Source of the DNA: Amphiscolops sp. MND2022
Lineage: Eukaryota
Direction of reading: 5' to 3'
Assembly (NCBI GenBank): GCA_964187785.1
Contig: OZ076409.1
Span: 62,498,001-62,562,000 of the forward strand
Length of the DNA stretch: 64,000 nucleotides
In this document: positions 1-64,000 of the stretch, one piece after another
How the letters are laid out: each line of letters starts with the position of its first letter
Position numbering within the stretch: the first letter of the stretch is position 1
Made by a program: the position numbers and the translations under genes
Notes under the pieces: model-generated
Told to the model about the DNA's origin: nothing
The model's database searches: none
The model's input: only the letters and a program-made list of their open reading frames with translations

Positions 1-1060
1 TTGCACTCGCTGTCATACCAGGATTCTTTGAAAAGTTTAGGGGTCCTTTTTCGGAGAAATATTTTTTTGACAGGTGCATGCTTTTCCACAACACTAGCTA
101 TTATATTAGACAAACAGATTGGACATATCAGTAGCATTCGAACAATTATAGATTCTAAACCATGGGATATTTGATAGTGACTGACAGAAAGCGGCTTTTT
201 GGTAAGTACTCAAATCGAACTTTTGCAAGATTTTGCACTTCTGTTTTTCAGCGAAAACGTTTGTGAAAACTACTGATCCAAAATGATCTGTTTTAAAAGG
301 ACTATTAAACACAAAGCATTTACCGTCTAAGATGTTTTCAGCTATTATATAGTCAATGTGTGTATTTGTAGCTTTACAGACACGCGTAGGTAAATTTGGG
401 CTAGCTACGGAGAACCCATATGGTAATATGACAGTTTCTAGGTTTTCCCGTTCAAGTGGTGTGAGGTAGTCTTAATTGTAATCGCCCATCATTGTGATGT
501 TTGCAGTTTCGCACGTGGAGTTGTCTATATTTATTTCTAATTGTTCAAGAAAATCATTTTGAAATTGTTTCATAGGATTATAAGTTACGTTAATCAACAT
601 GGTTTTATGCAATTTTTGAGAAATCATTCCTACATTCTACCCACATGGTGTCAAACTTAGTTTTATCAAAAAGGTTGAGATCTTTTCGTTCCCTCGGAGC
701 AAGTTTCAAAGGTACAAAGAGCATTACACCACGACCCTTTTTTTCGAATTTGCAGAACTTCGGTCACATCTGAAAAGCTCGTGGGTGTTTGAAGCTACAT
801 TCCAAAAGACCATGTCGTCACTAGGAGTTAACCAACTTTCTGAGATACCCACAATTGCGTTCGGTCCCATGTCGTTCACAAAAGATTTCAACTGAGTATG
901 TTGTTTAGATACATCTTGAAAGTTCATGTGGACTATGCGTAAATTTTGTTTATTTTTGTCGGACAACTTGGAAAAATTATCATAGCTAATTTCAGGACCT
1001 GGATTTTGCTCAATATTTCCACATAATTTCAAAAGAGCTCTAGCGAATGTTAGAAAATTG
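1..1060 (-). pseudogene. LINE ORF2 N-terminus: 2A-like peptide plus APE endonuclease, with a frameshift near 740
   Basis: LLKLCGNIEQNPGP at 1035-994, then VHMN, GISESWL, RCDR. The frame changes in the A-run near 740 and resumes GRGVMLFVP...INVTYNP...MGDYN...IDYI...TDHF. Confidence 0.85.
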
Positions 1061-1106
1061 AATGAACAATATGCATCAGATATCCCAAGGTTTCATATAA
1101 ATTTTT

Positions 1107-1512
1107 TTACACTTTTACATGCACTGGCAAGTAGCTCTTTATCCCATTTTTGCAGTTTATATAGGTTTTTAAATAGAGTTTTTCTTTATCTTGCATAAAC
1201 ACAATTATTTTTCCATTAACAGAATGCACTCTAGCAACATCATCCCGTTTTCTCAATTCACGAGTTACTTTAGCTCTGATTGGGGTAAGATCATCATTCA
1301 CAAAAATGTTGGTATTTTTGAGATTGCGCTTGTTTTTCATTAGCTGATGTTTCGTGTCACGTCTCACAAATTTGGCTATCAGAGGTTTGGGGCCAGACCC
1401 TCCGCCAGGTGAACGGTGGCAGGTACTTACGTCATTGGCAGTAATTTGGACACCGGCCTTTTCAGCAACACTAACCACCTTCGCATAGACGTCCTCGCCC
1501 GGCTCTTCTTGC
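1107..1512 (-). pseudogene. LINE ORF1 C-terminal part (RRM/CTD, Transposase_22-like)
   Basis: QEEPGEDVYAKVVSVAEKAGVQITANDVSTCHR...PKPLIAKFVRRDTK...IFVNDDLT. Confidence 0.85.
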
Positions 1513-2058
1513 GTGGGCACAAACTACGATCTAAGGAATAAGATCGAAACGCACTTCTGTAACTAAGATCTAAAGAACTAAGATCTAAATGTCATTTTTC
1601 GTAACTAAGATCTAGAGAATGCCAGCTCCCGAATCGTACCGAAAGTCTAAATTTCAGACGTTATTCCCGTTTTAATTTCCGTTATTCCCATTTTTTAGAT
1701 GTTACGGTAAAGTATAAAATGCTTTAAAGTATAAAACGTGCCTCAGATATGTCCCAATTTCCTCTAGTGCCCTGCGGCCCCTTGGGGCCGCTTATGTTCC
1801 CATCTTGCTAAGCGAGGTCGAACAGGAGCAAAGACCTAGCGGGAACGGAGATCGCGAAGCGATCGTAGTGGGAGCTGGTCTTTGCGACGGTGAGGGCGAG
1901 CGTGCATACACCGTATATGACCCCACATTATTCCTTAGACGTTATTTTAATTCAATTTAGACCTTAGTTACGGTGCATGCTTTTTAGATCTTAGTTCTTT
2001 AGATCTTAGTTACGAAATTTCTTTAGATCTTATTCCTTAGACCTTAGTTGCGGTCCCC
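1513..2058. mobile_element. Foldback/Mutator-like MITE A with TAAGATCTA-rich arms and 9-bp TSD
   Basis: TSD TCTTCTTGC at 1504-1512 and 2059-2067. Imperfect TIRs: GTGGGCACAAACTACGATCTAAGGAATAAGATC versus reverse-complemented right end GGGGACCGCAACTAAGGTCTAAGGAATAAGATC. Splits ORF1 at GVQEE|PGED. Confidence 0.9.
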
Positions 2059-2342
2059 TCTTCTTGCACTCCGAAAATGCGCACATTCTCCCTTCGCCCA
2101 TACTGCTCTATGCTGTCCGCCTCGATAATTGGCGCCAGGTCCTCCCTGGTACACCGACTGGCTTTGTTCAGCCCCTCAAATGCACAGATTCCACACAGGA
2201 AAGGCCTCGCGAGAAAATCTTTGTGAATTTGTGTGGGTACCCATACTTTTGTCCAGATGACACAACCATTCCCATCCACACCAGGTCCCGTGCCTTCAAT
2301 CAGATGGTTGCTACCTTCTTCCTGTTTGCCTGATTGATGGAG

Positions 2343-3329
2343 GAGGCATGTAAATCCGCTAGGTGACTAGGTGAGCTAGGTACTGGGTAACTAGGTAAAA
2401 TTTGACTAGTTGACTGGGTATTTTATTTTCAAAATACTGGGTAACTAGGTAAAATTTGACTAGTTGACTGGGTATTTTATTTTTAAAAACTGGGTAAATC
2501 TTTTCGAAATACTTTTGTCGAAGTAATTGCGTCGATGCCATTGCAAATGTAAAATGGTCAAACAATGTTTTGGCTGTCCGATATGCCCAATTTTCCTCTA
2601 GTGCCCCGCGGCTCCTTGGGGCCGCTTATGTTTCCATCTTGCTCAGCGAGGTCGAACAGGAGCAAAGACCTAGCGGGAACGGAGATCGCGAAGCGATCGT
2701 AGTGGGAGCTGGTCTTTGCGACGGTGAGGGCGAGCGTGTATACACCGTATATGACCCCATATTTATTTATATGACCCCATATATTAATTTATAAGGTGCC
2801 AAGTTTCGTCTAAAACCAGATAGTTTTGATCGGGTGTCTAAATAGGTCGAATTTTTCTGGTCGAAAGGACAAAGGTCGAACCTTTTGATCGAATTGCAGG
2901 GATCGAATGGAATGCGGTCGAATTTTATCGTATTTGTTGTATGGCTCGGTCGCTTCGCTGCCTTCTCCAAGTAGCAACATTGAGGCATGGCCATATGGCA
3001 CGTCGCTCCGCTTCGCTCCTGCATTCAGGGCACTAGGGGTATGTGAACATATCTGACTACGTTATAAAAATTTCGATCCGAGTTGTTTCGATCCCATTCA
3101 AAAATTTGGTATGTCGACCTGAGGACTAACTCTGATTTTCGATCCCGTTCCTTCGACCTATTTCCGCCCACCCGTTTTGATCTATGTCGTCGGTAATTGT
3201 CTCAATATACAGTTTTCTGACCATTAAGTGTCTCAGAATTTAATTTACCTAGTCGATTTTCCTGAAAAACCTAGTAAATTTTCCACCCAGTAACGATTTA
3301 CCTAGTCAACTAGTTGATTTCTCACACTC
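2343..3329. mobile_element. Foldback/Mutator-like MITE B with CTAGTTGACT-rich arms and 9-bp TSD; contains nested MITE C
   Basis: TSD TTGATGGAG at 2334-2342 and 3330-3338. TIR GAGGCATGTAAATCCGCTAGGTGACTAGG versus rc right end GAGTGTGAGAAATCAACTAGTTGACTAGG. Confidence 0.88.
2832..3173. mobile_element. Foldback/Mutator-like MITE C with GGTCGAA/GATCGAA-rich arms, nested in MITE B
   Basis: TSD GTTTTGATC at 2823-2831 and 3174-3182. TIR GGGTGTCTAAATAGGTCGAA versus rc right end GGGTGGGCGGAAATAGGTCGAA. Confidence 0.88.
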
Positions 3330-3749
3330 TTGATGGAGGATGTTGATGGGTTTCGCGCAGACGGCATTTCGTCGGGCCTTCTGTTTTATCGGTAGATTAT
3401 CTATTTGTAATGAAAATGAAGCCATAATTTTTGGAATTTTTCTCTTCCTTCGATAATATTATGATTAGGCATCACCAACTAAAAATGTACATTTTTATAC
3501 TAATTGATTTATTACCTTCAGATCTTAGGCGGCACTGTGTTAGCCTGAATTAGATTCTAAGCGGTGATAGTTCCTTGAGCATGTCAGATTTTTAGATCTT
3601 TTTCCTTTAGATCTTAGGCGTTAGATCTTATTCCTGCTTCCCATTTTGCCTGAGTCTTTTAGACAAACTCTCTTGGTAATTTTGGCAGTAGACTCTCTCA
3701 ACACTGAAACTTCACAGTGTTTCGAAGTATAAGACGTGCCTCGGATATA

Positions 3750-4097
3750 TTCTTAGTTCTTGTATGAAATTAACAAGATCAATGTTAAAACTCGATTGAA
3801 CGCGTTTCGACAATAAACTCATCATCAGCAACTGAAAAGTATATAAAATAAAACAAATGGAATTTTACCTATTTAAAAATACCAGTAAAAAAGAATGTTA
3901 CCAAAAATATATGTGCGCGATGGAATGTGTAAGACAGTGTTGGCACTAACAAAATTACCCGACTACAACTTGATCGTGAGTAGGCGCTGACAGTATTCCT
4001 CTTTTTGATTAAGCCCCGGGCGCTTCTGGTTTATATATAGGGCCTCGAGTGTGAGCAATTTTTGGATATCTCGGCACTTGTCAACCACGCGAGCTTC
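3750..4097 (-). mobile_element. Probable Penelope-like element pLTR remnant
   Basis: Minus strand has a TATATATAA box (~4031-4039) followed by a hammerhead-like motif. The segment interrupts a third copy of the MITE core (...CGTGCCTCGGATAT | GTCCTATTTCTTGTGCCCCGCGG). Confidence 0.5.
3793..3834 (-). ncRNA. Minimal type I hammerhead ribozyme motif (Penelope type)
   Basis: Minus strand reads GTTG-CTGATGA-TGAGTTTATTGTC-GAA-ACGCGT-T-CAAT: CUGAUGA and GAAA boxes, palindromic stem III ACGCGT, short stem I GTTG/CAAT, weak stem II. Confidence 0.55.
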
Positions 4098-4432
4098 GAT
4101 GTCCTATTTCTTGTGCCCCGCGGCATTTGGGTCTCTTGCTACGCTAGGTCACACTTAAGCAAAGATCTAGCGGGAGCGGAAATTGCGATGCGATCGAAGT
4201 GGGAGTAGGTCTTTGCAAAGTGAGGCGGAGTATGTATACACTGCATTTGACACCTGTATCGTTTTGTTATATTTTATAGGTTGAGTCACTTTTTAGGCAA
4301 AGTGTCGCAATACTGAAATTATGCAATACGGCATTAGGCAAAGTATCTTGTAACCGACTGAGACCTGAAGAGCAAGAAATAGCGCGAACTGCGAGAATGG
4401 CTTCATTTTGCAGCCGTTTTGGCCCTTGAAGC

Positions 4433-4811
4433 GGGGACTGTTCAATTCGTCGAACATTCAATTCGTCGAACACATATTACTTTAGCGAGCAATATATGAC
4501 GTAATGGAATGAATTGATTTCGGCCAATCAAATTCGAGCATTCAAAATTACGATAACGTACTCAGATATGTTCACATACTCCTAGTGCCCTAAATGCAGG
4601 AGCGAAGCGAAGCGGAGCGACGTGCCATATGGCCATGCCTCAATATTGCTACTTGGCGAAGGGAGCGAAGCGACCGAGCCATACAACAAATATGCTAATC
4701 GCTACAAAATTTAACCAAATGAAATTAATCGCTGATATGGAATTCTTTCGACGCATTGAATAGCTTTTCATTTTTCGACGATTTGAATGTTCGACGAATT
4801 GAATAGGCACC
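4433..4811. mobile_element. Foldback/Mutator-like MITE D with TTCAATTCGTCGAA arms and 9-bp TSD
   Basis: TSD CCTTGAAGC at 4424-4432 and 4812-4820. TIR GGGGACTGTTCAATTCGTCGAACATTCAA versus rc right end GGTGCCTATTCAATTCGTCGAACATTCAA. Confidence 0.9.
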
Positions 4812-5761
4812 CCTTGAAGCATAGTTTCTTCGATGCAACGTATCGCAATGGCTACAAGTTGGTAATGTGGCAGGTTCAAGTGACAGCGAACGACAGGGAC
4901 GCGTTCGAAGAAATTAATCACTTTTAGCTTCCTTCATATAATAATGAACTGAAACAGCGACTCTGCTGAATTAAATTTGCCTTAGTTTATTACGTTCTGT
5001 CGGTCAACTGGAATAGTGGCTGGCATGAGGATTTGGTTTTTACCATATATCTCTTTGCTCTCAATGTTTTTTTCTGTGCAGACCACGGTTGGGTGCCATC
5101 ACCCCCATAACATGATGACCTACTTGACACAAGATAAATGACAACAATCTGTCTGAGAGAGGTTAAAGAAGAAAAGAAAACGTTGTTGCTTTCGATTTGA
5201 ATCCGACTTCATCATTTTGATGCTTTCAGGTTTTTTGATTCAACAAAGGCTCGCTTTTCATATCGAGTTTATTGATCCCATCTATATATATCCAAGCCGA
5301 TACGCAATGAACAAACAGAAAAAGTCATCTGGAAAATCGAAGTTAGTTTTTATGGATGTCTATTTATTATTTTCCTGATTGCGTTGAGTCCTTTAGATGT
5401 TCTTTTTCTGATCTTTGCCTGACATTTGCGAACTACAAATATGATAACCATATTTGGTTTTTCAGATCGTGTTTTCTGATTTCCCAAAATAATTTTTTGG
5501 CCGTAATGATATCAGAAAGTCCTTCAATGTTGCTTTTCTTGAAGTTCAAATTTAATTAGAATGAGTTTGTCTATCGATTATTACCGTATAATTTTCTAAT
5601 TTACGAAAATTAGTGAGGCTTTTTCGTTTTCACGAGCCGAAAGTTGTTAGAGAAACCTTATAAACAGTGATTAATTGCATTATAATAAGTTATACCTTCT
5701 ACTTATTAGATTTTCTCGTATTCAATTTTCTCGTAAGAAACTATTCGACAGCAATATACTT

Positions 5762-5823
5762 GAAAATCTCTTGTTTGAATCAAGAAAATCTCTTGTTTGA
5801 ATCAAGAAAATCTCTCGTTTGAA
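5762..5823 (+). repeat. Short tandem repeat, 22-bp unit, about 2.8 copies
   Basis: GAAAATCTCTTGTTTGAATCAA repeated. Confidence 0.85.
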
Positions 5824-8800
5824 GGTCACAATGTGCATTTTAGGGGAACACCTGACGGATCTGGCCCTGTTATGAGAAGACTTCAGTCAGTTGAAGGTGG
5901 AGATGACCAGTTAGCGGTCAGTTGTTAGATATTTAATGAATCATCTTTCCAGAAGATATTTTGTCTGAGTAAAACATTGATGTTTCAGGCAAACAACTCA
6001 GCCACATCACTGAACGGAACCTATATGAACGCATGCTTCGTCCGAGCATTTTTCGCAATCTATGTTAGTTAATTGTTCCAATAGTTTCTTAAACTCTCTT
6101 CATGCTGAATCCTGATTTTCGCTGCTTAACAGACATTGAAAAACTGACTCGAGAAACACAGCGCAATGTCCGAATTACGCTCAGGGATTGTTGAAAAAAA
6201 AAATCACAAATCTCTTACTGCTGAAAAATGGATATGTATTGACCCTTCGAGATCAAAAACACTTTTCCTGGCAAAACATCGAAGAGGGCTTACGTTTTAC
6301 TCGCTAACAAGAAAGTTCACGTTACGGTGTGATGGAAAAACTAATAGTCTCCTCTTTCAAAAAGTTCCAAGAAAAAGCGCCCTTTTGTTACGTGTTGCAT
6401 CTGGTATTATTTTTGCTTTTTCTGGAAATTCAGAAGTTTAAACAGCAATTCTAAAATTCCTCCGTAGAACCAATTGAAGAGTTCTACTTGTTAAAAATAT
6501 TTGTTCTGCACTCTTGAAATCAATCAAAAGGACTGTGCGCAACGAAACCACAAGTTGGTAGAATGACAATGTTTTATGTGATCATATTATGGGGTTTCTG
6601 AATGGAGTCGCTGAAATCTAATGGCAGTTCCCTTTGAAGTTAATACGGAATCTTAATCGGAAGTGCAGAGTACTGATATTTTTTGTTATATAACTTCAAG
6701 TATATAAGGCATCGTTCATGTTAAAAGGCGTTCCTTAGTAGTTTAGTTCTGTTTGAATGAATCAACGTTGCTAACGATCAGTTCTTGGGATCAATCACTT
6801 GACATGAGCACGCCAGTTGCTTTTTGAATTTCTACGGGAGAGTTTATTTAATTCGAAGTGTTAATTCTGTTCTCGTGCCACTCGATTTCACATACTGTCG
6901 ATTGTAGCTCAAATATTCAATTTACTCATTGTCGTAGTGCGAAATTCAATGAATCATTTTAAACGAACTCTCAGTCGCAGAAACTTGTTGTCCTCGGATG
7001 TTCAACGTAAGTTCAACGGAAGCTTCATATTATTATCACAGAAGAATTCGAAGATCTCTTGCATCAAAGCAATTATGCGACGAGACTGAAAAGTCTTCTT
7101 TATTTCTTTTCTTGAGGTTTTCTTTACTGTTTTTCTAATCGATAGCACTTACGCCGAGTTTGATTCACTTGAATTGTGGTAATCTGTCCCGCAGTTTCTG
7201 ACCAAAATATCCATTAATTTTATGGAAAACTTTGGCTCATTGATGAATTTAAAGCACCCTTGAAAGCTAAAAGGAGGCAATTTCATTACAAAACATATGC
7301 CGCAATAGTTGATTTTATCATCAAGTGTAAAGTGTTTTTTTTTCCGAAAAACGAGAGAGAACCGTATTATAGTCAAATACAGTGGTCGGACTTTAGTGTG
7401 TGAAAAGATACTCTAAAAACACCGAAAGTGCGCTAAAAATGTGTTAATACAAGTAGTTGATTCGTCAAAATTATTCCCATGATTATTCACATAATACTTC
7501 AGGGTTGGGCAAACCCTTTTTGGTTGGTTTTGATTTCAAAAATATTGTTCAATACTTTGACATTCAATTCTCGGTTTTTGGGCGGTCGTTCAAAGAGGTT
7601 CATCGGAACGCCTTCCGTCCTCATTTTCGGAATAAATCTAATGCGAAAGGAATATCATCGTGCTTACATTTCGAATATGCCGTTCAAGTATTAGATTCAT
7701 AGTTGAATTTGTTTGAACAACCGCCCTTGATGCATCAAGAAGAATGTCTTCTTGATGGATGTCTTCGCTTTTGTCTCTTTCCAATTATTTCGAATTCTCA
7801 AGTTGTGTAGCCGCTTCTTTGTTTATATGTGTTCCTTGTAAAAGAAGCAGCTGTTGATTCATTCCGCCTTGTTTAATTTCAAGGACTTACTGAACATAAT
7901 TTATAATGACAGAGATGGATATACTTTGTACAGAGTTAACCTTCTGATTTCGAAGACATGCATATCGGTCTCGAAGAATACTTTTGTATTCGAGGTACAA
8001 ACTTTGACCGTGGCTTGGTTGCCTGTGCATTTCTCAGCTTTGGAGTCAAAATTAATGTAACTTAATTTTATGATTAGAATGTTATTTCAATTGAATTCGA
8101 ATTTCCTCTTTCATATGTTTCGTTTTGCATGTAAATACCATGTACGACAGTTGCGTTATTTTTGTACCCCTGAGAAACAATTTCAAAACAGCGAAGCTAC
8201 AATACGTTAGACTATAGATTAGATCCTTGATTGAATTGATAAAATGGTATGAAATATGTTTGTCAGCGATGATTCTGAATTATTTAGGAATTTCATGAAA
8301 ACAAATTTCAGCAATTTTCATACAAATTTAATGAACACTTCAGAAAAGCCTTACATATAACAATTATAGCAGCTTTGAATGGTTGTTGCATTCACTGCTA
8401 TTCTGGTATCTCCGCTAATTTTTGCAAAATTTGAAGTCCCAGACTATGGTAAACATTGGCTTCTCCACTCACAGAAGATGGAATGATAATGATTTCGGTA
8501 AATATTTAGTTGCTCATGTTTTCTCGAATCAAATGTGATTGATGCCTTTTTTAATCGGCGCTTTTTGTGAAATGAAACATGCCCAACTCTAACAGTGAGT
8601 GAATAGAAATCTATTTTCTAGACCACAGACATCACACTTTTTACAGAATTTTTCTAGGCCTTCCTACCTTACTAGCAAGCAATCTTTGGGCTTCAAAAGG
8701 GTGCCGCCTTTGGGTACCATAGTTTTTAAAGCTTTTGTCGTTACAAGACAGGAGGTTTTGCTGTTTTTCTTCGTTGCCTCTTTAAGTATTTTGATTTTCT

Positions 8801-8984
8801 GCAACAAACTGGACAATAAAAAATGCCCAAAGAGCCCCTTATTTTGCGTTTCTCGGTACCTTGAGACTTTCGAAAAGTTCTTTGATCCTGGAACTGATAA
8901 GTTTTTTGAATGGTTGTGGGAAAGACACTGTGCGACTTTTTTCGATACAATTTTCATTTGGTCGAAGGGATAGTATTGATAACA

Positions 8985-9245
8985 GTCTCGTAGTGCCGAA
9001 TAATGTAAGTGGGGACCATTTGGGATTTTTTGCATCTTTCCTTTTGCAAAATATCAATAAAAATTGAAGGTGGACCCTTGGAGACATTAAAAATTTTTCG
9101 ATGAAGTTCCATAGTGCCGAAAAAAATCGAAGATAGCCAAAGTGGGGATGCTTCGCATAACTTTTGACGTGTCCTTTGCATATTCAAGAAACTTTACTCT
9201 TTTGAACCTTGAGCTTGGCGCTGACATGGGCTGTTCCCGGCTTGT
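8985..9245 (+). mobile_element. DINE-1/HINE-like family 1, degenerate 3' fragment
   Basis: Ends GAGCTTGGCGCTGACATGGGCTGTTCCCGGCTTGTT like the complete copies. Confidence 0.65.
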
Positions 9246-10294
9246 TATTGTATGGTTAAGGTTTTGTCCTGAAATGCTGTGCTTATTGATGGTTTTTACT
9301 CTTAACAAAATTTCGTGATCGAAATCTCATTCTAGAAATTAGAAATCACCAGTAGAAGCATAGTTTGTTGCTTTTCAACGGAAATCTCAGTAATCTGTGG
9401 TTTAACTTAGTAAACGCTTCATACATTATACTCCGACTACAGCTGTAAATGTTCAAGAAGACCTCGCCAAATGACAAATTTCATAAGACGATCTTCAATT
9501 TCTTTGAATTTTCTGAAATCCCAGTTCTAATTTTCCACTTTTCATGTTAACTTTTAACTTCATAAAAAAAGGAAACTTTGATTTTCTCTGAATAAAAGCT
9601 GCGGAATTCAAATGATTTTGCGGTCTTTGTTCGGGGGCAGCTTGTATAATAAAATTCTCTTGATTTATATACAGTTGATTTTAAAATTTGATCTCTGTGG
9701 GCCAACTTTTCATTGATTTATTTTCAAATTTAATTGAGGCAACTAAATTAATGGCGCAACCTTTTTTGTTTTTAATTGATGAAAAAAATTTGGATTTTCT
9801 ATTTTCCAAATGGCATTTTCAACAACAACTTGAATTCAATTGCAATCTATAGCTTTTGAATCTAACCCGAAGACTACTTTCAAGTCTTCTACGCGAAGAA
9901 AAACGAGATCCACGGTTTTTGATTTCCAATTTTAAAACTCATTTAGTTCGTCTAGAAACTGAAAACTAACGCTTAGTGCAGATCACAAAAACGTCAGCAC
10001 TTCGAAGATTTTTTTCAATAGGCTGGTGGATATAAGACGTACGTTTTCCGGAAGATTCTAAAAGCATGAGAAATGACAATTGATTTGTGTACATTTTCCG
10101 AGTATCTGCTTAAACATGAGTTTATCGAACAGTTAAGTAAAAAAGTCTTGGGCTCTGAACATTTTGCTCGACGTTTTAAGCTTTTTGAAGTTTTTCTGGT
10201 TTGTGTTTTTGAACGTTTTTGTTGACTAAATTATCAAAGTGATATAGAGGCAATTGAGAAGCAGCATTGAATGTGAGGTAGAATTGATTTGCAG

Positions 10295-10592
10295 GGTAGA
10301 GAGGTAGAAGTGACAGTGAAGAATGGTGCCGTGTATCATGGTATTCTTTACACCATGTCGGAGCGGGGCGAGATAGTGCTGAAGTGTGTGCACCGTATTC
10401 TGGGTCCTAACGAGGACGCCTCACAGGCTGTGACCAACCCCTCGAAGAGTACCCTGGAAGACTTCATCGCCTTCACTTCAGACTTGATCGTGCAGATGGT
10501 GTGCAAAAACGCCAGTCTGCAGCCCCCTACAGGCCCCCACAACAACACAGAGTCTTCCACGTCGCACAACAAAACGCTCACTCAGAACCACG
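10295..10592 (+). CDS. ATXN2: Ataxin-2 exon encoding the LSm (SM-ATX) domain
   Basis: GREVEVTVKNGAVYHGILYTMSERGEIVLKCVH; acceptor TTTGCAG at 10294. Confidence 0.88.
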
Positions 10593-13500
10593 GTCAGAAC
10601 AAAAAGTGTTTTTAGTTTCTCCAAAAATTTTAACAGTGATGTCTTTTTAGAACAATTCATAACTTTTTTGTCCTGAAGAAGCTAAGGAATCATTATTTAA
10701 TGTTTGAACTTTTGCTATTTTTGAGTCTCGAACGGGGGTGCCTTGTGTCATCTTCAAAGGATCCCATGTGGTACCTGAGTGTTTTAAACTATTACGAAGC
10801 TAGAGGGTCCCACCAAACGAAATGAAGGATTTTTGCTTTTTGATCTTAAGCGGAGCTCCGACTTGGGACCTGTATCGGCTTTTTTTTTCAGAAAACAATA
10901 TTGATGCATTCATGGGTAAATTGATTCTTGATGTATTTTTGATCTTCAGTATGTTTGATTCCGTTTCAGTGAACGGCACACGATGTGTTGCTGGCAATGT
11001 GTCAGCGTCTGCGTTCCTCACAGACACAGAAGTGACTCTCACTGGCGGGGGTCCGTCTCATAGAGGCGGTGCATCTCACCCATCCAGTCTCGGGGGTGCA
11101 CCCTATGTGAATGGGTTGGACACGGGCGAGAGGGAACTGCTTCCTTGGTGTCCCGAAGTCTCTGACACAAACAATGGAGATGATGATCTTATGGGTTTAG
11201 ATGACCATGTAAGTTGACTTTCCTTATATGGTTTGCCTTGATCAAAGGAGTATATGACTTCTTTATATGTCGCACGATTAGGCCTCTAAAATTCCATCGC
11301 TTCCATTGAGTCGAATGCTCATTTAGTTTCTATCTTTATTCGTAATCTTCAAGTAGATGCTTTGATTCTCATATCTTGTTTTGAATTCTGATACTGTTTT
11401 CAATCATATTTTCCCCCAAAAAAATTATATGCCTGTTTCAATCTGTCACTTTTCGTTGTGCCTGGTGAAAGATAATTTATCTCGAAAAGTAACGCTTGAT
11501 TTTCTTGTCGCCATTTATTACACTTGCGATAAGCAATGGTTAAAGTATTCCGAAGCAGGTTCTCACTTTTTCGGCACTATGAGACTCCTCCTTTATTTTC
11601 GGCTTTGTGAGACTTTTCTCGAAAATTTTTTAATGTCCCCAAAGTGTCCTCCCTTCAGTTTGTTTGATATTTTGCAACAGAACGAATGTTAGAAAATCCC
11701 AAAGGGTTTTTTTTAGATTTTTCGGCACTATGAGACTTAAAATTTCTCATTTTTGTTTTTCGAAAATTTTTCAAAGACTCCAATGGGTTCCCCTTCAATT
11801 TTTTTGAAATTTTGCAACAGAATGGTTGTTAAAAAATCTCAAAGGGCCCCCGTTTACAGTTTTCGGCATTGTGAGAAATTTCAAAATGAATAATTTTTAA
11901 TTTAAAATTAGGTTTTCTGAGGCCCAGCACGCTATATCCGAATTTTTTTTTAAAAGGCCGGCGTTTTTTCTATGCTACTTTTTTCTAATTTGTTTTCATC
12001 GAAGCCCCCCCCCCCCTCAATTTTTACTTAAAATGAAACGTTTTGCGAGCATAAAGGACTGCTAAAGGTTTTCGGCACTATGCGACTTACCGACAAATTT
12101 CGAAATTTTTTCCTTATATTTGTTTTTTTTTTAAAAAAATCTTAGCGGTTGAGAGAGATGGGTTTTTTTGCTGTTTTCAGTTGAGGAAGAATGAAGCTTT
12201 TCTCAATTTCGCTATTTACTTATTCAGTCCTTGGCAAACTGTACCACTTTTAATTTTTTGCCGTATTGGATTCTGACGGATTAAAGATCAGATTAGCAAT
12301 TAAAGAAGCTACCCGACGAAACCTGGTTCGAAAACGATTCAAGTTAGTCACGTGATAGTTTTCGCGCTCTACAGATGTTGTGGTTGCGTTTTATCTCATC
12401 CCATTTGTGAATCGACGTGAACTCCATTAACCACTGATTATAATAACGTCGCCAGATTAAGTAATCAAGTAATGACAATTTATTATAATCTGTCGTGATA
12501 TGAACGTAGTTTCAATTTACCAGGCAATTATCTCTAATTATCCACAGGCGCGATAATCGCAATTATCTTGAATGTCTATCGAAATTGAGTCAAAATGCAC
12601 CAATTGAGTGGCGAAAACGTTGGCAAGCACTAATTGGTTGAAACTTAGCTATTCCACGTTTATCTTTGCCCTTAAGTTCATTTCATTGTTAAAATCATTC
12701 GTTCATTCTGTTACTTGCCCATCCTTCATGAACTTCATTCATTTAACGAAAAGAATAGCGTTCCCGAAGAAGAAAAATTCCATTTACTCTGCAGAAATGG
12801 AAGTTATCTTGGTATAAACCGTTTTTGTATTTTATATAGGCAACGGTGCACGTTTTTGAACCATTAATTATCTATTTTGAATCCCAGTCTCAAAGTTGTG
12901 TTGAATGAATCTTTTTGTCCCAAAAATTGTTTTTGCTTTGCAATGCCCGTACAGTATGTCCAATATAATGTCGGTGAATTCTGTGGAGTGAGTGGCCTTT
13001 TCATCATTGAGGATCTTTTAACGATTTTTGTAAACGAATAACTGTATTGCAAAGTTTGCCAGTTGACACTTTGATCGAGTTGTACTTGCTCTAACATGGA
13101 GGCTGCTTTAGACGTGCAATGGATGGAACGCAGAGGACATGTTGAAAACCAATCGAGAAAATTGCGGAGTGGAAGATTGCGAATATGATGAATCCAAATA
13201 CACGTAAGTCTATATGCACCCACTATTAACCTTATCTTAATTTTTGATTGAATCTTGTATTATCAATCCAAGATATCTGACCCTTTTTTGTCACCAAAAG
13301 TTTTTGATATTGGTATAACACTTGAAAATTGAAAATCACCCCAAGTTGAAATAATTACATTGAAGGTTACCACTGGACAAGAATTCTGAGGCCTATCAGA
13401 AGAATTTGAACTGGGCCAACGAGAAGGCGAGAGAGATGCAGGAATCCATGGACTACTCGAGGGTGCTAGTGGAGACGAACGTCACGGGTGAAGAAGATGA

Positions 13501-16500
13501 AGAAGCCATGTTCTCATCTGTGGACAGAAGTGCAGCCGCCACTGCTGCTGCTGGAGGGGATGGTATGAGTCATCACAGGTCGCCCTCTCGCAACAACAGT
13601 AGCATGACGTCAGCAGCTACGCCCCCTATCGACTGCAATAACACCAATGCCCCCAATTCGCTATTGAGTTCCAGCCCTGGAAACAATGTCAATCTCAGGT
13701 TGGTTTCTACACTGAATAAGAATCCCCAATTAACCCTCCCGAAAAGAATAATTTTATTCAATTTTTTCTCTTTAATAGAATTGTAATTTTTGGACAAATG
13801 AGCACAATCTTACTGCGACAACTCATATCAAGCGACATGTATCAGACAAAAAACTCCAAATCGCAATCCAAAAATGAAACATCCAATTGCAACCAAGTTG
13901 AATAATCGTTGAATAATTATTGAAAAGCAACTTAAATTGAAAGTAACAGGAAGTTTTTAGTTTGAAAAAAAATGAAATTTTTGAAAAACGAAATTATAGC
14001 TTTTCGTCCCGTTTCAGCTATCTTTTTCAGTCGGACTATCACAGTCACTTTTCTTCTAAGACAAATACGAATGCGACGAAACGGATAGGGCGACCAATAT
14101 GAAATCGTCTAGCCTAAGCACTAAAGTTAAAGTATACTAGCAGACTAAAGGGTGCTCTCTTTGAGTTTTCCCCAATTTTATATCGCCTTCGAAACGAAAA
14201 AAGTGCAATGAACCCCCTTTGATTTTTTGACATTTAGGAGTGAGAAGGGTTTTTGGCACTGCGACTTTCTGATAATTTTTGAATTTCACATAAGGGTCCC
14301 CTTGTTTTTTTTCAGTCAGGAATAAGCCCAAAGGGTGTTTTTCGGCGATGTAAGTATTTTCAGGATTTCCATGAAAACAGCGTTTTAGCATTCTCAGCGA
14401 AAGAGTTAGCAGTTTTGGAGCCTTAAGCGGGGCGCCGACTTCAGACAATCCGGCCTTATTTATAGTTTGCGCGCTTCAATTTTATCGTTTTAATTTTTTT
14501 TTCGATAAATTGAAGTGTTTTTTTTTTCGACCAAGACCGTGGATTATTATAAATTGGGTGAATCTCCTGGCAAATGCGTTAAAGAGTGCATGTACTTTAA
14601 TTCGTTCCTCTGTCCCGTGTGTGTTTGTGATGAATGAGTGTTTGCAGAGATTTCACCACGGTACAGAACAAGAGAAGTTCTAACAGATCTGGTAGAGGAG
14701 CAAATGCAGGTGGTCCCATGCAACACAATGCACCCCCCGTACCTCTCATCAATTCAGGTGGCACAGGGTTGCCCCAGAGGTCTAACTACAGAAGCGGCAA
14801 ACACGCCGGTGGAGCCAACATGGGTTCTGGTGGTAAGTCATCTAAGAGCATTCGTTGCTACATGTCTACTAGCTGATTGCTGCCTTGAATGGAATTACTC
14901 ATTAAAACAGTTCCATGAGTCATTACTAATCAGCTGAAAAGCTTATCTAATTACGTTTCACTAACTGGTTAAAACGCAGTGAACCACGGATTGCGCTCAA
15001 GTTGTGTAATAACAAATGATAACGAAGACATAATGCCGTCATCTGAAATATCGGGTCCCCCTAAGGGATCTACAAACAGGAGACTGGAGGCAGAGAGTCA
15101 GGAAGTATGGGACTTGAGACCAGAAGATGAGAGCTCTACTGCTAATGTGGAGAGAACGTATTGGCTAGATGCTGCTACTAGGGACAGTTTGGCCAATGAC
15201 ATTGGTGGCCAGTCGGAAGTGACAGTTGTCAATGTTAGGTTCTTCTAATCCTTTCCTTCCATTTCTGAGATGTGATGTGTGTTTTAATATTTTCGACAAA
15301 GATTGCACGGTAGTAAAGTAATTTGGAAAAGGCGTTTTTCGTTGCTTTATACATTTTCAAATGGAAGGAATGGTTTCTATTCAGAGAGAAAGATCGGTGA
15401 ACAATACTAGCACGGAAGGAGCTACCGTTGAAGTTGTTTTTGTTCTATATCAGTCGAAGAGGTTAATGTAAGCGCGAATAAATACTTGGCGACTCGATAT
15501 ATGTTTTTTGAATGCAATCGAGTGAACAACAAAAACAATTTCCATATCTACGCAAAGCGAAGTTCTGCGGGGGAAAGAGATGCGGAAGCCAGTGCTAGAA
15601 GATCAGGGGGTGCAGTAAATAACTCTGACGGAAGAAGTTGTGGAAATGTGGATATTGTAGAAAACATGGGCGAGGAGAGAATTGACAATGATCCACCACC
15701 CGAGTACAATTCTCGCAGCATCCGCGACGGTGACTTGGACTTACAGCCTCCAGCGTACAATGATCTTAGTGGGCCTCCGTTTTGTTACGGATTTGTGAAC
15801 CAGGGCAGGTCATATGACCTTGTTTCATTTCCTCACCTCTTGCATTCCGCAAAAGAATTCAAAGCTATCAATATCGATCATTTGCCTTCCGGTTTTTGCA
15901 CCACTTTATTTTAATCGAGTTTTATTCAGAACCAGCCTTTTTATATACTAAATTCCTCGTGTAATTGTAAATTAGATGTCTAATTTAGAAGACTGTTTTT
16001 TCTTTGAGGGTGGGGAGATGAAAAAGGTTTCGACAGGTCTTTCTTGGCAAACAACGTACATGAGCTATCACATGAGTCAAACAGTAGACACAACGCGTCA
16101 GAAGCTAGAGGGGGTTCCAATTTTTTAACCCTGTACAATGGAATGAGAGTTTATCTTGTGCCTTCCGCTTACAATGACTCCCAGAGGCAGCAACATCGAA
16201 CTGCCTTTGCGAACGGTGAGCGGTATCAACGAGAGAACAGAGATACAATACGAGCTCCTGAAGACACAGATGGTTGCATCTTCTTGATTGATCAATTTTT
16301 TGACTAATTTATAGTCAGTCGCTAACAAACTACGAGTTTTTAATACGCTGTAAAACTAGAAAATGCGCTGTAAAATACGATGATTGCTTCGTGTTTATAG
16401 CTAGGACTGAATCGAAGACGAATTTGAGAATCAAATAATCAAGTCCTTTTAGTAGTATCGAGTTCGTATTGCTCGTCAATTTCTTCGCCTGTGGTCCAGA

Positions 16501-19500
16501 AGATGCAATTGTTGCAGAAGAGGCAGGAAATCGTTTTGATAGAGCATCCAATACATCAGCCTCCTCGTATGTATCTTGTGTAGTAGCACTGGTGTTCTGG
16601 CTCATCATTCCCATGGCTGCATTTCTCATAGGTGTCCTTTTTGTGGACCAATGTCCCATCGAAAGACACGTGCCTGTGTTTCTCATCATATCCGGGAGTG
16701 TCTTGCTTCTCAGGGGCATGTTTTTCTCCTTTTCCAGAGCCAAACAGTCTGCATCTAGCTCATACGGTGCGAAATCACAGTCCATTAACCGACATGATTC
16801 TTGAATAACTCAACGTTCCGTTTGGCTCTTTAGTCGGGCGTTTTAGTCGGCGCAATTTGTAAAGGAAATGTGGCGCCCAAGTATTTCGGTGAATTTTCCT
16901 AAATTTTTTTCCTAATTTTCAAGTTTTTTCCTAAATCAATTTGTTTTTCTAGAATGTGCACCTCCCGTCCTGTTCGTTTCTTCACTAGGCTTTTCGATGA
17001 AATCCCTTGTCCTTGTGAAATCTCAAATCAAATAAGAACTTCTGTTTGAGCAATTCATCAGCATTTTACTCAGATAGTCTGTTACAAGCAGGTATTGGAA
17101 GTAGGTTCCTAAGTTGAAATTTGGTTGAATGATTTAAAGTAAATGGACTCTAGATTGCGCGAGCACCATGGGTACTTTTCTGGATGTCTTCACTATATTC
17201 TGGATTGTGCTAGGCTCTTTTTGGATCTTCTCCGTAATCGGTCACGTCAGCTACGAGCTTGATGATTCTGGAGAAATGGGCAAATTGTACTGCAACAAAA
17301 CTCTGTTCATGTTTTCCCTCTGGTTCCTCATCGCGTTCTATATTCTCTTTCTGTTGGCTTGGCTGTTTGTCATTGTCTGCATTTGTGTGTATCTCAGCGA
17401 GAGGAAGCATATTCGGAGACAGAGACAAAGAAGAAATCAAGTTATCCGAATGCGCCGAAGAAATAATTTGTTGGATGATGGTAGCCCGCGAGCTGTTTAC
17501 CAGATTGGCGGAAATAGGTGATTCGTCGCGGCACGACTGGACATTTCGCAATGCCGAAATTTTTATTTTGTGTCTCAAAGCTGTAGCCACCGTTTATAAA
17601 GACTTCAGTTTCACTTTGGTGACGTCACTAATTAGTGCCTAAGCCTTTGATACACTAAGTGATTTATTTTCTGCCTTGGTTTGTTTCTCTATAACTACAA
17701 AAAGTGCTAAAAAATACTATCGGGCTTGGAGTTCTGTTTGCTATTTAATTAAGTGTTTCGGCATTGTTACAGAACGCACACTAGGTGGACTATAGTATTT
17801 TTGAAGTAATTTTGATGCAGTAATACTTTTGTTGTTGAATATTAAATAAAGTGTGTTTCTTGGATTTTTGAAAATGTGGACATCAATTGGGAGTTTTGCT
17901 AGATCAAAGTAGTCCACAAAGTGACGGTTGTCCACAGGTACAGCACAGCGGCGGCCCTTACTAGGAGACAACGGATGAGAGCTATGAGAAACCAACGAAG
18001 AGCTAGAACCAATCAGATTAGAAGACAAACTCATGCTACCAGCACCGGGACTAATACCTCGCATAGATCTGTTGTTAATTCTGAAAACTGAAGTCATCGC
18101 TTAGAAATGTGTCACAGTAAACGAATAAAAAATTCCCAACGTTTCGTTTTTTTCCCAGTTCTAACAAAAAAAAGAAGTTTTAAAATTCAGCTGAGATGCA
18201 TGCTGTGTTCTAGCATGTTGATCTAGCTGTTGTTTTGGAAGCTGATTGTTTGACACATTGATTGTGCTAATTTTTGAAAAGCACTGTGATTAGATCTTAC
18301 TGATTTTCGTTTCAGGAAATGCGGGTTCGGGTGGGCCCGGTGCTAGGGGAGGGCCAATGAACGCTAACAACACCAATGCCCCTCAGAGATTCGTGTCGAG
18401 ACATAATCAGCAGAAAACTGCCATTGCTCTTCAACAGCAACAACAAACTTTCAATAACTGTAAGTGTCATTCAAACTTAAAATTTGCACTGCATTCAGCG
18501 TTCTACAATGAGCAAACTTGAAAATACGGAATTTTTCGAATTCCCCGGTTTCAGCCAAGTTCAGTAATAATTTTAGAATTTTATTATAAATGATGCGCAT
18601 TTCAGCCGGTGCAAACAGTAACAATGGCGATGCCATGTCCAGTCAAGCCCAGTTCGGGTATGCTGACTCGGCGGGTGCTTCTCAAAACCACAAGCAGCAA
18701 GGCCCTCCACAAAATTACGGACCTCCCAACTCAGCATATAACTCTAATCAAATGCCTCCTAACCAGGGCAGAATGAACAAGGAGCAGAACCTGAAGAACT
18801 TCTCCAAAAACATTCAGGTTACAATCTCTATTACATGCGATTACTCGTTTGGCAATAATAGCTCATTGCATTAAAGTTGAATATTGGTTTTTCGATCGCT
18901 TTTAATTGCGAGCATTCTTGAACTTCACGATTGTTACTAAAAGCATACCAGCCGAAGCCTTTGTTAAACAGTAAAGTTCGGACATATTCTGCAATGAGCT
19001 CGGTCATCCTTTTCCATTTGCACCTTACTCTTGTCAAATTTTGCTCGTACTTTTAAATACACTTTCCACCTGACAGTAACGTCCAATGGCGCTGAAAACC
19101 CAGCCATATATACTTCTCGACTCTTCCTTTTCGTTGAAATTTTAGGCCGTCTTTCCTTAAAGTTTTTGAAAAAATTTCATTGTTAATGTTTATAGCTCAG
19201 AGATCCCGCTGCTTCACATAACAACAACAACCAGTCGTCAAAAATGATGTCATCTGGACCCCCCTCTGGCCCTGCTGCTGGAGCTGTTCCAAAAACGACT
19301 CCCTCTTCTTCCCAAGTTACTTCCCCTCTATCCAAACATGCACACACACCCAATATGACGTCATCACCCTCGTTGTCACCTAACACTCGTCAAGGGATGA
19401 ACAGCAACTCAGGCAACATCACTGGCCCACACAGCGATGGCAATGGAAGCATGAAACATGCGCCTCCTCACAATGCGTGGAACAGACCCCCGCAGATTCA

Positions 19501-22500
19501 CAACAACACTTCACAAATGCCGCCCAGCAATTTGCCTGGAGCTGGACCACCAGCTCAACAGTTGCCTGCTGGTATGTGTAATCAACATGTCGCTTTTCAA
19601 AGTTGCAATTATGGTTTTGTCCTTTCTTTCATCTCATGTTTTTAGTCGGCGCTTCATGAAGTGAAACGCGACTATTATAGTGACTTTTTTCTATCCACAC
19701 GAACTGACCAAAATAGTTCTTAAAAGTTCTACAAAATATTATTGCACGATTTGGCCTAGAGAACTGAACCAAAAAGGTTTTTCCTGTTTTTCCGCGTAAC
19801 ATACCATACCGGGCGAGACCAAAGGGTCCTCCATTTCAATTTTTTTCGGCACTGCGACTTTTTTTTCGGAAAATTTTTTCTCCAAAGGGTCCCCCTTCAA
19901 TTTTTTGCTGTTTTGCGACAGAATGGATGTTGAAAAACCCCAAAGGGTCCCCCTTTCATTTTTTCGGCATTGCGAGACTTTTTTTCGGAATTTTCCCCCA
20001 AAGGGTCCCCCTTCAATTTTTTGCTGTTTTGCGTCAGAATGGATGTTGGAAAATCTCAAAGGGTCCCCCTTTCAGTTTATTTCGGCACTGAGATTTTTTC
20101 CCGAAAATAAAAATTTTTCCCACTTCAATTTTTTGATGTTTTGCGACAGAATGGATGTTGAAAAACCCCAAAGGGTCCCCCCTTTCAGTTTTTCGGCATT
20201 GTGAGACTTTTTTTCTATTTTTTTTCTCTCCAAAAAGTCCCCCTTCAATTTCTTTGATCTTTTACAACAGATTTGGTGTTTAAAAACCCCAAAGGGTCCC
20301 CCCTTTCAGTTTTTCGGCATTATGAGACTTTTTTTATATTTTTTTCTCTCCAAAAGGTCCCCCTTCAATTTCTTTGATCTTTTACAACAGATTGGGTGTT
20401 TAAAAATCCCAAAGGGTCCCTCTTTCAGTTTTTCGGCATTGTGAGACTTTTTTTTCGAAATTTTTCTCCAAAGGGTCCCCCCTTCAACTGCGACAAAAAT
20501 GTTGACAATTTCGAAAGTGTCCCCCTTTTAGCGCGCCAGGGGCTCGCGCTAGCGGGCCCCGGCGCGCCACTCGGTCCATTTTTTTGCCTTTTCGAGTACT
20601 GTAAATTGACACTTGGAAGTCCTTTTGCTATTTTTGAGCCTTGGATATGGCGCCGACTTGGGCCGGTCCCGGCTTGTTTCTTTCACTCCAACTTTAAACT
20701 TTTTTCATCTCAAATTAAATCTTCGCTGTAATATATCGTTATACTTTATGAATAATTTTAGTGAAACTAATTCCAAATGTTTTAGGTGACATGAAAGCCA
20801 ACACTGGACCTTCACATGGAATTGGAAGCCCACCCTCTATCACCAGAAGCAATTCTTCGGGCTCTAAGACGATTAACAATGTGGGAAAATCAACCGGTTA
20901 GATACCTATTTTCTTTGCAGATCTTCCAAAATTCTAAGCTCATTCAAGACAAAAAACAATTTTAAAACGATTGAAAAGCACCATATGATCCAAATTCTAA
21001 GCTAATTTAAGGCAAAAACCAAGTTTAGGACAATGAAAATCAGTTTGATAATAGTGTGTTAGAGGTGCACTGGACCGTAAATTTTAGGACAACCGGATAT
21101 GACTTATTTGAGCCCGAACGGACAGGGCAGTGGCCAACAAACTATTTAGACTATGATCTAAATGTTATCCAAAGAGACGTTTATTATTTCACACTGAATT
21201 TTAAAGCTGCTTTTGGTTTCCCAGAACTGTACGGCGTTGGAAAATTTTCTTTAAAGGTGCCATGTTAGTTTTTTTTCTCATTTCCAGTTAGGAAAAAGCC
21301 CTTTTGAGCCCAAAGGGTCCGCCTTTTGATATTTTTTGGGTTTGCAAGATATTTTTATCCGGCCGGATTTTGTAACAAGACGCCCGCTGAGCGGCGAGAT
21401 ATTTTCCGCCCCGAACTGTTTTACAACTACATAAATTTGAGGCTCAAGAATAACTAATGCACTATAAAAACGCTAAGAAGTTCGAAGAAAAGAAAGCTTC
21501 GATTCATCTTTGCCCAGTTTTGAAGGAAACACGTTCATTTTAGTATTTCTGCGATAGTTGGCCAGTTTTCGTATTTTCGGCACTATGCGACTTAGCGAGT
21601 GAAATTTTTCATTTTTTCGAAAACAATTTTCGAAAAATAATATTTTTTTGCAATTTTTAGTTTTTGAGGTTTTCTGTGAAGGAAATAAGTTTCCCGAGTC
21701 TTACGGGTGACCTCTTTGTTACTTTTAATCATGTGGAACTGATGAGGTTTCTTATTGACTGTTGAAAACCAACCTCTTCCCGAAATTTTCATTTGGTCGA
21801 AGCGTACCCCCTTGATTTCATAGCTGATTTCGGCATTAAAAAAGGTAGTTTGTGAGCTGAAACTTGTTCCGCTTTCATAGGATTTTACCGAAAAAAAATC
21901 AAAAATAAGGCGTTCTGAAAATCCTGTTGGGAAAAAAGTGGTTTCCGAGTATCAGGAGTATTTATTGGGATTAGTTTTGGCACTGAGAAAATGGTATAAG
22001 CTTGAAACTGGGTGGTCATTTTCAAATTTAGGAAACTTGAGCGTTCCCAGGTTGATATATTTTTGCACTTAGTTCCACCAAAAAAGTCAAAAACTGGAAA
22101 TATTTCCGACAACTTCGGGATCAATTTAAGGAACTTTTCTGACATGAATCTACAGATGTCTCTTCACAAATAGCCCTACTGGACACCGAGTTTATTTGTT
22201 GTTTAATGCTTACACCCTTCAAACCCACGATATAGCTTGAAACATTTTGCTTTGGAAGGTGTTCTCCATATCTAGTGTTGTTGCTATCTTTTTGAAACAC
22301 TACCGGTAGCTAAACGTTTCAATCCTGAGCCCATGAGTTTTCTGATTGAAGTAAGATTTCGGAAAGGGTCTAAAATTGGGACTATGTTGTCGAAAATTGA
22401 GGAAAATTGGAACTTTTGACACTTTTGTTGTAAAATCGACTAACTTCGTCCTACGTTTTCCCCAAATTGCGTTGTGAATACCCTTTTGTTTCAACGCTCG

Positions 22501-25500
22501 GGTCAATGGAAGTTCTATTCCACAAAAATGTTCATGGTTTGAACAAAAATTAAGAATAAATTGTCAAAAAACGTGCGTTTTTGTTGTTGAATGGACTTCG
22601 GGGTGCTTTGAGACCAATTCCAACCAAAATTAGCAATTATATCTTCAAAATAACCTACTGGATACCAGGATTAGTCCTTGTTGACATTGTTGAATTCTTA
22701 AAATTTTTTTTATGCAGCTCAATAATTGTACAAAAACTGCCTAAAAATGTAAAAACATGAAAATTCTTTTTTTGCATCATTTGGGTCTTTCTGAGGAAAC
22801 TCTCTGGCCTAAAAGATGGAAATTTCTCTTTAAAAACGTGCTGTGGATCTAATTTTATCATCTAGAGCTATGCGAAACTTTTATTTTACATTTTTCCAAT
22901 CTCAACAAAATTCACTGAAACTCGGAAATCAGCAAAACTGACTTTTTCGATTTTTGCGGTCAGTTTTAGCCATTTTTAAACCGAAGTCTGCAAAAATTTC
23001 TCTGAGGGCCGACTGAATTGAGCGTTCAATCTTTGTTCAAAGTTTGCCATCGTTCTGAATCCAAAACGCTTCAAAATGAAGACATAGGCTGCTTAAAAAC
23101 GATGATGTTGTAAGCAAAAAAATGGTTTTTGAAGCAAAACGCTGCAACGTTCTCTTCAAAAAATGTATTGCATAACTCGTTCTTTCGTTGTTGAGCGTTA
23201 TGGAACTTGTACGGAAATTGCATGAAAAACGACAAAAACTTCGAATTTTTCGGCTATTTCAAGGTCAATTTTAAGCATTTTCGATTCAGAAATTGATCTT
23301 ATCTGTTGTCGAAAGCATACAAAGACAACATTTTATTCATTGATTAGGGGTTTTAACATTCTAGTTCACAAAGTCTGTCGATAGTGTGGCAATAATTGAA
23401 CAAAAATGATGAAAATAGAAAAATTTTGAGATTTTTCCTTTTTCGATGTCAACTCCAGACATTTTTCATTTGAAAAACTGCATTTATCGTTCCACTAAGC
23501 ATACGGGACAAAATTTGTTCCTTGTTGACCCTTTCCAACATTCCAATCTCCGGTGTTTGTTGAAAATTTCAAAGAAAAACTGCATAAAACATTGAAAATT
23601 GTAAAATTTTGAGATTTTTGTCAATTTCGGTGTCAAGTTGAGACATTTTCAATCGAAAAACTGAAACTGTCTCATCCTTAAAGACTACAGGATAACAAAC
23701 TGCTACTTTGATGAACGTTTTCAACATTCCAATCTACGGAGACTGTCGAAATCGTGACAGAAATTGCACAAAAACATTGAAAATTGGAAAATTTTGGGTT
23801 TTTTGTCGTTTTTGGTGCCAACTTTTTTCATCTAGAAAACTGCATTAAAATCTTCGGGAAAGCTTTTTGGACCAATACTGTTCCTTGCTTAGGCTTCTCA
23901 ACATTCTAATCTACGAAATCTGTCAAAAATTTGACAAAACTTGCATAAAAATTTCGAAAAAAGGAAGTTTTGTGTTTTTTTTGTTTTTTTTTCGGTATCA
24001 ATTTGAGACCTTTTTCATTTGGAAAAAAGCAATTATCTTTTCTGAAAAGCCTACTGGACAGCAAATGCGTGCCATGTTGAGCGTTCTCAACATTTTAATT
24101 AACGAAGTATGTCAAAAATTTTACAAAAATTGCTTAAAATTGTTAAAAATCGGAAAATTTTGGAATTTTTGTCATTTTTGGGGTCAATTTTCTGTTACAA
24201 AACCGCATTTATCTCTTCATAGAAGACTATTGGAGAACGAATTCGTGCCTTGTTGAACGTTTTCAACATTCTAATTCGCGATGTCTATCAGAAAAATTAC
24301 AAAATTTGCATAAAAACATTAAAAAATTGAGAACTTTGCGAATTTTTGTCATTTTCGGGGGGGGGGGGGGGGGGGTCATTTTGTCATTAAGGGGTCATTT
24401 TTGTCATTTTTAAAAAAACTCCAAAAATCTCTACAAATACATATCACACGAAGCTAAATTTATGTGAGTTGAATTCTATGGGTAACACCCTTTAAGTTAA
24501 ATATAAATAAATTCTTGGCAAATTTTGTAAAAAAAAACCCGTTTGATTTAAATATTTTCCTTTCCCATATATGAAATATGGGCGGAAAATAAAAATAAAT
24601 TGAGGCTAAGTTTCAATGTATTAACAAGTTCTGATTTTGAATCTGCGTGACTTGATTATCGATAATTGGTATCTGATTGTTGACCTATTGTGTTTTTAGG
24701 TCCAACTGGAGGAGGTCATAATTCCAAGAAACGTCCAAACGATAACTCGACATCATCAGAGAAACAAGCTGATGCTTCAACTGCTGCATCCAGTTCAAAG
24801 GAAGGGCCTGCTGACTCCAACTCTGTGGAGGCTTCGAGTGAAGATCTCGAGAAGACCATTTCGAATGATATCTCTGTCGAAAGTGTGCCTGTCAAGGAAT
24901 TGTCTTTAAACGAGGACGAAACGGAAATTGTAAAAAACTCAAAACTGAATGTGAAAGCACAAGAGTTCAAACCAAGTGGGATCTTCTTCTCACCGACCGC
25001 CTCAGTTAGTTATTGCACAGTATTTTGATAATGATAATTACCGCTAATAATAATTACTTAGAGTTTCCTAGAGTCCAGATGAATGTGGGTGATGTTTAAT
25101 GATATTTTAATCCGGAATTATTGCTTCTCTGAATTTTGGTAAAATGTTTTATAGGGTTCAATCGTAGGGTGCACTCATTCAAATTGTTTTATTTCAGCAA
25201 CAAGAAGTGAGTGAAGAATCATCAGTTGCCATGGGAGGTGCAGGATTGAACACTGCTCCTCCTATGTACTACCCACAGAACACGACCCCGATTGATTCCA
25301 CAATGGTATCTCCCCACTTCGCTATGATGGCCACAGCTGTTCCGGGCTCCCAGACACCCGTAGTCACCGCACACTCTCACGGCGTTCACGTCTCCTCTGC
25401 CGGTTCAAATGCCGGGGGCGTCGACGAGGCTCAAGCTCTAGTGGCTTCGAACGTGCCTTTCGCAGCTGGGCCTCCTCATATACCGCAGTTCATGCATATT

Positions 25501-28500
25501 CAGCACCCTTTATTTGCCGCTGGAATAAATCTACATGGGCAGCCAATGCCAGGTCCAGGAGGAAATTCAGGTTCTGCCGCCACTGCTGTCAATATGTTTC
25601 AAACTGTGCCTCAAGTGCCTTTGCAACAAGTTTCCACTCCAGCGCCCCATCTGCAAGCTGGGGTCCCGGCGATTGCGCCCAGGCACATGGCCCCGTTTGG
25701 ACCCCATGTTCCAGTATCTGGACACGGCATTCCAGTGCAATTCACGGCACCTGTTGCCAACATTCTTCCCCATCCACCCAACGTGGGCGCCAACTCTGGA
25801 GTCCCTAGTTCAGGAGTGGGAATTGGAAGTGGTGTTGCTACTCTCAACAATACATCGTCTCCAACTTTCCAAAGCGCTAATAAGCACTACAGAGCTAGAG
25901 GTTTGACTTTCTTCAATTTTTTATCCCTCCAAACTACTATCATTTTTGTTCAACTTTTCTATACTTAGTTCGTTCTCCCTTCATTATCCCAGAGTAAGAA
26001 AGAATGTTTTTGTTTTGCTTTAGGAGGAGGCAATTACCGTAATACAGCCCCTCATTCTCAGTTTTATAACCAGAACAGCAATGTTGCTTCTGTATCTTCT
26101 CTGGTTGGTCCAACAGGACAACACGTACCCATGCAAGCAGCAGGAGCCTCGTCCGCCGGGGGAATTGGACAGATGCAATACCACGTATTCAATCCCAATA
26201 GTGGTAACAACACTCCTGGGGCACCGTTCCCTTACCCACAGGGACCCCTGATTGCTGCAGCCCAGGGAATATATCCTGTTGTGGGTATGCATCAATTTTC
26301 ATGTTTCAGCTTTTACCGAGAAAAAAGGTCCTTATTATATAAATTGTTCAAAAATTTCTAGGTGAACGATATTGATATACACTAATGTGATTACCATGGT
26401 TGTAGCGAGATTTCATTTGTATAAAAATATACAAACAATAGAAAGGCCGAATGAAGTTGATCAACTGTTCGATCCTTTTGCCCCTGAGAATCAACTGCTT
26501 CAAACATAAACCTCAAGACACTGGTATTGGAAATTGATGGTAATGGAAACTGGTCTTGTTCTGCAGGTCCTCCTCCTGGCCAGCAGCAAGGACCACCACA
26601 CAGTCACGCTGCCTCCCAGCAGTTGTCTCTGAGCCAGTCAGGCAGCTCTTCTGTCTCCAATGGTGGGGCAAATGCGGCTTCTGCTGTCTCGGGCGCCCAA
26701 CAGGTATCCAACTCGCAACAGATGCCCCCACCCACAGTGGCAGGTGGCAACCCTGCAGGTGTAGTCAACTACTTCCCTCACCCAAACCCCCACAACACAG
26801 TGCCTTCGGTGTATCAGTCATCAATATATAACCCTCCGGTATGGTATGGTCTACAACAATCATAAAAGATTCATATCTATATATTGATCAATGTGGAATC
26901 GACGATGACTCATTTCGTGAAAAGTGTTCATTTCTAGGAAAAAACGCTTGTTCAACATAGAGAGAGTCCACTTTTATAAGTGCACAGTTTGCATGTAAAT
27001 TAAAAATGCATTTAAAAAGTTTTGAATCTATTCGCTTGGTTGGAAATTGATACGAAAAACACGATTTCAACCACCATTCGTTTTAGGTGCGAATGACGAT
27101 GCCATCGCCCCATGGAGTTGTACTGGATCCTGGTGTTGCCAATTTGGCTCCTCAATTTGGTAAATGTCTTTAGTGGAATCAAAATATTCCTACTTTCAAC
27201 TTTCAAATATGGCTTGTAATGAACATTTAATTGCATTTCCTGAGTAAACCCCCTTTAGCTGAACGTTGCCATTGCAATAGTTTGTCACTCTTGTGACTGT
27301 TGTGTTGTGTGTATATACTTCCCTTTCAGTGCTTTCAACATGTGATATTATTTTTCACACAGCATTTTCACCGTCTAGAAACTGTTGTAGCGCTGCAATG
27401 TTCGCTGAAGGTGGTTCACTATAGTACCTAAAAGCTATAGACAGCTAATATTGCAGGCGAAAGCGTATTGTTTTTTGCATTTATTAAAAAAGCCTCGAGG
27501 AAATACCTCAGATTTTTATCAAAATCACTTTTTTTGAAATGCAATCAAAGTCATTTCACATTGTATTTTGAAGATTGAGCTTCATTACGCAATATCTCGG
27601 TATAGGAAAATTAAACGTTCTCCTTTGTTCTCAACTAGTTTTATGTAATTGGTTTACATTTTTGGATCTTTGTGGGTTTGAGTAGAATAGACACAAAAGG
27701 TGTCGAAATTTTCAATTTTCGACCGTTTAATGTTGAAATTGTATAGCTTTTGGTTGTTTTTTTTTGTGACTGTGCCTTTCCGCAGTGTCCATCAACAAAA
27801 AATTTAGCTTTTCAGCGTACTCTTCTGCAGACAATTTTCTGTTTTTGTTATTTCTGCGATTGCGGGAATAATAAGATTCAGATATTTTGTTCGGCAGTGA
27901 GTATAAGCATGAGATGTGCCGACGACAATTCAATTCTCGTGTGTTGAAGCGAGCGTGTGTTAATTATGTACGCCGAATTCATTGAGATTAAGCGAATGAG
28001 TGTTAATTAGTCGTTCGTCGAAAGCTTCGCCTGCATTGAAATGGAAATGCGAAACTTCGTATACGCTGAGTAGTTTTCTTTAGTCCGAGAAGAATTAAAG
28101 GTGGTGTACAGTAATGATTCTAGAAGGAGCAACATAGCACGCGGAAAGAAAGCAAATAAACAAATCTCATTGGCTGATCAAGGTCTCACGCGCTCATTTC
28201 ATTGGTCGAGAGCGATTTCCAAAACATCATTTTTTTAGTTTTTTGAATTTTTGACCCACTTACAATTTTTTGATTTCAGAATAATTTTGACAGAAAAATT
28301 CTCCCAAACGTTTCGAATCTGACAATATAATTTTTTCTCGAAAGTATTCTAAATTGCATTAGTATGAGGTTCTTTTAAGTTGATAAACATCAAAATCATA
28401 TCTTAATACATGTATTTCCGAAAAAGTCTAATTTTAAAGCGCATTTTTTTAACGATTTTAAGATGATTTCTAAATCGAAACATATCAAGGGCTTCACCTA

Positions 28501-31500
28501 AATCAGTGGAGTCGATTGGAGATAAAATTCCTCTAAAATTTCAAGCAAAAGTTGACTAAAAGTGACAAAAACCTAAATTTTGACCTAAATTTGGCTAAAA
28601 ATGGCCTATCGTAACTTCTACAATTTTCATCGCATAATCTTGAAAAAAACATATTTGTAAACTAGATAAAAATCTAAGAAACTTTCGCTTTTATCATTTT
28701 TTAGAAATCGCTGCTATTTTAGAGATATTCGATTTTGAGATTTGCCTTTTGTTGCTTTTAGAAATATCACTACTGTAAACTGGTAGAGTTATTAATTGTG
28801 CGCTATATAAATTGTTAAGATATGCTTCTATTATTGAACATGAAAGCCTGTAGCAGAAATAATACTGTGCCCCGCAGGTGTCTAGTTTCAATAAGGGATT
28901 AGATGAACAAAAACAGTTTACTGGCTACGCTTGAAGTATGTCGTTGTTGAATTAGTTCGGAGCGCAAAAATTCCCGCAGCTCATCGGGCGTCTTAATCTA
29001 ACACTTTCTTGAGCTAATGCTTTCGTGGAACAATATTTCCGTTGAAACAATAACCCTACGGACTTAAATTATTTGCATTTTGTGCCCATGTTGCATTGTA
29101 AGTTTTCGGAGAGCGATTTTGAAAAGTGATGAAATCAATAATTTGATTACAGTTTTTAAGGTACATTTTTGGTTGCTAACAGTTTTTGCCATGAGCAGTT
29201 TGCGAGATGATGCATGATATATATATACTTCGAAGAATGCCAGTCTTAACAAATATGCCACGCAATTTAACTTGACTAAAGTTTTTCTTTGATTTCAAAA
29301 CAAATACCGTGGTAATTCGATCAAAATTCAAATGATGTGCGCTCCTGAGACTATTTTCTCAAATGATGCATCAAATGTAATTTGGGAACATTAAAAAGAT
29401 TATTCAATTTGTCATTTTTCTACTTTTATTCGGCGCTTTTCTTTAGAGAAGAGCGACTATAGTCATGGCTTTTCGTCGGTTTTTTTTCCAATACATCTGA
29501 TCTGTCCAAAATAGTTCTACCAAAACTTCTACCAGGAGTTCGAGTCTCGCATTAAAATAATAACTTTTGTTTGCAAAAGTAAGGGTCCTGATTTTTTTCC
29601 GGTACTATGCGACTTTTTTTCAGGTTTTTTTCCAAACCTAAACTGCCTCCCTTGCGGGGAAGAGAAGTTTCAGCAGAAACTACAGCGTTTTGCAAGCATA
29701 GGTGGTCATTTTTAGTTTCGATCCTGAAGATTTGCCACATTTTTCTCAACGGAAGTTAGTCTTGATAGCTGCTATTTAGTGCAACTTTGATATATTTTGG
29801 CTGGCATTTAACTTAACAGAAAAGTAATGCTCAGGGATGCAAAAGATCAGCCATGTACATTAATGAATAGAATGATGCCAAAAACTTCCAAGTACTTCAA
29901 AGTTTCCACACTGAGTTGGGAACCACTACAGATACGAATTATCTTGTCCAATTGATTTCTGAGAAATTTCTACTTATTGTCCAAGTACAGTAAGTGAATT
30001 TGATGTGATCGGTTGTTTCAGTGGCTCAAACGATTGCGGCTACTGGGCCCGGAGGTAGCAACCAGCCACCACCACCCCAGCAATCACAGCCTGGTCTTCT
30101 TGCTGGCAATGCGGGAGGGTCAGTCAACGGAGGTGCACACGGCCAGTCTTCAGCCAATTACAACAACAACGCCGCTCCACCCAACTTCTCACAACAGCAA
30201 AGTCAAGTAAGTATTTTAAAGAGCTAAAAGGTACAGTACACCGAGAATTTGAAGAATTCGGAAAAAATGTTTCAAAGTTTCTATTCTCCACGAATAATAG
30301 CCGCAGCTCAAATCGGTTCTCTGTTCCTGAAAGTCCTCTACCTAAAGCTTTTAAAGGCACATTAATTAGGCTGGGAGTTGGCGCCACTTGTTGGCACTTC
30401 GCCGGGCCTTTCAAGTGCTGGTCGTACTCATAGCTGAAGCTTCATTGAACAAGCCGGGACCGGGCCAAGTGGGCGCCATATTTGAGACTCAAAAATAGCA
30501 AAAAGACTTCAAAATGTCAAAGTATTGGTGAATTGGGGACCCTTTTTTTTTAAAAAAAAAATGAAAAAGTCTCACTGGCGAAAAAACTGAAAGGGAGGAC
30601 CCTTCCGCATTTTTAACATCCATTGTTGCAAAACATTTTAAAAATTGAAGGGGGACCTTTTGGTGAAAAAAAATCCGAAAAAAGTCTCAATGACGAAAAA
30701 TGAAAGGGGGGTCTTTCCCGGTATTGTATATTACGCGGAAAAAGAGGAAAAATTTTTTTGGTTCAGTTCGCTAGGCCAATTGATTCAATTTGGGCCCAAA
30801 AAATTTCGTAGAACTTTTCAGAACTATTTTGGTCAGTTCGTGTGGATTGAAAAAAGTCACTATGATAGTCGCGTTTCACTTCATGAAGCGCCGACTAAAA
30901 AACACTGACGAAAATCCATGACTTTAGTCGGCTCTTTTCAAGAAAAGCACCGACTAAGAAAATCTATTTGTTTTTAATGGTGGCCTACTGTGTTACTAGA
31001 GCGGGGACAGTAACTTAGCGAACAGCTGCTCTGTTAGAGAAAAAGTGCATTTTTTGAAATGTATTTTTTTGTAAATTTTCACTTCCAGTTACTTTTTTGC
31101 CGGTGGTTCGGAAAACTAATAAACACAAATAACAACCTCAGTTAGTTCAATAGAGTGGCGATAAGAAAGTCAAATTTTTGCCTTCTATATGCTTTTTGTG
31201 TTTCGTAATTTTTTTCTAGATTGCAAGAAATCCGCTGTCCTCGTTTGTGAACGAAATCACTGTCGTTGTTAAACAACACGTTTGAAGCTGATCTTTGAAA
31301 GTTTTTAAAAACTTTTGGTCCATGTATGGGATCTTGATAATAAGAATCTTTTGCGATAATTGCACCGGAAAGGAATGTCATGAGGATTGTCATTAATTTT
31401 GCATGCCATTTCGTTTTCTGAAGTTTGTGTGAAAGTTTTCTGTCTGTGTCAAAGTTTTTAGCATGTGATGCATGTCATTGATGTTTTAACTCCTGTAAAT

Positions 31501-34500
31501 TTGACGCAATAATTCACGTTGAAAACACGATGTAATACCAGCTTGAGGTTTCAAGTGTTTATGAAATGTATGCAAAACTCATCGCAAACGGATGTTTGTA
31601 AGAGCTCATTTTAACAGGACTATGCAGCGTCATATCCACCTTTGCCATCAACTAATTCTCATAACGTTAATTTGGGAATGGGTCATCGCCCTATGATCCA
31701 GAATGAAGTCGGTCCCTTTTCCACGAATAACAACTCAGCCGAAGGAGGCAGAGATCCGCTCTCACTCCCCCCTATTCATACTTCCCCACCGCCTATAATT
31801 GCCTCGACTGCGGGCACTACCGTAGTGACTGTTCAAACTGGTGATAACAAACCCTCGGGTACGATTCTAGCGTCCACTGCTGGGGCCACTCGCAGGTCAT
31901 CGGGGCCAAATAGTATTCCAAACCCCTCTGGGGGAGGGGTTACAAGAAACAATTCAGGTCGCGGTCGCCTCGGAAGTGGTAAAGATGGTGGGAACCAGCA
32001 TTATCAGTATCCACAAGGACATCAATCGGCAAATATAGGCGGAGTTGTGATGAATTCGCAGAGTGGCTCCCAAGATGGAGTGAACGGCGATTTAATTCCA
32101 CTTATGGAAGGCTTGGTGTCTATGTCCACTGTGGGAAGTAATGCTGTTGGGCCGCCACACTTGGAATTTTCCGGCCCTATAAGCCTTGAGGTAACCAACT
32201 TACCAACAGACCTGCGAACGACCTGATAACTATGATTGTATTATTGCTTCTCGTCTCTAATGAGCGCTCATTTCACTGGTTATCATCGTGATTAATCAGA
32301 TTGCCTTCAACTTTGTTCTCATTCTCTCACTCGGGACGCTATTTCTCAATGCACTCCTTAGTTTGACCAGTGACAACTTGTTGAAAAGTTGACATTCTTG
32401 AAATCTATGTTCTACTCCTGCTTGTCAAATAATTCAAATGATAACATCATGGGTTTTTGGATGTTTTCGATAAATTCCCTTCGACTTGAGTTTTCGCAAA
32501 GTTTACGATATCTTTTTTCTTATTCAATTTCATTTCTGTGCTTCAATGCTTGATCATAATCTGTTTCCTGTCTTAACTCATCATTCTTGTCTGCACCCTT
32601 TCATCTCTTGATTGCACTTAAACTCGACCACATATCATCACTCTTCTATTTTTAGATGGCTGCATCTGCCAACAACCCTGCCATCAGTGGATCTGGCTCC
32701 ACAACTTCCGTCAACAATGGCGCCGCCTCTGGATCTAACGGGACCAACGGAAATGGAGGTAACGCACCCGCGGTCCCTCCTGGTCAGGCCACAAACGGAG
32801 TAGTGCCTACACCCATGGTCATGGCACCCAATGGATCGGTTGCCGCCCATGCAGTGGCTGCCCAGCAACTTGCAGCCGCAGTGGCCAACAGGGGACCCCA
32901 TATGGTAGCTGCTGGAGGCACACCCACAGGTAAAAACACTTACTTCCGTTTTTAGTCGGCGCTCTTAGTTAACTAAAAATTTATTACATTCACTGTATTG
33001 CGTCATGACACGAATGCGACAAAAGGGATTGAAGTATCCAAATTATGGAGTTTATTATACGTTTTCATTAGTTCTGAAGTCTTTTGGGGAGATTTTTTAG
33101 TGAATTTCGAATGAAGGACAGTGACAACAAAAGTTGAGGAATTATTTTAATCCATTTATCTAATGATGAAAGAGCATCACAATATTCTGACCCTTTCAAT
33201 TTTAAATGCACGTTGAATTGTACAGGTCACGCTGGAGGTCACCACCAACAGTACTACATGATGATAAATCATGCGGCGGCTGCCCAGAATTTTATGCACG
33301 CCGCTGCCGTACAGCAGATGCAGCTCCAGCAGCAGCATCAACAGCAGGAACATCATCACCGCAACTCTCTATCAGGACAAGGTGCTATGCCAGATTACGC
33401 CTCTCACCGCGGAGGTAGCGGAGCCGCACAAGGCAATGACATGAACAGTTAGTCTACGTTACTTTGTAGGACTCGGAAAATTTTTTTCGACTACTTATGC
33501 AATCGTACCTTTTTTCTCCGGCCTTTTTCCTCAAAAACTGTCCATACGATTTTTATGGAATTTTGCAGTCATTCTATACCAAAAGGTGCTCCAGCGTGTG
33601 CAATGGCATCAAAATCGTATCATTGGGATCTGAGAAACATAGCCAAAAATGAGCAAATGACAAAGTAGGTAATTTGTTTTTCAATATTTCAATCCGTTTC
33701 CGACTCCTTTACCGCACATGTGGTTCTGGTTATCAAACTTTTTTCCATCTTTTTCGTTTTGGAAAACGTGAAAAAATTCATTGAGAACTTTGAAGTTTCT
33801 TGGGTAAATCATTTTCTCGAAGCAAACAAAGTTATATCCCTGAACAAGACCGGAACGTCTAAAGTCGGCGCTTTATCTAAGGCTCAAAAAGTGCAGTTTT
33901 TTGAGAAACTCTTGTCTTCGAACTTCTCCTCCCCCTCCTTATTAAAACGCAATATAGTTCGGATATAACCTCAAAAGTTCGGATATAGCGCCAAAAAAAT
34001 GAAAGGGGGACCCTTTATTCTCGTCCGGTTTTGTATGTTACGTTTAAAAAGTGAAAAATTAACGGGGGGAGGGGGGCGTTTGCTATAACTTAGATTCGTT
34101 TCCGAGGTATTCGTTTAGTTAAACAAACTGAACAAAAATTTCGTTGCATTCGAGTCTGTCTCAAAGAAAAAAACGTGTGACTGTAATAGTCGGGCTCTTT
34201 TATTCTAAAAGCGCCGACTAAAAATAGGAAGCTTTGTTTGTTATGCTGTTTCAAATATTAAATCTGCAAGCAGCAACCAATGATTGTTCAGCCGTTTATA
34301 GTAAATCAAACGAAAAAATGGAGTGTTCAAAACACTTAAATGGAACCAATTACTAGTATAAATTACACTGCCATTTGAGAATTTTTCATTTTTTGGTCTC
34401 AATTGCCCATCGAATTTTTTCGTCGAGATCGATTTTTTTGTATGAAGTTGAAATGTTCTATCAGGATTTTTTGTTGCTTTTCAGGTCGCGGTGACAAATG

Positions 34501-34501
34501 A
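10295..34501 (+). CDS. ATXN2: Ataxin-2 homolog, multi-exon; first coding exon(s) not identified
   Basis: Phase-consistent GT-AG exons: 10295-10592 (LSm/SM-ATX), 10970-11208 (FLTDTEV, RELLPW), 13112-13203 and 13366-13698 (LsmAD: NGWNAEDML...YTLPLDKNSEAY...EEEAMFSSVDR), 14648-14832, 18316-18459, 18606-18817, 19196-19571, 20786-20896, 24700-25004 (PAM2), 25198-25900, 26024-26284, 26567-~26760/26850, ~27087-27159, 30022-30206, 31618-32190, 32656-32929, 33226-33447, 34485-34501 (stop). The C-terminus is P/Q/H/A-rich low complexity. Distal exon boundaries are less certain. Confidence 0.9.
11560..12195 (+). repeat. HINE family 1 internal tandem-repeat fragment
   Basis: TTTTCGGCACTATGAGACT / AAAGGG..CCCCTTCAATTTTT units. 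Confidence 0.7.
13112..13698 (+). CDS. ATXN2: Ataxin-2 LsmAD domain exons (13112-13203, 13366-13698)
   Basis: TCNGWNAEDMLKTNRENCGVEDCEYDESKYT|LPLDKNSEAYQKNLNWANEKAREMQES; GTAAGT donor at 13204. Confidence 0.88.
14980..17521 (+). CDS. TMEM272-like four-TM membrane protein, nested on the same strand in Ataxin-2 intron 14833-18315
   Basis: Exons ~14980-15238, (15385-~15470?), ~15558-15808 (PPPEY and PPAY motifs), 16037-16272, ~16500/16518-16766 (FWLIIPMAAFLIGVLFVDQCPIERHVPVFLIISG), 17154-17521 (FWIVLGSFWIF...YCNKTLFMFSLW), stop TGA 17519-17521. The last three junctions are phase-consistent. Confidence 0.8.
19640..20678 (+). mobile_element. DINE-1/HINE-like (Helentron-associated) non-autonomous element, family 1, complete
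   Basis: 5' TTTTAGTCGGCGC subterminal IR; central tandem array of AAAGGGTCCCCC/TTTTCGGCA units; 3' GCGCCGACT, then a GCCGGTCCCGGC hairpin and CTTGTT; T-rich site with no TSD. Confidence 0.75.
21374..24593 (-). mobile_element. DINE-1/HINE-like element, family 2 (~3.2 kb) with ~120-130-bp central tandem repeats
   Basis: Minus-strand 5' TTATTTTCCGCCCATA hairpin; 3' GGGCGGAAAAT...CCGCTCAGCGG...CTTGTT; repeated GTTGAACGTTTTCAACATTCTAAT units at 23300-24350. Confidence 0.7.
24700..25004 (+). CDS. ATXN2: Ataxin-2 exon with PAM2 (PABP-binding) motif
   Basis: SKLNVKAQEFKP at 24939-24974 fits LNxxAxEFxP. Confidence 0.88.
27890..28880 (+). repeat. Dispersed repeat (second copy at ~38515-38850), here split by the TA MITE
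   Basis: Shared blocks TTGAGAT.AAGCGAATGAGT, CCTGCATT, AGTCCGAGAAGAAT, GTGTAAACTGGTA, AATACTG.GCCCCGCAG. Confidence 0.75.
28109..28775. mobile_element. Tc1/mariner-pogo-type MITE with TA target-site duplication
   Basis: TA|CAGTAATGATTCTAGAAGGAGCAACA ... TGTTGCTTTTAGAAATATCACTACTG|TA. The paralogous host repeat at ~38710 has the empty site GGTGTAAACTGG. Confidence 0.85.
30448..30902 (-). mobile_element. HINE family 1 copy
   Basis: AACAAGCCGGGACCGGGCCAAGT ... TCATGAAGCGCCGACTAAAA, the reverse complement of the 19640-20678 ends. Confidence 0.8.
33843..34224 (-). mobile_element. HINE family 1 related subfamily copy
   Basis: AACAAGACCGGAACGTCTAAAGTCGGCGC ... GCGCCGACTAAAA. Confidence 0.75.
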
Positions 34502-37500
34502 ATAAGACGAGGTCTTCGAACGAATAAAGTTGATGAATCACGCTTCATTGACAAATGATTTTGTCTATACTAATTTTTGGTGGAGCGAAAGAGTCGAAAA
34601 AGCGGCATTTAGCCCTTTCTGATTGCTGGAGTCAAGTTGGGAAATCTGAGTTTTACCGGTCAAGTTTGTTCGGATGATGTCATTCGTTCTACAAATAAAA
34701 TGAAACTTCTAGAAATGTCCTTATGTTGTAAATTACTGAAATATTGAAATTCAAGTCGCAAATGAATGAATTAAATCAATGAATGAAAATGAAAGTTGAA
34801 CTACTAGTGAAAGCCAAGTAATCTGTCTTGAAGGAACCTTAATTTCATCTAATCTATTCAGACATTATTGAAGTATTTTTTCTTTTCTTTCATGGAGTCA
34901 GAAATTAGAGAGCTAGCCTGTCCCAACCCTTTCCTTACTATAGTAGCCCCGTATCCCGCCCTCGACTAATTTGAACTTTGACTTTTATGTGATTGTAGTA
35001 CCCTAAGTAGCTTCATGTCTCGAACTTTATCTGTTTTTTTATTGATAATCTTTCATTTGCAATCATAAATCCTTTTACTTGTTGACTCTAACTTTCATCG
35101 GAAATTTCTCCGAAGTATGTATTTTTGTTTATTTATGTTCTATTGTACATCAGAATACGGTTACATCAGAAAAGTGAAGACTCGGAAAACTGAAAGTCAA
35201 AGAATTCATAATAATGTGGTTTTCTGGAAAACAAATTTAGTATTTTTATAGTCAACCGGATTCGATGCTATTCAGAATCAACTGTGGTTCAGATGAGTTT
35301 AAAGTTCATTCTTTTTGATTGAATTTTACAAATGTTACCAAAGTTTTGCTTTTTGAATGAACCATACGTTGAAGTTGAGCTCCTGTGAAGTTTATTTGGA
35401 ATTCTTTACTCTTTTATTTTCATTGTCCTTAACTTTCTGATTTCCCCTTCCCTTCCCTTCCGATCTCCCCTTTCCCGTCCGTCATTTCCTGACTCTTGAA
35501 CCGGAGCCCTTCAGTGGTGACCGGTATCCATCTACACGAATCATGATGAAATGCTTTGCGATTAATCTCAATTCAAGGCAAATTCAAAATATTGTTCCCT
35601 CGATTCTTTTTCATTCTCAGGCCATTCAGGTGGCTCTCAATAGAATACTTATTGTTTGAAAAGAAGCTGGTAGTAATCGGAAGTTCAGATTGCGATTAGT
35701 CATATATCAAAATCGCAGTTTTTAAGCATCACCTTCAAGTTTCTGTATCGCATCAAGTGAGTTATCAAACAAAATCTCTTAAAAACGGAAATTTTTATCC
35801 GTAAATGATCTGAAAATAAATCTTTCTTCGAGTGCGCTATAAACCAAAAACTAATTTTATTGGATATACAAGAACATTCCTGAATTTTCGAATTGTGATG
35901 TACAATCGGTCAAATTAACCCAGCAAAGAAATTTGGAAATGAACATGCACCTACCGTGTTTCTTCTATTATAAGTTGGCCCCTCAGCTTTTAATGCTCGC
36001 TCTTGGATAGTAGTTCAATCGTCTTGGAATTTTTTGGATGCAGGACAGGACCCACAAAAACTACAAAAGTTGCATAGAAAAGATCAAATATGGAAGTTTT
36101 GACTTTTTGGGTCTTTCTGCTCATAACCAAAAAGTCCAAAAGTTTCTACAAATACTTATCGCACGAAACTAAGTTCATGAAAGGTAATTCTGTGGACAAA
36201 ACTACAATTTGGGTGCGGAATCTAGAACGGCCAATTTTGGAAAAATACTGCGGCTCAGTAAGTAGTTTTCTTTACCATTTGTTGAAAAATAATCAGCTGT
36301 GCTTCAAAATGAGAACCGGAAAGGCACACTTGAGCTCAGCTTGATCCTTGTATAAGTTTTCTCATACTTTAAGAAGTATTTGTGAAACTTTTGTTGCTTT
36401 TTATAAATTATGCTGTTCACAAAAAAGTTTATGGATTCTCTCAAATTTTAAATTTTGCATTCAAATCAAAAAGATTTGCACCGGCACTGCGAAACGTTCG
36501 ACATTGAAGTCTCGTAAAACTATGTTCAAAACCGGTGATGCAGAAAAAATCAGAGTCCCGTTTAAGTTCAAAAAGTAGCCTCTGAGGAACTGACCTCCAC
36601 TACGCTGTTCGACAGTGCCTTTCGAAGGTTATCGTTATCTAATAAGACCATTTTGTTGCCTTGAGTGAGATTTGAAACATGATTCGAAGACATGATCTTG
36701 AAAGAAACGTAGAATTACTGCACCAAACTTTTGGGAAGTATCTTTTGTGGGGAAAAGTGCTCTGATAATGTTACCAACTGAGCCATGAAAAGGAAACTGT
36801 TTAGGAATTACATAACAAGGTTTCACATCAACATTTGGAAAGAAGACACCTGCTGAGCAACGAGATGTTTTACGCCCTGACCTCTTTTAGTGGCAACAGC
36901 TTATAAACTATCAAATTTGCAAAAAGAGTACTTGATTCGTTTTAAAATAGTTCAAAGTTTTTTTGAAGTGTCAAGACTGATTGAGTGTTCAATCGGTTGC
37001 TTTTGTAATTGGCATCGCTTTTGGTTTGCATCCTCCAGTGTTGGGCATCATCCAGTGGTTGCATCCTCCAAAATGCTTCCATTGGGTGCGGCATCTTGCG
37101 ACACAGTTGCTCAAAAATTTAACAGCAGAACGAAAAAAGCAGAACTTCTGGAACCTTGCTAATTTTTCAACTTATTACCTTTAAAACGCGACGCAGAAGG
37201 ATTGACTAAAATCATGGAGATCACGTGGAGCATAATGAATGCGTGTAGAGTGGTAACAAAGGTTGAGAAAATGAGTTTTATTTGACGTGAACACAAAGTT
37301 TAAAAAAATCATGTGTATGCGAGCAAGCTTCCGTTAGTTCCGCTGCTGTTGTCATAAGTTTGATCCGGTAGTAGCTAACTACCTTTGCAACAAACGTCTT
37401 AAGAACGTTTCAGGATTGTTCCCAGCCTTCTTGTTTTTCCTAGCTTATATTCCTAGGTGAAGTTTTGCTTGAAGCGGAATGCCTCCGTTGGGTTTAGAAC

Positions 37501-38854
37501 ACTTAGAAACCACCGAGCTAAGGCCCCAAAGGAAACCAAGCAAGCCGTTCGTTGTTTTCTCTCTCGTTTTTATAGGAACTATTTGAAATCAATCTTGTTT
37601 TATTAGGTTAGGATCCGTTGAGATTGACACAATAGTGTCGTATCGGATCCCCTTCAATGTATAATAAATTGCAATGTTTTGAAGAAACCTTTAATAATAA
37701 ATAATAAAATCTAAACCTGGATTAAAAACTGGAATGAAGTACCTTAAACCTTGCTTACTGACTCAGGAAACCAGAAATCCGAAAGCATTTGATCGTGAAT
37801 ATTAATGATGAAAAATCAAACAATTACTGATGAACCTGCTTTTTCAAAGCCTCAATCTCCAGACAAAGGTCTGAATTGAACGTCTAATTCGCACTGTCCA
37901 AGTAAAAGAAACTTCAATCACATCAACGATTAACGAAAAGTCAGGATTCTAGTCCCAATCAAGTGATTGCGAAATTAACATATCATTGGTTAATCACGAA
38001 ACAGAAAACATTATTTCAGCTGTTAAACACGATGTAGATGAATTCACACGAAAAAGTTTAATCCGCACTAAATTTCGAGGCAACAACTAATTAGTTGTTC
38101 ACAGTGACAAATATAGACTGACTTTCATTCCGCATTAGTTTGCATATTTCCATAGAAACGGATTACACGAATTTCATTCAAATTAATTGACAAAACTGTG
38201 TTTTTCCCATGGAAAAAGAAAATTCATTATCCATTTCCTTTTCTGGTATGTAGCACAGCCTAATTAATCACTATTGTTTTCCAAGGTTTTAACAGAATTT
38301 TTGACTGAATCCAAGGGCGTTTTGGTACGTAACCTAAAATAATAACAGTTCACGATTCAATAGAAGTAACGGCACTTTGGTTTCCAGCCCTTTGATCTGA
38401 TTGGTTGATTCAATCTGCTTTTGAATTTTTCTGCGTGAGCTGAAACCGAAACGGTAGATATCAGCCATGCTTGTTTTTTTAAAAAAATTTCTATCGACTC
38501 ATTCCGTAGCCAATTCTGGCAGCAGTGAGGCAACGCTACTCCAGCGAGGCAGCGTTTTAATTGAGATGAAGCGAATGAGTTGCAACTATTCGTTCGCAGA
38601 GAGCTGCACCTGCATTCAAGTACGAATGCGAAACGCCTTGTACGCTTAGTAGTTGAATGTTGAATTTCTTCTGTTCTAGTCACAAATCCTAAAGTCCGAG
38701 AAGAATCGAAGGCGGTGTAAACTGGTACAGTGGATGACTGTGCAATATATAATGAAAATAAGGAGTGTATAGTTATTTCAGATGTTTTCATTGGTAAACT
38801 TGAAAATATTGATTGTAGCCTGCAGCAGAGATAATACTGAGCCCCGCAGTTGCC

Positions 38855-39227
38855 GGACTATGTCATCTATCCCCCCCCAGGTACACCTTGTTGGGAATAT
38901 CCCCCCAACGCTAAAGCACATTTTGTTCTTGAATAAAAATATTTCTCTAATAAGAGAATATTCTATGAATGTATATACTTAGAGGATTGTCTCTACAACT
39001 CTTTGGACACTTCAGGTAAAAAAATTACCATAATTTTTTGATATCATTGTCCAAAATAGCAGATATTCACGTATGAAACAAGCTAAAATCTTATAAAAAG
39101 GGAAAAGGCCCCTATTTCAGCGCACATTTCGTCCACTATAAAATCTAATGAGCAACTTTTAACTGACTTTTTGAACTTTTTGTCTTATCCCCCCGCCGCC
39201 GTTTGGAGGGAATAGGTGACATGGTCC
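38855..39227. mobile_element. MITE with GG termini and 8-bp TSD (Merlin- or hAT-like)
   Basis: TSD CAGTTGCC at 38847-38854 and 39228-39235. TIR GGACTATGTCATCTATCCC versus rc right end GGACCATGTCACCTATTCC. Confidence 0.8.
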
Positions 39228-39495
39228 CAGTTGCCTATTTTGAGCTGCGTTTATTTCACTCCACTTTCATTTTGCCTCGTTATTTTTCACTCCACACTCA
39301 TTTGGTGGCTGGTAGCTACTCAGATTTGTGTGTATTAGTTAAACACTGCATTTCCTAACGAAATTAACAAAAAGGAGTGTTCGTGTTTCATTTGATTGAC
39401 AACAACAGTCATTCTTTCTTATAGTTTCTTTGAAAATTGAGTTGGCAATTCCGACAGCTCAGTCGGCGTTTGGAAAAACTCCGACTGGGAAATAA

Positions 39496-40107
39496 AACAA
39501 GCCGGGACCAGCCCAAGTCGGCGCCATATCCAAGGCTCAAAAATAGCAAAAAGACTTCCAAGTGTCAAGTATTCTCTTTTACAGTACTCGAAAATCGAAA
39601 ATTTTTCGAAAGAAAATGGACCGACTGGCGCGCTAAAGTCTCACAATGCCGAAAAACTGAGAGGGGGGACCCTTTGAGGTTTTTCAACATCCATTCAGTC
39701 GCAAAACATGAAAAAATTGAAGGGGGACCCTTTGGGGGAAAAATTCCGAAAAAAAGTCTCACAGTGCCGAAAAAAACAAAGGGGGGACCCTTTGGGATTT
39801 TCCAACATCCATTCTGTCGCAAAACAGCAAAAACATTGAAGGGGGGACCCTTTGGGGAAAAAAATTCGGAAAAAAGTCTCGGAGTGCCGAAAAAAATGGG
39901 AAGGGGGGACCCTTTGGTCTCCCCGGGTATGGTATGGTACGCGGGAAAACAGGAAAAACCTTTTTGGTTCAGTTCGCTAGACCAAATAGTGCAATTTGGT
40001 GCAATAATATTTTGTAGAACTTTTAAGAACTATTTTGGTCAGTTCGTGTGCATTGAAAAAAAGTCACTATAATAGTCGCGTTTCACTTCATGAAGCGCCG
40101 ACTAAAA
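39496..40107 (-). mobile_element. HINE family 1 copy, complete
   Basis: Both termini present; near-identical reverse complement of 19640-20678 with fewer central repeats. Confidence 0.8.
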
Positions 40108-40837
40108 ATCTGCAATTCATTAAGTTAGCTGGGGCACTAAAAAATCTATGACTTCAAATGTAGATGAAAGTTTTTTTGTGATCTGAAAAAATCAGCTTAA
40201 AATTTGTATTGCTAATCAACTCATTGGAAATCAAGGTCGATTCAACTATATCTTTTTTTTTCATATGCCATTCTGTATCTTTGCATTAGTGAAACATTTT
40301 TGAGCCTGAGTATTCGAATATTAACTACTATTCGGATACTCAGACTCGAAAAGGTTTCATTCGGTTTCATTTTAAGATATTTTATCAAAATTATCAAGAA
40401 AGTGAAAAATTTAGGAACAATCCATTGTCTCGAGTTAGTGGGTAATGCTGAGGAGCGAATATCATCTGGTAATGTTTAATTCGGTTTGCAATGATCGATC
40501 ACAAATTTTCAAAGCATATTTACTCAATTTGAATTGCATCCATTTATTGGGTGATATATTTCATTGGTTGACCCAATTGAACAACAGTGTCAACTTGAAC
40601 TTACTTATGATCATAACCTCATCAGAAAAGTAACAGAAGTTCTCAGTTGATCTTTGGGTTAGGTAAAAGAAAAGAATCTGAATAGAATATTTACTTCAAG
40701 GATCTATTTATCAATAATAGGAAATTGAAAGGATAATTTATATAAAAACAAAATTGGGAATACTATTAAAAGAAATTCAATATGTTGCTTTTTCAACCAT
40801 AAATATATTCCATGTTTTTTGCATCGTAGTCTTCATT

Positions 40838-43800
40838 TTAGTCATCATTTTCTTTTTCAAGAGTGAATTCTTCCGATCCGTGACTATCTGTTTCTTTATC
40901 AGGTTCTCTTCCATTCAAAACACTTCGTTTCGCAGATTTGTGGCAGCTTTCCAAATCTTTTCTTGATTCATGTTCTTCGCTATTTATAGTGACTGAAACA
41001 TTCTCATATTGCAAAGAATCTGAACTTGAAATTCTGTCTCTTTGACCCCGCGGCGAACAACCACACGAACTTGCAGGATTTGAGTTAAATGTATTGGTTG
41101 TTTCGGAGAAGGATGATGTGTCCAAAATAGCTTTCAGAGTTTGCGAGTTTGTGATTCTATGAAAAATTTTCAAATGTTGACTCAGTGAGCCTTCCATCAA
41201 AAACGCATCACACATTTTGCACAGGCTTGATATGTTATGTGACCTCAGGGGTTGCTGAGGTACTCCAGGGGACGAACAAGGCGGGGAGATATTTGAAACT
41301 TTCTGATTGGTCGAAATTCTGTTGCTGATACTTTCGCGAGAAACAATCTCAGGCGAAGTTGGCTCACTTTTGGGACTATAATCCATGGATGCCATTTCAA
41401 CGGAAACCTTGCCAGAATTCCTTGAGGTTAGCTGAGGCGGGGAATGAGATTCATAGTTGGCAACAGTTTGTCTGACCGTACAGTAATTTTGTTCATGTGC
41501 TTTCAAGGTCGTTTCGTGGATAAATTTAACATGACAACTCCTACATTGGAACTTCGCATACGGTTTGAAGTCCTGGTCGTTTTCGGTGTTGGGTGATCTT
41601 CGTTTGCGAGTTGCCAGGACTCTTTGAAGCGTTTGAGGGGACGTGGGGCGCAAAGATGCGCCAGACACAGAAGCGGAGGCTGCGGCGGCTACTGCACACT
41701 CCAAAAGACCCGCTAAAGCCGGTAGAGGTGCTGAACTTGTAGCAGAAACAGAGGGAGTCATAGTCACAGACCCACTCAAAGCTGTCCTTGTTTTGTCATC
41801 TGTGGTATTATCTGAACCCCCAATACCCCTGCTGCTATTCGCGACGAGCGAAGACTCAGCATCTCCCCCGTTTAAAGCATCATCACCTGTTGGTTTTATT
41901 GCGCAATATTTTTCCTTATGAATTTGCAGGGTATCTAGTCGGCTAAACATGATTCCACATGCGGAACATTTGTGTTTCCTGACATTTCCAACGGGCCCAG
42001 GAATTATGCCTAACCTTTGTTGAGTTTCGAAAGTTTTAGTTGCCATGACTACGTTTTCGAGGCTAGACAATTGCTGATGCACCTTCTCCAAGAGATCATC
42101 ACCTGATGAACTTTGTTGGGCTACCAAGGAAGTTAGCTCTCTGACATGGTTTTTGTTGCTCAAATTGTTTCCCCCAACAACGCTTCCTCCAGCGACCCCG
42201 TTTATTGGTCCATTTGATGCCAATGACGTTACCGGACTAATAGAGGGTTGCTTGCGCATCGGGCAATATGATTGGTTGTGGCCGTCCAGTGTTTCTTTGC
42301 ATTTGAAAGCAGCATTACATTTTTGGCATTTGAATTTTTTTGGAGGTGCCACTGCAGTTGAGGGCTGGTCTGGAAACAAAAAGAGAATGACGATATGACC
42401 AAAAGGCAACAAGTCAAACATATCTATCATAACTCATTCACTTTATCTTTAAGTTCAGAAGTTTTCAGTTTGCTAATTTTAAAAAGCATTAACTCTTGCG
42501 CAATGTGTTTTCCTAATCATATTTCTACTTTTTGAATGCTTCATCTGTATGAAACATCATGTTTATTTCAATTTTGCCGTTTTGTAATATCCAGTTCAGC
42601 ACCTAAAATTTAGAAAACTAAGGTACACTTTTATTAGTTATCCTACTAGAACTCTTAAAAGTGAAATGCATTTTCTTACTTTGAACAGCTGCTGCAGCAA
42701 GCAGAAATCTGTCGATCAAAGAGGGCAGCAAAGAAGCAGACTGCCCTGGATACAAAGAAGAGCTCAAACTACCAGTCAATACATTGGGCCCTCGATCTAT
42801 ACCCATCACTGTCTCTCTCACAGTTTCGGTATTGGCGGGTGAATTTTGGTGGGAACGTGACCTTAAAAGGTTACCCGTGTCGACTTCTTGTTCTGATGAT
42901 CTGCTGTCCTCTTCCAGTTTTGTCAATTTTCTATTCCTACACAGAAATTCTTCATTCTCATTGGCTAAAACTGCACCCCGTGAGTTATCAGCCAAAGGTG
43001 AACTTGCTTCTCGGGTCAATGAAAGGTCAACCGGGCAAGTGTTCTCGTCTTTCGCTGCCCCCAATGGTGAACGTGGAGTTGTGACGTCATAATTTATGAC
43101 GTCATTGATGTTGTTGTTGTGTAATTTTTTCGGTTCTGACACTTTGTCGTGGTTGATCATGTTCAAAGAAGTTTCATCATTCTTTTCATGCGTATTTTCC
43201 TGTGGCTGGAATTGAGCTGAAACAATCAACTTGAATTATTCAAATTACAAGTGATTGATGTTCTCTTTTAATTTCTACAAGCTTTTCCACAAAATGTAAC
43301 AAAAATGAATGACAACAAAAATAAATAAAAATGAATTATATCAATTAAACGAATTTTGCACTTGTAAATTGATATAATTTAGTTAGCAAGTGCATTAACG
43401 TTTCCCCAAGCCTAGGGCTTTTTCCGTGATTAAACATGTTTCTGATTGCTTTTCAAATCCATTTATGATGATAAAAATTAATTTATCTTTTGAAATGGCC
43501 AACGTCTATCCGTCAGTGGTGGATTCTAAAAGACATTATCGATAACATACTCAATTTTCGAAAGGATATTTTATTACTAAATTGCCGCCTCTTTGGATCT
43601 TCTCGTTTTTGCTTCTTCAAAATTTCAATTAATCAATTCTGTTACGCACAGTCCTTTTCAAGTGCCTTTTTAAAAGTGGCTTGCTTTTTAAAAATATATC
43701 GCTCGATGACTTTTCAACTATCTTGTAGGGCTCAAAGTGCGATCTTAATCATCAAGCACTGATGTACTCAGAAGTACCAGCGTTTGTAAGCTTTTGCTAA

Positions 43801-46382
43801 AAACGAAGATGCAGTTTCGTGAAAAAGAAATTAACTGCTTCTTATGTCAGTCTAGTGAATTTTCAGTGAGTATTTGGGAAAAACGTGTTGATTGAGTGCC
43901 GATTCTTCAAATATTTGGAGCTTTTTCTTCCTTGAAGTAAAAAAATTGAAATCTATTGACTGAGAGCTTTTTGCAATAACAAAATTTTTTGAAAAGGTAA
44001 TACATTTTTCATTTTAAAAATTTACCCCCGCCAAATGAAATGCGGGACCATGTCCCACCCAAGCGGCCGCGGGGGAAATGCGAAAGAAAGTTCTATTATG
44101 TCGACAAATACTATTATGTCGACAACGTTTGCGCTGGGATTTTCTATACGATTTTAGCTTGACTGGCACTACTGAAACCTGCTTTTTTCGACTAAAATGT
44201 GGGAAAAATCTTGGAAAATACTGTGAAAATTCTTAAGCATATTGCATGTGAAGAAATGAAGAAACTTTTGTTCTGGTAGTTGAGATAGATCATATAATAA
44301 CGTACTGTTCCACAAAACTTAAATTCTGACTTCAACTGTGAACCATGTTTTTTGATGAAATCTTCATTTTTAGTCGGCGCTTCATGAAGTGAAACGCGAC
44401 TATTATAGTGACTTTTTTTCAATCCACACGAACTGACCAAAATAGTTCTTCAAAAGTTCTAGGAAATATGTTTTTTTTCGAGGAAAAATTTTTTTCGAGG
44501 AAAAATCTCACAGCGCCGAAAAAACCTTAAAGGGGGCCCTTTAGTCTCGCCCGGTACTGTATGTTAGGCGGACAAACCTTTTTGGTTCAGTTGGCTACAC
44601 GAAATGGTTCAATTTGACATCATAATAATAATCAAATTTTCCTCCGTTTTTTGAGGAAATTGTCCAGTTCTGGAGGTTATTCTGGGTTCGAGTCTCCACA
44701 GTGCTCAACAACACAACAATTAGCCTTTTAGCATACTTTTTCTCAACGCATTTTCTCCACAAAGTATAAGATGAACCAAAATGGGTCAATTTTTCAGGTT
44801 TTCTGATTTTCTTGTAATTTCGTAGCTTACTGAGTACGCTCGAGCTTTAAAAGTATGCCGTTGCTGAAATACTTCAGGTGGAACTTTTCTCGCTGCTCAG
44901 CGGGCGTTTTGTTGAGCCAGTCTTTGAGTCTTTTTGCGGAGAGGCAATTCGAAAGGAAATGTCTCCGCAACAGTAAGAGACAAACTTACTTGATTGGTTG
45001 ATTCTGATTTGATCCCACGAATTCATGCATTTTTGATATTTGCCTAAAATTTGAAAATCTGTTTCGAAAGCCGCAACGAGCACAGGTTGATAAAATTTAG
45101 CCTAATCTCGGAAAAATGTGATTTTTTACTTGGACTCTTTCCTTTGATTTTAGTAATTTTCGCTGGCCTTGACGCACTTACCTTTATCGATGCATCAAAA
45201 CAATGGGATTTGTAATTATCATTTGCTGTGAACATGACGCTTTCATTTCTATCAATTTTCAATTCACCTGCAAATTACTGGGAGAGATTTTTATGAGTTT
45301 TTCTGGCACTTAATGATCAGTTGAAAATTATGCTTCTGACGACAAGCACTATTTAATTTTTAGTCGGCGCATTTTAACAAAATGAGCCCGACTATTACAG
45401 TGGCAAGTTTTTCTTCTTTTTTTCGTCAGATAACAGAATGTATGCGTAGTGGACACTTTTTACAGAACTACTAAACTACTGGACCGACAAACGGAAACGC
45501 ATCTAAGGTAATGCAAAGGGAGGGTCCCCCCTTTCATTTACTCCCTTTTTAACGTAAGATACAAAACCGGACGAGACTATAGGTCTATAATTTTTTTGAT
45601 ATTTTGCAACAAACTGGATTTTCAAAAAGTCAAAAGGGTCCCCCTTTTACAATTTTAAAAACTTTGCGCTTTTTGAGCCTTAGATATAGCGCCGACTTTA
45701 GACGTTCCCGTCTTGTTTATATTTGAGGAGTCGCTTATTTTTCCCGCTTATTACTAAATTCTGTTAATTTCAAATTGTATTTCGCTAAATTTTTCCCCAT
45801 CAAATCATGCAAGATATGTAAATTCAGGTGTTTTCCAGATGGTAAGAAAGAATTTGATGAGGAATTTTGAGTCACAAAATTCCTCTAAATAAGATTTCTA
45901 TTCACAACTTTAAAAAGAAAACGCTTTTCATTTCATATTTTAAAATGTGCAAGTTGCTTGAGATAACTCCCCCTCCCATTTTGGCGCATTTTTGGTTACT
46001 GTAAATTTCAGCCATCAATCAAATCCCCGAAACTTCGACCCCTTCCGCTAATTTGCTGAATGGTCTTCAAAAACCGGCGTAAATTGTGATGAACGTTGAC
46101 CTGAATTAAACTTACGGTCGGAGTCCAACTCTTTTTTGTAACTACTCGAAAATGACAAATCCAAAGCTCCATCTTCTCCGCTTTCATTTTCTCTGTGAAG
46201 AGAGCCACTATTGGCAGAAATGGTTTGTGGTAATTCTCTCAAAGAGTGACCTGTCCATAGTTTAGTCATATCCCAGCCCGCCCTCCCAGCTATGTGTCTC
46301 ATAAAGCTGGCTAGGTTGTTTTTTCCAATCGGGTTTCTCAGGTACCAACTTTTGGTGAAAGTATGCGGTCCTCACTAAGTTT
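40838..46382 (-). CDS. FOG/ZFPM (u-shaped)-type zinc-finger protein, 3' exons; 5' exons presumably outside the window
   Basis: Exons ~46382-46116, 43216-42680 and 42369-40838, joined in phase 1 with GTAAG donors. Three C-x2-C-x12-H-x4-C fingers (CQKC...HNQSYC, CSAC...HKEKYC, CRSC...HEQNYC), one C2H2 finger (CKMC...HLKIFH), and CtBP-type motifs PVDLS and ALDLS. Confidence 0.8.
44368..44592 (+). mobile_element. HINE family 1 fragment
   Basis: TTTTAGTCGGCGCTTCATGAAGTGAAACGCGACTATTATAGTGAC 5' end. Confidence 0.75.
45357..45717 (+). mobile_element. HINE family 1 related subfamily copy
   Basis: TTTTTAGTCGGCGC ... GCGCCGACTTTAGACGTTCCCGTCTTGTT. Confidence 0.75.
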
Positions 46383-46437
46383 CTGAATTTGAAATTGCGC
46401 TTTTTTTCAGAATTTTAGTTGAATGTGCTCACTGAAA

Positions 46438-46541
46438 AACAATAAAACTTCACGTTTGTTCAGACCTCAAGCCCATATAGAGAACACAGTAATCTCACAG
46501 TTTGAAACTTGAGGTCTGAGCAAGCGTGAAGTTTTATTGTT
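46438..46541. repeat. 34-bp inverted repeat pair (mini-MITE or hairpin)
   Basis: AACAATAAAACTTCACGTTTGTTCAGACCTCAAG ... CTTGAGGTCTGAGCAAGCGTGAAGTTTTATTGTT, 2 mismatches. Confidence 0.85.
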
Positions 46542-46579
46542 ATCAAATTATTATAACTTAATAATTTGATACGGTTTTG

Positions 46580-47394
46580 TTATTTTCCGCCCATATTTCA
46601 TATGGGAAAGGAAAATATTTAAATCAAACGGGTTTTTTTTTACAAAATTTGCCAAGAAATATTGTTTACGTAATATGAAGAAGTACATTCACAGAATTCA
46701 ACTGACATCAATTTAGTTCCATGCGATATGTATTTGTAAAGATTTTTGGACTTTTTTGGGAATGACGGAAATGACCCCATAATGACCCAAAAATGACCCC
46801 GAAAATGACAAAAATTCAAAACTTTCCCAATTTTCACCGTTTTCGTGCATTTTTTGCCATTTTTTCGATAAACATCGTCGATTAGAATGTTGAAAACGTT
46901 CAACAAGGCACGAATTCGTTGTCCAATAGTATTCTGAAGAGATACATGCGGTTTTTTAAAAGAAAAATTACCAAAAAAATGACAAAAATTCCAAATTTTT
47001 TTACTTTTAACGTTTTAATGCAATTTTTGTCATTTTTTCGATAAACGTCGTGGATTAGAATGTTGAAAACGTTCAACAAGGCACGAATTCGTTGTCCAAT
47101 AGTATTCTTCAAGGAGATAAATGCGTTTTTTCAAAAAAATTACCCCAAAAATGATTTAAAAAATTCCAAAATTTTTCGATTTTTAACGTTTTTATGCAAT
47201 TTTTGTCAAATTTTCGATAGACTTCGTGGATTAGAATGTTGAAAACGCTCAACGTGACAAGAATGGCAGGAATTCGTTGTCCAGTATGCTTTTCCGAAGA
47301 GATAATGGCTGTTTTCTAAATGAAAAATATATCAAATTCAAACCGAAAATGACAAAAAACACAAAATTTTCCAAATTTCAAAGTTTTTATGCAA
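46580..47394 (+). mobile_element. HINE family 2 copy, truncated by the Gypsy insertion
   Basis: Starts TTATTTTCCGCCCATATTTCATATGGGAAAGGAAAAT (rc of 24550-24593); tandem units stop abruptly at TTTTATGCAA|TGTAGC. Confidence 0.8.
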
Positions 47395-48129
47395 TGTAGC
47401 GATTACCTATCGAGTGCACGATTTCGAAAATTTCGATGAAAATTTCGTTCAAGGGACTATATCTCCTCTACTAAAGAGTCATATTCCGCTAGACGGCAGC
47501 GTGTCTTTATTCAAGTACCTGCCCACAGAATTGAAGAGAATTTGAGCAGAAGACTCGAGAGAGACCCCAACCGAACAAGAAGATTGCAGAAAAATACGGC
47601 CACTGTCAAAAAAAAGACTCAAATTTCTGCCAAAACGGACTGAACTTTGTTCTAACCAGTGCTTTCTTCAGCGAAGTGTTACAAGACGCTGTGATTACCA
47701 AAAATGAGTCAATTAGCTTGACCAAGCATCCGTGCTTGTGTCCCCGGCTAATTGCTGCCTCAAAAGTGCTAATTATGTAGTAATTTTCGTATTTTCTTGC
47801 TGTGACAGCTCGTGAGCTACTCTTTTCGATCTCCTGTGTAACTTCGAAGAAACTTGATTTTTCCTTTCCACCACTTGCATTTTTTAAAGGCTGTCTAAGT
47901 GTTGGTTTCGAAGAAAAAGCGTAATGCGCACTACTGATAGCAATTACAGACTGGATCAGGCCGGCGAGCACTTCACAAGAAGCGGAATCCTCCTCTGACG
48001 GGACAGTTTTTACCCGAAAGAGGCAAAATGAGCTCATGGTCATGGGCGCCTGTCCCGGGCAAATACCCATATCATGTGTTCCTCTAACTCTTATGGTTAC
48101 GGCGACAATGGTGAGAGCTTGTCGTTACA
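47395..48129 (+). repeat. 5' LTR of the Gypsy element (3' boundary 48129, possibly 48140)
   Basis: Starts TGTAGCGA at the break in the host HINE and ends TCGTTACA (7/8 terminal inverted repeat), followed by the PBS. The 3' LTR is not visible for confirmation. Confidence 0.7.
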
Positions 48130-48145
48130 TAGAGACATCATTTTT

Positions 48146-48163
48146 TGGCGACCACAGAGGGAT
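48146..48163 (+). promoter_or_regulatory. Primer-binding site, probably tRNA-Arg type
   Basis: TGGCGACCACAGAGGGAT: TGG start (complement of CCA); resembles the complement of tRNA-Arg(TCG) 3' ends (tRNA identity from recall). Confidence 0.7.
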
Positions 48164-50521
48164 CGCTTCGAAGTGCTTCCCTTAATGGTTTTAAAATAGC
48201 CGACCCTCTGGTGATTGACGCCAAGTACGACCCGACTCTGATGGAAAGAAGAGAGAAGCAGAGTTTTTCCATATTTTTACCCTGTGTGTGTTATTGAAGA
48301 CTTCAACCCCGGTGGATAAAGGTAAATCTTGTAAAAAAGCGTTGTATGTTGTGATTTTCATGCTTTTTTAGTAGTTGACAGGTAACGATCGAAATAGCCT
48401 ACCCTCTTAACGGGTCACTCATAAAATTGGTCTAGCAAGCCGCTGGGAGGCTGCTAGAAGTGTTAACAGGTGTTTTCTAGCCTTTTTCAGCTTTTTATGA
48501 CCAATGAAGTGAGTGTTGAGAAGAGGATGATCCTTGCTCAGAGGAATCTTACAATCTGCCGAAACGAGTTATACGACTCACCGATCCCATTTCCCGTACA
48601 GGCAACCTAGAGAAATGAAATTTGGTGGAGACGTACTACAAATGCTGACGTGTCTAATGGTGCAACCTGTTTGTCTCTGGCTGTTCTGGGTGATGAGCAA
48701 AAAGAACGAGAAGACACGACTCGTCAGTCCGGGTTGTATGATATTTTTGAGTCAGGTTAAAAAAATTTTTTGAGTCGCTCAAAATTTTGTGTACGACCAT
48801 TTGCCAATGTTTTTACGAGCCTTCTGCAACTAAGTGTGTGCTTTTGCACCTATTTTGTGCGAAAAAAGTGCGTTTTTTCATGTATTTTCGACGAAAAGTG
48901 CCAAATTTGGCCATTTTGAGGCGAAACACCTACATGAGCGCGAGCGCTCTTGGTGCTAGCCACGCACCTGCAGAAATTAAATAAAAGTAGCTCAGGACTC
49001 TAACGAGTTCGCAAAAAACGCGACGAAGTACTCAAAGTTGCCCGAGAAGGCACTTAGTATAAGTTTTGTGAGGAAAAAACCCCGTTTTTGAAAAACTGAA
49101 CATTTTAGCACTTTGAACTTGTGGGGGAATTTGTATGGAAGCTTTTAAACACCCCCGTATGGTTGCAATTAGGTTGGGGTACACCTGCCGGTACCCAACA
49201 ATACCCATTTTGGTAATTATAACCACTACTTCTTAAAAAAAGTTACGAGAACTGTGATTTTGAAGTTTTTCTATAGTACTCTTAAAAGAAACCCAACTTG
49301 ACTATTGACGAACACTTTTACGCTTAGAACAGCCCCAGGGCTATTGTTTTTAGTTTATTCGGTAAATTTAACGATCTACAGTAAAGACCGCATCCCAAAA
49401 TTCCTTTTCAGTGCTGAGAAAAGTAGAAAAATGCACTGAAAAACCTCCATTTTTCTAAAATCCGGACTGTCTCTGAGCTAAGGTCGGGTCATTGATTCTT
49501 GGACCTTAGCCAAAAGGTGGTTGCACTTTCATAACCACCACTAAAAATAACGCTAGTGCCGAAAATTTGGTGGACGTAACTTTCACCAAAATCGAGAAAA
49601 GTTCTCTAACATTTCAACTTCAGAGGACTGTAAAACTGCCGAAATAATCTAAAACTGAAGGACTGTCGGTGCCTTGTGTTTAACGGGCACACCTAATCGA
49701 GGGTTTACCCTAGTGCTACGAGTAGTGGGGCAACACGTAGATCCCATTTTTTCAGCCCTACCACTTTTTGAGGTGACCCTCTTAGCCAATTTGTGAAAAA
49801 AGTAGTCCAAAATTGTTTTTCTTTATGAGTGTTGTCCAAGTAAGGTCGAAACCTCAAATAAGCGTCCGCGCTTTCTTTTGATGGTTTCACCGGCATTGTA
49901 CACACTCATCGGCTGTAACCACAAAGTTTCGTATCAATCCAACCGGTACTTGATGAGAAAATAAAAAAAAAAACGTACCACTCAAAAAGTTGGGCATAGA
50001 GGGTAATTTTTCAAATTTTTCCTGAGTGATCCGAGTACCTTAATTGAAAAACGAGGTTGAATTGCAGTTCATTTCTATCATTTGTACCAGATATTACGTT
50101 GTTTTGCAAATTTTGAGCCCGCTAGCTTTTTTCAATGGAGAATAATCTTGAAGTAAGCATGAAAATTGATGTATCTTGATGACTAAGGGTACCGAACGTC
50201 CGGATCAGCCTGAATCTTGAAATAAAAACCTTAGCTTAGATTTAATTTTGCTATCGTGTAGTACACCTACCACAAGGTTAGGTGGCCAATTTTCAAGTGT
50301 TTCCGACGATTAGACGTTGCGTTCGAGGCATCTGAGTCATTTATAAAGAAATATAAAAAACTCAAAAATTGTCTAAAAACCCAATTGTTTGCGAATAAGC
50401 TATTCCGTAAGCCCCAAACGCACGGTTTCCGGCCCCACACCACGGTATCAACGCGCTGTGTAAGTTTCACGCCGGTACGACCCCTAGATCGATTTTTGAC
50501 TTTTTCGAGACGTGCGAAGTC

Positions 50522-53500
50522 ATGAAGCCCAACAGTTTGCGTAACCTTTGGATTTCTATAACGAGAACATTAAGCCGCACGAACACCCAGCGACGCTCTA
50601 ATCATTCAAAAGGGGGGAGGAAGGACACCTCGCGATGCACTGAAGCATCAAAGACACCAGACCCAACGGGGTGCGAGACAAATCTCAGTGCGATATCAGA
50701 CCTGACCTCAGACCCCAGGGAGGAAGATTGGCCAACTGATGACAGTTTCGTTATGGAACCCGATTTTTCAGACCCTATGTCAGACGACGCATCGGAGAAG
50801 TATCAGGCCAAGCCAATCGCCAGGACTACCGATGATATCGGAGGTTCAGCCGACGAAACAGGAAGTCAGGCGCACACGTCCAAATGGTTACAAGAACTCA
50901 CTAAAGTAGCCGTCACACCTTTTGGTACTGACGAAGCAGGAACATGGCCCAATTCCAACAGGACAAACGCTGAAGAAGAAGCTGAAATGAGTTGCTTGAA
51001 TGCCACTGGACAACTCAAAGCTCCCAGCATGGCCAGCGAGAGCACTGCAAACACGGCAGAGATATTGCAACAAATGTCTTATGTCGGGGGTATGAATTAT
51101 GCCAGGGCACGTCTTCAAGAAGCTACGGCCCCCCGAGCATCTGGGAAGGGTAAGCAAGTACGGCCTCCAGCCTTACTAGCACAGACCGGCACTACGGGAC
51201 CTCATGGCGACTCGCGCTCATCCTCACCTTCATCAAAAGCTGCATCTGCCCGATCCTCAGCATATCGAGCCGTACATGAAGCAGCGAAAGCGCGCAAAGC
51301 TCTGTTAGATGCCCAGATAGGCGTGAAGCAAGCTGCTTCACAACTGTCTGAGCGTAAAGCAAGGTGCGATAGAGAGCATCAGTCAATAATGGAGGAGATA
51401 GAAGCCGTACAAACTGAACTGCGAACATCAACTGAGCGACAAGCGCAAGGACATGAAATTCAGGCAGCCCGAATGGATGCCATGGGTTATCGAATGGCCG
51501 AAATAAAGGACATGGTGACCGAAAGAGAGGTGCGCATGGAAGCTCAACTGCAAGAGGTATGTTCACAGATACAAGCAATGGGCACTATGTTGAAAAATAT
51601 CCAACCTCAACCCGCACCAGTAAGTAACACTATCAAAGAGTTGCTGCAAGACACTGATGTATCACTGCCAAAACCCATGAAAAGCGTCTCCCTCAAGCCA
51701 AAAGAGAGTGTGACGATTTCAACAAACCCATCTGGCTCTAAACAACACTTGGCCAGGTACGCGCCCTTGCCACAAACTCTGGTCTCAAATGGAGAAGCTG
51801 CGTCAACATCGACGAAATTTATCCCATCCGCGGTATCAACAAAAAATGTTCCACCCACGACCAAAACTCACAAGAAAGAACCAACGTGCGAGGTGATAAC
51901 TATCGACACTTCAAGCATGGGTATCAGCGACCTGCGAGAGCCCACACGCACAAACGTGCTAACCGAAGTCACTAGCACCTTCCAAACAGCAAATGCAACT
52001 TTGGGAGAATCAGCAGCAGAATTCCAAACCGCGAACGACGAATTACCCCCGGGCAACCCATGCGCCAGCAGCACTCGACGCCGAGAAGTGACTCTCCCCG
52101 AGAACACCGATGACTCTGTCAACTCAACGCGAGGCAGCAGTATCCCGCCACCAGCCATCAGTGAAGAAGCGCCTATATCACCGGAGCAACTCAGGTTTAC
52201 CGAGGCAATATCCAAAGCCATGTCCAAGGAACTGGCGCCGCTGATTGCTAATCGAGATCAAACTAGGGTGCGCCCTACGATATACAAAGGCACTAAAGAT
52301 GGTTCTGTCGATGGATGGCTCCCAGTGATGAAGCGATTTCTAGAAAGGGTACATGCAAAATCCCCAAAGATCGACAGAGCCTGGGCTATCATCGATCACC
52401 TGGAAGGAGAGGCAAGAAATTATATAATCAACAAATCTGAACCTGAACGTGATGAACCCGACAAGGAATTCTCTCTCTTGGCCAGCAGATTTGGAACCGG
52501 TGGAAATCGCATGCACGTCAGGCAAACCTTCATGTCTCGTGTCCAACAGGAAAAAGAGGATTGGATGCAATTCTTGGACGCATTAGAAGGTCTGCGCACC
52601 CAAGGTTTCCCAGACGAGCCTATCACTACGCGTCGTTATGAAATCCTGCAACGTTTTATAGATGGTATAAATGACCCGACGCTGCGACAAGAGTTGGCCG
52701 TGGTGTACGCTGCAGAGTCATATCTGACCGAGCCACCAACTGTAGAATCCCTAAGGTTCACCACGAGACAATTACAACGGCATCGCCCAAACGCGTCAAA
52801 ACCTTACGACCCAAGGTATGCAATGAGATCGAGGCCTCACCCTTTCGTGCCAGGAAAATTGGTTCATCCAGCACCAGGCCTACCGCAAAACGTACTACCT
52901 CCAAACCAAGGACAACGAGAGGCTAAACCCCAGATGGCTCCACCAGGCCCTGCATCGGTAAAACAGGCTCCTGCACAGCAGCAACCAGCGAGAGTGATTC
53001 CCCAAGGAGCATGCTTCAACTGTGGACTACCAGGTCACTTTGCAAGGGAATGCCCAAGTCGAGACCTAGCAAGGAAACCAGCGGCTCGCGCTGCACCCGA
53101 AGAACGAGTAAACTTATGCGAGAATAATGTGGCCTCTGCATGTTCTGGCCCCGTATTCTGTGTAAATTGTGGCATGACCGAACACTCTGCATCACAGTGC
53201 CAAAATGTTCCAGTACATGAGGATTTGGCCTACAGCCTCTGGGCTGAACAGCCATCTGCTTCTCAAACAATGAGTGACAGCGAAATGGTACTCATGCTTC
53301 GCCCTGCTGAAGCCGCTCACGTGACGACGCCCCTTACCGTCACATGTGGCAAAATCCAAATCCAGACGAACCCGGAGCCAACTACTTTTGATCCCTCGGG
53401 ACGCACTATCATGTCTGTCCGATTACTATTGGCGATTGAGAGAGAAACCCGCCCAGAACTCACCATAGACGCTCTGATAGACGAGATAACCGCAAACAAG

Positions 53501-55024
53501 AATTGCCGACAATTGACCCTGCCCCAACCGGAAGAATGGCAGGTAAAAGGCGTCACTTCGACGTATCATGCCTATTCTCCGATTCCAGTCAAAGTTTGCA
53601 TAGATGGTGTTGACATGCGTTTTGGTGCCACTATCATTACTGACGCGTTTCCTCCTGGAATCTGCTTGGGACCGCAGGAGCTGCGCTGCTATAACATTGA
53701 TGCTCAAGAACCAACTGGTGAAGCGAGAATCGATGAGCTTGCGTCGCTCGTAGTTTCATTCGTGGTTCCCGATGCTGCTCCCGTGCCATTACGTGGTCTG
53801 ATAGACACTGGATCAGGAGTGTCCATCCTCACCTTCTCAGCCTACAACCGAGTCGCCGTGCGCACTGGGACACTCTTACGACCTTATGGTATTGACTTAT
53901 ATGCCGCGAATGGGAAGACGATCAAAACTTTTGGTCTAGCGGAGAAAGTCAAATTCCAATTGGGAGGCTACGATTTGGAAACTAACTTCGTGGTAGTCGA
54001 TGACGCCATGGGAGTGGAAGACTTCCTCCTGGGCAGAAACTTCCTAAGAGCTTATCAAGTCTTGGTGGATTTAACCGCGATGAAGGTCATTGTCCGAGCT
54101 CCGTCTGAACCAGTGTGGTACCATGCCCACACACAAGTAAGTAACGAATCACTCAATTCGTCGGTAGCGATTGCACAGGACGTAGTGTTGCAACCTTTTG
54201 AACGCGCAATACTGCGCGCTAAATTGCTTGTAGACAACTTAGAACCTTTCATGTTTCGGACCGTGCTAATCAATTTTCAAACACCTAACCGAATGTTAAA
54301 AAACGCCATCTTTTTAGAGGACACCGTGGCGACCGTGGGGGAGACTGGCTTCCTTTACGTCAGTTTAGGAAATCTTACCAGCAACGTGCAGCGGATTAAA
54401 AAGGGCACCCTTTTAGGAACCGCGGTACCCGTAACGATGGTTCATAAAGCCATCCCCCAAATTGTCCCCGGACAATCAAGTGAAACTCAGCAGTCAAATG
54501 CAAATTATGTTTGTAAAGTTTACGAACAGATGAACCTTGATTCTTCTTCTGAATATAGTTCTTCATCTGAATTTGAGTTTTTGTCCTCTACCGAACCGTC
54601 AGAACTAGGCTTGTCCGAGCGCGAAGTAAAAAGACGAACCGATCCGGCGTTAATGGCTCCGATACCGGGCCCGGAAGCACAACTCGACGAGGTGCGCGGT
54701 TTGTGGGGATCGACCGCCAGCGACACGCTTAGTAAACTTTTGAACGAATTTGATGATTTGTTTATGAAATTCAAAGCCGACATTGGCAAGTGTAAAATCG
54801 CTAAGCACCCGGTGGAAGTAGAGCCAGGGGCTGTACCCCACCGCGAAGGTGCAAGACGAATGTCGCCTGACAAGGCAGAACGTGCTAACCAAGAAGTTCG
54901 TGACTTGCTAGCTTTGGGAATGATACAACCTTCCTTATCCCCTTGGGCGAGTGGAATTGTTATGGTCAAAAAGAAGAGTGGTGAATTGCGATTCTGTTGT
55001 GATTTTCGGCACTTAATGAAGTGA
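50522..55024 (+). CDS. gag-pol: Gypsy Gag-protease-(dUTPase-like)-RT N-terminus
   Basis: Coiled coil, capsid-like region, zinc knuckles CFNCGLPGHFAREC (53012) and CVNCGMTEHSASQC, protease LIDTGSG (53804) and FLLGRNFL, RT start SPWASGIVMVKKKSGELRFCCDFR; 1-nt frame break at ~55010. Confidence 0.93.
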   Translation: MKPNSLRNLWISITRTLSRTNTQRRSNHSKGGRKDTSRCTEASKTPDPTGCETNLSAISDLTSDPREEDWPTDDSFVMEPDFSDPMSDDASEKYQAKPIARTTDDIGGSADETGSQAHTSKWLQELTKVAVTPFGTDEAGTWPNSNRTNAEEEAEMSCLNATGQLKAPSMASESTANTAEILQQMSYVGGMNYARARLQEATAPRASGKGKQVRPPALLAQTGTTGPHGDSRSSSPSSKAASARSSAYRAVHEAAKARKALLDAQIGVKQAASQLSERKARCDREHQSIMEEIEAVQTELRTSTERQAQGHEIQAARMDAMGYRMAEIKDMVTEREVRMEAQLQEVCSQIQAMGTMLKNIQPQPAPVSNTIKELLQDTDVSLPKPMKSVSLKPKESVTISTNPSGSKQHLARYAPLPQTLVSNGEAASTSTKFIPSAVSTKNVPPTTKTHKKEPTCEVITIDTSSMGISDLREPTRTNVLTEVTSTFQTANATLGESAAEFQTANDELPPGNPCASSTRRREVTLPENTDDSVNSTRGSSIPPPAISEEAPISPEQLRFTEAISKAMSKELAPLIANRDQTRVRPTIYKGTKDGSVDGWLPVMKRFLERVHAKSPKIDRAWAIIDHLEGEARNYIINKSEPERDEPDKEFSLLASRFGTGGNRMHVRQTFMSRVQQEKEDWMQFLDALEGLRTQGFPDEPITTRRYEILQRFIDGINDPTLRQELAVVYAAESYLTEPPTVESLRFTTRQLQRHRPNASKPYDPRYAMRSRPHPFVPGKLVHPAPGLPQNVLPPNQGQREAKPQMAPPGPASVKQAPAQQQPARVIPQGACFNCGLPGHFARECPSRDLARKPAARAAPEERVNLCENNVASACSGPVFCVNCGMTEHSASQCQNVPVHEDLAYSLWAEQPSASQTMSDSEMVLMLRPAEAAHVTTPLTVTCGKIQIQTNPEPTTFDPSGRTIMSVRLLLAIERETRPELTIDALIDEITANKNCRQLTLPQPEEWQVKGVTSTYHAYSPIPVKVCIDGVDMRFGATIITDAFPPGICLGPQELRCYNIDAQEPTGEARIDELASLVVSFVVPDAAPVPLRGLIDTGSGVSILTFSAYNRVAVRTGTLLRPYGIDLYAANGKTIKTFGLAEKVKFQLGGYDLETNFVVVDDAMGVEDFLLGRNFLRAYQVLVDLTAMKVIVRAPSEPVWYHAHTQVSNESLNSSVAIAQDVVLQPFERAILRAKLLVDNLEPFMFRTVLINFQTPNRMLKNAIFLEDTVATVGETGFLYVSLGNLTSNVQRIKKGTLLGTAVPVTMVHKAIPQIVPGQSSETQQSNANYVCKVYEQMNLDSSSEYSSSSEFEFLSSTEPSELGLSEREVKRRTDPALMAPIPGPEAQLDEVRGLWGSTASDTLSKLLNEFDDLFMKFKADIGKCKIAKHPVEVEPGAVPHREGARRMSPDKAERANQEVRDLLALGMIQPSLSPWASGIVMVKKKSGELRFCCDFRHLMK

Positions 55025-58000
55025 CTATCAAAGACGCTTATCCCTTGCCACGCATCGATGAGAGTCTATCCCGATTGGGCAAAGCCAAAATCTATACTAG
55101 TATTGACTTGGCGTGGGCATTCTGGCAAATTCCTGTCCGAAAAGCCGATCGTCAAAAGACTGCCTTCGCTTGTGAACTTGGGTTATTTGAGTGGCGGCGT
55201 ATGCCTTTTGGTATGTGTAACGCATCAGCAACATTTCAACGGGCAATAGCGCGAGCGCTACAAAGAATAGTGAACCGTGAAGGAAGTATGGTTATGGCCT
55301 ATATCGATGACATTGTGATTGCTACCGAGACCATCGAGGATCACATGGATAGACTACGCGAAGTATTCCAATGCCTGCGTGAGGCCGGGTTCAAAATGAG
55401 AGTCTCCAAGTGTGACTTCATGAAATCGGAGATCAAATATTTGGGCCGGGTCGTATCCGCAGAAGGTATCAAGCCAGATCCAAAAGCTGTCACCAAGCTG
55501 AAAGAATGGGATATCCCGCGAACCAAGACTGAATTGCAGAGTTTCTTGGGTTTTGCCAACTACTATCGGGATTTTATCCCGTGGCATGCAAAATTAGTTG
55601 CCCCCTTACACGCGATAACGGGAGGAGCCTCTTCATTTTTATGGGGGGAGGAGCAGCAGCGAGCCTTCAACAGCATCAAAGTGGCACTAATGGAAGCCAC
55701 TGCTCTGGCGCAACCTGACACTGAAGGCGAATTTGTTCTCGACACAGATGCTAGTGGTGTAGCTATATCGGGTATTCTGCACCAATGGCAAGGACCACCT
55801 GAGAGTCGCAAACTGCGACCGATTGTATTCGGAAGCAAAAAATTAACTGCTACGCAAGCAAAGTATGGAGCCCCAAATTTGGAAATGTATGCTGCATACT
55901 ATTTCATCTTGAAAAACCACAGTTATCTCTGTCCACGAAAGTTCATACTGAGGGTAGATAATCAGGCCCTATCCTGGCTAAAAACATATTCGATGGATCA
56001 GGCGATTATCGGTCGATGGATTATGGCTCTTGAAAAATATCACTTCAGTATTGAGCACCGACCCAGAACGCAACATCGAAATGCTGACGGTCTTAGCAAA
56101 CGAACAAATGATTACAAAAAACACGAAAAGCAACTAAAGGGTTTACCCGCAATTGCAGACAAATGGGATTTCCTATCACAGGAGGAATATAACAAACTCC
56201 CGCTAGCCCCATGGTTCGATGTCCACGGACGTGTGATACCAAATCACCCAGAATTGCCTGCACACTTGCAGAGGTTGGGTAGCCAAAGTTCACCCGAGAC
56301 CACAGTTGCCGTTCCCACGCGAAGGAGCGGACGAAGCAAACGAAATGCGACCATACGCGACGAAGCCATGAGAGCGCCCCTACCTACATTGCCAAAACCA
56401 GAATTGACACTGCCTGCCGAACTTTATCCAGAATATCCTGAGGATTGGTTGGAACTGACCGAGGAATATCAACGAGACTATTTACTCCCCACGCATGCTG
56501 CTAACGTACCATCAAGAACCACTTACCCATTGACGGAAAAGCAAGCAACTAGCACTGCACCAGAGCACGTGAAACAAGCCGCGTTCGTGGTAAACAGCAT
56601 ATCAATGGAACTGCATGAACATGCTAACACAGTCCATGGGTTGAAGGATCTACTACTAGCACAAAACCGTGACGTCCATATATTGGCTATCAAGAAATTG
56701 GTAATGCAAGAATCAACAGATAATGACGTCTTTCCGGAGAATGTACGTGCCTTTGCCAAAAACTACCACAAACAGAAGAAGAACCTTCTACTAATAAACA
56801 CCAACGGGATTTTGTGTGTAAAATACTCCAAAAGTCAAAGAGCTTTGCATCAACGCCCCTGCATGATAGTGATGCCACAATTGTATCAGCATGAGATACT
56901 ATTCAAGGCCCATGACGCGATGGGACATCAGGGCATCGCGAAAGTCTTGGCCAGAATTCACGAGCGCCACACTTGGCCAGGCATCCGCCGCACCATTGGA
57001 CAATACGTCAGCCAATGCATCACTTGTCAACAAGTACGCGACAAGCCTGGTGATGTACGCTTTCACTTGAAGAATATCCAAAGCGGTTATTTCAACGAGC
57101 TAGTCCAATATGACCACATGAAGATTTGTCCCTCTGATGATGGTAACACAGGGATATTGGTTATTATCGATCATTTCTCTAAACTCGCAGAAGCTGTGCC
57201 GTGCAACCACGATGAGTATGATGCAGCGACCACTTCAAAGTTGTTGTTGCAGAAGTGGTTTGCCCGCCATGGAACACCGACGAGGATGCAGTCAGACAAT
57301 GCTCCCAATTTCACCGCGGCAGTATCTGCTGAGTTTATGAAAGCAGCCCAAATGACCAAAGTAACCTCAACTGCTGGCCACCCCAGGACTCAAGGGTTGG
57401 TAGAGCGACAAAACCGAACGCTACTCACCCTACTGCGTGTATTCTGCTCTAGACGAATGCGTGACTGGGATCAGTACCTAGATGAAGTTATGGGTGCATA
57501 CAACTCCACACGTCATGCCACTACTGGATTCTCCCCGTATATGCTGACCAGAGGCATGGAAAAAGCTATACCCCTGACTTTCTTGTATCCAGAATTTGCA
57601 ACTCAGTCATTCGAATCATACGAAGCCTATGTGGAACATGTGCTGGCTCGACAACAAGAGATTCATGACTTAGTCCGTCGCAACACGCATCAAGCCCAGC
57701 AACGACAAAAATTGAAGTACGACAGAGCAATTCGTGCTAAAGCCTACGAAGTGGGCGAACCTGTTTGGGTATTCTGCCGATACATTCCTCAAAAGGGATC
57801 TCCTAAATTGATGAGAGCGTGGCGTGGTCCTCACAAGGTAGCACGAGTGCTACAAGAGGGACGTGTCTACATACTTGACACTGGTCAGAAAGTGCATTTC
57901 GAACGATTGAAACCGCATCATGGTGGTCCAACAGAATGGGCAGCTGTTCCTGCGCATAACGGCGAGGTTGCTATCATCATGGACCCTGATCCAGAACAAT

Positions 58001-58770
58001 CCCATGAGGAGGTGAGAGACGATGCTTCGCAACCTTCTTACCGTGCAGAGGAACCAATTTCAGAAGCCAGTAATGCCTCTTTGCCTTCTCGACAAAGACA
58101 TTGGATGGACACACGGTTACGCACACACATGCGCGCAGGTGGCAGCCGCCTACACTATCAACAATTTGGCTACTCTTCGACTGAGTCTGACGATGAACCT
58201 TCTGATGTACTCCTATCGAGTGTTCAGGCCAGTCCTGATGAAAGTGTTATCTTGTCATCACATGTAGATGAACCTGCGCCTACTCCCGAAATGCCAATAT
58301 CACCACTACCTGCTATGGAGGCTCTGTTCTCAGAGAATGAAGCAGTACCCGACGCATTGGACATCACCCCGGATCCTACTATCCACGTACCCACCAAAAG
58401 TGCCGCCACCTCTTTGACCGGTACATCCGCCCCATTATTGACAAATCCATCTCTTACGGATATGTTGAGTAACTTTCCCATTTGGCCCCTAATCGATGAC
58501 AATGTTCTCAACCCAACCCTAGACGACAACGGTGCTGAAATACCAACAACCAATAACGAAAAGGGATCGATCCCCCTGCGACAGTTCCCACCAACAACAA
58601 TGCAGCTACTACCACGAAACTCTCCAATGCTCCTAGAGGGCGTGGACCCCGGGGACGTCCGCCAGGCAGAGCGAGGCCGCGAGCCTCGCTGCCACGTGGT
58701 CACCAACGGAGAGGTGCTATTAGAGGCGCTCGCAAAAGAGGCCGTCCCAGAGGTAGACCTCCTCGTATAA
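55021..58770 (+). CDS. pol: Gypsy Pol: RT, RNase H, integrase
   Basis: DAYPLPRID, MPFGMCNA, YIDD (55300), LDTDAS, VDNQAL, H-x4-H...CITC zinc finger, QYD/SDN/VER catalytic DDE, WRGPHKV (GPY/F). Confidence 0.95.
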   Translation: MTIKDAYPLPRIDESLSRLGKAKIYTSIDLAWAFWQIPVRKADRQKTAFACELGLFEWRRMPFGMCNASATFQRAIARALQRIVNREGSMVMAYIDDIVIATETIEDHMDRLREVFQCLREAGFKMRVSKCDFMKSEIKYLGRVVSAEGIKPDPKAVTKLKEWDIPRTKTELQSFLGFANYYRDFIPWHAKLVAPLHAITGGASSFLWGEEQQRAFNSIKVALMEATALAQPDTEGEFVLDTDASGVAISGILHQWQGPPESRKLRPIVFGSKKLTATQAKYGAPNLEMYAAYYFILKNHSYLCPRKFILRVDNQALSWLKTYSMDQAIIGRWIMALEKYHFSIEHRPRTQHRNADGLSKRTNDYKKHEKQLKGLPAIADKWDFLSQEEYNKLPLAPWFDVHGRVIPNHPELPAHLQRLGSQSSPETTVAVPTRRSGRSKRNATIRDEAMRAPLPTLPKPELTLPAELYPEYPEDWLELTEEYQRDYLLPTHAANVPSRTTYPLTEKQATSTAPEHVKQAAFVVNSISMELHEHANTVHGLKDLLLAQNRDVHILAIKKLVMQESTDNDVFPENVRAFAKNYHKQKKNLLLINTNGILCVKYSKSQRALHQRPCMIVMPQLYQHEILFKAHDAMGHQGIAKVLARIHERHTWPGIRRTIGQYVSQCITCQQVRDKPGDVRFHLKNIQSGYFNELVQYDHMKICPSDDGNTGILVIIDHFSKLAEAVPCNHDEYDAATTSKLLLQKWFARHGTPTRMQSDNAPNFTAAVSAEFMKAAQMTKVTSTAGHPRTQGLVERQNRTLLTLLRVFCSRRMRDWDQYLDEVMGAYNSTRHATTGFSPYMLTRGMEKAIPLTFLYPEFATQSFESYEAYVEHVLARQQEIHDLVRRNTHQAQQRQKLKYDRAIRAKAYEVGEPVWVFCRYIPQKGSPKLMRAWRGPHKVARVLQEGRVYILDTGQKVHFERLKPHHGGPTEWAAVPAHNGEVAIIMDPDPEQSHEEVRDDASQPSYRAEEPISEASNASLPSRQRHWMDTRLRTHMRAGGSRLHYQQFGYSSTESDDEPSDVLLSSVQASPDESVILSSHVDEPAPTPEMPISPLPAMEALFSENEAVPDALDITPDPTIHVPTKSAATSLTGTSAPLLTNPSLTDMLSNFPIWPLIDDNVLNPTLDDNGAEIPTTNNEKGSIPLRQFPPTTMQLLPRNSPMLLEGVDPGDVRQAERGREPRCHVVTNGEVLLEALAKEAVPEVDLLV

Positions 58771-60287
58771 CGCACGCCAGACCTAACACTCCTACCCGTG
58801 TTCGTAGCACTCCATCTATGGACACTGACTCTTCTGCCCCTAGCGCGGCGGTTACCTCAGACCAAGCAGCACCGCCAGAATCAACCAACGCCCGTTATGG
58901 ACTGCGACACAATCGTATTCCCAGATATCGTTGCGGAACATGTGGCCTACGAGACTGCGAATGTAACTACATGGTCCACGCGGGCTTCCCAATCAAACCC
59001 CAGGGAGTCCTGCTAGCACGTGAACAGGAAAAATCGCTTCCAAGCGGAACGGTTGACCGTTTGGTTATTCGGGCCGAGAAGACTTATACTGGGCTACAAC
59101 GCAGCGACACTCCATATCCCGTGGACTATATCCTATCCAAAATGAAAGATTCTACGATAGCAAAGGCCCCGTGCCCAAGGTTCAAGGAGTGGACCTATGA
59201 TCTTGTTGGTTTGGAGTTCACCTTACCCATCACTGTTCCCCCTTTGCCTACAAATATTGCCTTTGGTCCTTTCAACTACGAGCGAGAGCCTATCCAAATG
59301 ATACGCTGTATTCCTGCTGACCTCTTGTATGACAAATACAACGTCACCGCAAAACCAGGAGACGTTTATCAGCCTACAAGCAACTGGTGGCTACTAGTTA
59401 CGGCCAAACAAACATCCGACCTGGTTCATCCCACTAACTTGAACACCTGTCTGGAGAGTTTGCGGACGATGGCCTCTCCTGATAGAATCACTTGTTTCCA
59501 CACCATAGACCTATATCGTGGTAAAATTAAGTTTGAATGGTGGCTGGAACTTATTATAGCGGTCTTATCGAATTTTTCACGAATCAGATTCCTGGACGAA
59601 TGGACACACTCATTTCCTAGTCCTGTATCGCTCCAATCGGCCCTGCACGCACTGGATACATGGTCCAGGGCTAATATTGATAATCAATCATTGCCGCGAT
59701 CTGTGTGGCAAGACTTGGGCGCAATCAAAGGCCTCCTCCCGAATACATGTAACGATGCTCTCTCCAAAGACCCCGGACGAGAGTTAGTGTACCATGGAGC
59801 CGTGAGACCTCAATTGGTTGACTATGTGCAGTATGCCAATACGGACTTCCTGCAGACTCCCCATCACATTGTTTTATGTTGTCCCGCAAATCTGGAAACT
59901 AGTTCTGCCGCTCTTCGTTACGTCATTCGTGAGCATGGTGCAGATGCAATCTTTCAACTTCGACCGGAGGTTGGCAATATTGTAACGCTACCCACAACTT
60001 TGATAGACGGCCATCCTCAGACTATCCACCTTTTAATCACACGAGCTACACCTCGCTGCCCTATGCTCGCTGATATTCTCTTTGGATGTCTTGATCATTT
60101 GAAAACGTTACTCGAGCGCTTGGAGGCGATAGAAGTACACTTTGCCATCATTGATCCTGAGCGCCCAATACGTAATCTTTTCGATTTTTATACCTGTTTG
60201 ATGGACGTATTCGCCGATACCCCCCTGACCGTCGTTCTTCACGATCGCGTTTACGTATCTATTGCAAGCGTCACTAGCTTTCCGTAA
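58557..60287 (+). CDS. Probable Pol C-terminal extension (-1 frame): AT-hooks, Cys cluster and two degenerate TARG1/Poa1p-like macro domains
   Basis: The frame of track ORF 58818-60287 is open from 58557 and reads ...PRGRPPGR...RKRGRPRGRPPR...CGTCGLRDCEC...IRCIPADL...WLLVTAKQ...CLESLR...; HHIVLCCPANL...VGNIVTL...IHLLITR...CLDHLK...LMDVF. Confidence 0.75.
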   Translation, partial: RKGIDPPATVPTNNNAATTTKLSNAPRGRGPRGRPPGRARPRASLPRGHQRRGAIRGARKRGRPRGRPPRITHARPNTPTRVRSTPSMDTDSSAPSAAVTSDQAAPPESTNARYGLRHNRIPRYRCGTCGLRDCECNYMVHAGFPIKPQGVLLAREQEKSLPSGTVDRLVIRAEKTYTGLQRSDTPYPVDYILSKMKDSTIAKAPCPRFKEWTYDLVGLEFTLPITVPPLPTNIAFGPFNYEREPIQMIRCIPADLLYDKYNVTAKPGDVYQPTSNWWLLVTAKQTSDLVHPTNLNTCLESLRTMASPDRITCFHTIDLYRGKIKFEWWLELIIAVLSNFSRIRFLDEWTHSFPSPVSLQSALHALDTWSRANIDNQSLPRSVWQDLGAIKGLLPNTCNDALSKDPGRELVYHGAVRPQLVDYVQYANTDFLQTPHHIVLCCPANLETSSAALRYVIREHGADAIFQLRPEVGNIVTLPTTLIDGHPQTIHLLITRATPRCPMLADILFGCLDHLKTLLERLEAIEVHFAIIDPERPIRNLFDFYTCLMDVFADTPLTVVLHDRVYVSIASVTSFP

Positions 60288-60510
60288 AGCTTTTGTTTTT
60301 CCGCCTTTTTTTTGTTTTTGTTTTTTATCCGCTCGATTAAGTTTAGTGAGTCGACACGGAGTTTATGTGAAACTGTTACGTTACCTTTTTCTTTAATGTT
60401 AGTGTGTGACATTATATTACTTTCCCTGATATTACCCTTAAAATGACCTATGGTGTTGCCCAACTATCAAGTGTGCTACAATCGACCTGCACTCTTTCAG
60501 AATTGTCGTC

Positions 60511-63500
60511 ATGAACCAAGATAACGATAGAAGCAACAACGTCCCGCCAAGGTCTACAGATAACTCTCCTGCCTTGGGGCAACGCGTCTATGACACTGCG
60601 CGTGTCCAACGCACCCCACAAATTGCCTTTATTCGAGACAGACTCGACCAAGGTCTGTCGCCAGCTACAGTTGCCGGGGTAGCGGCAATCATTGCCCAGA
60701 TGGAGTCACAATTGCAAGCCCCAATGCTGACGATATCAATTACTTCAGGGTTTCCTGGGTTCCAACGATCCATGACATACCAAGATGGAGTGTGGCACGG
60801 CCATGATCTCACGCATCACTTCACGGATGATCGTGCGGCGATCTCATACAGTCCTGCGAATGGCGGAGTCCATCAGACTAGACCTCTACAGATCCCTTCT
60901 TGCCCGCCTCCACCTCCACCGCCACCTCCTGCATCAACATCACAAGCAGTAGTGCGTGCGCGCACTCCTGCTCCTACAGTGCCTCACTTGCCCAATCAAT
61001 CTATGGCAGAGCAAGCAGTCATCTCAGCACTGCAAGCAGTGGCTGCCAACCCCAATTACGATGATTTCATGCGATCCATGGAGCAGTGTTGGCCAGAACT
61101 ACGTCGAATTGCTCTGCCCACTGTCACTATTCGCAACGACAATGTGACTTCAACTGAAACACGTCAAGGTGTCATCACTATTCCCCACATCAATCCTCAG
61201 TCTGAACAGCCAGGACACTCTCGCACCGTGACTGTAGAGCGCAGTCGTTCGCCTTCCCGCTCTTCTCAAAAGGGAGGAGGAGAGAGCCGCCCTGCCTCAA
61301 GAAAACGCAACGACCCTTCTCCAACAAAAAAGACTCAACAACCACTGACTGCCCGTGACAGTCCCTCGAGCAAGCCACCACCCGACAAAAAGATCTCCAA
61401 CGAGAAGGCCACAACCTCCAAAGCGCCAGACCAAACAAAATCAAAAGTGTCGGAAGCATGCGTGCTTCCCTCACCCCAATCACAACCGGACGTAACAGGC
61501 GAACAACAAGGACTGCCGCAACCACCATCCACGCAGTCTACAACACGCGAGTCGCTGGCTCAACGAGCGACTCCTAAGCCTTCCACATCAAGACAGCCAC
61601 AAACGGAGCAAACTGTGGGTTATCAAGGCACCCCTGAATCTCAGCGAACTGTCAAGGACATAATGGGTGATTACCCAGGGTTGAAGGTAACCAACAGTGG
61701 TCCAACTGGAACCCCACTCCGCAAACAGGCGATTCAACACCCAACTAAGAGGACCTTTACGAAACAGCCGACGTACCTGAGTCCAATGCAAAACACAAAG
61801 GGCACACTGGTCACCAAGGATTCCCGACGTATCTGGGAATCGGCAGTTATAGTATCGCCCGAATGGCTATTTGAGAAGAACATGTGTCCTCCGAATGACG
61901 AAGAGCATGCGAAATTGAAGAAGGCGAATGTACCTGTATTCATGAATCGTCCAATCCGCCCCGACCACACCCCTACCAATGAGCCGCCATGGCTAGGGAA
62001 GGCAATGAACATGCTGCCAAACGTGGAAGAGAATTACTTGGACGCCCTCAACATTGACCTTCGTGGGCAATTCGCTGATCGATATTTCCTCAACGCTGGA
62101 GAGACCTTCGAGATCAACCCACGGTACGCCCGTGACCTCGAAGCCCAGCTACCAATGCCAAAAGAAAGGTTGCAGCGTGCGCGCTTCGCCTTACTTATAG
62201 ACTCAACATTCCTCAAGAATGTCCCCATTGACAATGTGCTGTCAGACGTGATGGTTTTTACTCTACCGCTGTCACGTATTCCCGAGATGGCCGAAGTGTT
62301 GGTCACCATGTTTGACCCTGAGATGACAGGGACCTTCAAAGAGCCACCCCCACGCAGAGTGATCATCAGCAACGTTTTCGATCACATGGCCTGTGAAGGA
62401 CTAATGGCCCAGATCGCAAACGTTGAAATTATAAATCCAAGTCCAGCACAGCGAACAACAGTACGCAATGCAGCATTGAACATGGCCCGAGCCATGGAAA
62501 AAGCCCAAAACATCTTAAAGGATAAACTCAAGGTGCCAGCCCTGTTCGTGACACCCCCAGGTTTCTGCCAATGGCCTCCCGCCTTGCAGAGATTTATCTA
62601 CATGGTAACAGAAGTTTGCAAGTGTAGAGAAATAGACTTTGCGATCTGCGCGCCCAATATGCGGATCGGCTCCAACGACTTTCGTCCCTCCTGGCTTTCC
62701 TACATGGGGTATATTGCCTCAGTGTCTAAAGTGCTACAGTCAGTGGAAAAGACAGGGAACGCGCAGCTGACAATCGACGATGCCATCTACTTTGATCACG
62801 GCACTCGTATGGGCTTGTTAGTATTTAACAACGACGGAGAAAGGCGAGTCCCAGAGCCCAGTACGGCTGAATGCGAGGCAATCCGCCTGAATAACTGGAT
62901 AGAGCGCGCGCGCTCCTCCGGTGGAAAGACTTGTATCAAAACTGATCTTGCAGAAGTCACTGCCATAATGAGCAAAGTCCCCAGCGACCGAGAAGTAGAA
63001 CGAGCCATCCCGCGAGTTCAATTTGCCAAGGACCTCACAATCGATCAATTATCAGTGGGAATGAAGTACATTGCTGCAAAACTGACGAGCGAAACTCAGG
63101 CTGAAATCCAAGCCTTCAGCAGCACCTACGACGCCTGGTACCAGCGGCTACAAACTACCACCGTAGCAGACATTGCAAAAGAGCTTGGGATGTCAACCGA
63201 CCAGTTTGCCATCTGTTTGGGATTGGGTTGGAGTCCCGATGTTATTCGAGTTGAGTTCGATTTAGACGAGAACTGGTTGATCGAAATCAGCAAGATCATC
63301 GGTACCATGCAAGTAAACGAACTCTTTGCACTGATGCTCACTTTCGGGCAGAAACGCTTCGTAGCTGGGCCAATGATGATATTGACCGACCTAGTTACCG
63401 AGTGTAATCTGGAATGGTTATTTTCATATTTGGTGATTGCACGAGGGAATATCTCAGGCCTCACCGCCTTAGCCAAGCTGTTACAACGAAAAGACGCTCA

Positions 63501-64000
63501 GGATTATCCCGCTCACCTGGAGCGCATGACAACTTCATTATATCACTGGATATATTGCAGTCTGGTCTTTGCCTCGGGACTTTTCGTGGGGGTGGATAAG
63601 CACCAACCATTATATGACGGACGTCAGCTAGTGACCGAGGTAGCCGGATTTTTGACACCTAACCAGCTGGCAGATTTCACTTTGGCTGAAGTCGAAGATC
63701 TCGTACCGGTGTTAGCACCCGTGCTAACTCCGATATTTGGCCCAACCGGGATACTTCGCTATCCCACCAAGCCTCTGCGACTGGCCTCGGAGACACTAAC
63801 AGTATCCATCCTGACTTATCTGAAGAACGTGAAACCGCACAACTATCAACAGATGCTTGAACGTGGGCTGTTTCTGCTAGTACCCCGCATGTATACCACC
63901 ATAAAGAATGAGACGCAGCAAGACGAAAACCTGGCCGGTATTCTCAAAGCCCGAACAAAGAAGGCGTGCCCTTTACCTCGCGAATACGGCCCGGTGAATT
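60511..64000 (+). CDS. Additional Gypsy ORF of >=1163 aa, open to the window end: Pro/Ser-rich N-half, SGNH-like fold, HTH-like motif
   Basis: Manual translation from ATG 60511 (MNQDNDRSNNVPPR...) shows no stop through 64000; absent from the track because it has no stop. Preceded by acceptor-like CACTCTTTCAG (60490-60500). Confidence 0.9.
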   Translation, partial: MNQDNDRSNNVPPRSTDNSPALGQRVYDTARVQRTPQIAFIRDRLDQGLSPATVAGVAAIIAQMESQLQAPMLTISITSGFPGFQRSMTYQDGVWHGHDLTHHFTDDRAAISYSPANGGVHQTRPLQIPSCPPPPPPPPPASTSQAVVRARTPAPTVPHLPNQSMAEQAVISALQAVAANPNYDDFMRSMEQCWPELRRIALPTVTIRNDNVTSTETRQGVITIPHINPQSEQPGHSRTVTVERSRSPSRSSQKGGGESRPASRKRNDPSPTKKTQQPLTARDSPSSKPPPDKKISNEKATTSKAPDQTKSKVSEACVLPSPQSQPDVTGEQQGLPQPPSTQSTTRESLAQRATPKPSTSRQPQTEQTVGYQGTPESQRTVKDIMGDYPGLKVTNSGPTGTPLRKQAIQHPTKRTFTKQPTYLSPMQNTKGTLVTKDSRRIWESAVIVSPEWLFEKNMCPPNDEEHAKLKKANVPVFMNRPIRPDHTPTNEPPWLGKAMNMLPNVEENYLDALNIDLRGQFADRYFLNAGETFEINPRYARDLEAQLPMPKERLQRARFALLIDSTFLKNVPIDNVLSDVMVFTLPLSRIPEMAEVLVTMFDPEMTGTFKEPPPRRVIISNVFDHMACEGLMAQIANVEIINPSPAQRTTVRNAALNMARAMEKAQNILKDKLKVPALFVTPPGFCQWPPALQRFIYMVTEVCKCREIDFAICAPNMRIGSNDFRPSWLSYMGYIASVSKVLQSVEKTGNAQLTIDDAIYFDHGTRMGLLVFNNDGERRVPEPSTAECEAIRLNNWIERARSSGGKTCIKTDLAEVTAIMSKVPSDREVERAIPRVQFAKDLTIDQLSVGMKYIAAKLTSETQAEIQAFSSTYDAWYQRLQTTTVADIAKELGMSTDQFAICLGLGWSPDVIRVEFDLDENWLIEISKIIGTMQVNELFALMLTFGQKRFVAGPMMILTDLVTECNLEWLFSYLVIARGNISGLTALAKLLQRKDAQDYPAHLERMTTSLYHWIYCSLVFASGLFVGVDKHQPLYDGRQLVTEVAGFLTPNQLADFTLAEVEDLVPVLAPVLTPIFGPTGILRYPTKPLRLASETLTVSILTYLKNVKPHNYQQMLERGLFLLVPRMYTTIKNETQQDENLAGILKARTKKACPLPREYGPVN

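Follow-up and report, generated by a model that had tools for sequence, protein, structure and literature searches.

The stretch of DNA analysed here (the window) comprises 64,000 nucleotides of contig OZ076409.1 of Amphiscolops sp. MND2022, positions 62,498,001 to 62,562,000. On its plus strand a multi-exon gene spans 10277-33400, with an Lsm-like frame at 10277; this gene looks like an ataxin-2 candidate. Membrane-protein-like frames occur inside this span at 16439-16801 and 17138-17518, also on the plus strand. The minus strand carries the last three of six predicted exons of another gene, labeled C, D and E. Exons Z, A and B all lie beyond the window.

Exon C (46348-46116) is the fourth of the six. 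Minus strand 46350-46237 reads SWYLRNPIGKNNLASFMRHIAGRAGWDMTKLWTGHSLR, that is SWYLRNP...GHSLR, and is followed by a 40-residue tail with GALDLS. The 5' part of the exon (46237-46348) has the Crypton pattern WY..PIG.N..HSLR and includes the HxxR box at 46248-46237. The 3' part (46116-46236) encodes the tail, which is not Crypton sequence, with ALDLS at 46167-46153 and a donor GT at 46115. The first-pass annotation had described the WY...HSLR sequence, the GALDLS and the GTAAGT donor at 46115, and all three are found on the minus strand as it claimed. It also gave the exon an extent of 46382-46116, with an acceptor at 46383 and a 1-nt frameshift near 46358, and this part has to be revised. A frameshift or homopolymer error is unnecessary because a phase-2 acceptor exists at AG 46350-46349, which starts the exon at 46348; the error at 46358 is rejected on this ground. 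The donor of exon B is also phase 2, and the join of B to C (acceptor 46349/46348) reads ...NFHTG-S|WYLRNP, as in uninterrupted Crypton frames. The GTAAGT at 46115 is the sole perfect one among 4 candidate donors listed 3' of HSLR. Its phase, 1, is also that of the acceptor of the PVDLS exon (exon D) at 43216; exon D in turn is predicted to splice in phase to the finger exon at 42369-40838, in agreement with the earlier claim.

Used as a protein query, the exon C fragment has 12 matches across the 1.07-Gb genome, one of them to itself. The best of the 11 non-self matches have E values of 3.6e-11 to 1.6e-10, and Crypton open frames are among them, a likeness beyond chance. The Pfam check proposed for the exon was negative, as the fragment by itself matches no Pfam family, DUF3504 included. 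A DNA query with the fragment returns nothing beyond the fragment itself, a local hairpin and a stretch of 90 bases on C11 at 74%; the exon is single copy at the DNA level and is no multicopy free Crypton fragment. That Crypton similarity stops at HSLR also proved correct: the tail scores no better than shuffles against the C-termini of six free Cryptons (p 0.46-0.93). The same comparison shows no trace of the Crypton helices that follow HxxR, and lends no support to the idea that the tail is a decayed Crypton C-terminus in which the Tyr survives.

A DUF3504 search of the genome gives 24 matches, one of them 3 kb past the window end on the same strand as exon C. Exon B (G000:C1:62565092-62565374) contains the first Arg box, FSLRSR, and scores 31.2 bits against DUF3504 (PF12012), above the curated cut-off of 29.7 bits. 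Exon A (G000:C1:62565594-62565929) encodes the core-binding part; its matches to QRICH1 (E 1.9e-4) and DUF3504 (E 0.024) are below cut-off. Exon Z (G000:C1:62591124-62591331), about 25 kb upstream of exon A, has a predicted ATG and a GC donor, and was detected with a profile built from five Crypton N-termini and run on 2391 pieces (E 7e-6; next best 0.06). A and B, like Z, are on the same strand as exon C. An acceptor for exon A 16 bases farther upstream, together with a small upstream exon, was given up when exon Z came to light; the Crypton alignment agrees with the phase-1 acceptor. A further exon upstream of exon Z is possible.

Joined in the order Z-A-B-C-D-E, the six predicted exons extend over 52 kb and give 1042 codons with no stop, through four GT-AG introns and one GC-AG intron. 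The model runs from a CryptonA tyrosine-recombinase (DUF3504) domain, complete from its own ATG to HxxR, through ALDLS and PVDLS to three CCHC fingers and one C2H2 finger. Each of the three joins within the Crypton part gives back the sequence that intronless Crypton frames of the same genome have without interruption. The interpretation first offered for exon C, domestication of a Crypton domain and its fusion to a FOG-like corepressor, is still the best reading, with the correction that a whole domain of 312 residues in four exons is present. All splices of this model are predicted from sequence, above all 46116>43216.

Exon D (42680-43216) encodes PVDLS at 43034-43020 and an RFLL.A.AV segment common to acoel FOG orthologs. 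Exon E (40838-42369) encodes CCHC fingers from 42328, 41968 and 41545 and a C2H2 finger near 41221, and ends in the stop codon. A Drosophila U-shaped-like protein (P0004) used as query has 12 matches in the genome, of which exon E is the best (E 1.5e-4, against 0.01 for the next), and the best match holds in both directions between exon E and U-shaped/ZFPM. Exon E as query retrieves 66 library proteins. The FOG finger family PF25445 is present in 30 of the best 35, which were scanned for domains, and DUF3504 in none of those 35; in this the model, with its recombinase-derived N-terminus, differs from FOG, ZFPM and U-shaped. The closest named matches come from RefSeq, one from Symsagittifera roscoffensis (470 aa) and one from Convolutriloba macropyga (492 aa), which would place the animal among the acoels; another relative is 69% identical. 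These two acoel orthologs share the PVDLS of exon D, an RLLL-type segment and all four fingers. Exon E is below the PF25445 cut-off, which the C. macropyga ortholog (P0009) passes at 27.7 vs 27. In a genome search with PF25445 none of 26 matches is above cut-off, and the exon E locus is absent among the 26. The three CX2CX12HX4C fingers end in YC, like those of FOG, ZFPM and U-shaped, which also have xDLS motifs. On a FOG-finger profile, which is partly circular because it was built from matches to exon E, finger 2 scores 31.3 bits, finger 1 13.0 and finger 3 11.9; the best ordinary C2H2 control scores 12.7, so that only finger 2 is clearly above it. Judged by its sequence, the gene of exons D and E is very likely the FOG/U-shaped ortholog itself. 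FOG fingers bind the N-finger of GATA factors, and a two-finger GATA locus is present on C9. The acoel model differs from FOG, ZFPM and U-shaped in having only three CCHC fingers, no PR domain in a Pfam-family search of the exons, and no RRK[QP] in its first 60 residues. This MSRRKQ-type sequence, which we take to be the N-terminal NuRD motif of vertebrate FOG, is missing from the first 60 residues of the two acoel orthologs too.

The fusion looks lineage-specific because the annotated orthologs of these two acoels have no Crypton domain. Both start with M..LDLS followed by PVDLS, the order found in exons C and D. No fused relative was found among proteins of 890-2540 residues (a weak test) or in two metagenome scans; a protein query with the Crypton domain returned only the protein itself, and one with exon C nothing but an identical frame of 84 residues. 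The 40-residue tail of exon C is likely the old first coding exon of FOG. The chance of an LDLS in the tail is 0.012-0.020 by shuffling, and no other xDL[ST] occurs in the three minus frames of 42600-47400. The significance is confined to the four-letter motif, as alignment of the whole tail to the acoel FOG N-termini gives p 0.15 and 0.54 (combined 0.24). Two C. macropyga models diverge 15 residues after LDLS, and this point would lie near the intron of exon C, 16 residues after LDLS. ALDLS and VLDLS are tested CtBP sites in EBNA3A, according to passages of PMC2883600. ALDLS and PVDLS are the predicted CtBP-binding motifs of the fused model.

The absence of the Crypton domain from the annotated orthologs would also fit two adjoining genes, a domesticated, stand-alone Crypton gene (Z-A-B-C) with its stop near 46050 and a separate FOG gene starting from an alternative-frame ATG in exon C or from 43160 in exon D. 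A stand-alone Crypton protein is possible because reading through exon C meets a stop 22 codons past the donor, and C10 carries an intronless stand-alone Crypton-derived frame that lacks HxxR. An alternative-frame ATG (46187 or 46172) combined with an acceptor at 43205, which has a stronger pyrimidine tract than 43216, gives a long frame encoding a Crypton-free FOG of 704-709 residues. Against two genes stand the perfect donor of exon C in matching phase and the LDLS that opens both orthologs, which is encoded only in the Crypton frame; the upstream in-frame ATGs of exon C (46302, 46269) are Crypton codons. Two separate genes are on balance improbable, and the fused gene remains the preferred reading.

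Several features distinguish the Crypton part of the predicted fused gene from mobile copies. Exons A-B are, like exon C, single copy as DNA, although the copy search ignores very common words and its count is a lower bound. Identity between the domain and those Crypton copies of the genome that are closer to it is 38-46%, and synonymous sites are saturated against all seven relatives compared. Stops interrupt 9 of the 24 DUF3504 matches of the genome and further copies are frameshifted. Two frameshifted free copies, about 10% apart, show pS 0.10 and pN 0.09, as under neutral decay. If indels occur at an assumed 1/10 of the substitution rate, 5% neutral change would leave a 939-base frame open in about 4 in 1000 cases, a calculation that serves as an argument and not as a test of selection. 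The intact copy on C3 has R, HxxR, H and Y. The domain of exons Z-C retains only the first R and HxxR of the R-H-R-Y tetrad, the segment with the second His and the Tyr having been replaced. An active CryptonA transposon would have a complete catalytic set and several similar copies, neither of which is present. A structural model of the free C3 copy (mean pLDDT 62), a paralog 38% identical and not the spliced protein, has QRICH1 in Zincore and Cre as its top structural matches; the three helices after HxxR in this model are the part replaced in the fused gene. The Crypton domain is truncated and likely inactive. Recombination is unlikely because it has lost the helices that carry the catalytic His and Tyr; the domain may still bind DNA.

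A free or recent Crypton insertion beside FOG, with an in-phase donor by chance and no host function, would account for residue conservation as a legacy of transposon life, in a genome with as many as 24 Crypton matches. Free copies lack the three introns seen here and are broken where this frame is intact, the catalytic end is absent, and there is no sibling at the DNA level. Such an insertion is hardly credible beside domestication.

Two of the introns are long (25 and 21 kb) and carry very young LTR elements, which could shorten the transcript. The intron between exons B and C has a whole length of 20,743 nt, of which 46349-64000 (minus strand) falls in the window, and consists mostly of a young LTR retroelement insertion. 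A 736-nt repeat pair, 99.86% identical and with one copy at 47394-48129, bounds this 19-kb insertion, and gag/pol-like frames are found on the plus strand at 50411-58767 and 60442-63999. The element inserted into a decayed tandem repeat of about 173 bases (window 46790-47393), and a 34-nt inverted repeat (46438-46541) precedes the acceptor of exon C by about 90 nt. The other long intron contains a young LTR retroelement at G000:C1:62575179-62590782, whose repeat pair is 99.54% identical.

Given the near-identical repeats around the 19-kb insertion, transcription may now begin within the B-C intron, from the old FOG promoter or the young LTR, so that only a short protein is made from 46302 or 46269 and Z-A-B are a recently uncoupled relic. 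These in-frame ATGs give 751 and 740 residues, and KCTD1 has comparable long and short forms, as described in passages of PMC3212892. The frames and splice sites of Z, A and B are intact, though, and the LTR insertion is young and intronic. A short form alone seems distinctly unlikely, and it would change the present use of the fusion and leave the fusion itself standing.

We favor, with a probability of roughly two in three, a gene whose six predicted exons encode a FOG (U-shaped) cofactor that bears at its N-terminus a Crypton recombinase domain, truncated and likely inactive. The fusion could have arisen when the coding region of a Crypton landed at the first coding exon of FOG; alternatively, what landed there was a copied 5' part of the sister Crypton-KCTD gene described below. 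Crypton and FOG would then have been joined within one exon with loss of the helices bearing the second His and Tyr, and the Crypton start would have replaced FOG's own in-frame ATG. Three introns would have been gained later and filled with LTR elements. In the protein, the Crypton domain may clamp DNA without cutting it, or act as a protein scaffold like the DUF3504 of QRICH1 in Zincore. Finger 2, and perhaps fingers 1 and 3, would bind the GATA N-finger, and ALDLS and PVDLS would recruit CtBP. The net result would be a GATA corepressor with an extra DNA or cofactor contact, perhaps accompanied by a short isoform starting in exon C.

The closest relative of the fused domain is encoded on C11, where a minus-strand model (L050, L051; G000:C11:41063214-41079817; 12 exons, 886 codons open, no start found) is 51% identical to it over 267 positions. 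This model consists of a Crypton domain, PVDLT, an AT-hook-like RGRPRG, and a KCTD1/15-type BTB with its C-terminal part, for which KCTD1 and KCTD15 are the best matches among solved structures. It has the same design as vertebrate KCTD1b, with the Crypton domain in frame before the BTB. Two trees group the C1 and C11 domains with support values of 91/94 and 89/96, short of the tool's star. The first used 9 of 13 aligned rows, leaving out one near-identical unit and three partial copies; the second used 8 of 13, with the long C5 row also left out. Placement of the C1 domain with the L016/L029 family is rejected (p-AU 0.017), this group having been chosen after the first tree was seen. None of three intron positions is common to the C1 and C11 Crypton parts. 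Five introns of the C11 Crypton part (G000:C11:41073265-41079817, minus) need donors GG, GC, GA, GG and GC and have AG-containing repeats at their junctions, which suggests that they are non-canonical and possibly element-made. One of the C11 Crypton exons has a second, near-identical copy 44 kb upstream (G000:C11:41118300-41118491, minus). A tentative and rather speculative extension is that the acoel lineage gave its only FOG a recombinase-derived DNA clamp, so that a cofactor which ordinarily rides on GATA became a repressor able to read old Crypton sites on its own, and that one Crypton lineage was captured twice, by FOG and by KCTD1/15, independently repeating the KCTD1b fusion.

The domesticated Crypton genes listed by Kojima and Jurka are KCTD1, KIAA1958, ZMYM2-4, QRICH1 and WOC, and DNA or cofactor binding is proposed there for DUF3504 (passages of PMC3212892). 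A Crypton-FOG fusion is not reported in the literature searched, including most of the text of PMC3212892, whose accession tables could list further DUF3504 genes. KCTD1 isoform b, a fusion placed in jawed vertebrates, resembles the gene described here in having a CryptonA-derived DUF3504 N-terminal to an existing corepressor, with the catalytic Tyr lost, and a shorter Crypton-free form of it is known (PMC3212892, in part). It differs in that its host part is a BTB protein and not FOG and its domain is a single exon, compared with three introns here; in the acoel gene the join is inside an exon and apparently restricted to one acoel lineage. WOC, ZMYM2-4, QRICH1 and KIAA1958 are comparable as nuclear regulators with a domesticated DUF3504 (PMC3212892, in part), but there the domain is ancient, and C-terminal in QRICH1, whereas the acoel domain is N-terminal and retains the first Arg and HxxR. 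Among solved structures QRICH1 (PDB 9hjt, whose title is Zincore with ZFP91 on DNA) matches best in both sequence and fold, the fold match coming from the free paralog model. Its DUF3504 binds SEPHS1, according to part of 10.64898/2026.10.26.761783. KRABINER-type host-transposase fusions (10.1101/2020.05.07.082677, in part) similarly combine a transposon DNA-binding module with a host repressor module; they involve transposases captured mostly via alternative splicing, whereas here the start codon comes from a tyrosine recombinase, and the join lies within an exon.

What is probably new is a lineage-specific Crypton domestication with a FOG cofactor as partner. The Crypton domestications known from animals date back hundreds of millions of years, and most of their source elements have disappeared. 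The capture steps (truncation after HxxR, intron gain and start-codon takeover) and DUF3504 function are testable in this acoel because transposon relatives and unfused acoel orthologs are at hand. The fusion touches the conserved developmental switch GATA-FOG-CtBP, and the hybrid repressor, which is likely made, would have its own grip on DNA. The sister KCTD fusion raises the question of whether KCTD1b has two separate origins or one that is much older than has been reported.

Other Crypton frames of the genome are diverse. On C13, a 744-codon frame (L028:598-2829, plus) contains a Crypton domain without HxxR flanked by PLDLA and PLDLS, and is likely a further domesticated Crypton corepressor. 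The intronless 382-codon frame on C10 (L009:1297-2442, minus), with HxxR replaced, is possibly a stand-alone domesticated gene. A divergent DUF3504 frame with a long tree branch (L025, G000:C5:38681920-38685345) presumably resembles the C-terminus of QRICH1/ZMYM. On C3, a 1055-codon frame (L058:4272-7439) comprises three tandem, near-identical 993-base Crypton recombinase units, the last of which is the only one with Tyr at the catalytic position.

What the first reader, a model, noticed from the sequence alone, without database searches (positions are those of the whole stretch)
60490..64000. Hidden >1160-aa non-env accessory ORF in the env position: SGNH-like fold, HTH-like motif and splice acceptor
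Seen: stop-free frame from 60511 to the window end, absent from the ORF track, with no signal peptide. After a Pro/Ser/Thr-rich half, 62185-62740 follows SGNH block order: FALLIDS (GDS-like), VMVFTLPLSRI, RRVIISNVFD (GxND-like), ALFVTPPG, CKCREIDF, NDFRPSW (DxxH-like, His lost). TTVADIAKELGMSTDQFA (63157-63210) looks like a helix-turn-helix. Acceptor CTCTTTCAG lies 10 nt before the ATG, and donor-like AG|GTAAAT (~48320) and AG|GTAACG (~48381) lie in the leader, as for spliced env mRNAs. Known: SGNH domains occur in some LINE ORF1 proteins and bind lipids. Inference: an uncharacterised accessory protein for membrane interaction, transmission or regulation.
Basis: partly seen in the sequence, partly recalled or inferred. 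Interest (0 to 1): 0.8.

Follow-up and report, generated by a model that had tools for sequence, protein, structure and literature searches.

The report
Disarmed esterase in retrotransposon accessory protein
A large, abundant family of jumping genes carries, where retroviruses keep their envelope gene, a strongly conserved extra gene whose protein is predicted to fold like a fat-splitting enzyme but has likely lost its cutting site, so it likely binds the element's RNA or DNA instead.

Summary
Confirmed. The ORF is real and is the second and last gene (env position) of a 19.2-kb Ty3/Gypsy LTR retrotransposon: 1,330 aa here, 1,455 aa or more in 20 sister copies. Its folded parts have dN/dS 0.043-0.055, like capsid and integrase. 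A second family (28% identity) has the same layout. A confident model (pLDDT 82) matches SGNH hydrolases (top 50 structural hits, best Z 11.7). The block I Ser is kept, but the oxyanion Gly and Asn are replaced and the catalytic His is a conserved Arg (27 of 35), so it is likely a pseudo-esterase. It has no signal peptide or clear membrane anchor, so it is not an Env. The helix-turn-helix is inconclusive and splicing is untested (no RNA run listed). Best guess for function: an intracellular, probably nuclear, nucleic-acid-binding scaffold (0.45); lipid binding is the main rival (0.25). SGNH genes in this position are known from rotifer Vesta elements, but with intact catalytic residues. The scan found this dead-esterase reading before on other DNA of this genome (e1-9076048, e1-9389583). 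Also seen: 3-bp target duplications (19 of 19 resolved pairs) and a tRNA-Arg primer site 16 nt from the LTR.

The parts
47392..47394 (+). 3-bp target-site duplication (CAA), repeated after the 3' LTR
   Evidence: 3 bp in 19 of 19 resolved LTR pairs of two families, 2 further pairs not resolved
47395..48129 (+). 5' LTR, 735 bp, TGTA...TACA; the 3' LTR lies beyond the window (L011:5890-6624)
   Evidence: (99.86% identity over 736 bp)
48146..48163 (+). Primer-binding site complementary to the 3' 18 nt of host tRNA-Arg(TCG), 16 nt after the LTR end
   Evidence: same 16-nt offset in 4 of 4 family-2 elements
48320..48388 (+). Two donor-like AG|GTAA sites (48322, 48382); use not shown
   Evidence: present in 9 of 10 sister pieces printed (one row mis-anchored); 7 AG|GTRA in 16.6 kb; not found near the leader start of family 2
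50522..55024 (+). gag-protease part of gag-pol (CCHC knuckles, aspartic protease); frame ends early in this copy
55201..58770 (+). pol part: RT C-terminal half, RNase H, integrase
   Evidence: best PDB match Ty3 Gag-Pol, E 2.6e-64
58818..60287 (+). C-terminal extension of Pol, separated by a frame break in this copy; 39-42% identical to family 2; fold not determined
   Evidence: (one frame with integrase in 10 of 10 sister 3' pieces)
60492..60500 (+). Acceptor-like CTCTTTCAG, 10 nt before the ORF2 ATG; use not shown
   Evidence: kept in 20 of 21 copies; pyrimidine-rich AG sites also in the family-2 spacer
60511..64000 (+). ORF2, the accessory gene in the env position (runs to window-equivalent 64503; 1,330 aa here, 1,455 aa in most sisters)
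60610..60855 (+). Small conserved N-terminal domain of ORF2 (aa 34-115), no family match
   Evidence: 35-39% identity to family 2; dN/dS 0.047 for aa 1-130
60898..61830 (+). Pro/Ser/Thr/Gln-rich, probably disordered linker with a basic RKR cluster (61300-61308), NLS-like
62176..62760 (+). SGNH-fold domain, likely non-catalytic: Ser565 kept (62203), block II Gly to Leu587, block III Asn to Phe623, block V His to Arg725 (62683)
   Evidence: fold; conservation; canonical blocks. Block mapping is from motif order and model secondary structure
63157..63210 (+). HTH-like helical motif; inconclusive
   Evidence: HTH_AraC E 0.082, TetR_N E 0.21, below cut-off, only on a 90-aa excerpt; hydrophobic pattern conserved
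62761..64000 (+). Large conserved, probably helical C-terminal region of ORF2; no known family or fold found
   Evidence: low-confidence model; dN/dS 0.055

Best explanation
ORF2 is a strongly conserved accessory gene in the env position of a Ty3/Gypsy retrotransposon clade; its protein is predicted to hold an SGNH fold that likely lacks esterase activity, is likely made from a spliced RNA, and likely works inside the cell, probably in the nucleus, as a nucleic-acid-binding scaffold that helps the element express or protect its own RNA or DNA. Shown: position, copy conservation, purifying selection, substitutions at the catalytic positions. Predicted: the fold. Inferred: loss of catalysis, splicing, nuclear location, ligand and role.
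For: Position between gag-pol and the 3' LTR in both families. dN/dS 0.043-0.055 in folded parts, against 0.058 for CA/NC and 0.043 for integrase in the same 10 elements. Model pLDDT 82; all 50 VIA rows SGNH-like, best Z 11.7, rmsd 3.6, 172 aligned; Foldseek prob 1.0 to GDSL lipases. His position is Arg in 27 of 35 homologous fragments and in all 5 divergent long proteins aligned; block II Leu 29 of 33; block III Asn position is Leu/Phe/Ile/Met against canonical GDSLS / ISGDTS / ELGGND / D-x-IHPN (PMC10792757). No signal peptide or clear TM segment. One basic cluster in the linker in family 1, family 2, P0162 and P0003. Weak HTH hits. Precedent: the Oskar OSK domain is an SGNH fold without catalytic residues that binds RNA (PMC5785220).
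Against: No binding, location or expression data. HTH scores are below cut-off and vanish on the full protein and on 4 homologous fragments. The basic cluster is short, could be chance, and is absent from the linker of P0168, P0093 and P0129. OSK ranks only 44th (Z 8.7), below active esterases. The only retroelement SGNH studied biochemically bound phospholipids and not oligo(A) RNA (PMC3905857 abstract). Ser565 is kept (22 of 28) with conserved Asp624-His625 (34 of 36, 33 of 36), which could serve an altered active site. Family 2 lacks matching leader donors.
Confidence: 0.45

Rival explanations
1. ORF2 is a non-catalytic lipid- or membrane-binding adaptor: the dead SGNH pocket with its Arg binds anionic phospholipids and anchors the element's particles or RNP to membranes.
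For: [quoted passage not shown] An Arg in the pocket suits a phosphate. The env position is where membrane functions usually sit. SGNH fold.
Against: No TM segment, signal peptide or coiled-coil evidence; the long disordered linker with a basic cluster and HTH-like helices look more like a regulator. No profile similarity to LINE or Gypsy intact esterases of the same genome (hhalign prob 0.2, reversed control 0.15).
Confidence: 0.25
2. ORF2 is still an enzyme with a rearranged active site (Ser565 with Asp624/His625, or a Ser-Arg pair) that deacylates or acylates a host or element target.
For: Asp564-Ser565, Asn621, Asp624 and His625 are among the most conserved residues, and Ser565 is invariant in 5 divergent long proteins.
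Against: His625 is Asp in P0168. The canonical base, acid and both oxyanion residues are replaced.
Confidence: 0.12
3. ORF2 replaces Env and mediates cell-to-cell transmission of the element.
For: Env position and env-like splice layout. In 9 of 21 copies an upstream in-frame ATG adds a 38-aa hydrophobic leader.
Against: No signal peptide from the conserved ATG. The upstream leader is closed or out of frame in 12 of 21 copies and has no counterpart in family 2. No fusion-protein match. Cys count is not conserved (18 against 7-9).
Confidence: 0.08
4. ORF2 is captured cargo or a separate element without a role in this retrotransposon.
For: No known family; it diverges faster than gag-pol between families (28% against 43-70%).
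Against: Inside the LTRs, same place in two families, dN/dS about 0.05.
Confidence: 0.03

Closest known systems
GDSL/SGNH ORF3 of bdelloid rotifer Vesta LTR retrotransposons (PMC5408684; parts 1-2 of 5 of the text and passages read)
   Same: SGNH domain in a separate ORF after pol, in place of env, with no TM domain; such ORF3s are typically expressed from spliced RNA.
   Different: Vesta ORFs keep the invariant catalytic residues, are low-copy and showed no significant departure from neutrality within the genome. Here the catalytic residues are replaced, the domain sits in a 1,455-aa multidomain protein, and purifying selection is strong. The paper also notes dead GDSL derivatives in Athena-L (Penelope-like, not LTR).
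SGNH esterase of non-LTR ORF1p, ZfL2-1 (PMC3905857; abstract and outline read)
   Same: Retroelement-encoded SGNH fold.
   Different: Active enzyme in the ORF1 position with a coiled coil; binds lipids, not oligo(A). No profile similarity to the intact retroelement esterases of this genome.
Oskar OSK domain (PDB 5A4A; PMC5785220 and PMC10792757, passages read)
   Same: SGNH fold without a catalytic triad, in a protein with other modules; RNA binding is the precedent for the best explanation.
   Different: Host gene of insects; OSK has Asp at the Ser position, whereas ORF2 keeps Ser. Rank 44 of 50, Z 8.7, 8% identity: an analogue, with no evidence of common descent.
Giant Gypsy elements Burro and Ogre (PMC6431247, passages read)
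   Same: Large Gypsy-type elements with long polyproteins and extra ORFs.
   Different: Their listed extra domains (BIR, MATH, BCL-2, env-like, dUTPase) were not found here; no SGNH ORF is mentioned for them in the passages read.

Membership tests
Ty3/Gypsy LTR retrotransposon (Metaviridae type) | Two LTRs with TG...CA ends, a PBS and a PPT | tested here: met
   purine-rich GGGGAG just before the 3' LTR
Ty3/Gypsy LTR retrotransposon (Metaviridae type) | Domain order gag-PR-RT-RH-IN | tested here: met
   (Ty3 best match)
Ty3/Gypsy LTR retrotransposon (Metaviridae type) | Short fixed TSD (3-6 bp for LTR elements per PMC10045372; 4 bp typical of Drosophila Gypsy per PMC3276498) | tested here: met
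   3 bp in 19 of 19 resolved pairs; the low end of the range
Ty3/Gypsy LTR retrotransposon (Metaviridae type) | Placement in a named clade by RT phylogeny | not tested
   no named reference set of clades was obtained from the tools
SGNH/GDSL hydrolase superfamily | alpha/beta/alpha SGNH fold with blocks I, II, III, V in order | tested here: met
   (predicted model)
SGNH/GDSL hydrolase superfamily | Block I nucleophile Ser | tested here: met
   Asp564 26 of 27, Ser565 22 of 28
SGNH/GDSL hydrolase superfamily | Block II Gly and block III Asn (oxyanion hole) | tested here: not met
   Leu 29 of 33 at the Gly position (Gly kept in P0168); Leu/Phe/Ile at the Asn position; mapping by motif order and model
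SGNH/GDSL hydrolase superfamily | Block V Asp-x-x-His | tested here: not met
   Arg 27 of 35, His 2 of 35; the Asp position is variable
SGNH/GDSL hydrolase superfamily | Sequence-profile match (Pfam PF13472 or similar) | tested here: not met
   (0 of 48 members)
SGNH/GDSL hydrolase superfamily | Hydrolase activity | not testable with these tools
   needs an assay
Env / fusion glycoprotein | Signal peptide, C-terminal TM anchor, homology to a viral fusion protein | tested here: not met
   (N-terminal KD at most -0.07 in 5 full ORFs; internal maxima 1.7-2.1 lie in the globular region)
Env / fusion glycoprotein | Expression from a spliced subgenomic RNA | tested here: inconclusive
   motifs present; no RNA data obtained
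Helix-turn-helix DNA-binding domain | Profile or fold match to an HTH family | tested here: inconclusive
   (E 0.06-0.2, below cut-off); no confident model of this part
Oskar OSK-like domain | Dead SGNH fold with RNA binding and closer likeness to OSK than to other SGNH proteins | tested here: inconclusive
   dead fold shared, but rank 44 of 50; RNA binding not testable here

The most novel reading that the evidence does not exclude
A retrotransposon clade has independently turned a captured SGNH esterase into an RNA-binding module like the Oskar OSK domain, built into a large disordered scaffold that assembles or shields the element's RNA (granule targeting or anti-silencing) and is as essential as capsid: a non-env third function that defines a clade also marked by 3-bp target duplications and a displaced tRNA-Arg primer site.
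Probability: 0.2. Interest if true: 0.8.

Novelty: new variant of a known kind. Interest (0 to 1): 0.52.

Why it matters
What the non-env extra ORFs of LTR retrotransposons do is an open question. In rotifers they looked nearly neutral, and an enzymatic role was only proposed. Here such an ORF is under the same constraint as capsid and integrase in a high-copy young family, is kept across lineages at about 28% identity, and has likely lost catalysis. That argues that a binding function of the SGNH fold, not hydrolysis, is what these elements select for. The domain boundaries and a confident model make lipid binding against nucleic-acid binding directly testable on the isolated domain.

Tried and rejected
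Pfam and NCBIfam on ORF2: no family. PDB sequence and profile searches: none. ESM Atlas for the SGNH part and for the C-terminal 580 aa: no usable hit. The named-homologue database could not be queried, so no host names are attached; ten homologues looked up are unnamed ENA records. Single-sequence fold of aa 471-1163: pLDDT 38.7, and its fold search was meaningless; the C-terminal region therefore has no fold assignment. hhalign against intact SGNH domains of the same genome: not significant, so no donor was identified. RNA runs: none was listed, which is no evidence on expression or splicing. P0145 and P0065 had no close match in this genome at E 1e-60 and 1e-150: not found with these queries, probably from other hosts. 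The Pol extension resembles a macrodomain by eye (recalled), but Pfam and PDB searches gave nothing and it could not be folded. Read-through from pol was rejected as the route to ORF2: there is a stop plus a spacer of about 220-320 nt, and the frame differs among copies. The 3-bp TSD is not outside the known range (PMC10045372 gives 3-6 bp). Literature searches listed no paper on this clade or on a dead SGNH ORF in LTR elements; the library lacks most subscription papers and Repbase, and no supplements were read.
Full report
OBSERVATION. The frame from ATG 60511 is stop-free to the window end. In the adjoining genomic DNA it closes after codon 1,330. All quoted motifs and splice-like sites are at the stated coordinates. 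Pfam, NCBIfam, PDB sequence search and the ESM Atlas give nothing for the ORF.

THE ELEMENT. The ORF lies inside a 19.2-kb LTR retrotransposon. The 5' LTR is 47395-48129 and the 3' LTR is at window-equivalent 65890-66624, 99.86% identical. [quoted passage not shown] This copy is broken: gag-pol is split near 55024-55201 and near 58770-58818, and ORF2 ends 125 codons earlier than in sisters. In 10 sister elements the integrase and the 58818 ORF are in one frame in 10 of 10 3' pieces, and the 5' piece is open throughout in 5 of 10. The intact layout is therefore one gag-pol ORF of about 3,250 aa plus ORF2 in the env position. The primer site at 48146-48163 matches 18 nt of host tRNA-Arg(TCG) and sits 16 nt from the LTR. 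Target duplications are 3 bp in 15 of 15 resolved family-1 pairs and 4 of 4 family-2 pairs; 2 pairs were not resolved. That is the low end of the published 3-6 bp range (PMC10045372, passages).

CONSERVATION. A DNA search scored 40 of 927 candidates, all at 98-100%. A protein search scored 150 of 2,974, all at 97-100% with no stop in the match. Candidates are not copy numbers. Twenty sisters that I picked from that list, favouring long open frames, encode 1,455-1,469 aa from the same ATG. Over these 21 copies dN/dS is 0.063, and shared changes are 277.5 synonymous against 58.5 non-synonymous. That set was chosen on the SGNH part, so I repeated the test on 10 elements, 8 of them chosen by LTR match. 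ORF2 was unbroken in 7 of 10. dN/dS was 0.047 (aa 1-130), 0.113 (linker), 0.043 (aa 441-770), 0.055 (aa 771-1330) and 0.142 (tail), against 0.058 for CA/NC, 0.022 for RT-RH and 0.043 for integrase. A library search found 442 homologous fragments at E<=0.001; ten looked up are unnamed ENA records. One of them led to a second family in this genome (95 matches scored). Four elements picked from it for long frames have the same layout, LTRs of 713-726 bp, the same PBS offset, and an ORF2 of about 1,390-1,415 aa at 27-29% identity in the core and 35-39% in a small N-terminal domain. Two other homologues had no close match here, so the family probably extends to other hosts.

FOLD AND ACTIVE SITE. 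A single-sequence model failed (pLDDT 38.7). With a 48-sequence alignment (47 of the 150 listed hits, chosen for covering the domain), residues 531-800 folded at pLDDT 82, pTM 0.77. Foldseek ranks GDSL/SGNH proteins first (E 4e-4, prob 1.0). All 50 VIA rows are SGNH-like, best Z 11.7, rmsd 3.6, 172 aligned. The viral library agrees. Against the canonical blocks GDSLS / ISGDTS / ELGGND / D-x-IHPN (PMC10792757, passages), ORF2 reads IDSTF / LPLSRI / ISNVFD / NDFRPS. Asp-Ser is kept (26 of 27, 22 of 28). The block II Gly position is Leu (29 of 33). The block III Asn position is hydrophobic. The His position is Arg (27 of 35, His in 2), and the acid position varies. Ser565 and Arg725 are invariant in five divergent long proteins, while His625 is not. 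The mapping rests on motif order and model secondary structure, not on a residue-level superposition. Profile comparison with intact SGNH domains of the same genome was not significant, so the origin of the domain is open.

OTHER PARTS. There is no signal peptide or clear membrane anchor. The Pro/Ser/Thr/Gln-rich linker holds one basic cluster in family 1, family 2, P0162 and P0003, but not in P0168, P0093 or P0129. The HTH-like motif gives only sub-threshold Pfam hits on a 90-aa excerpt. The C-terminal 580 aa are conserved and have no assignment. The acceptor-like site is kept in 20 of 21 copies, and a pyrimidine-rich AG lies in the family-2 spacer, but AG|GTRA donors are missing from the leader in 3 of 4 family-2 elements. 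Splicing is plausible and untested.

MECHANISM. Shown: a captive, strongly selected ORF with substitutions at the catalytic positions. Predicted: the SGNH fold. Inferred: a spliced RNA yields an intracellular pseudo-esterase whose Arg-bearing pocket and helical region bind an anionic partner. I favour nucleic acid, probably in the nucleus (0.45), on the long disordered linker, the basic cluster, the HTH-like helices and the Oskar OSK precedent (PMC5785220, passage). OSK itself is no closer than active esterases (rank 44). Rivals are lipid binding (0.25; the ZfL2-1 esterase binds phospholipids and not oligo(A), PMC3905857 abstract), an altered active enzyme (0.12), an Env substitute (0.08) and inert cargo (0.03).

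COMPARISON AND NOVELTY. SGNH ORFs in the env position are published for rotifer Vesta elements, with intact catalytic residues and near-neutral evolution within the genome (PMC5408684, parts 1-2 of 5 and passages). ORF2 has the SGNH fold and fails the catalytic features, so it is filed as a pseudo-esterase, not as an SGNH hydrolase or an Env. My searches listed no paper on this form; Repbase and most subscription papers are not covered, and no supplements were read. Earlier notes of this scan reached the same dead-esterase reading on other pieces of this genome; I had formed it before reading them. Verdict: a new variant of a known kind, interest 0.52.

Noticed in passing
window 47392-47394 and LTR pairs: Both families make 3-bp target-site duplications (19 of 19 resolved pairs), the rare low end of the LTR range; this may reflect a distinct integrase geometry.
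   Followed up: partly
window 48130-48163; L117, L120, L123, L126: The tRNA-Arg primer site lies 16 nt after the LTR end in both families, longer than the few bases I recall as usual; how the cDNA end is trimmed is unexplained.
   Followed up: partly
window 58818-60287: Pol carries a conserved C-terminal extension of about 490 aa after integrase, with a Cys cluster (CxxC..CxC) and, by eye and from recall, one or two macrodomain-like units; Pfam and PDB searches found nothing.
   Followed up: partly
L149:7344-10000 and L150:1578-5765 (G000 C7 about 61.30 Mb): A different Gypsy family has an intact SGNH esterase directly after integrase, followed by an ORF with a signal-peptide-like start (possibly env-like).
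   Followed up: partly
L151:1833-6001; L153:6145-10000: LINE-like elements with SGNH esterases in ORF1 upstream of an RT-bearing ORF; several families in this genome.
   Followed up: partly
L079 (G000 C4 about 43.727 Mb): An LTR is joined 11 nt after its end directly to the 5' part of ORF2, in a tandem arrangement: a deletion derivative that lacks gag-pol.
   Followed up: no
L048-L054, L057, L059, upstream of the ORF2 ATG: In 9 of 21 copies an upstream in-frame ATG adds a 38-aa hydrophobic leader across the acceptor site; it is not conserved in the other copies or in family 2.
   Followed up: partly
L160 (G000 C9 about 57.54-57.57 Mb): Tandem array of tRNA-Arg(TCG) genes with a period of about 174 bp; most of the listed matches among the 276 lie here. 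It is the primer tRNA of this element.
   Followed up: partly
window 47606-48070 (- strand): A 154-codon antisense ORF lies within the LTR; not tested for selection.
   Followed up: no
window 40838-42433 (- strand): 531-codon open exon with several C2HC/C2H2-like zinc-finger motifs, probably a host transcription-factor gene 5 kb from the insertion.
   Followed up: no
window 46789-47253 and L011:6625-6722: The element inserted into a 173-bp tandem repeat array that continues after the 3' LTR.
   Followed up: yes
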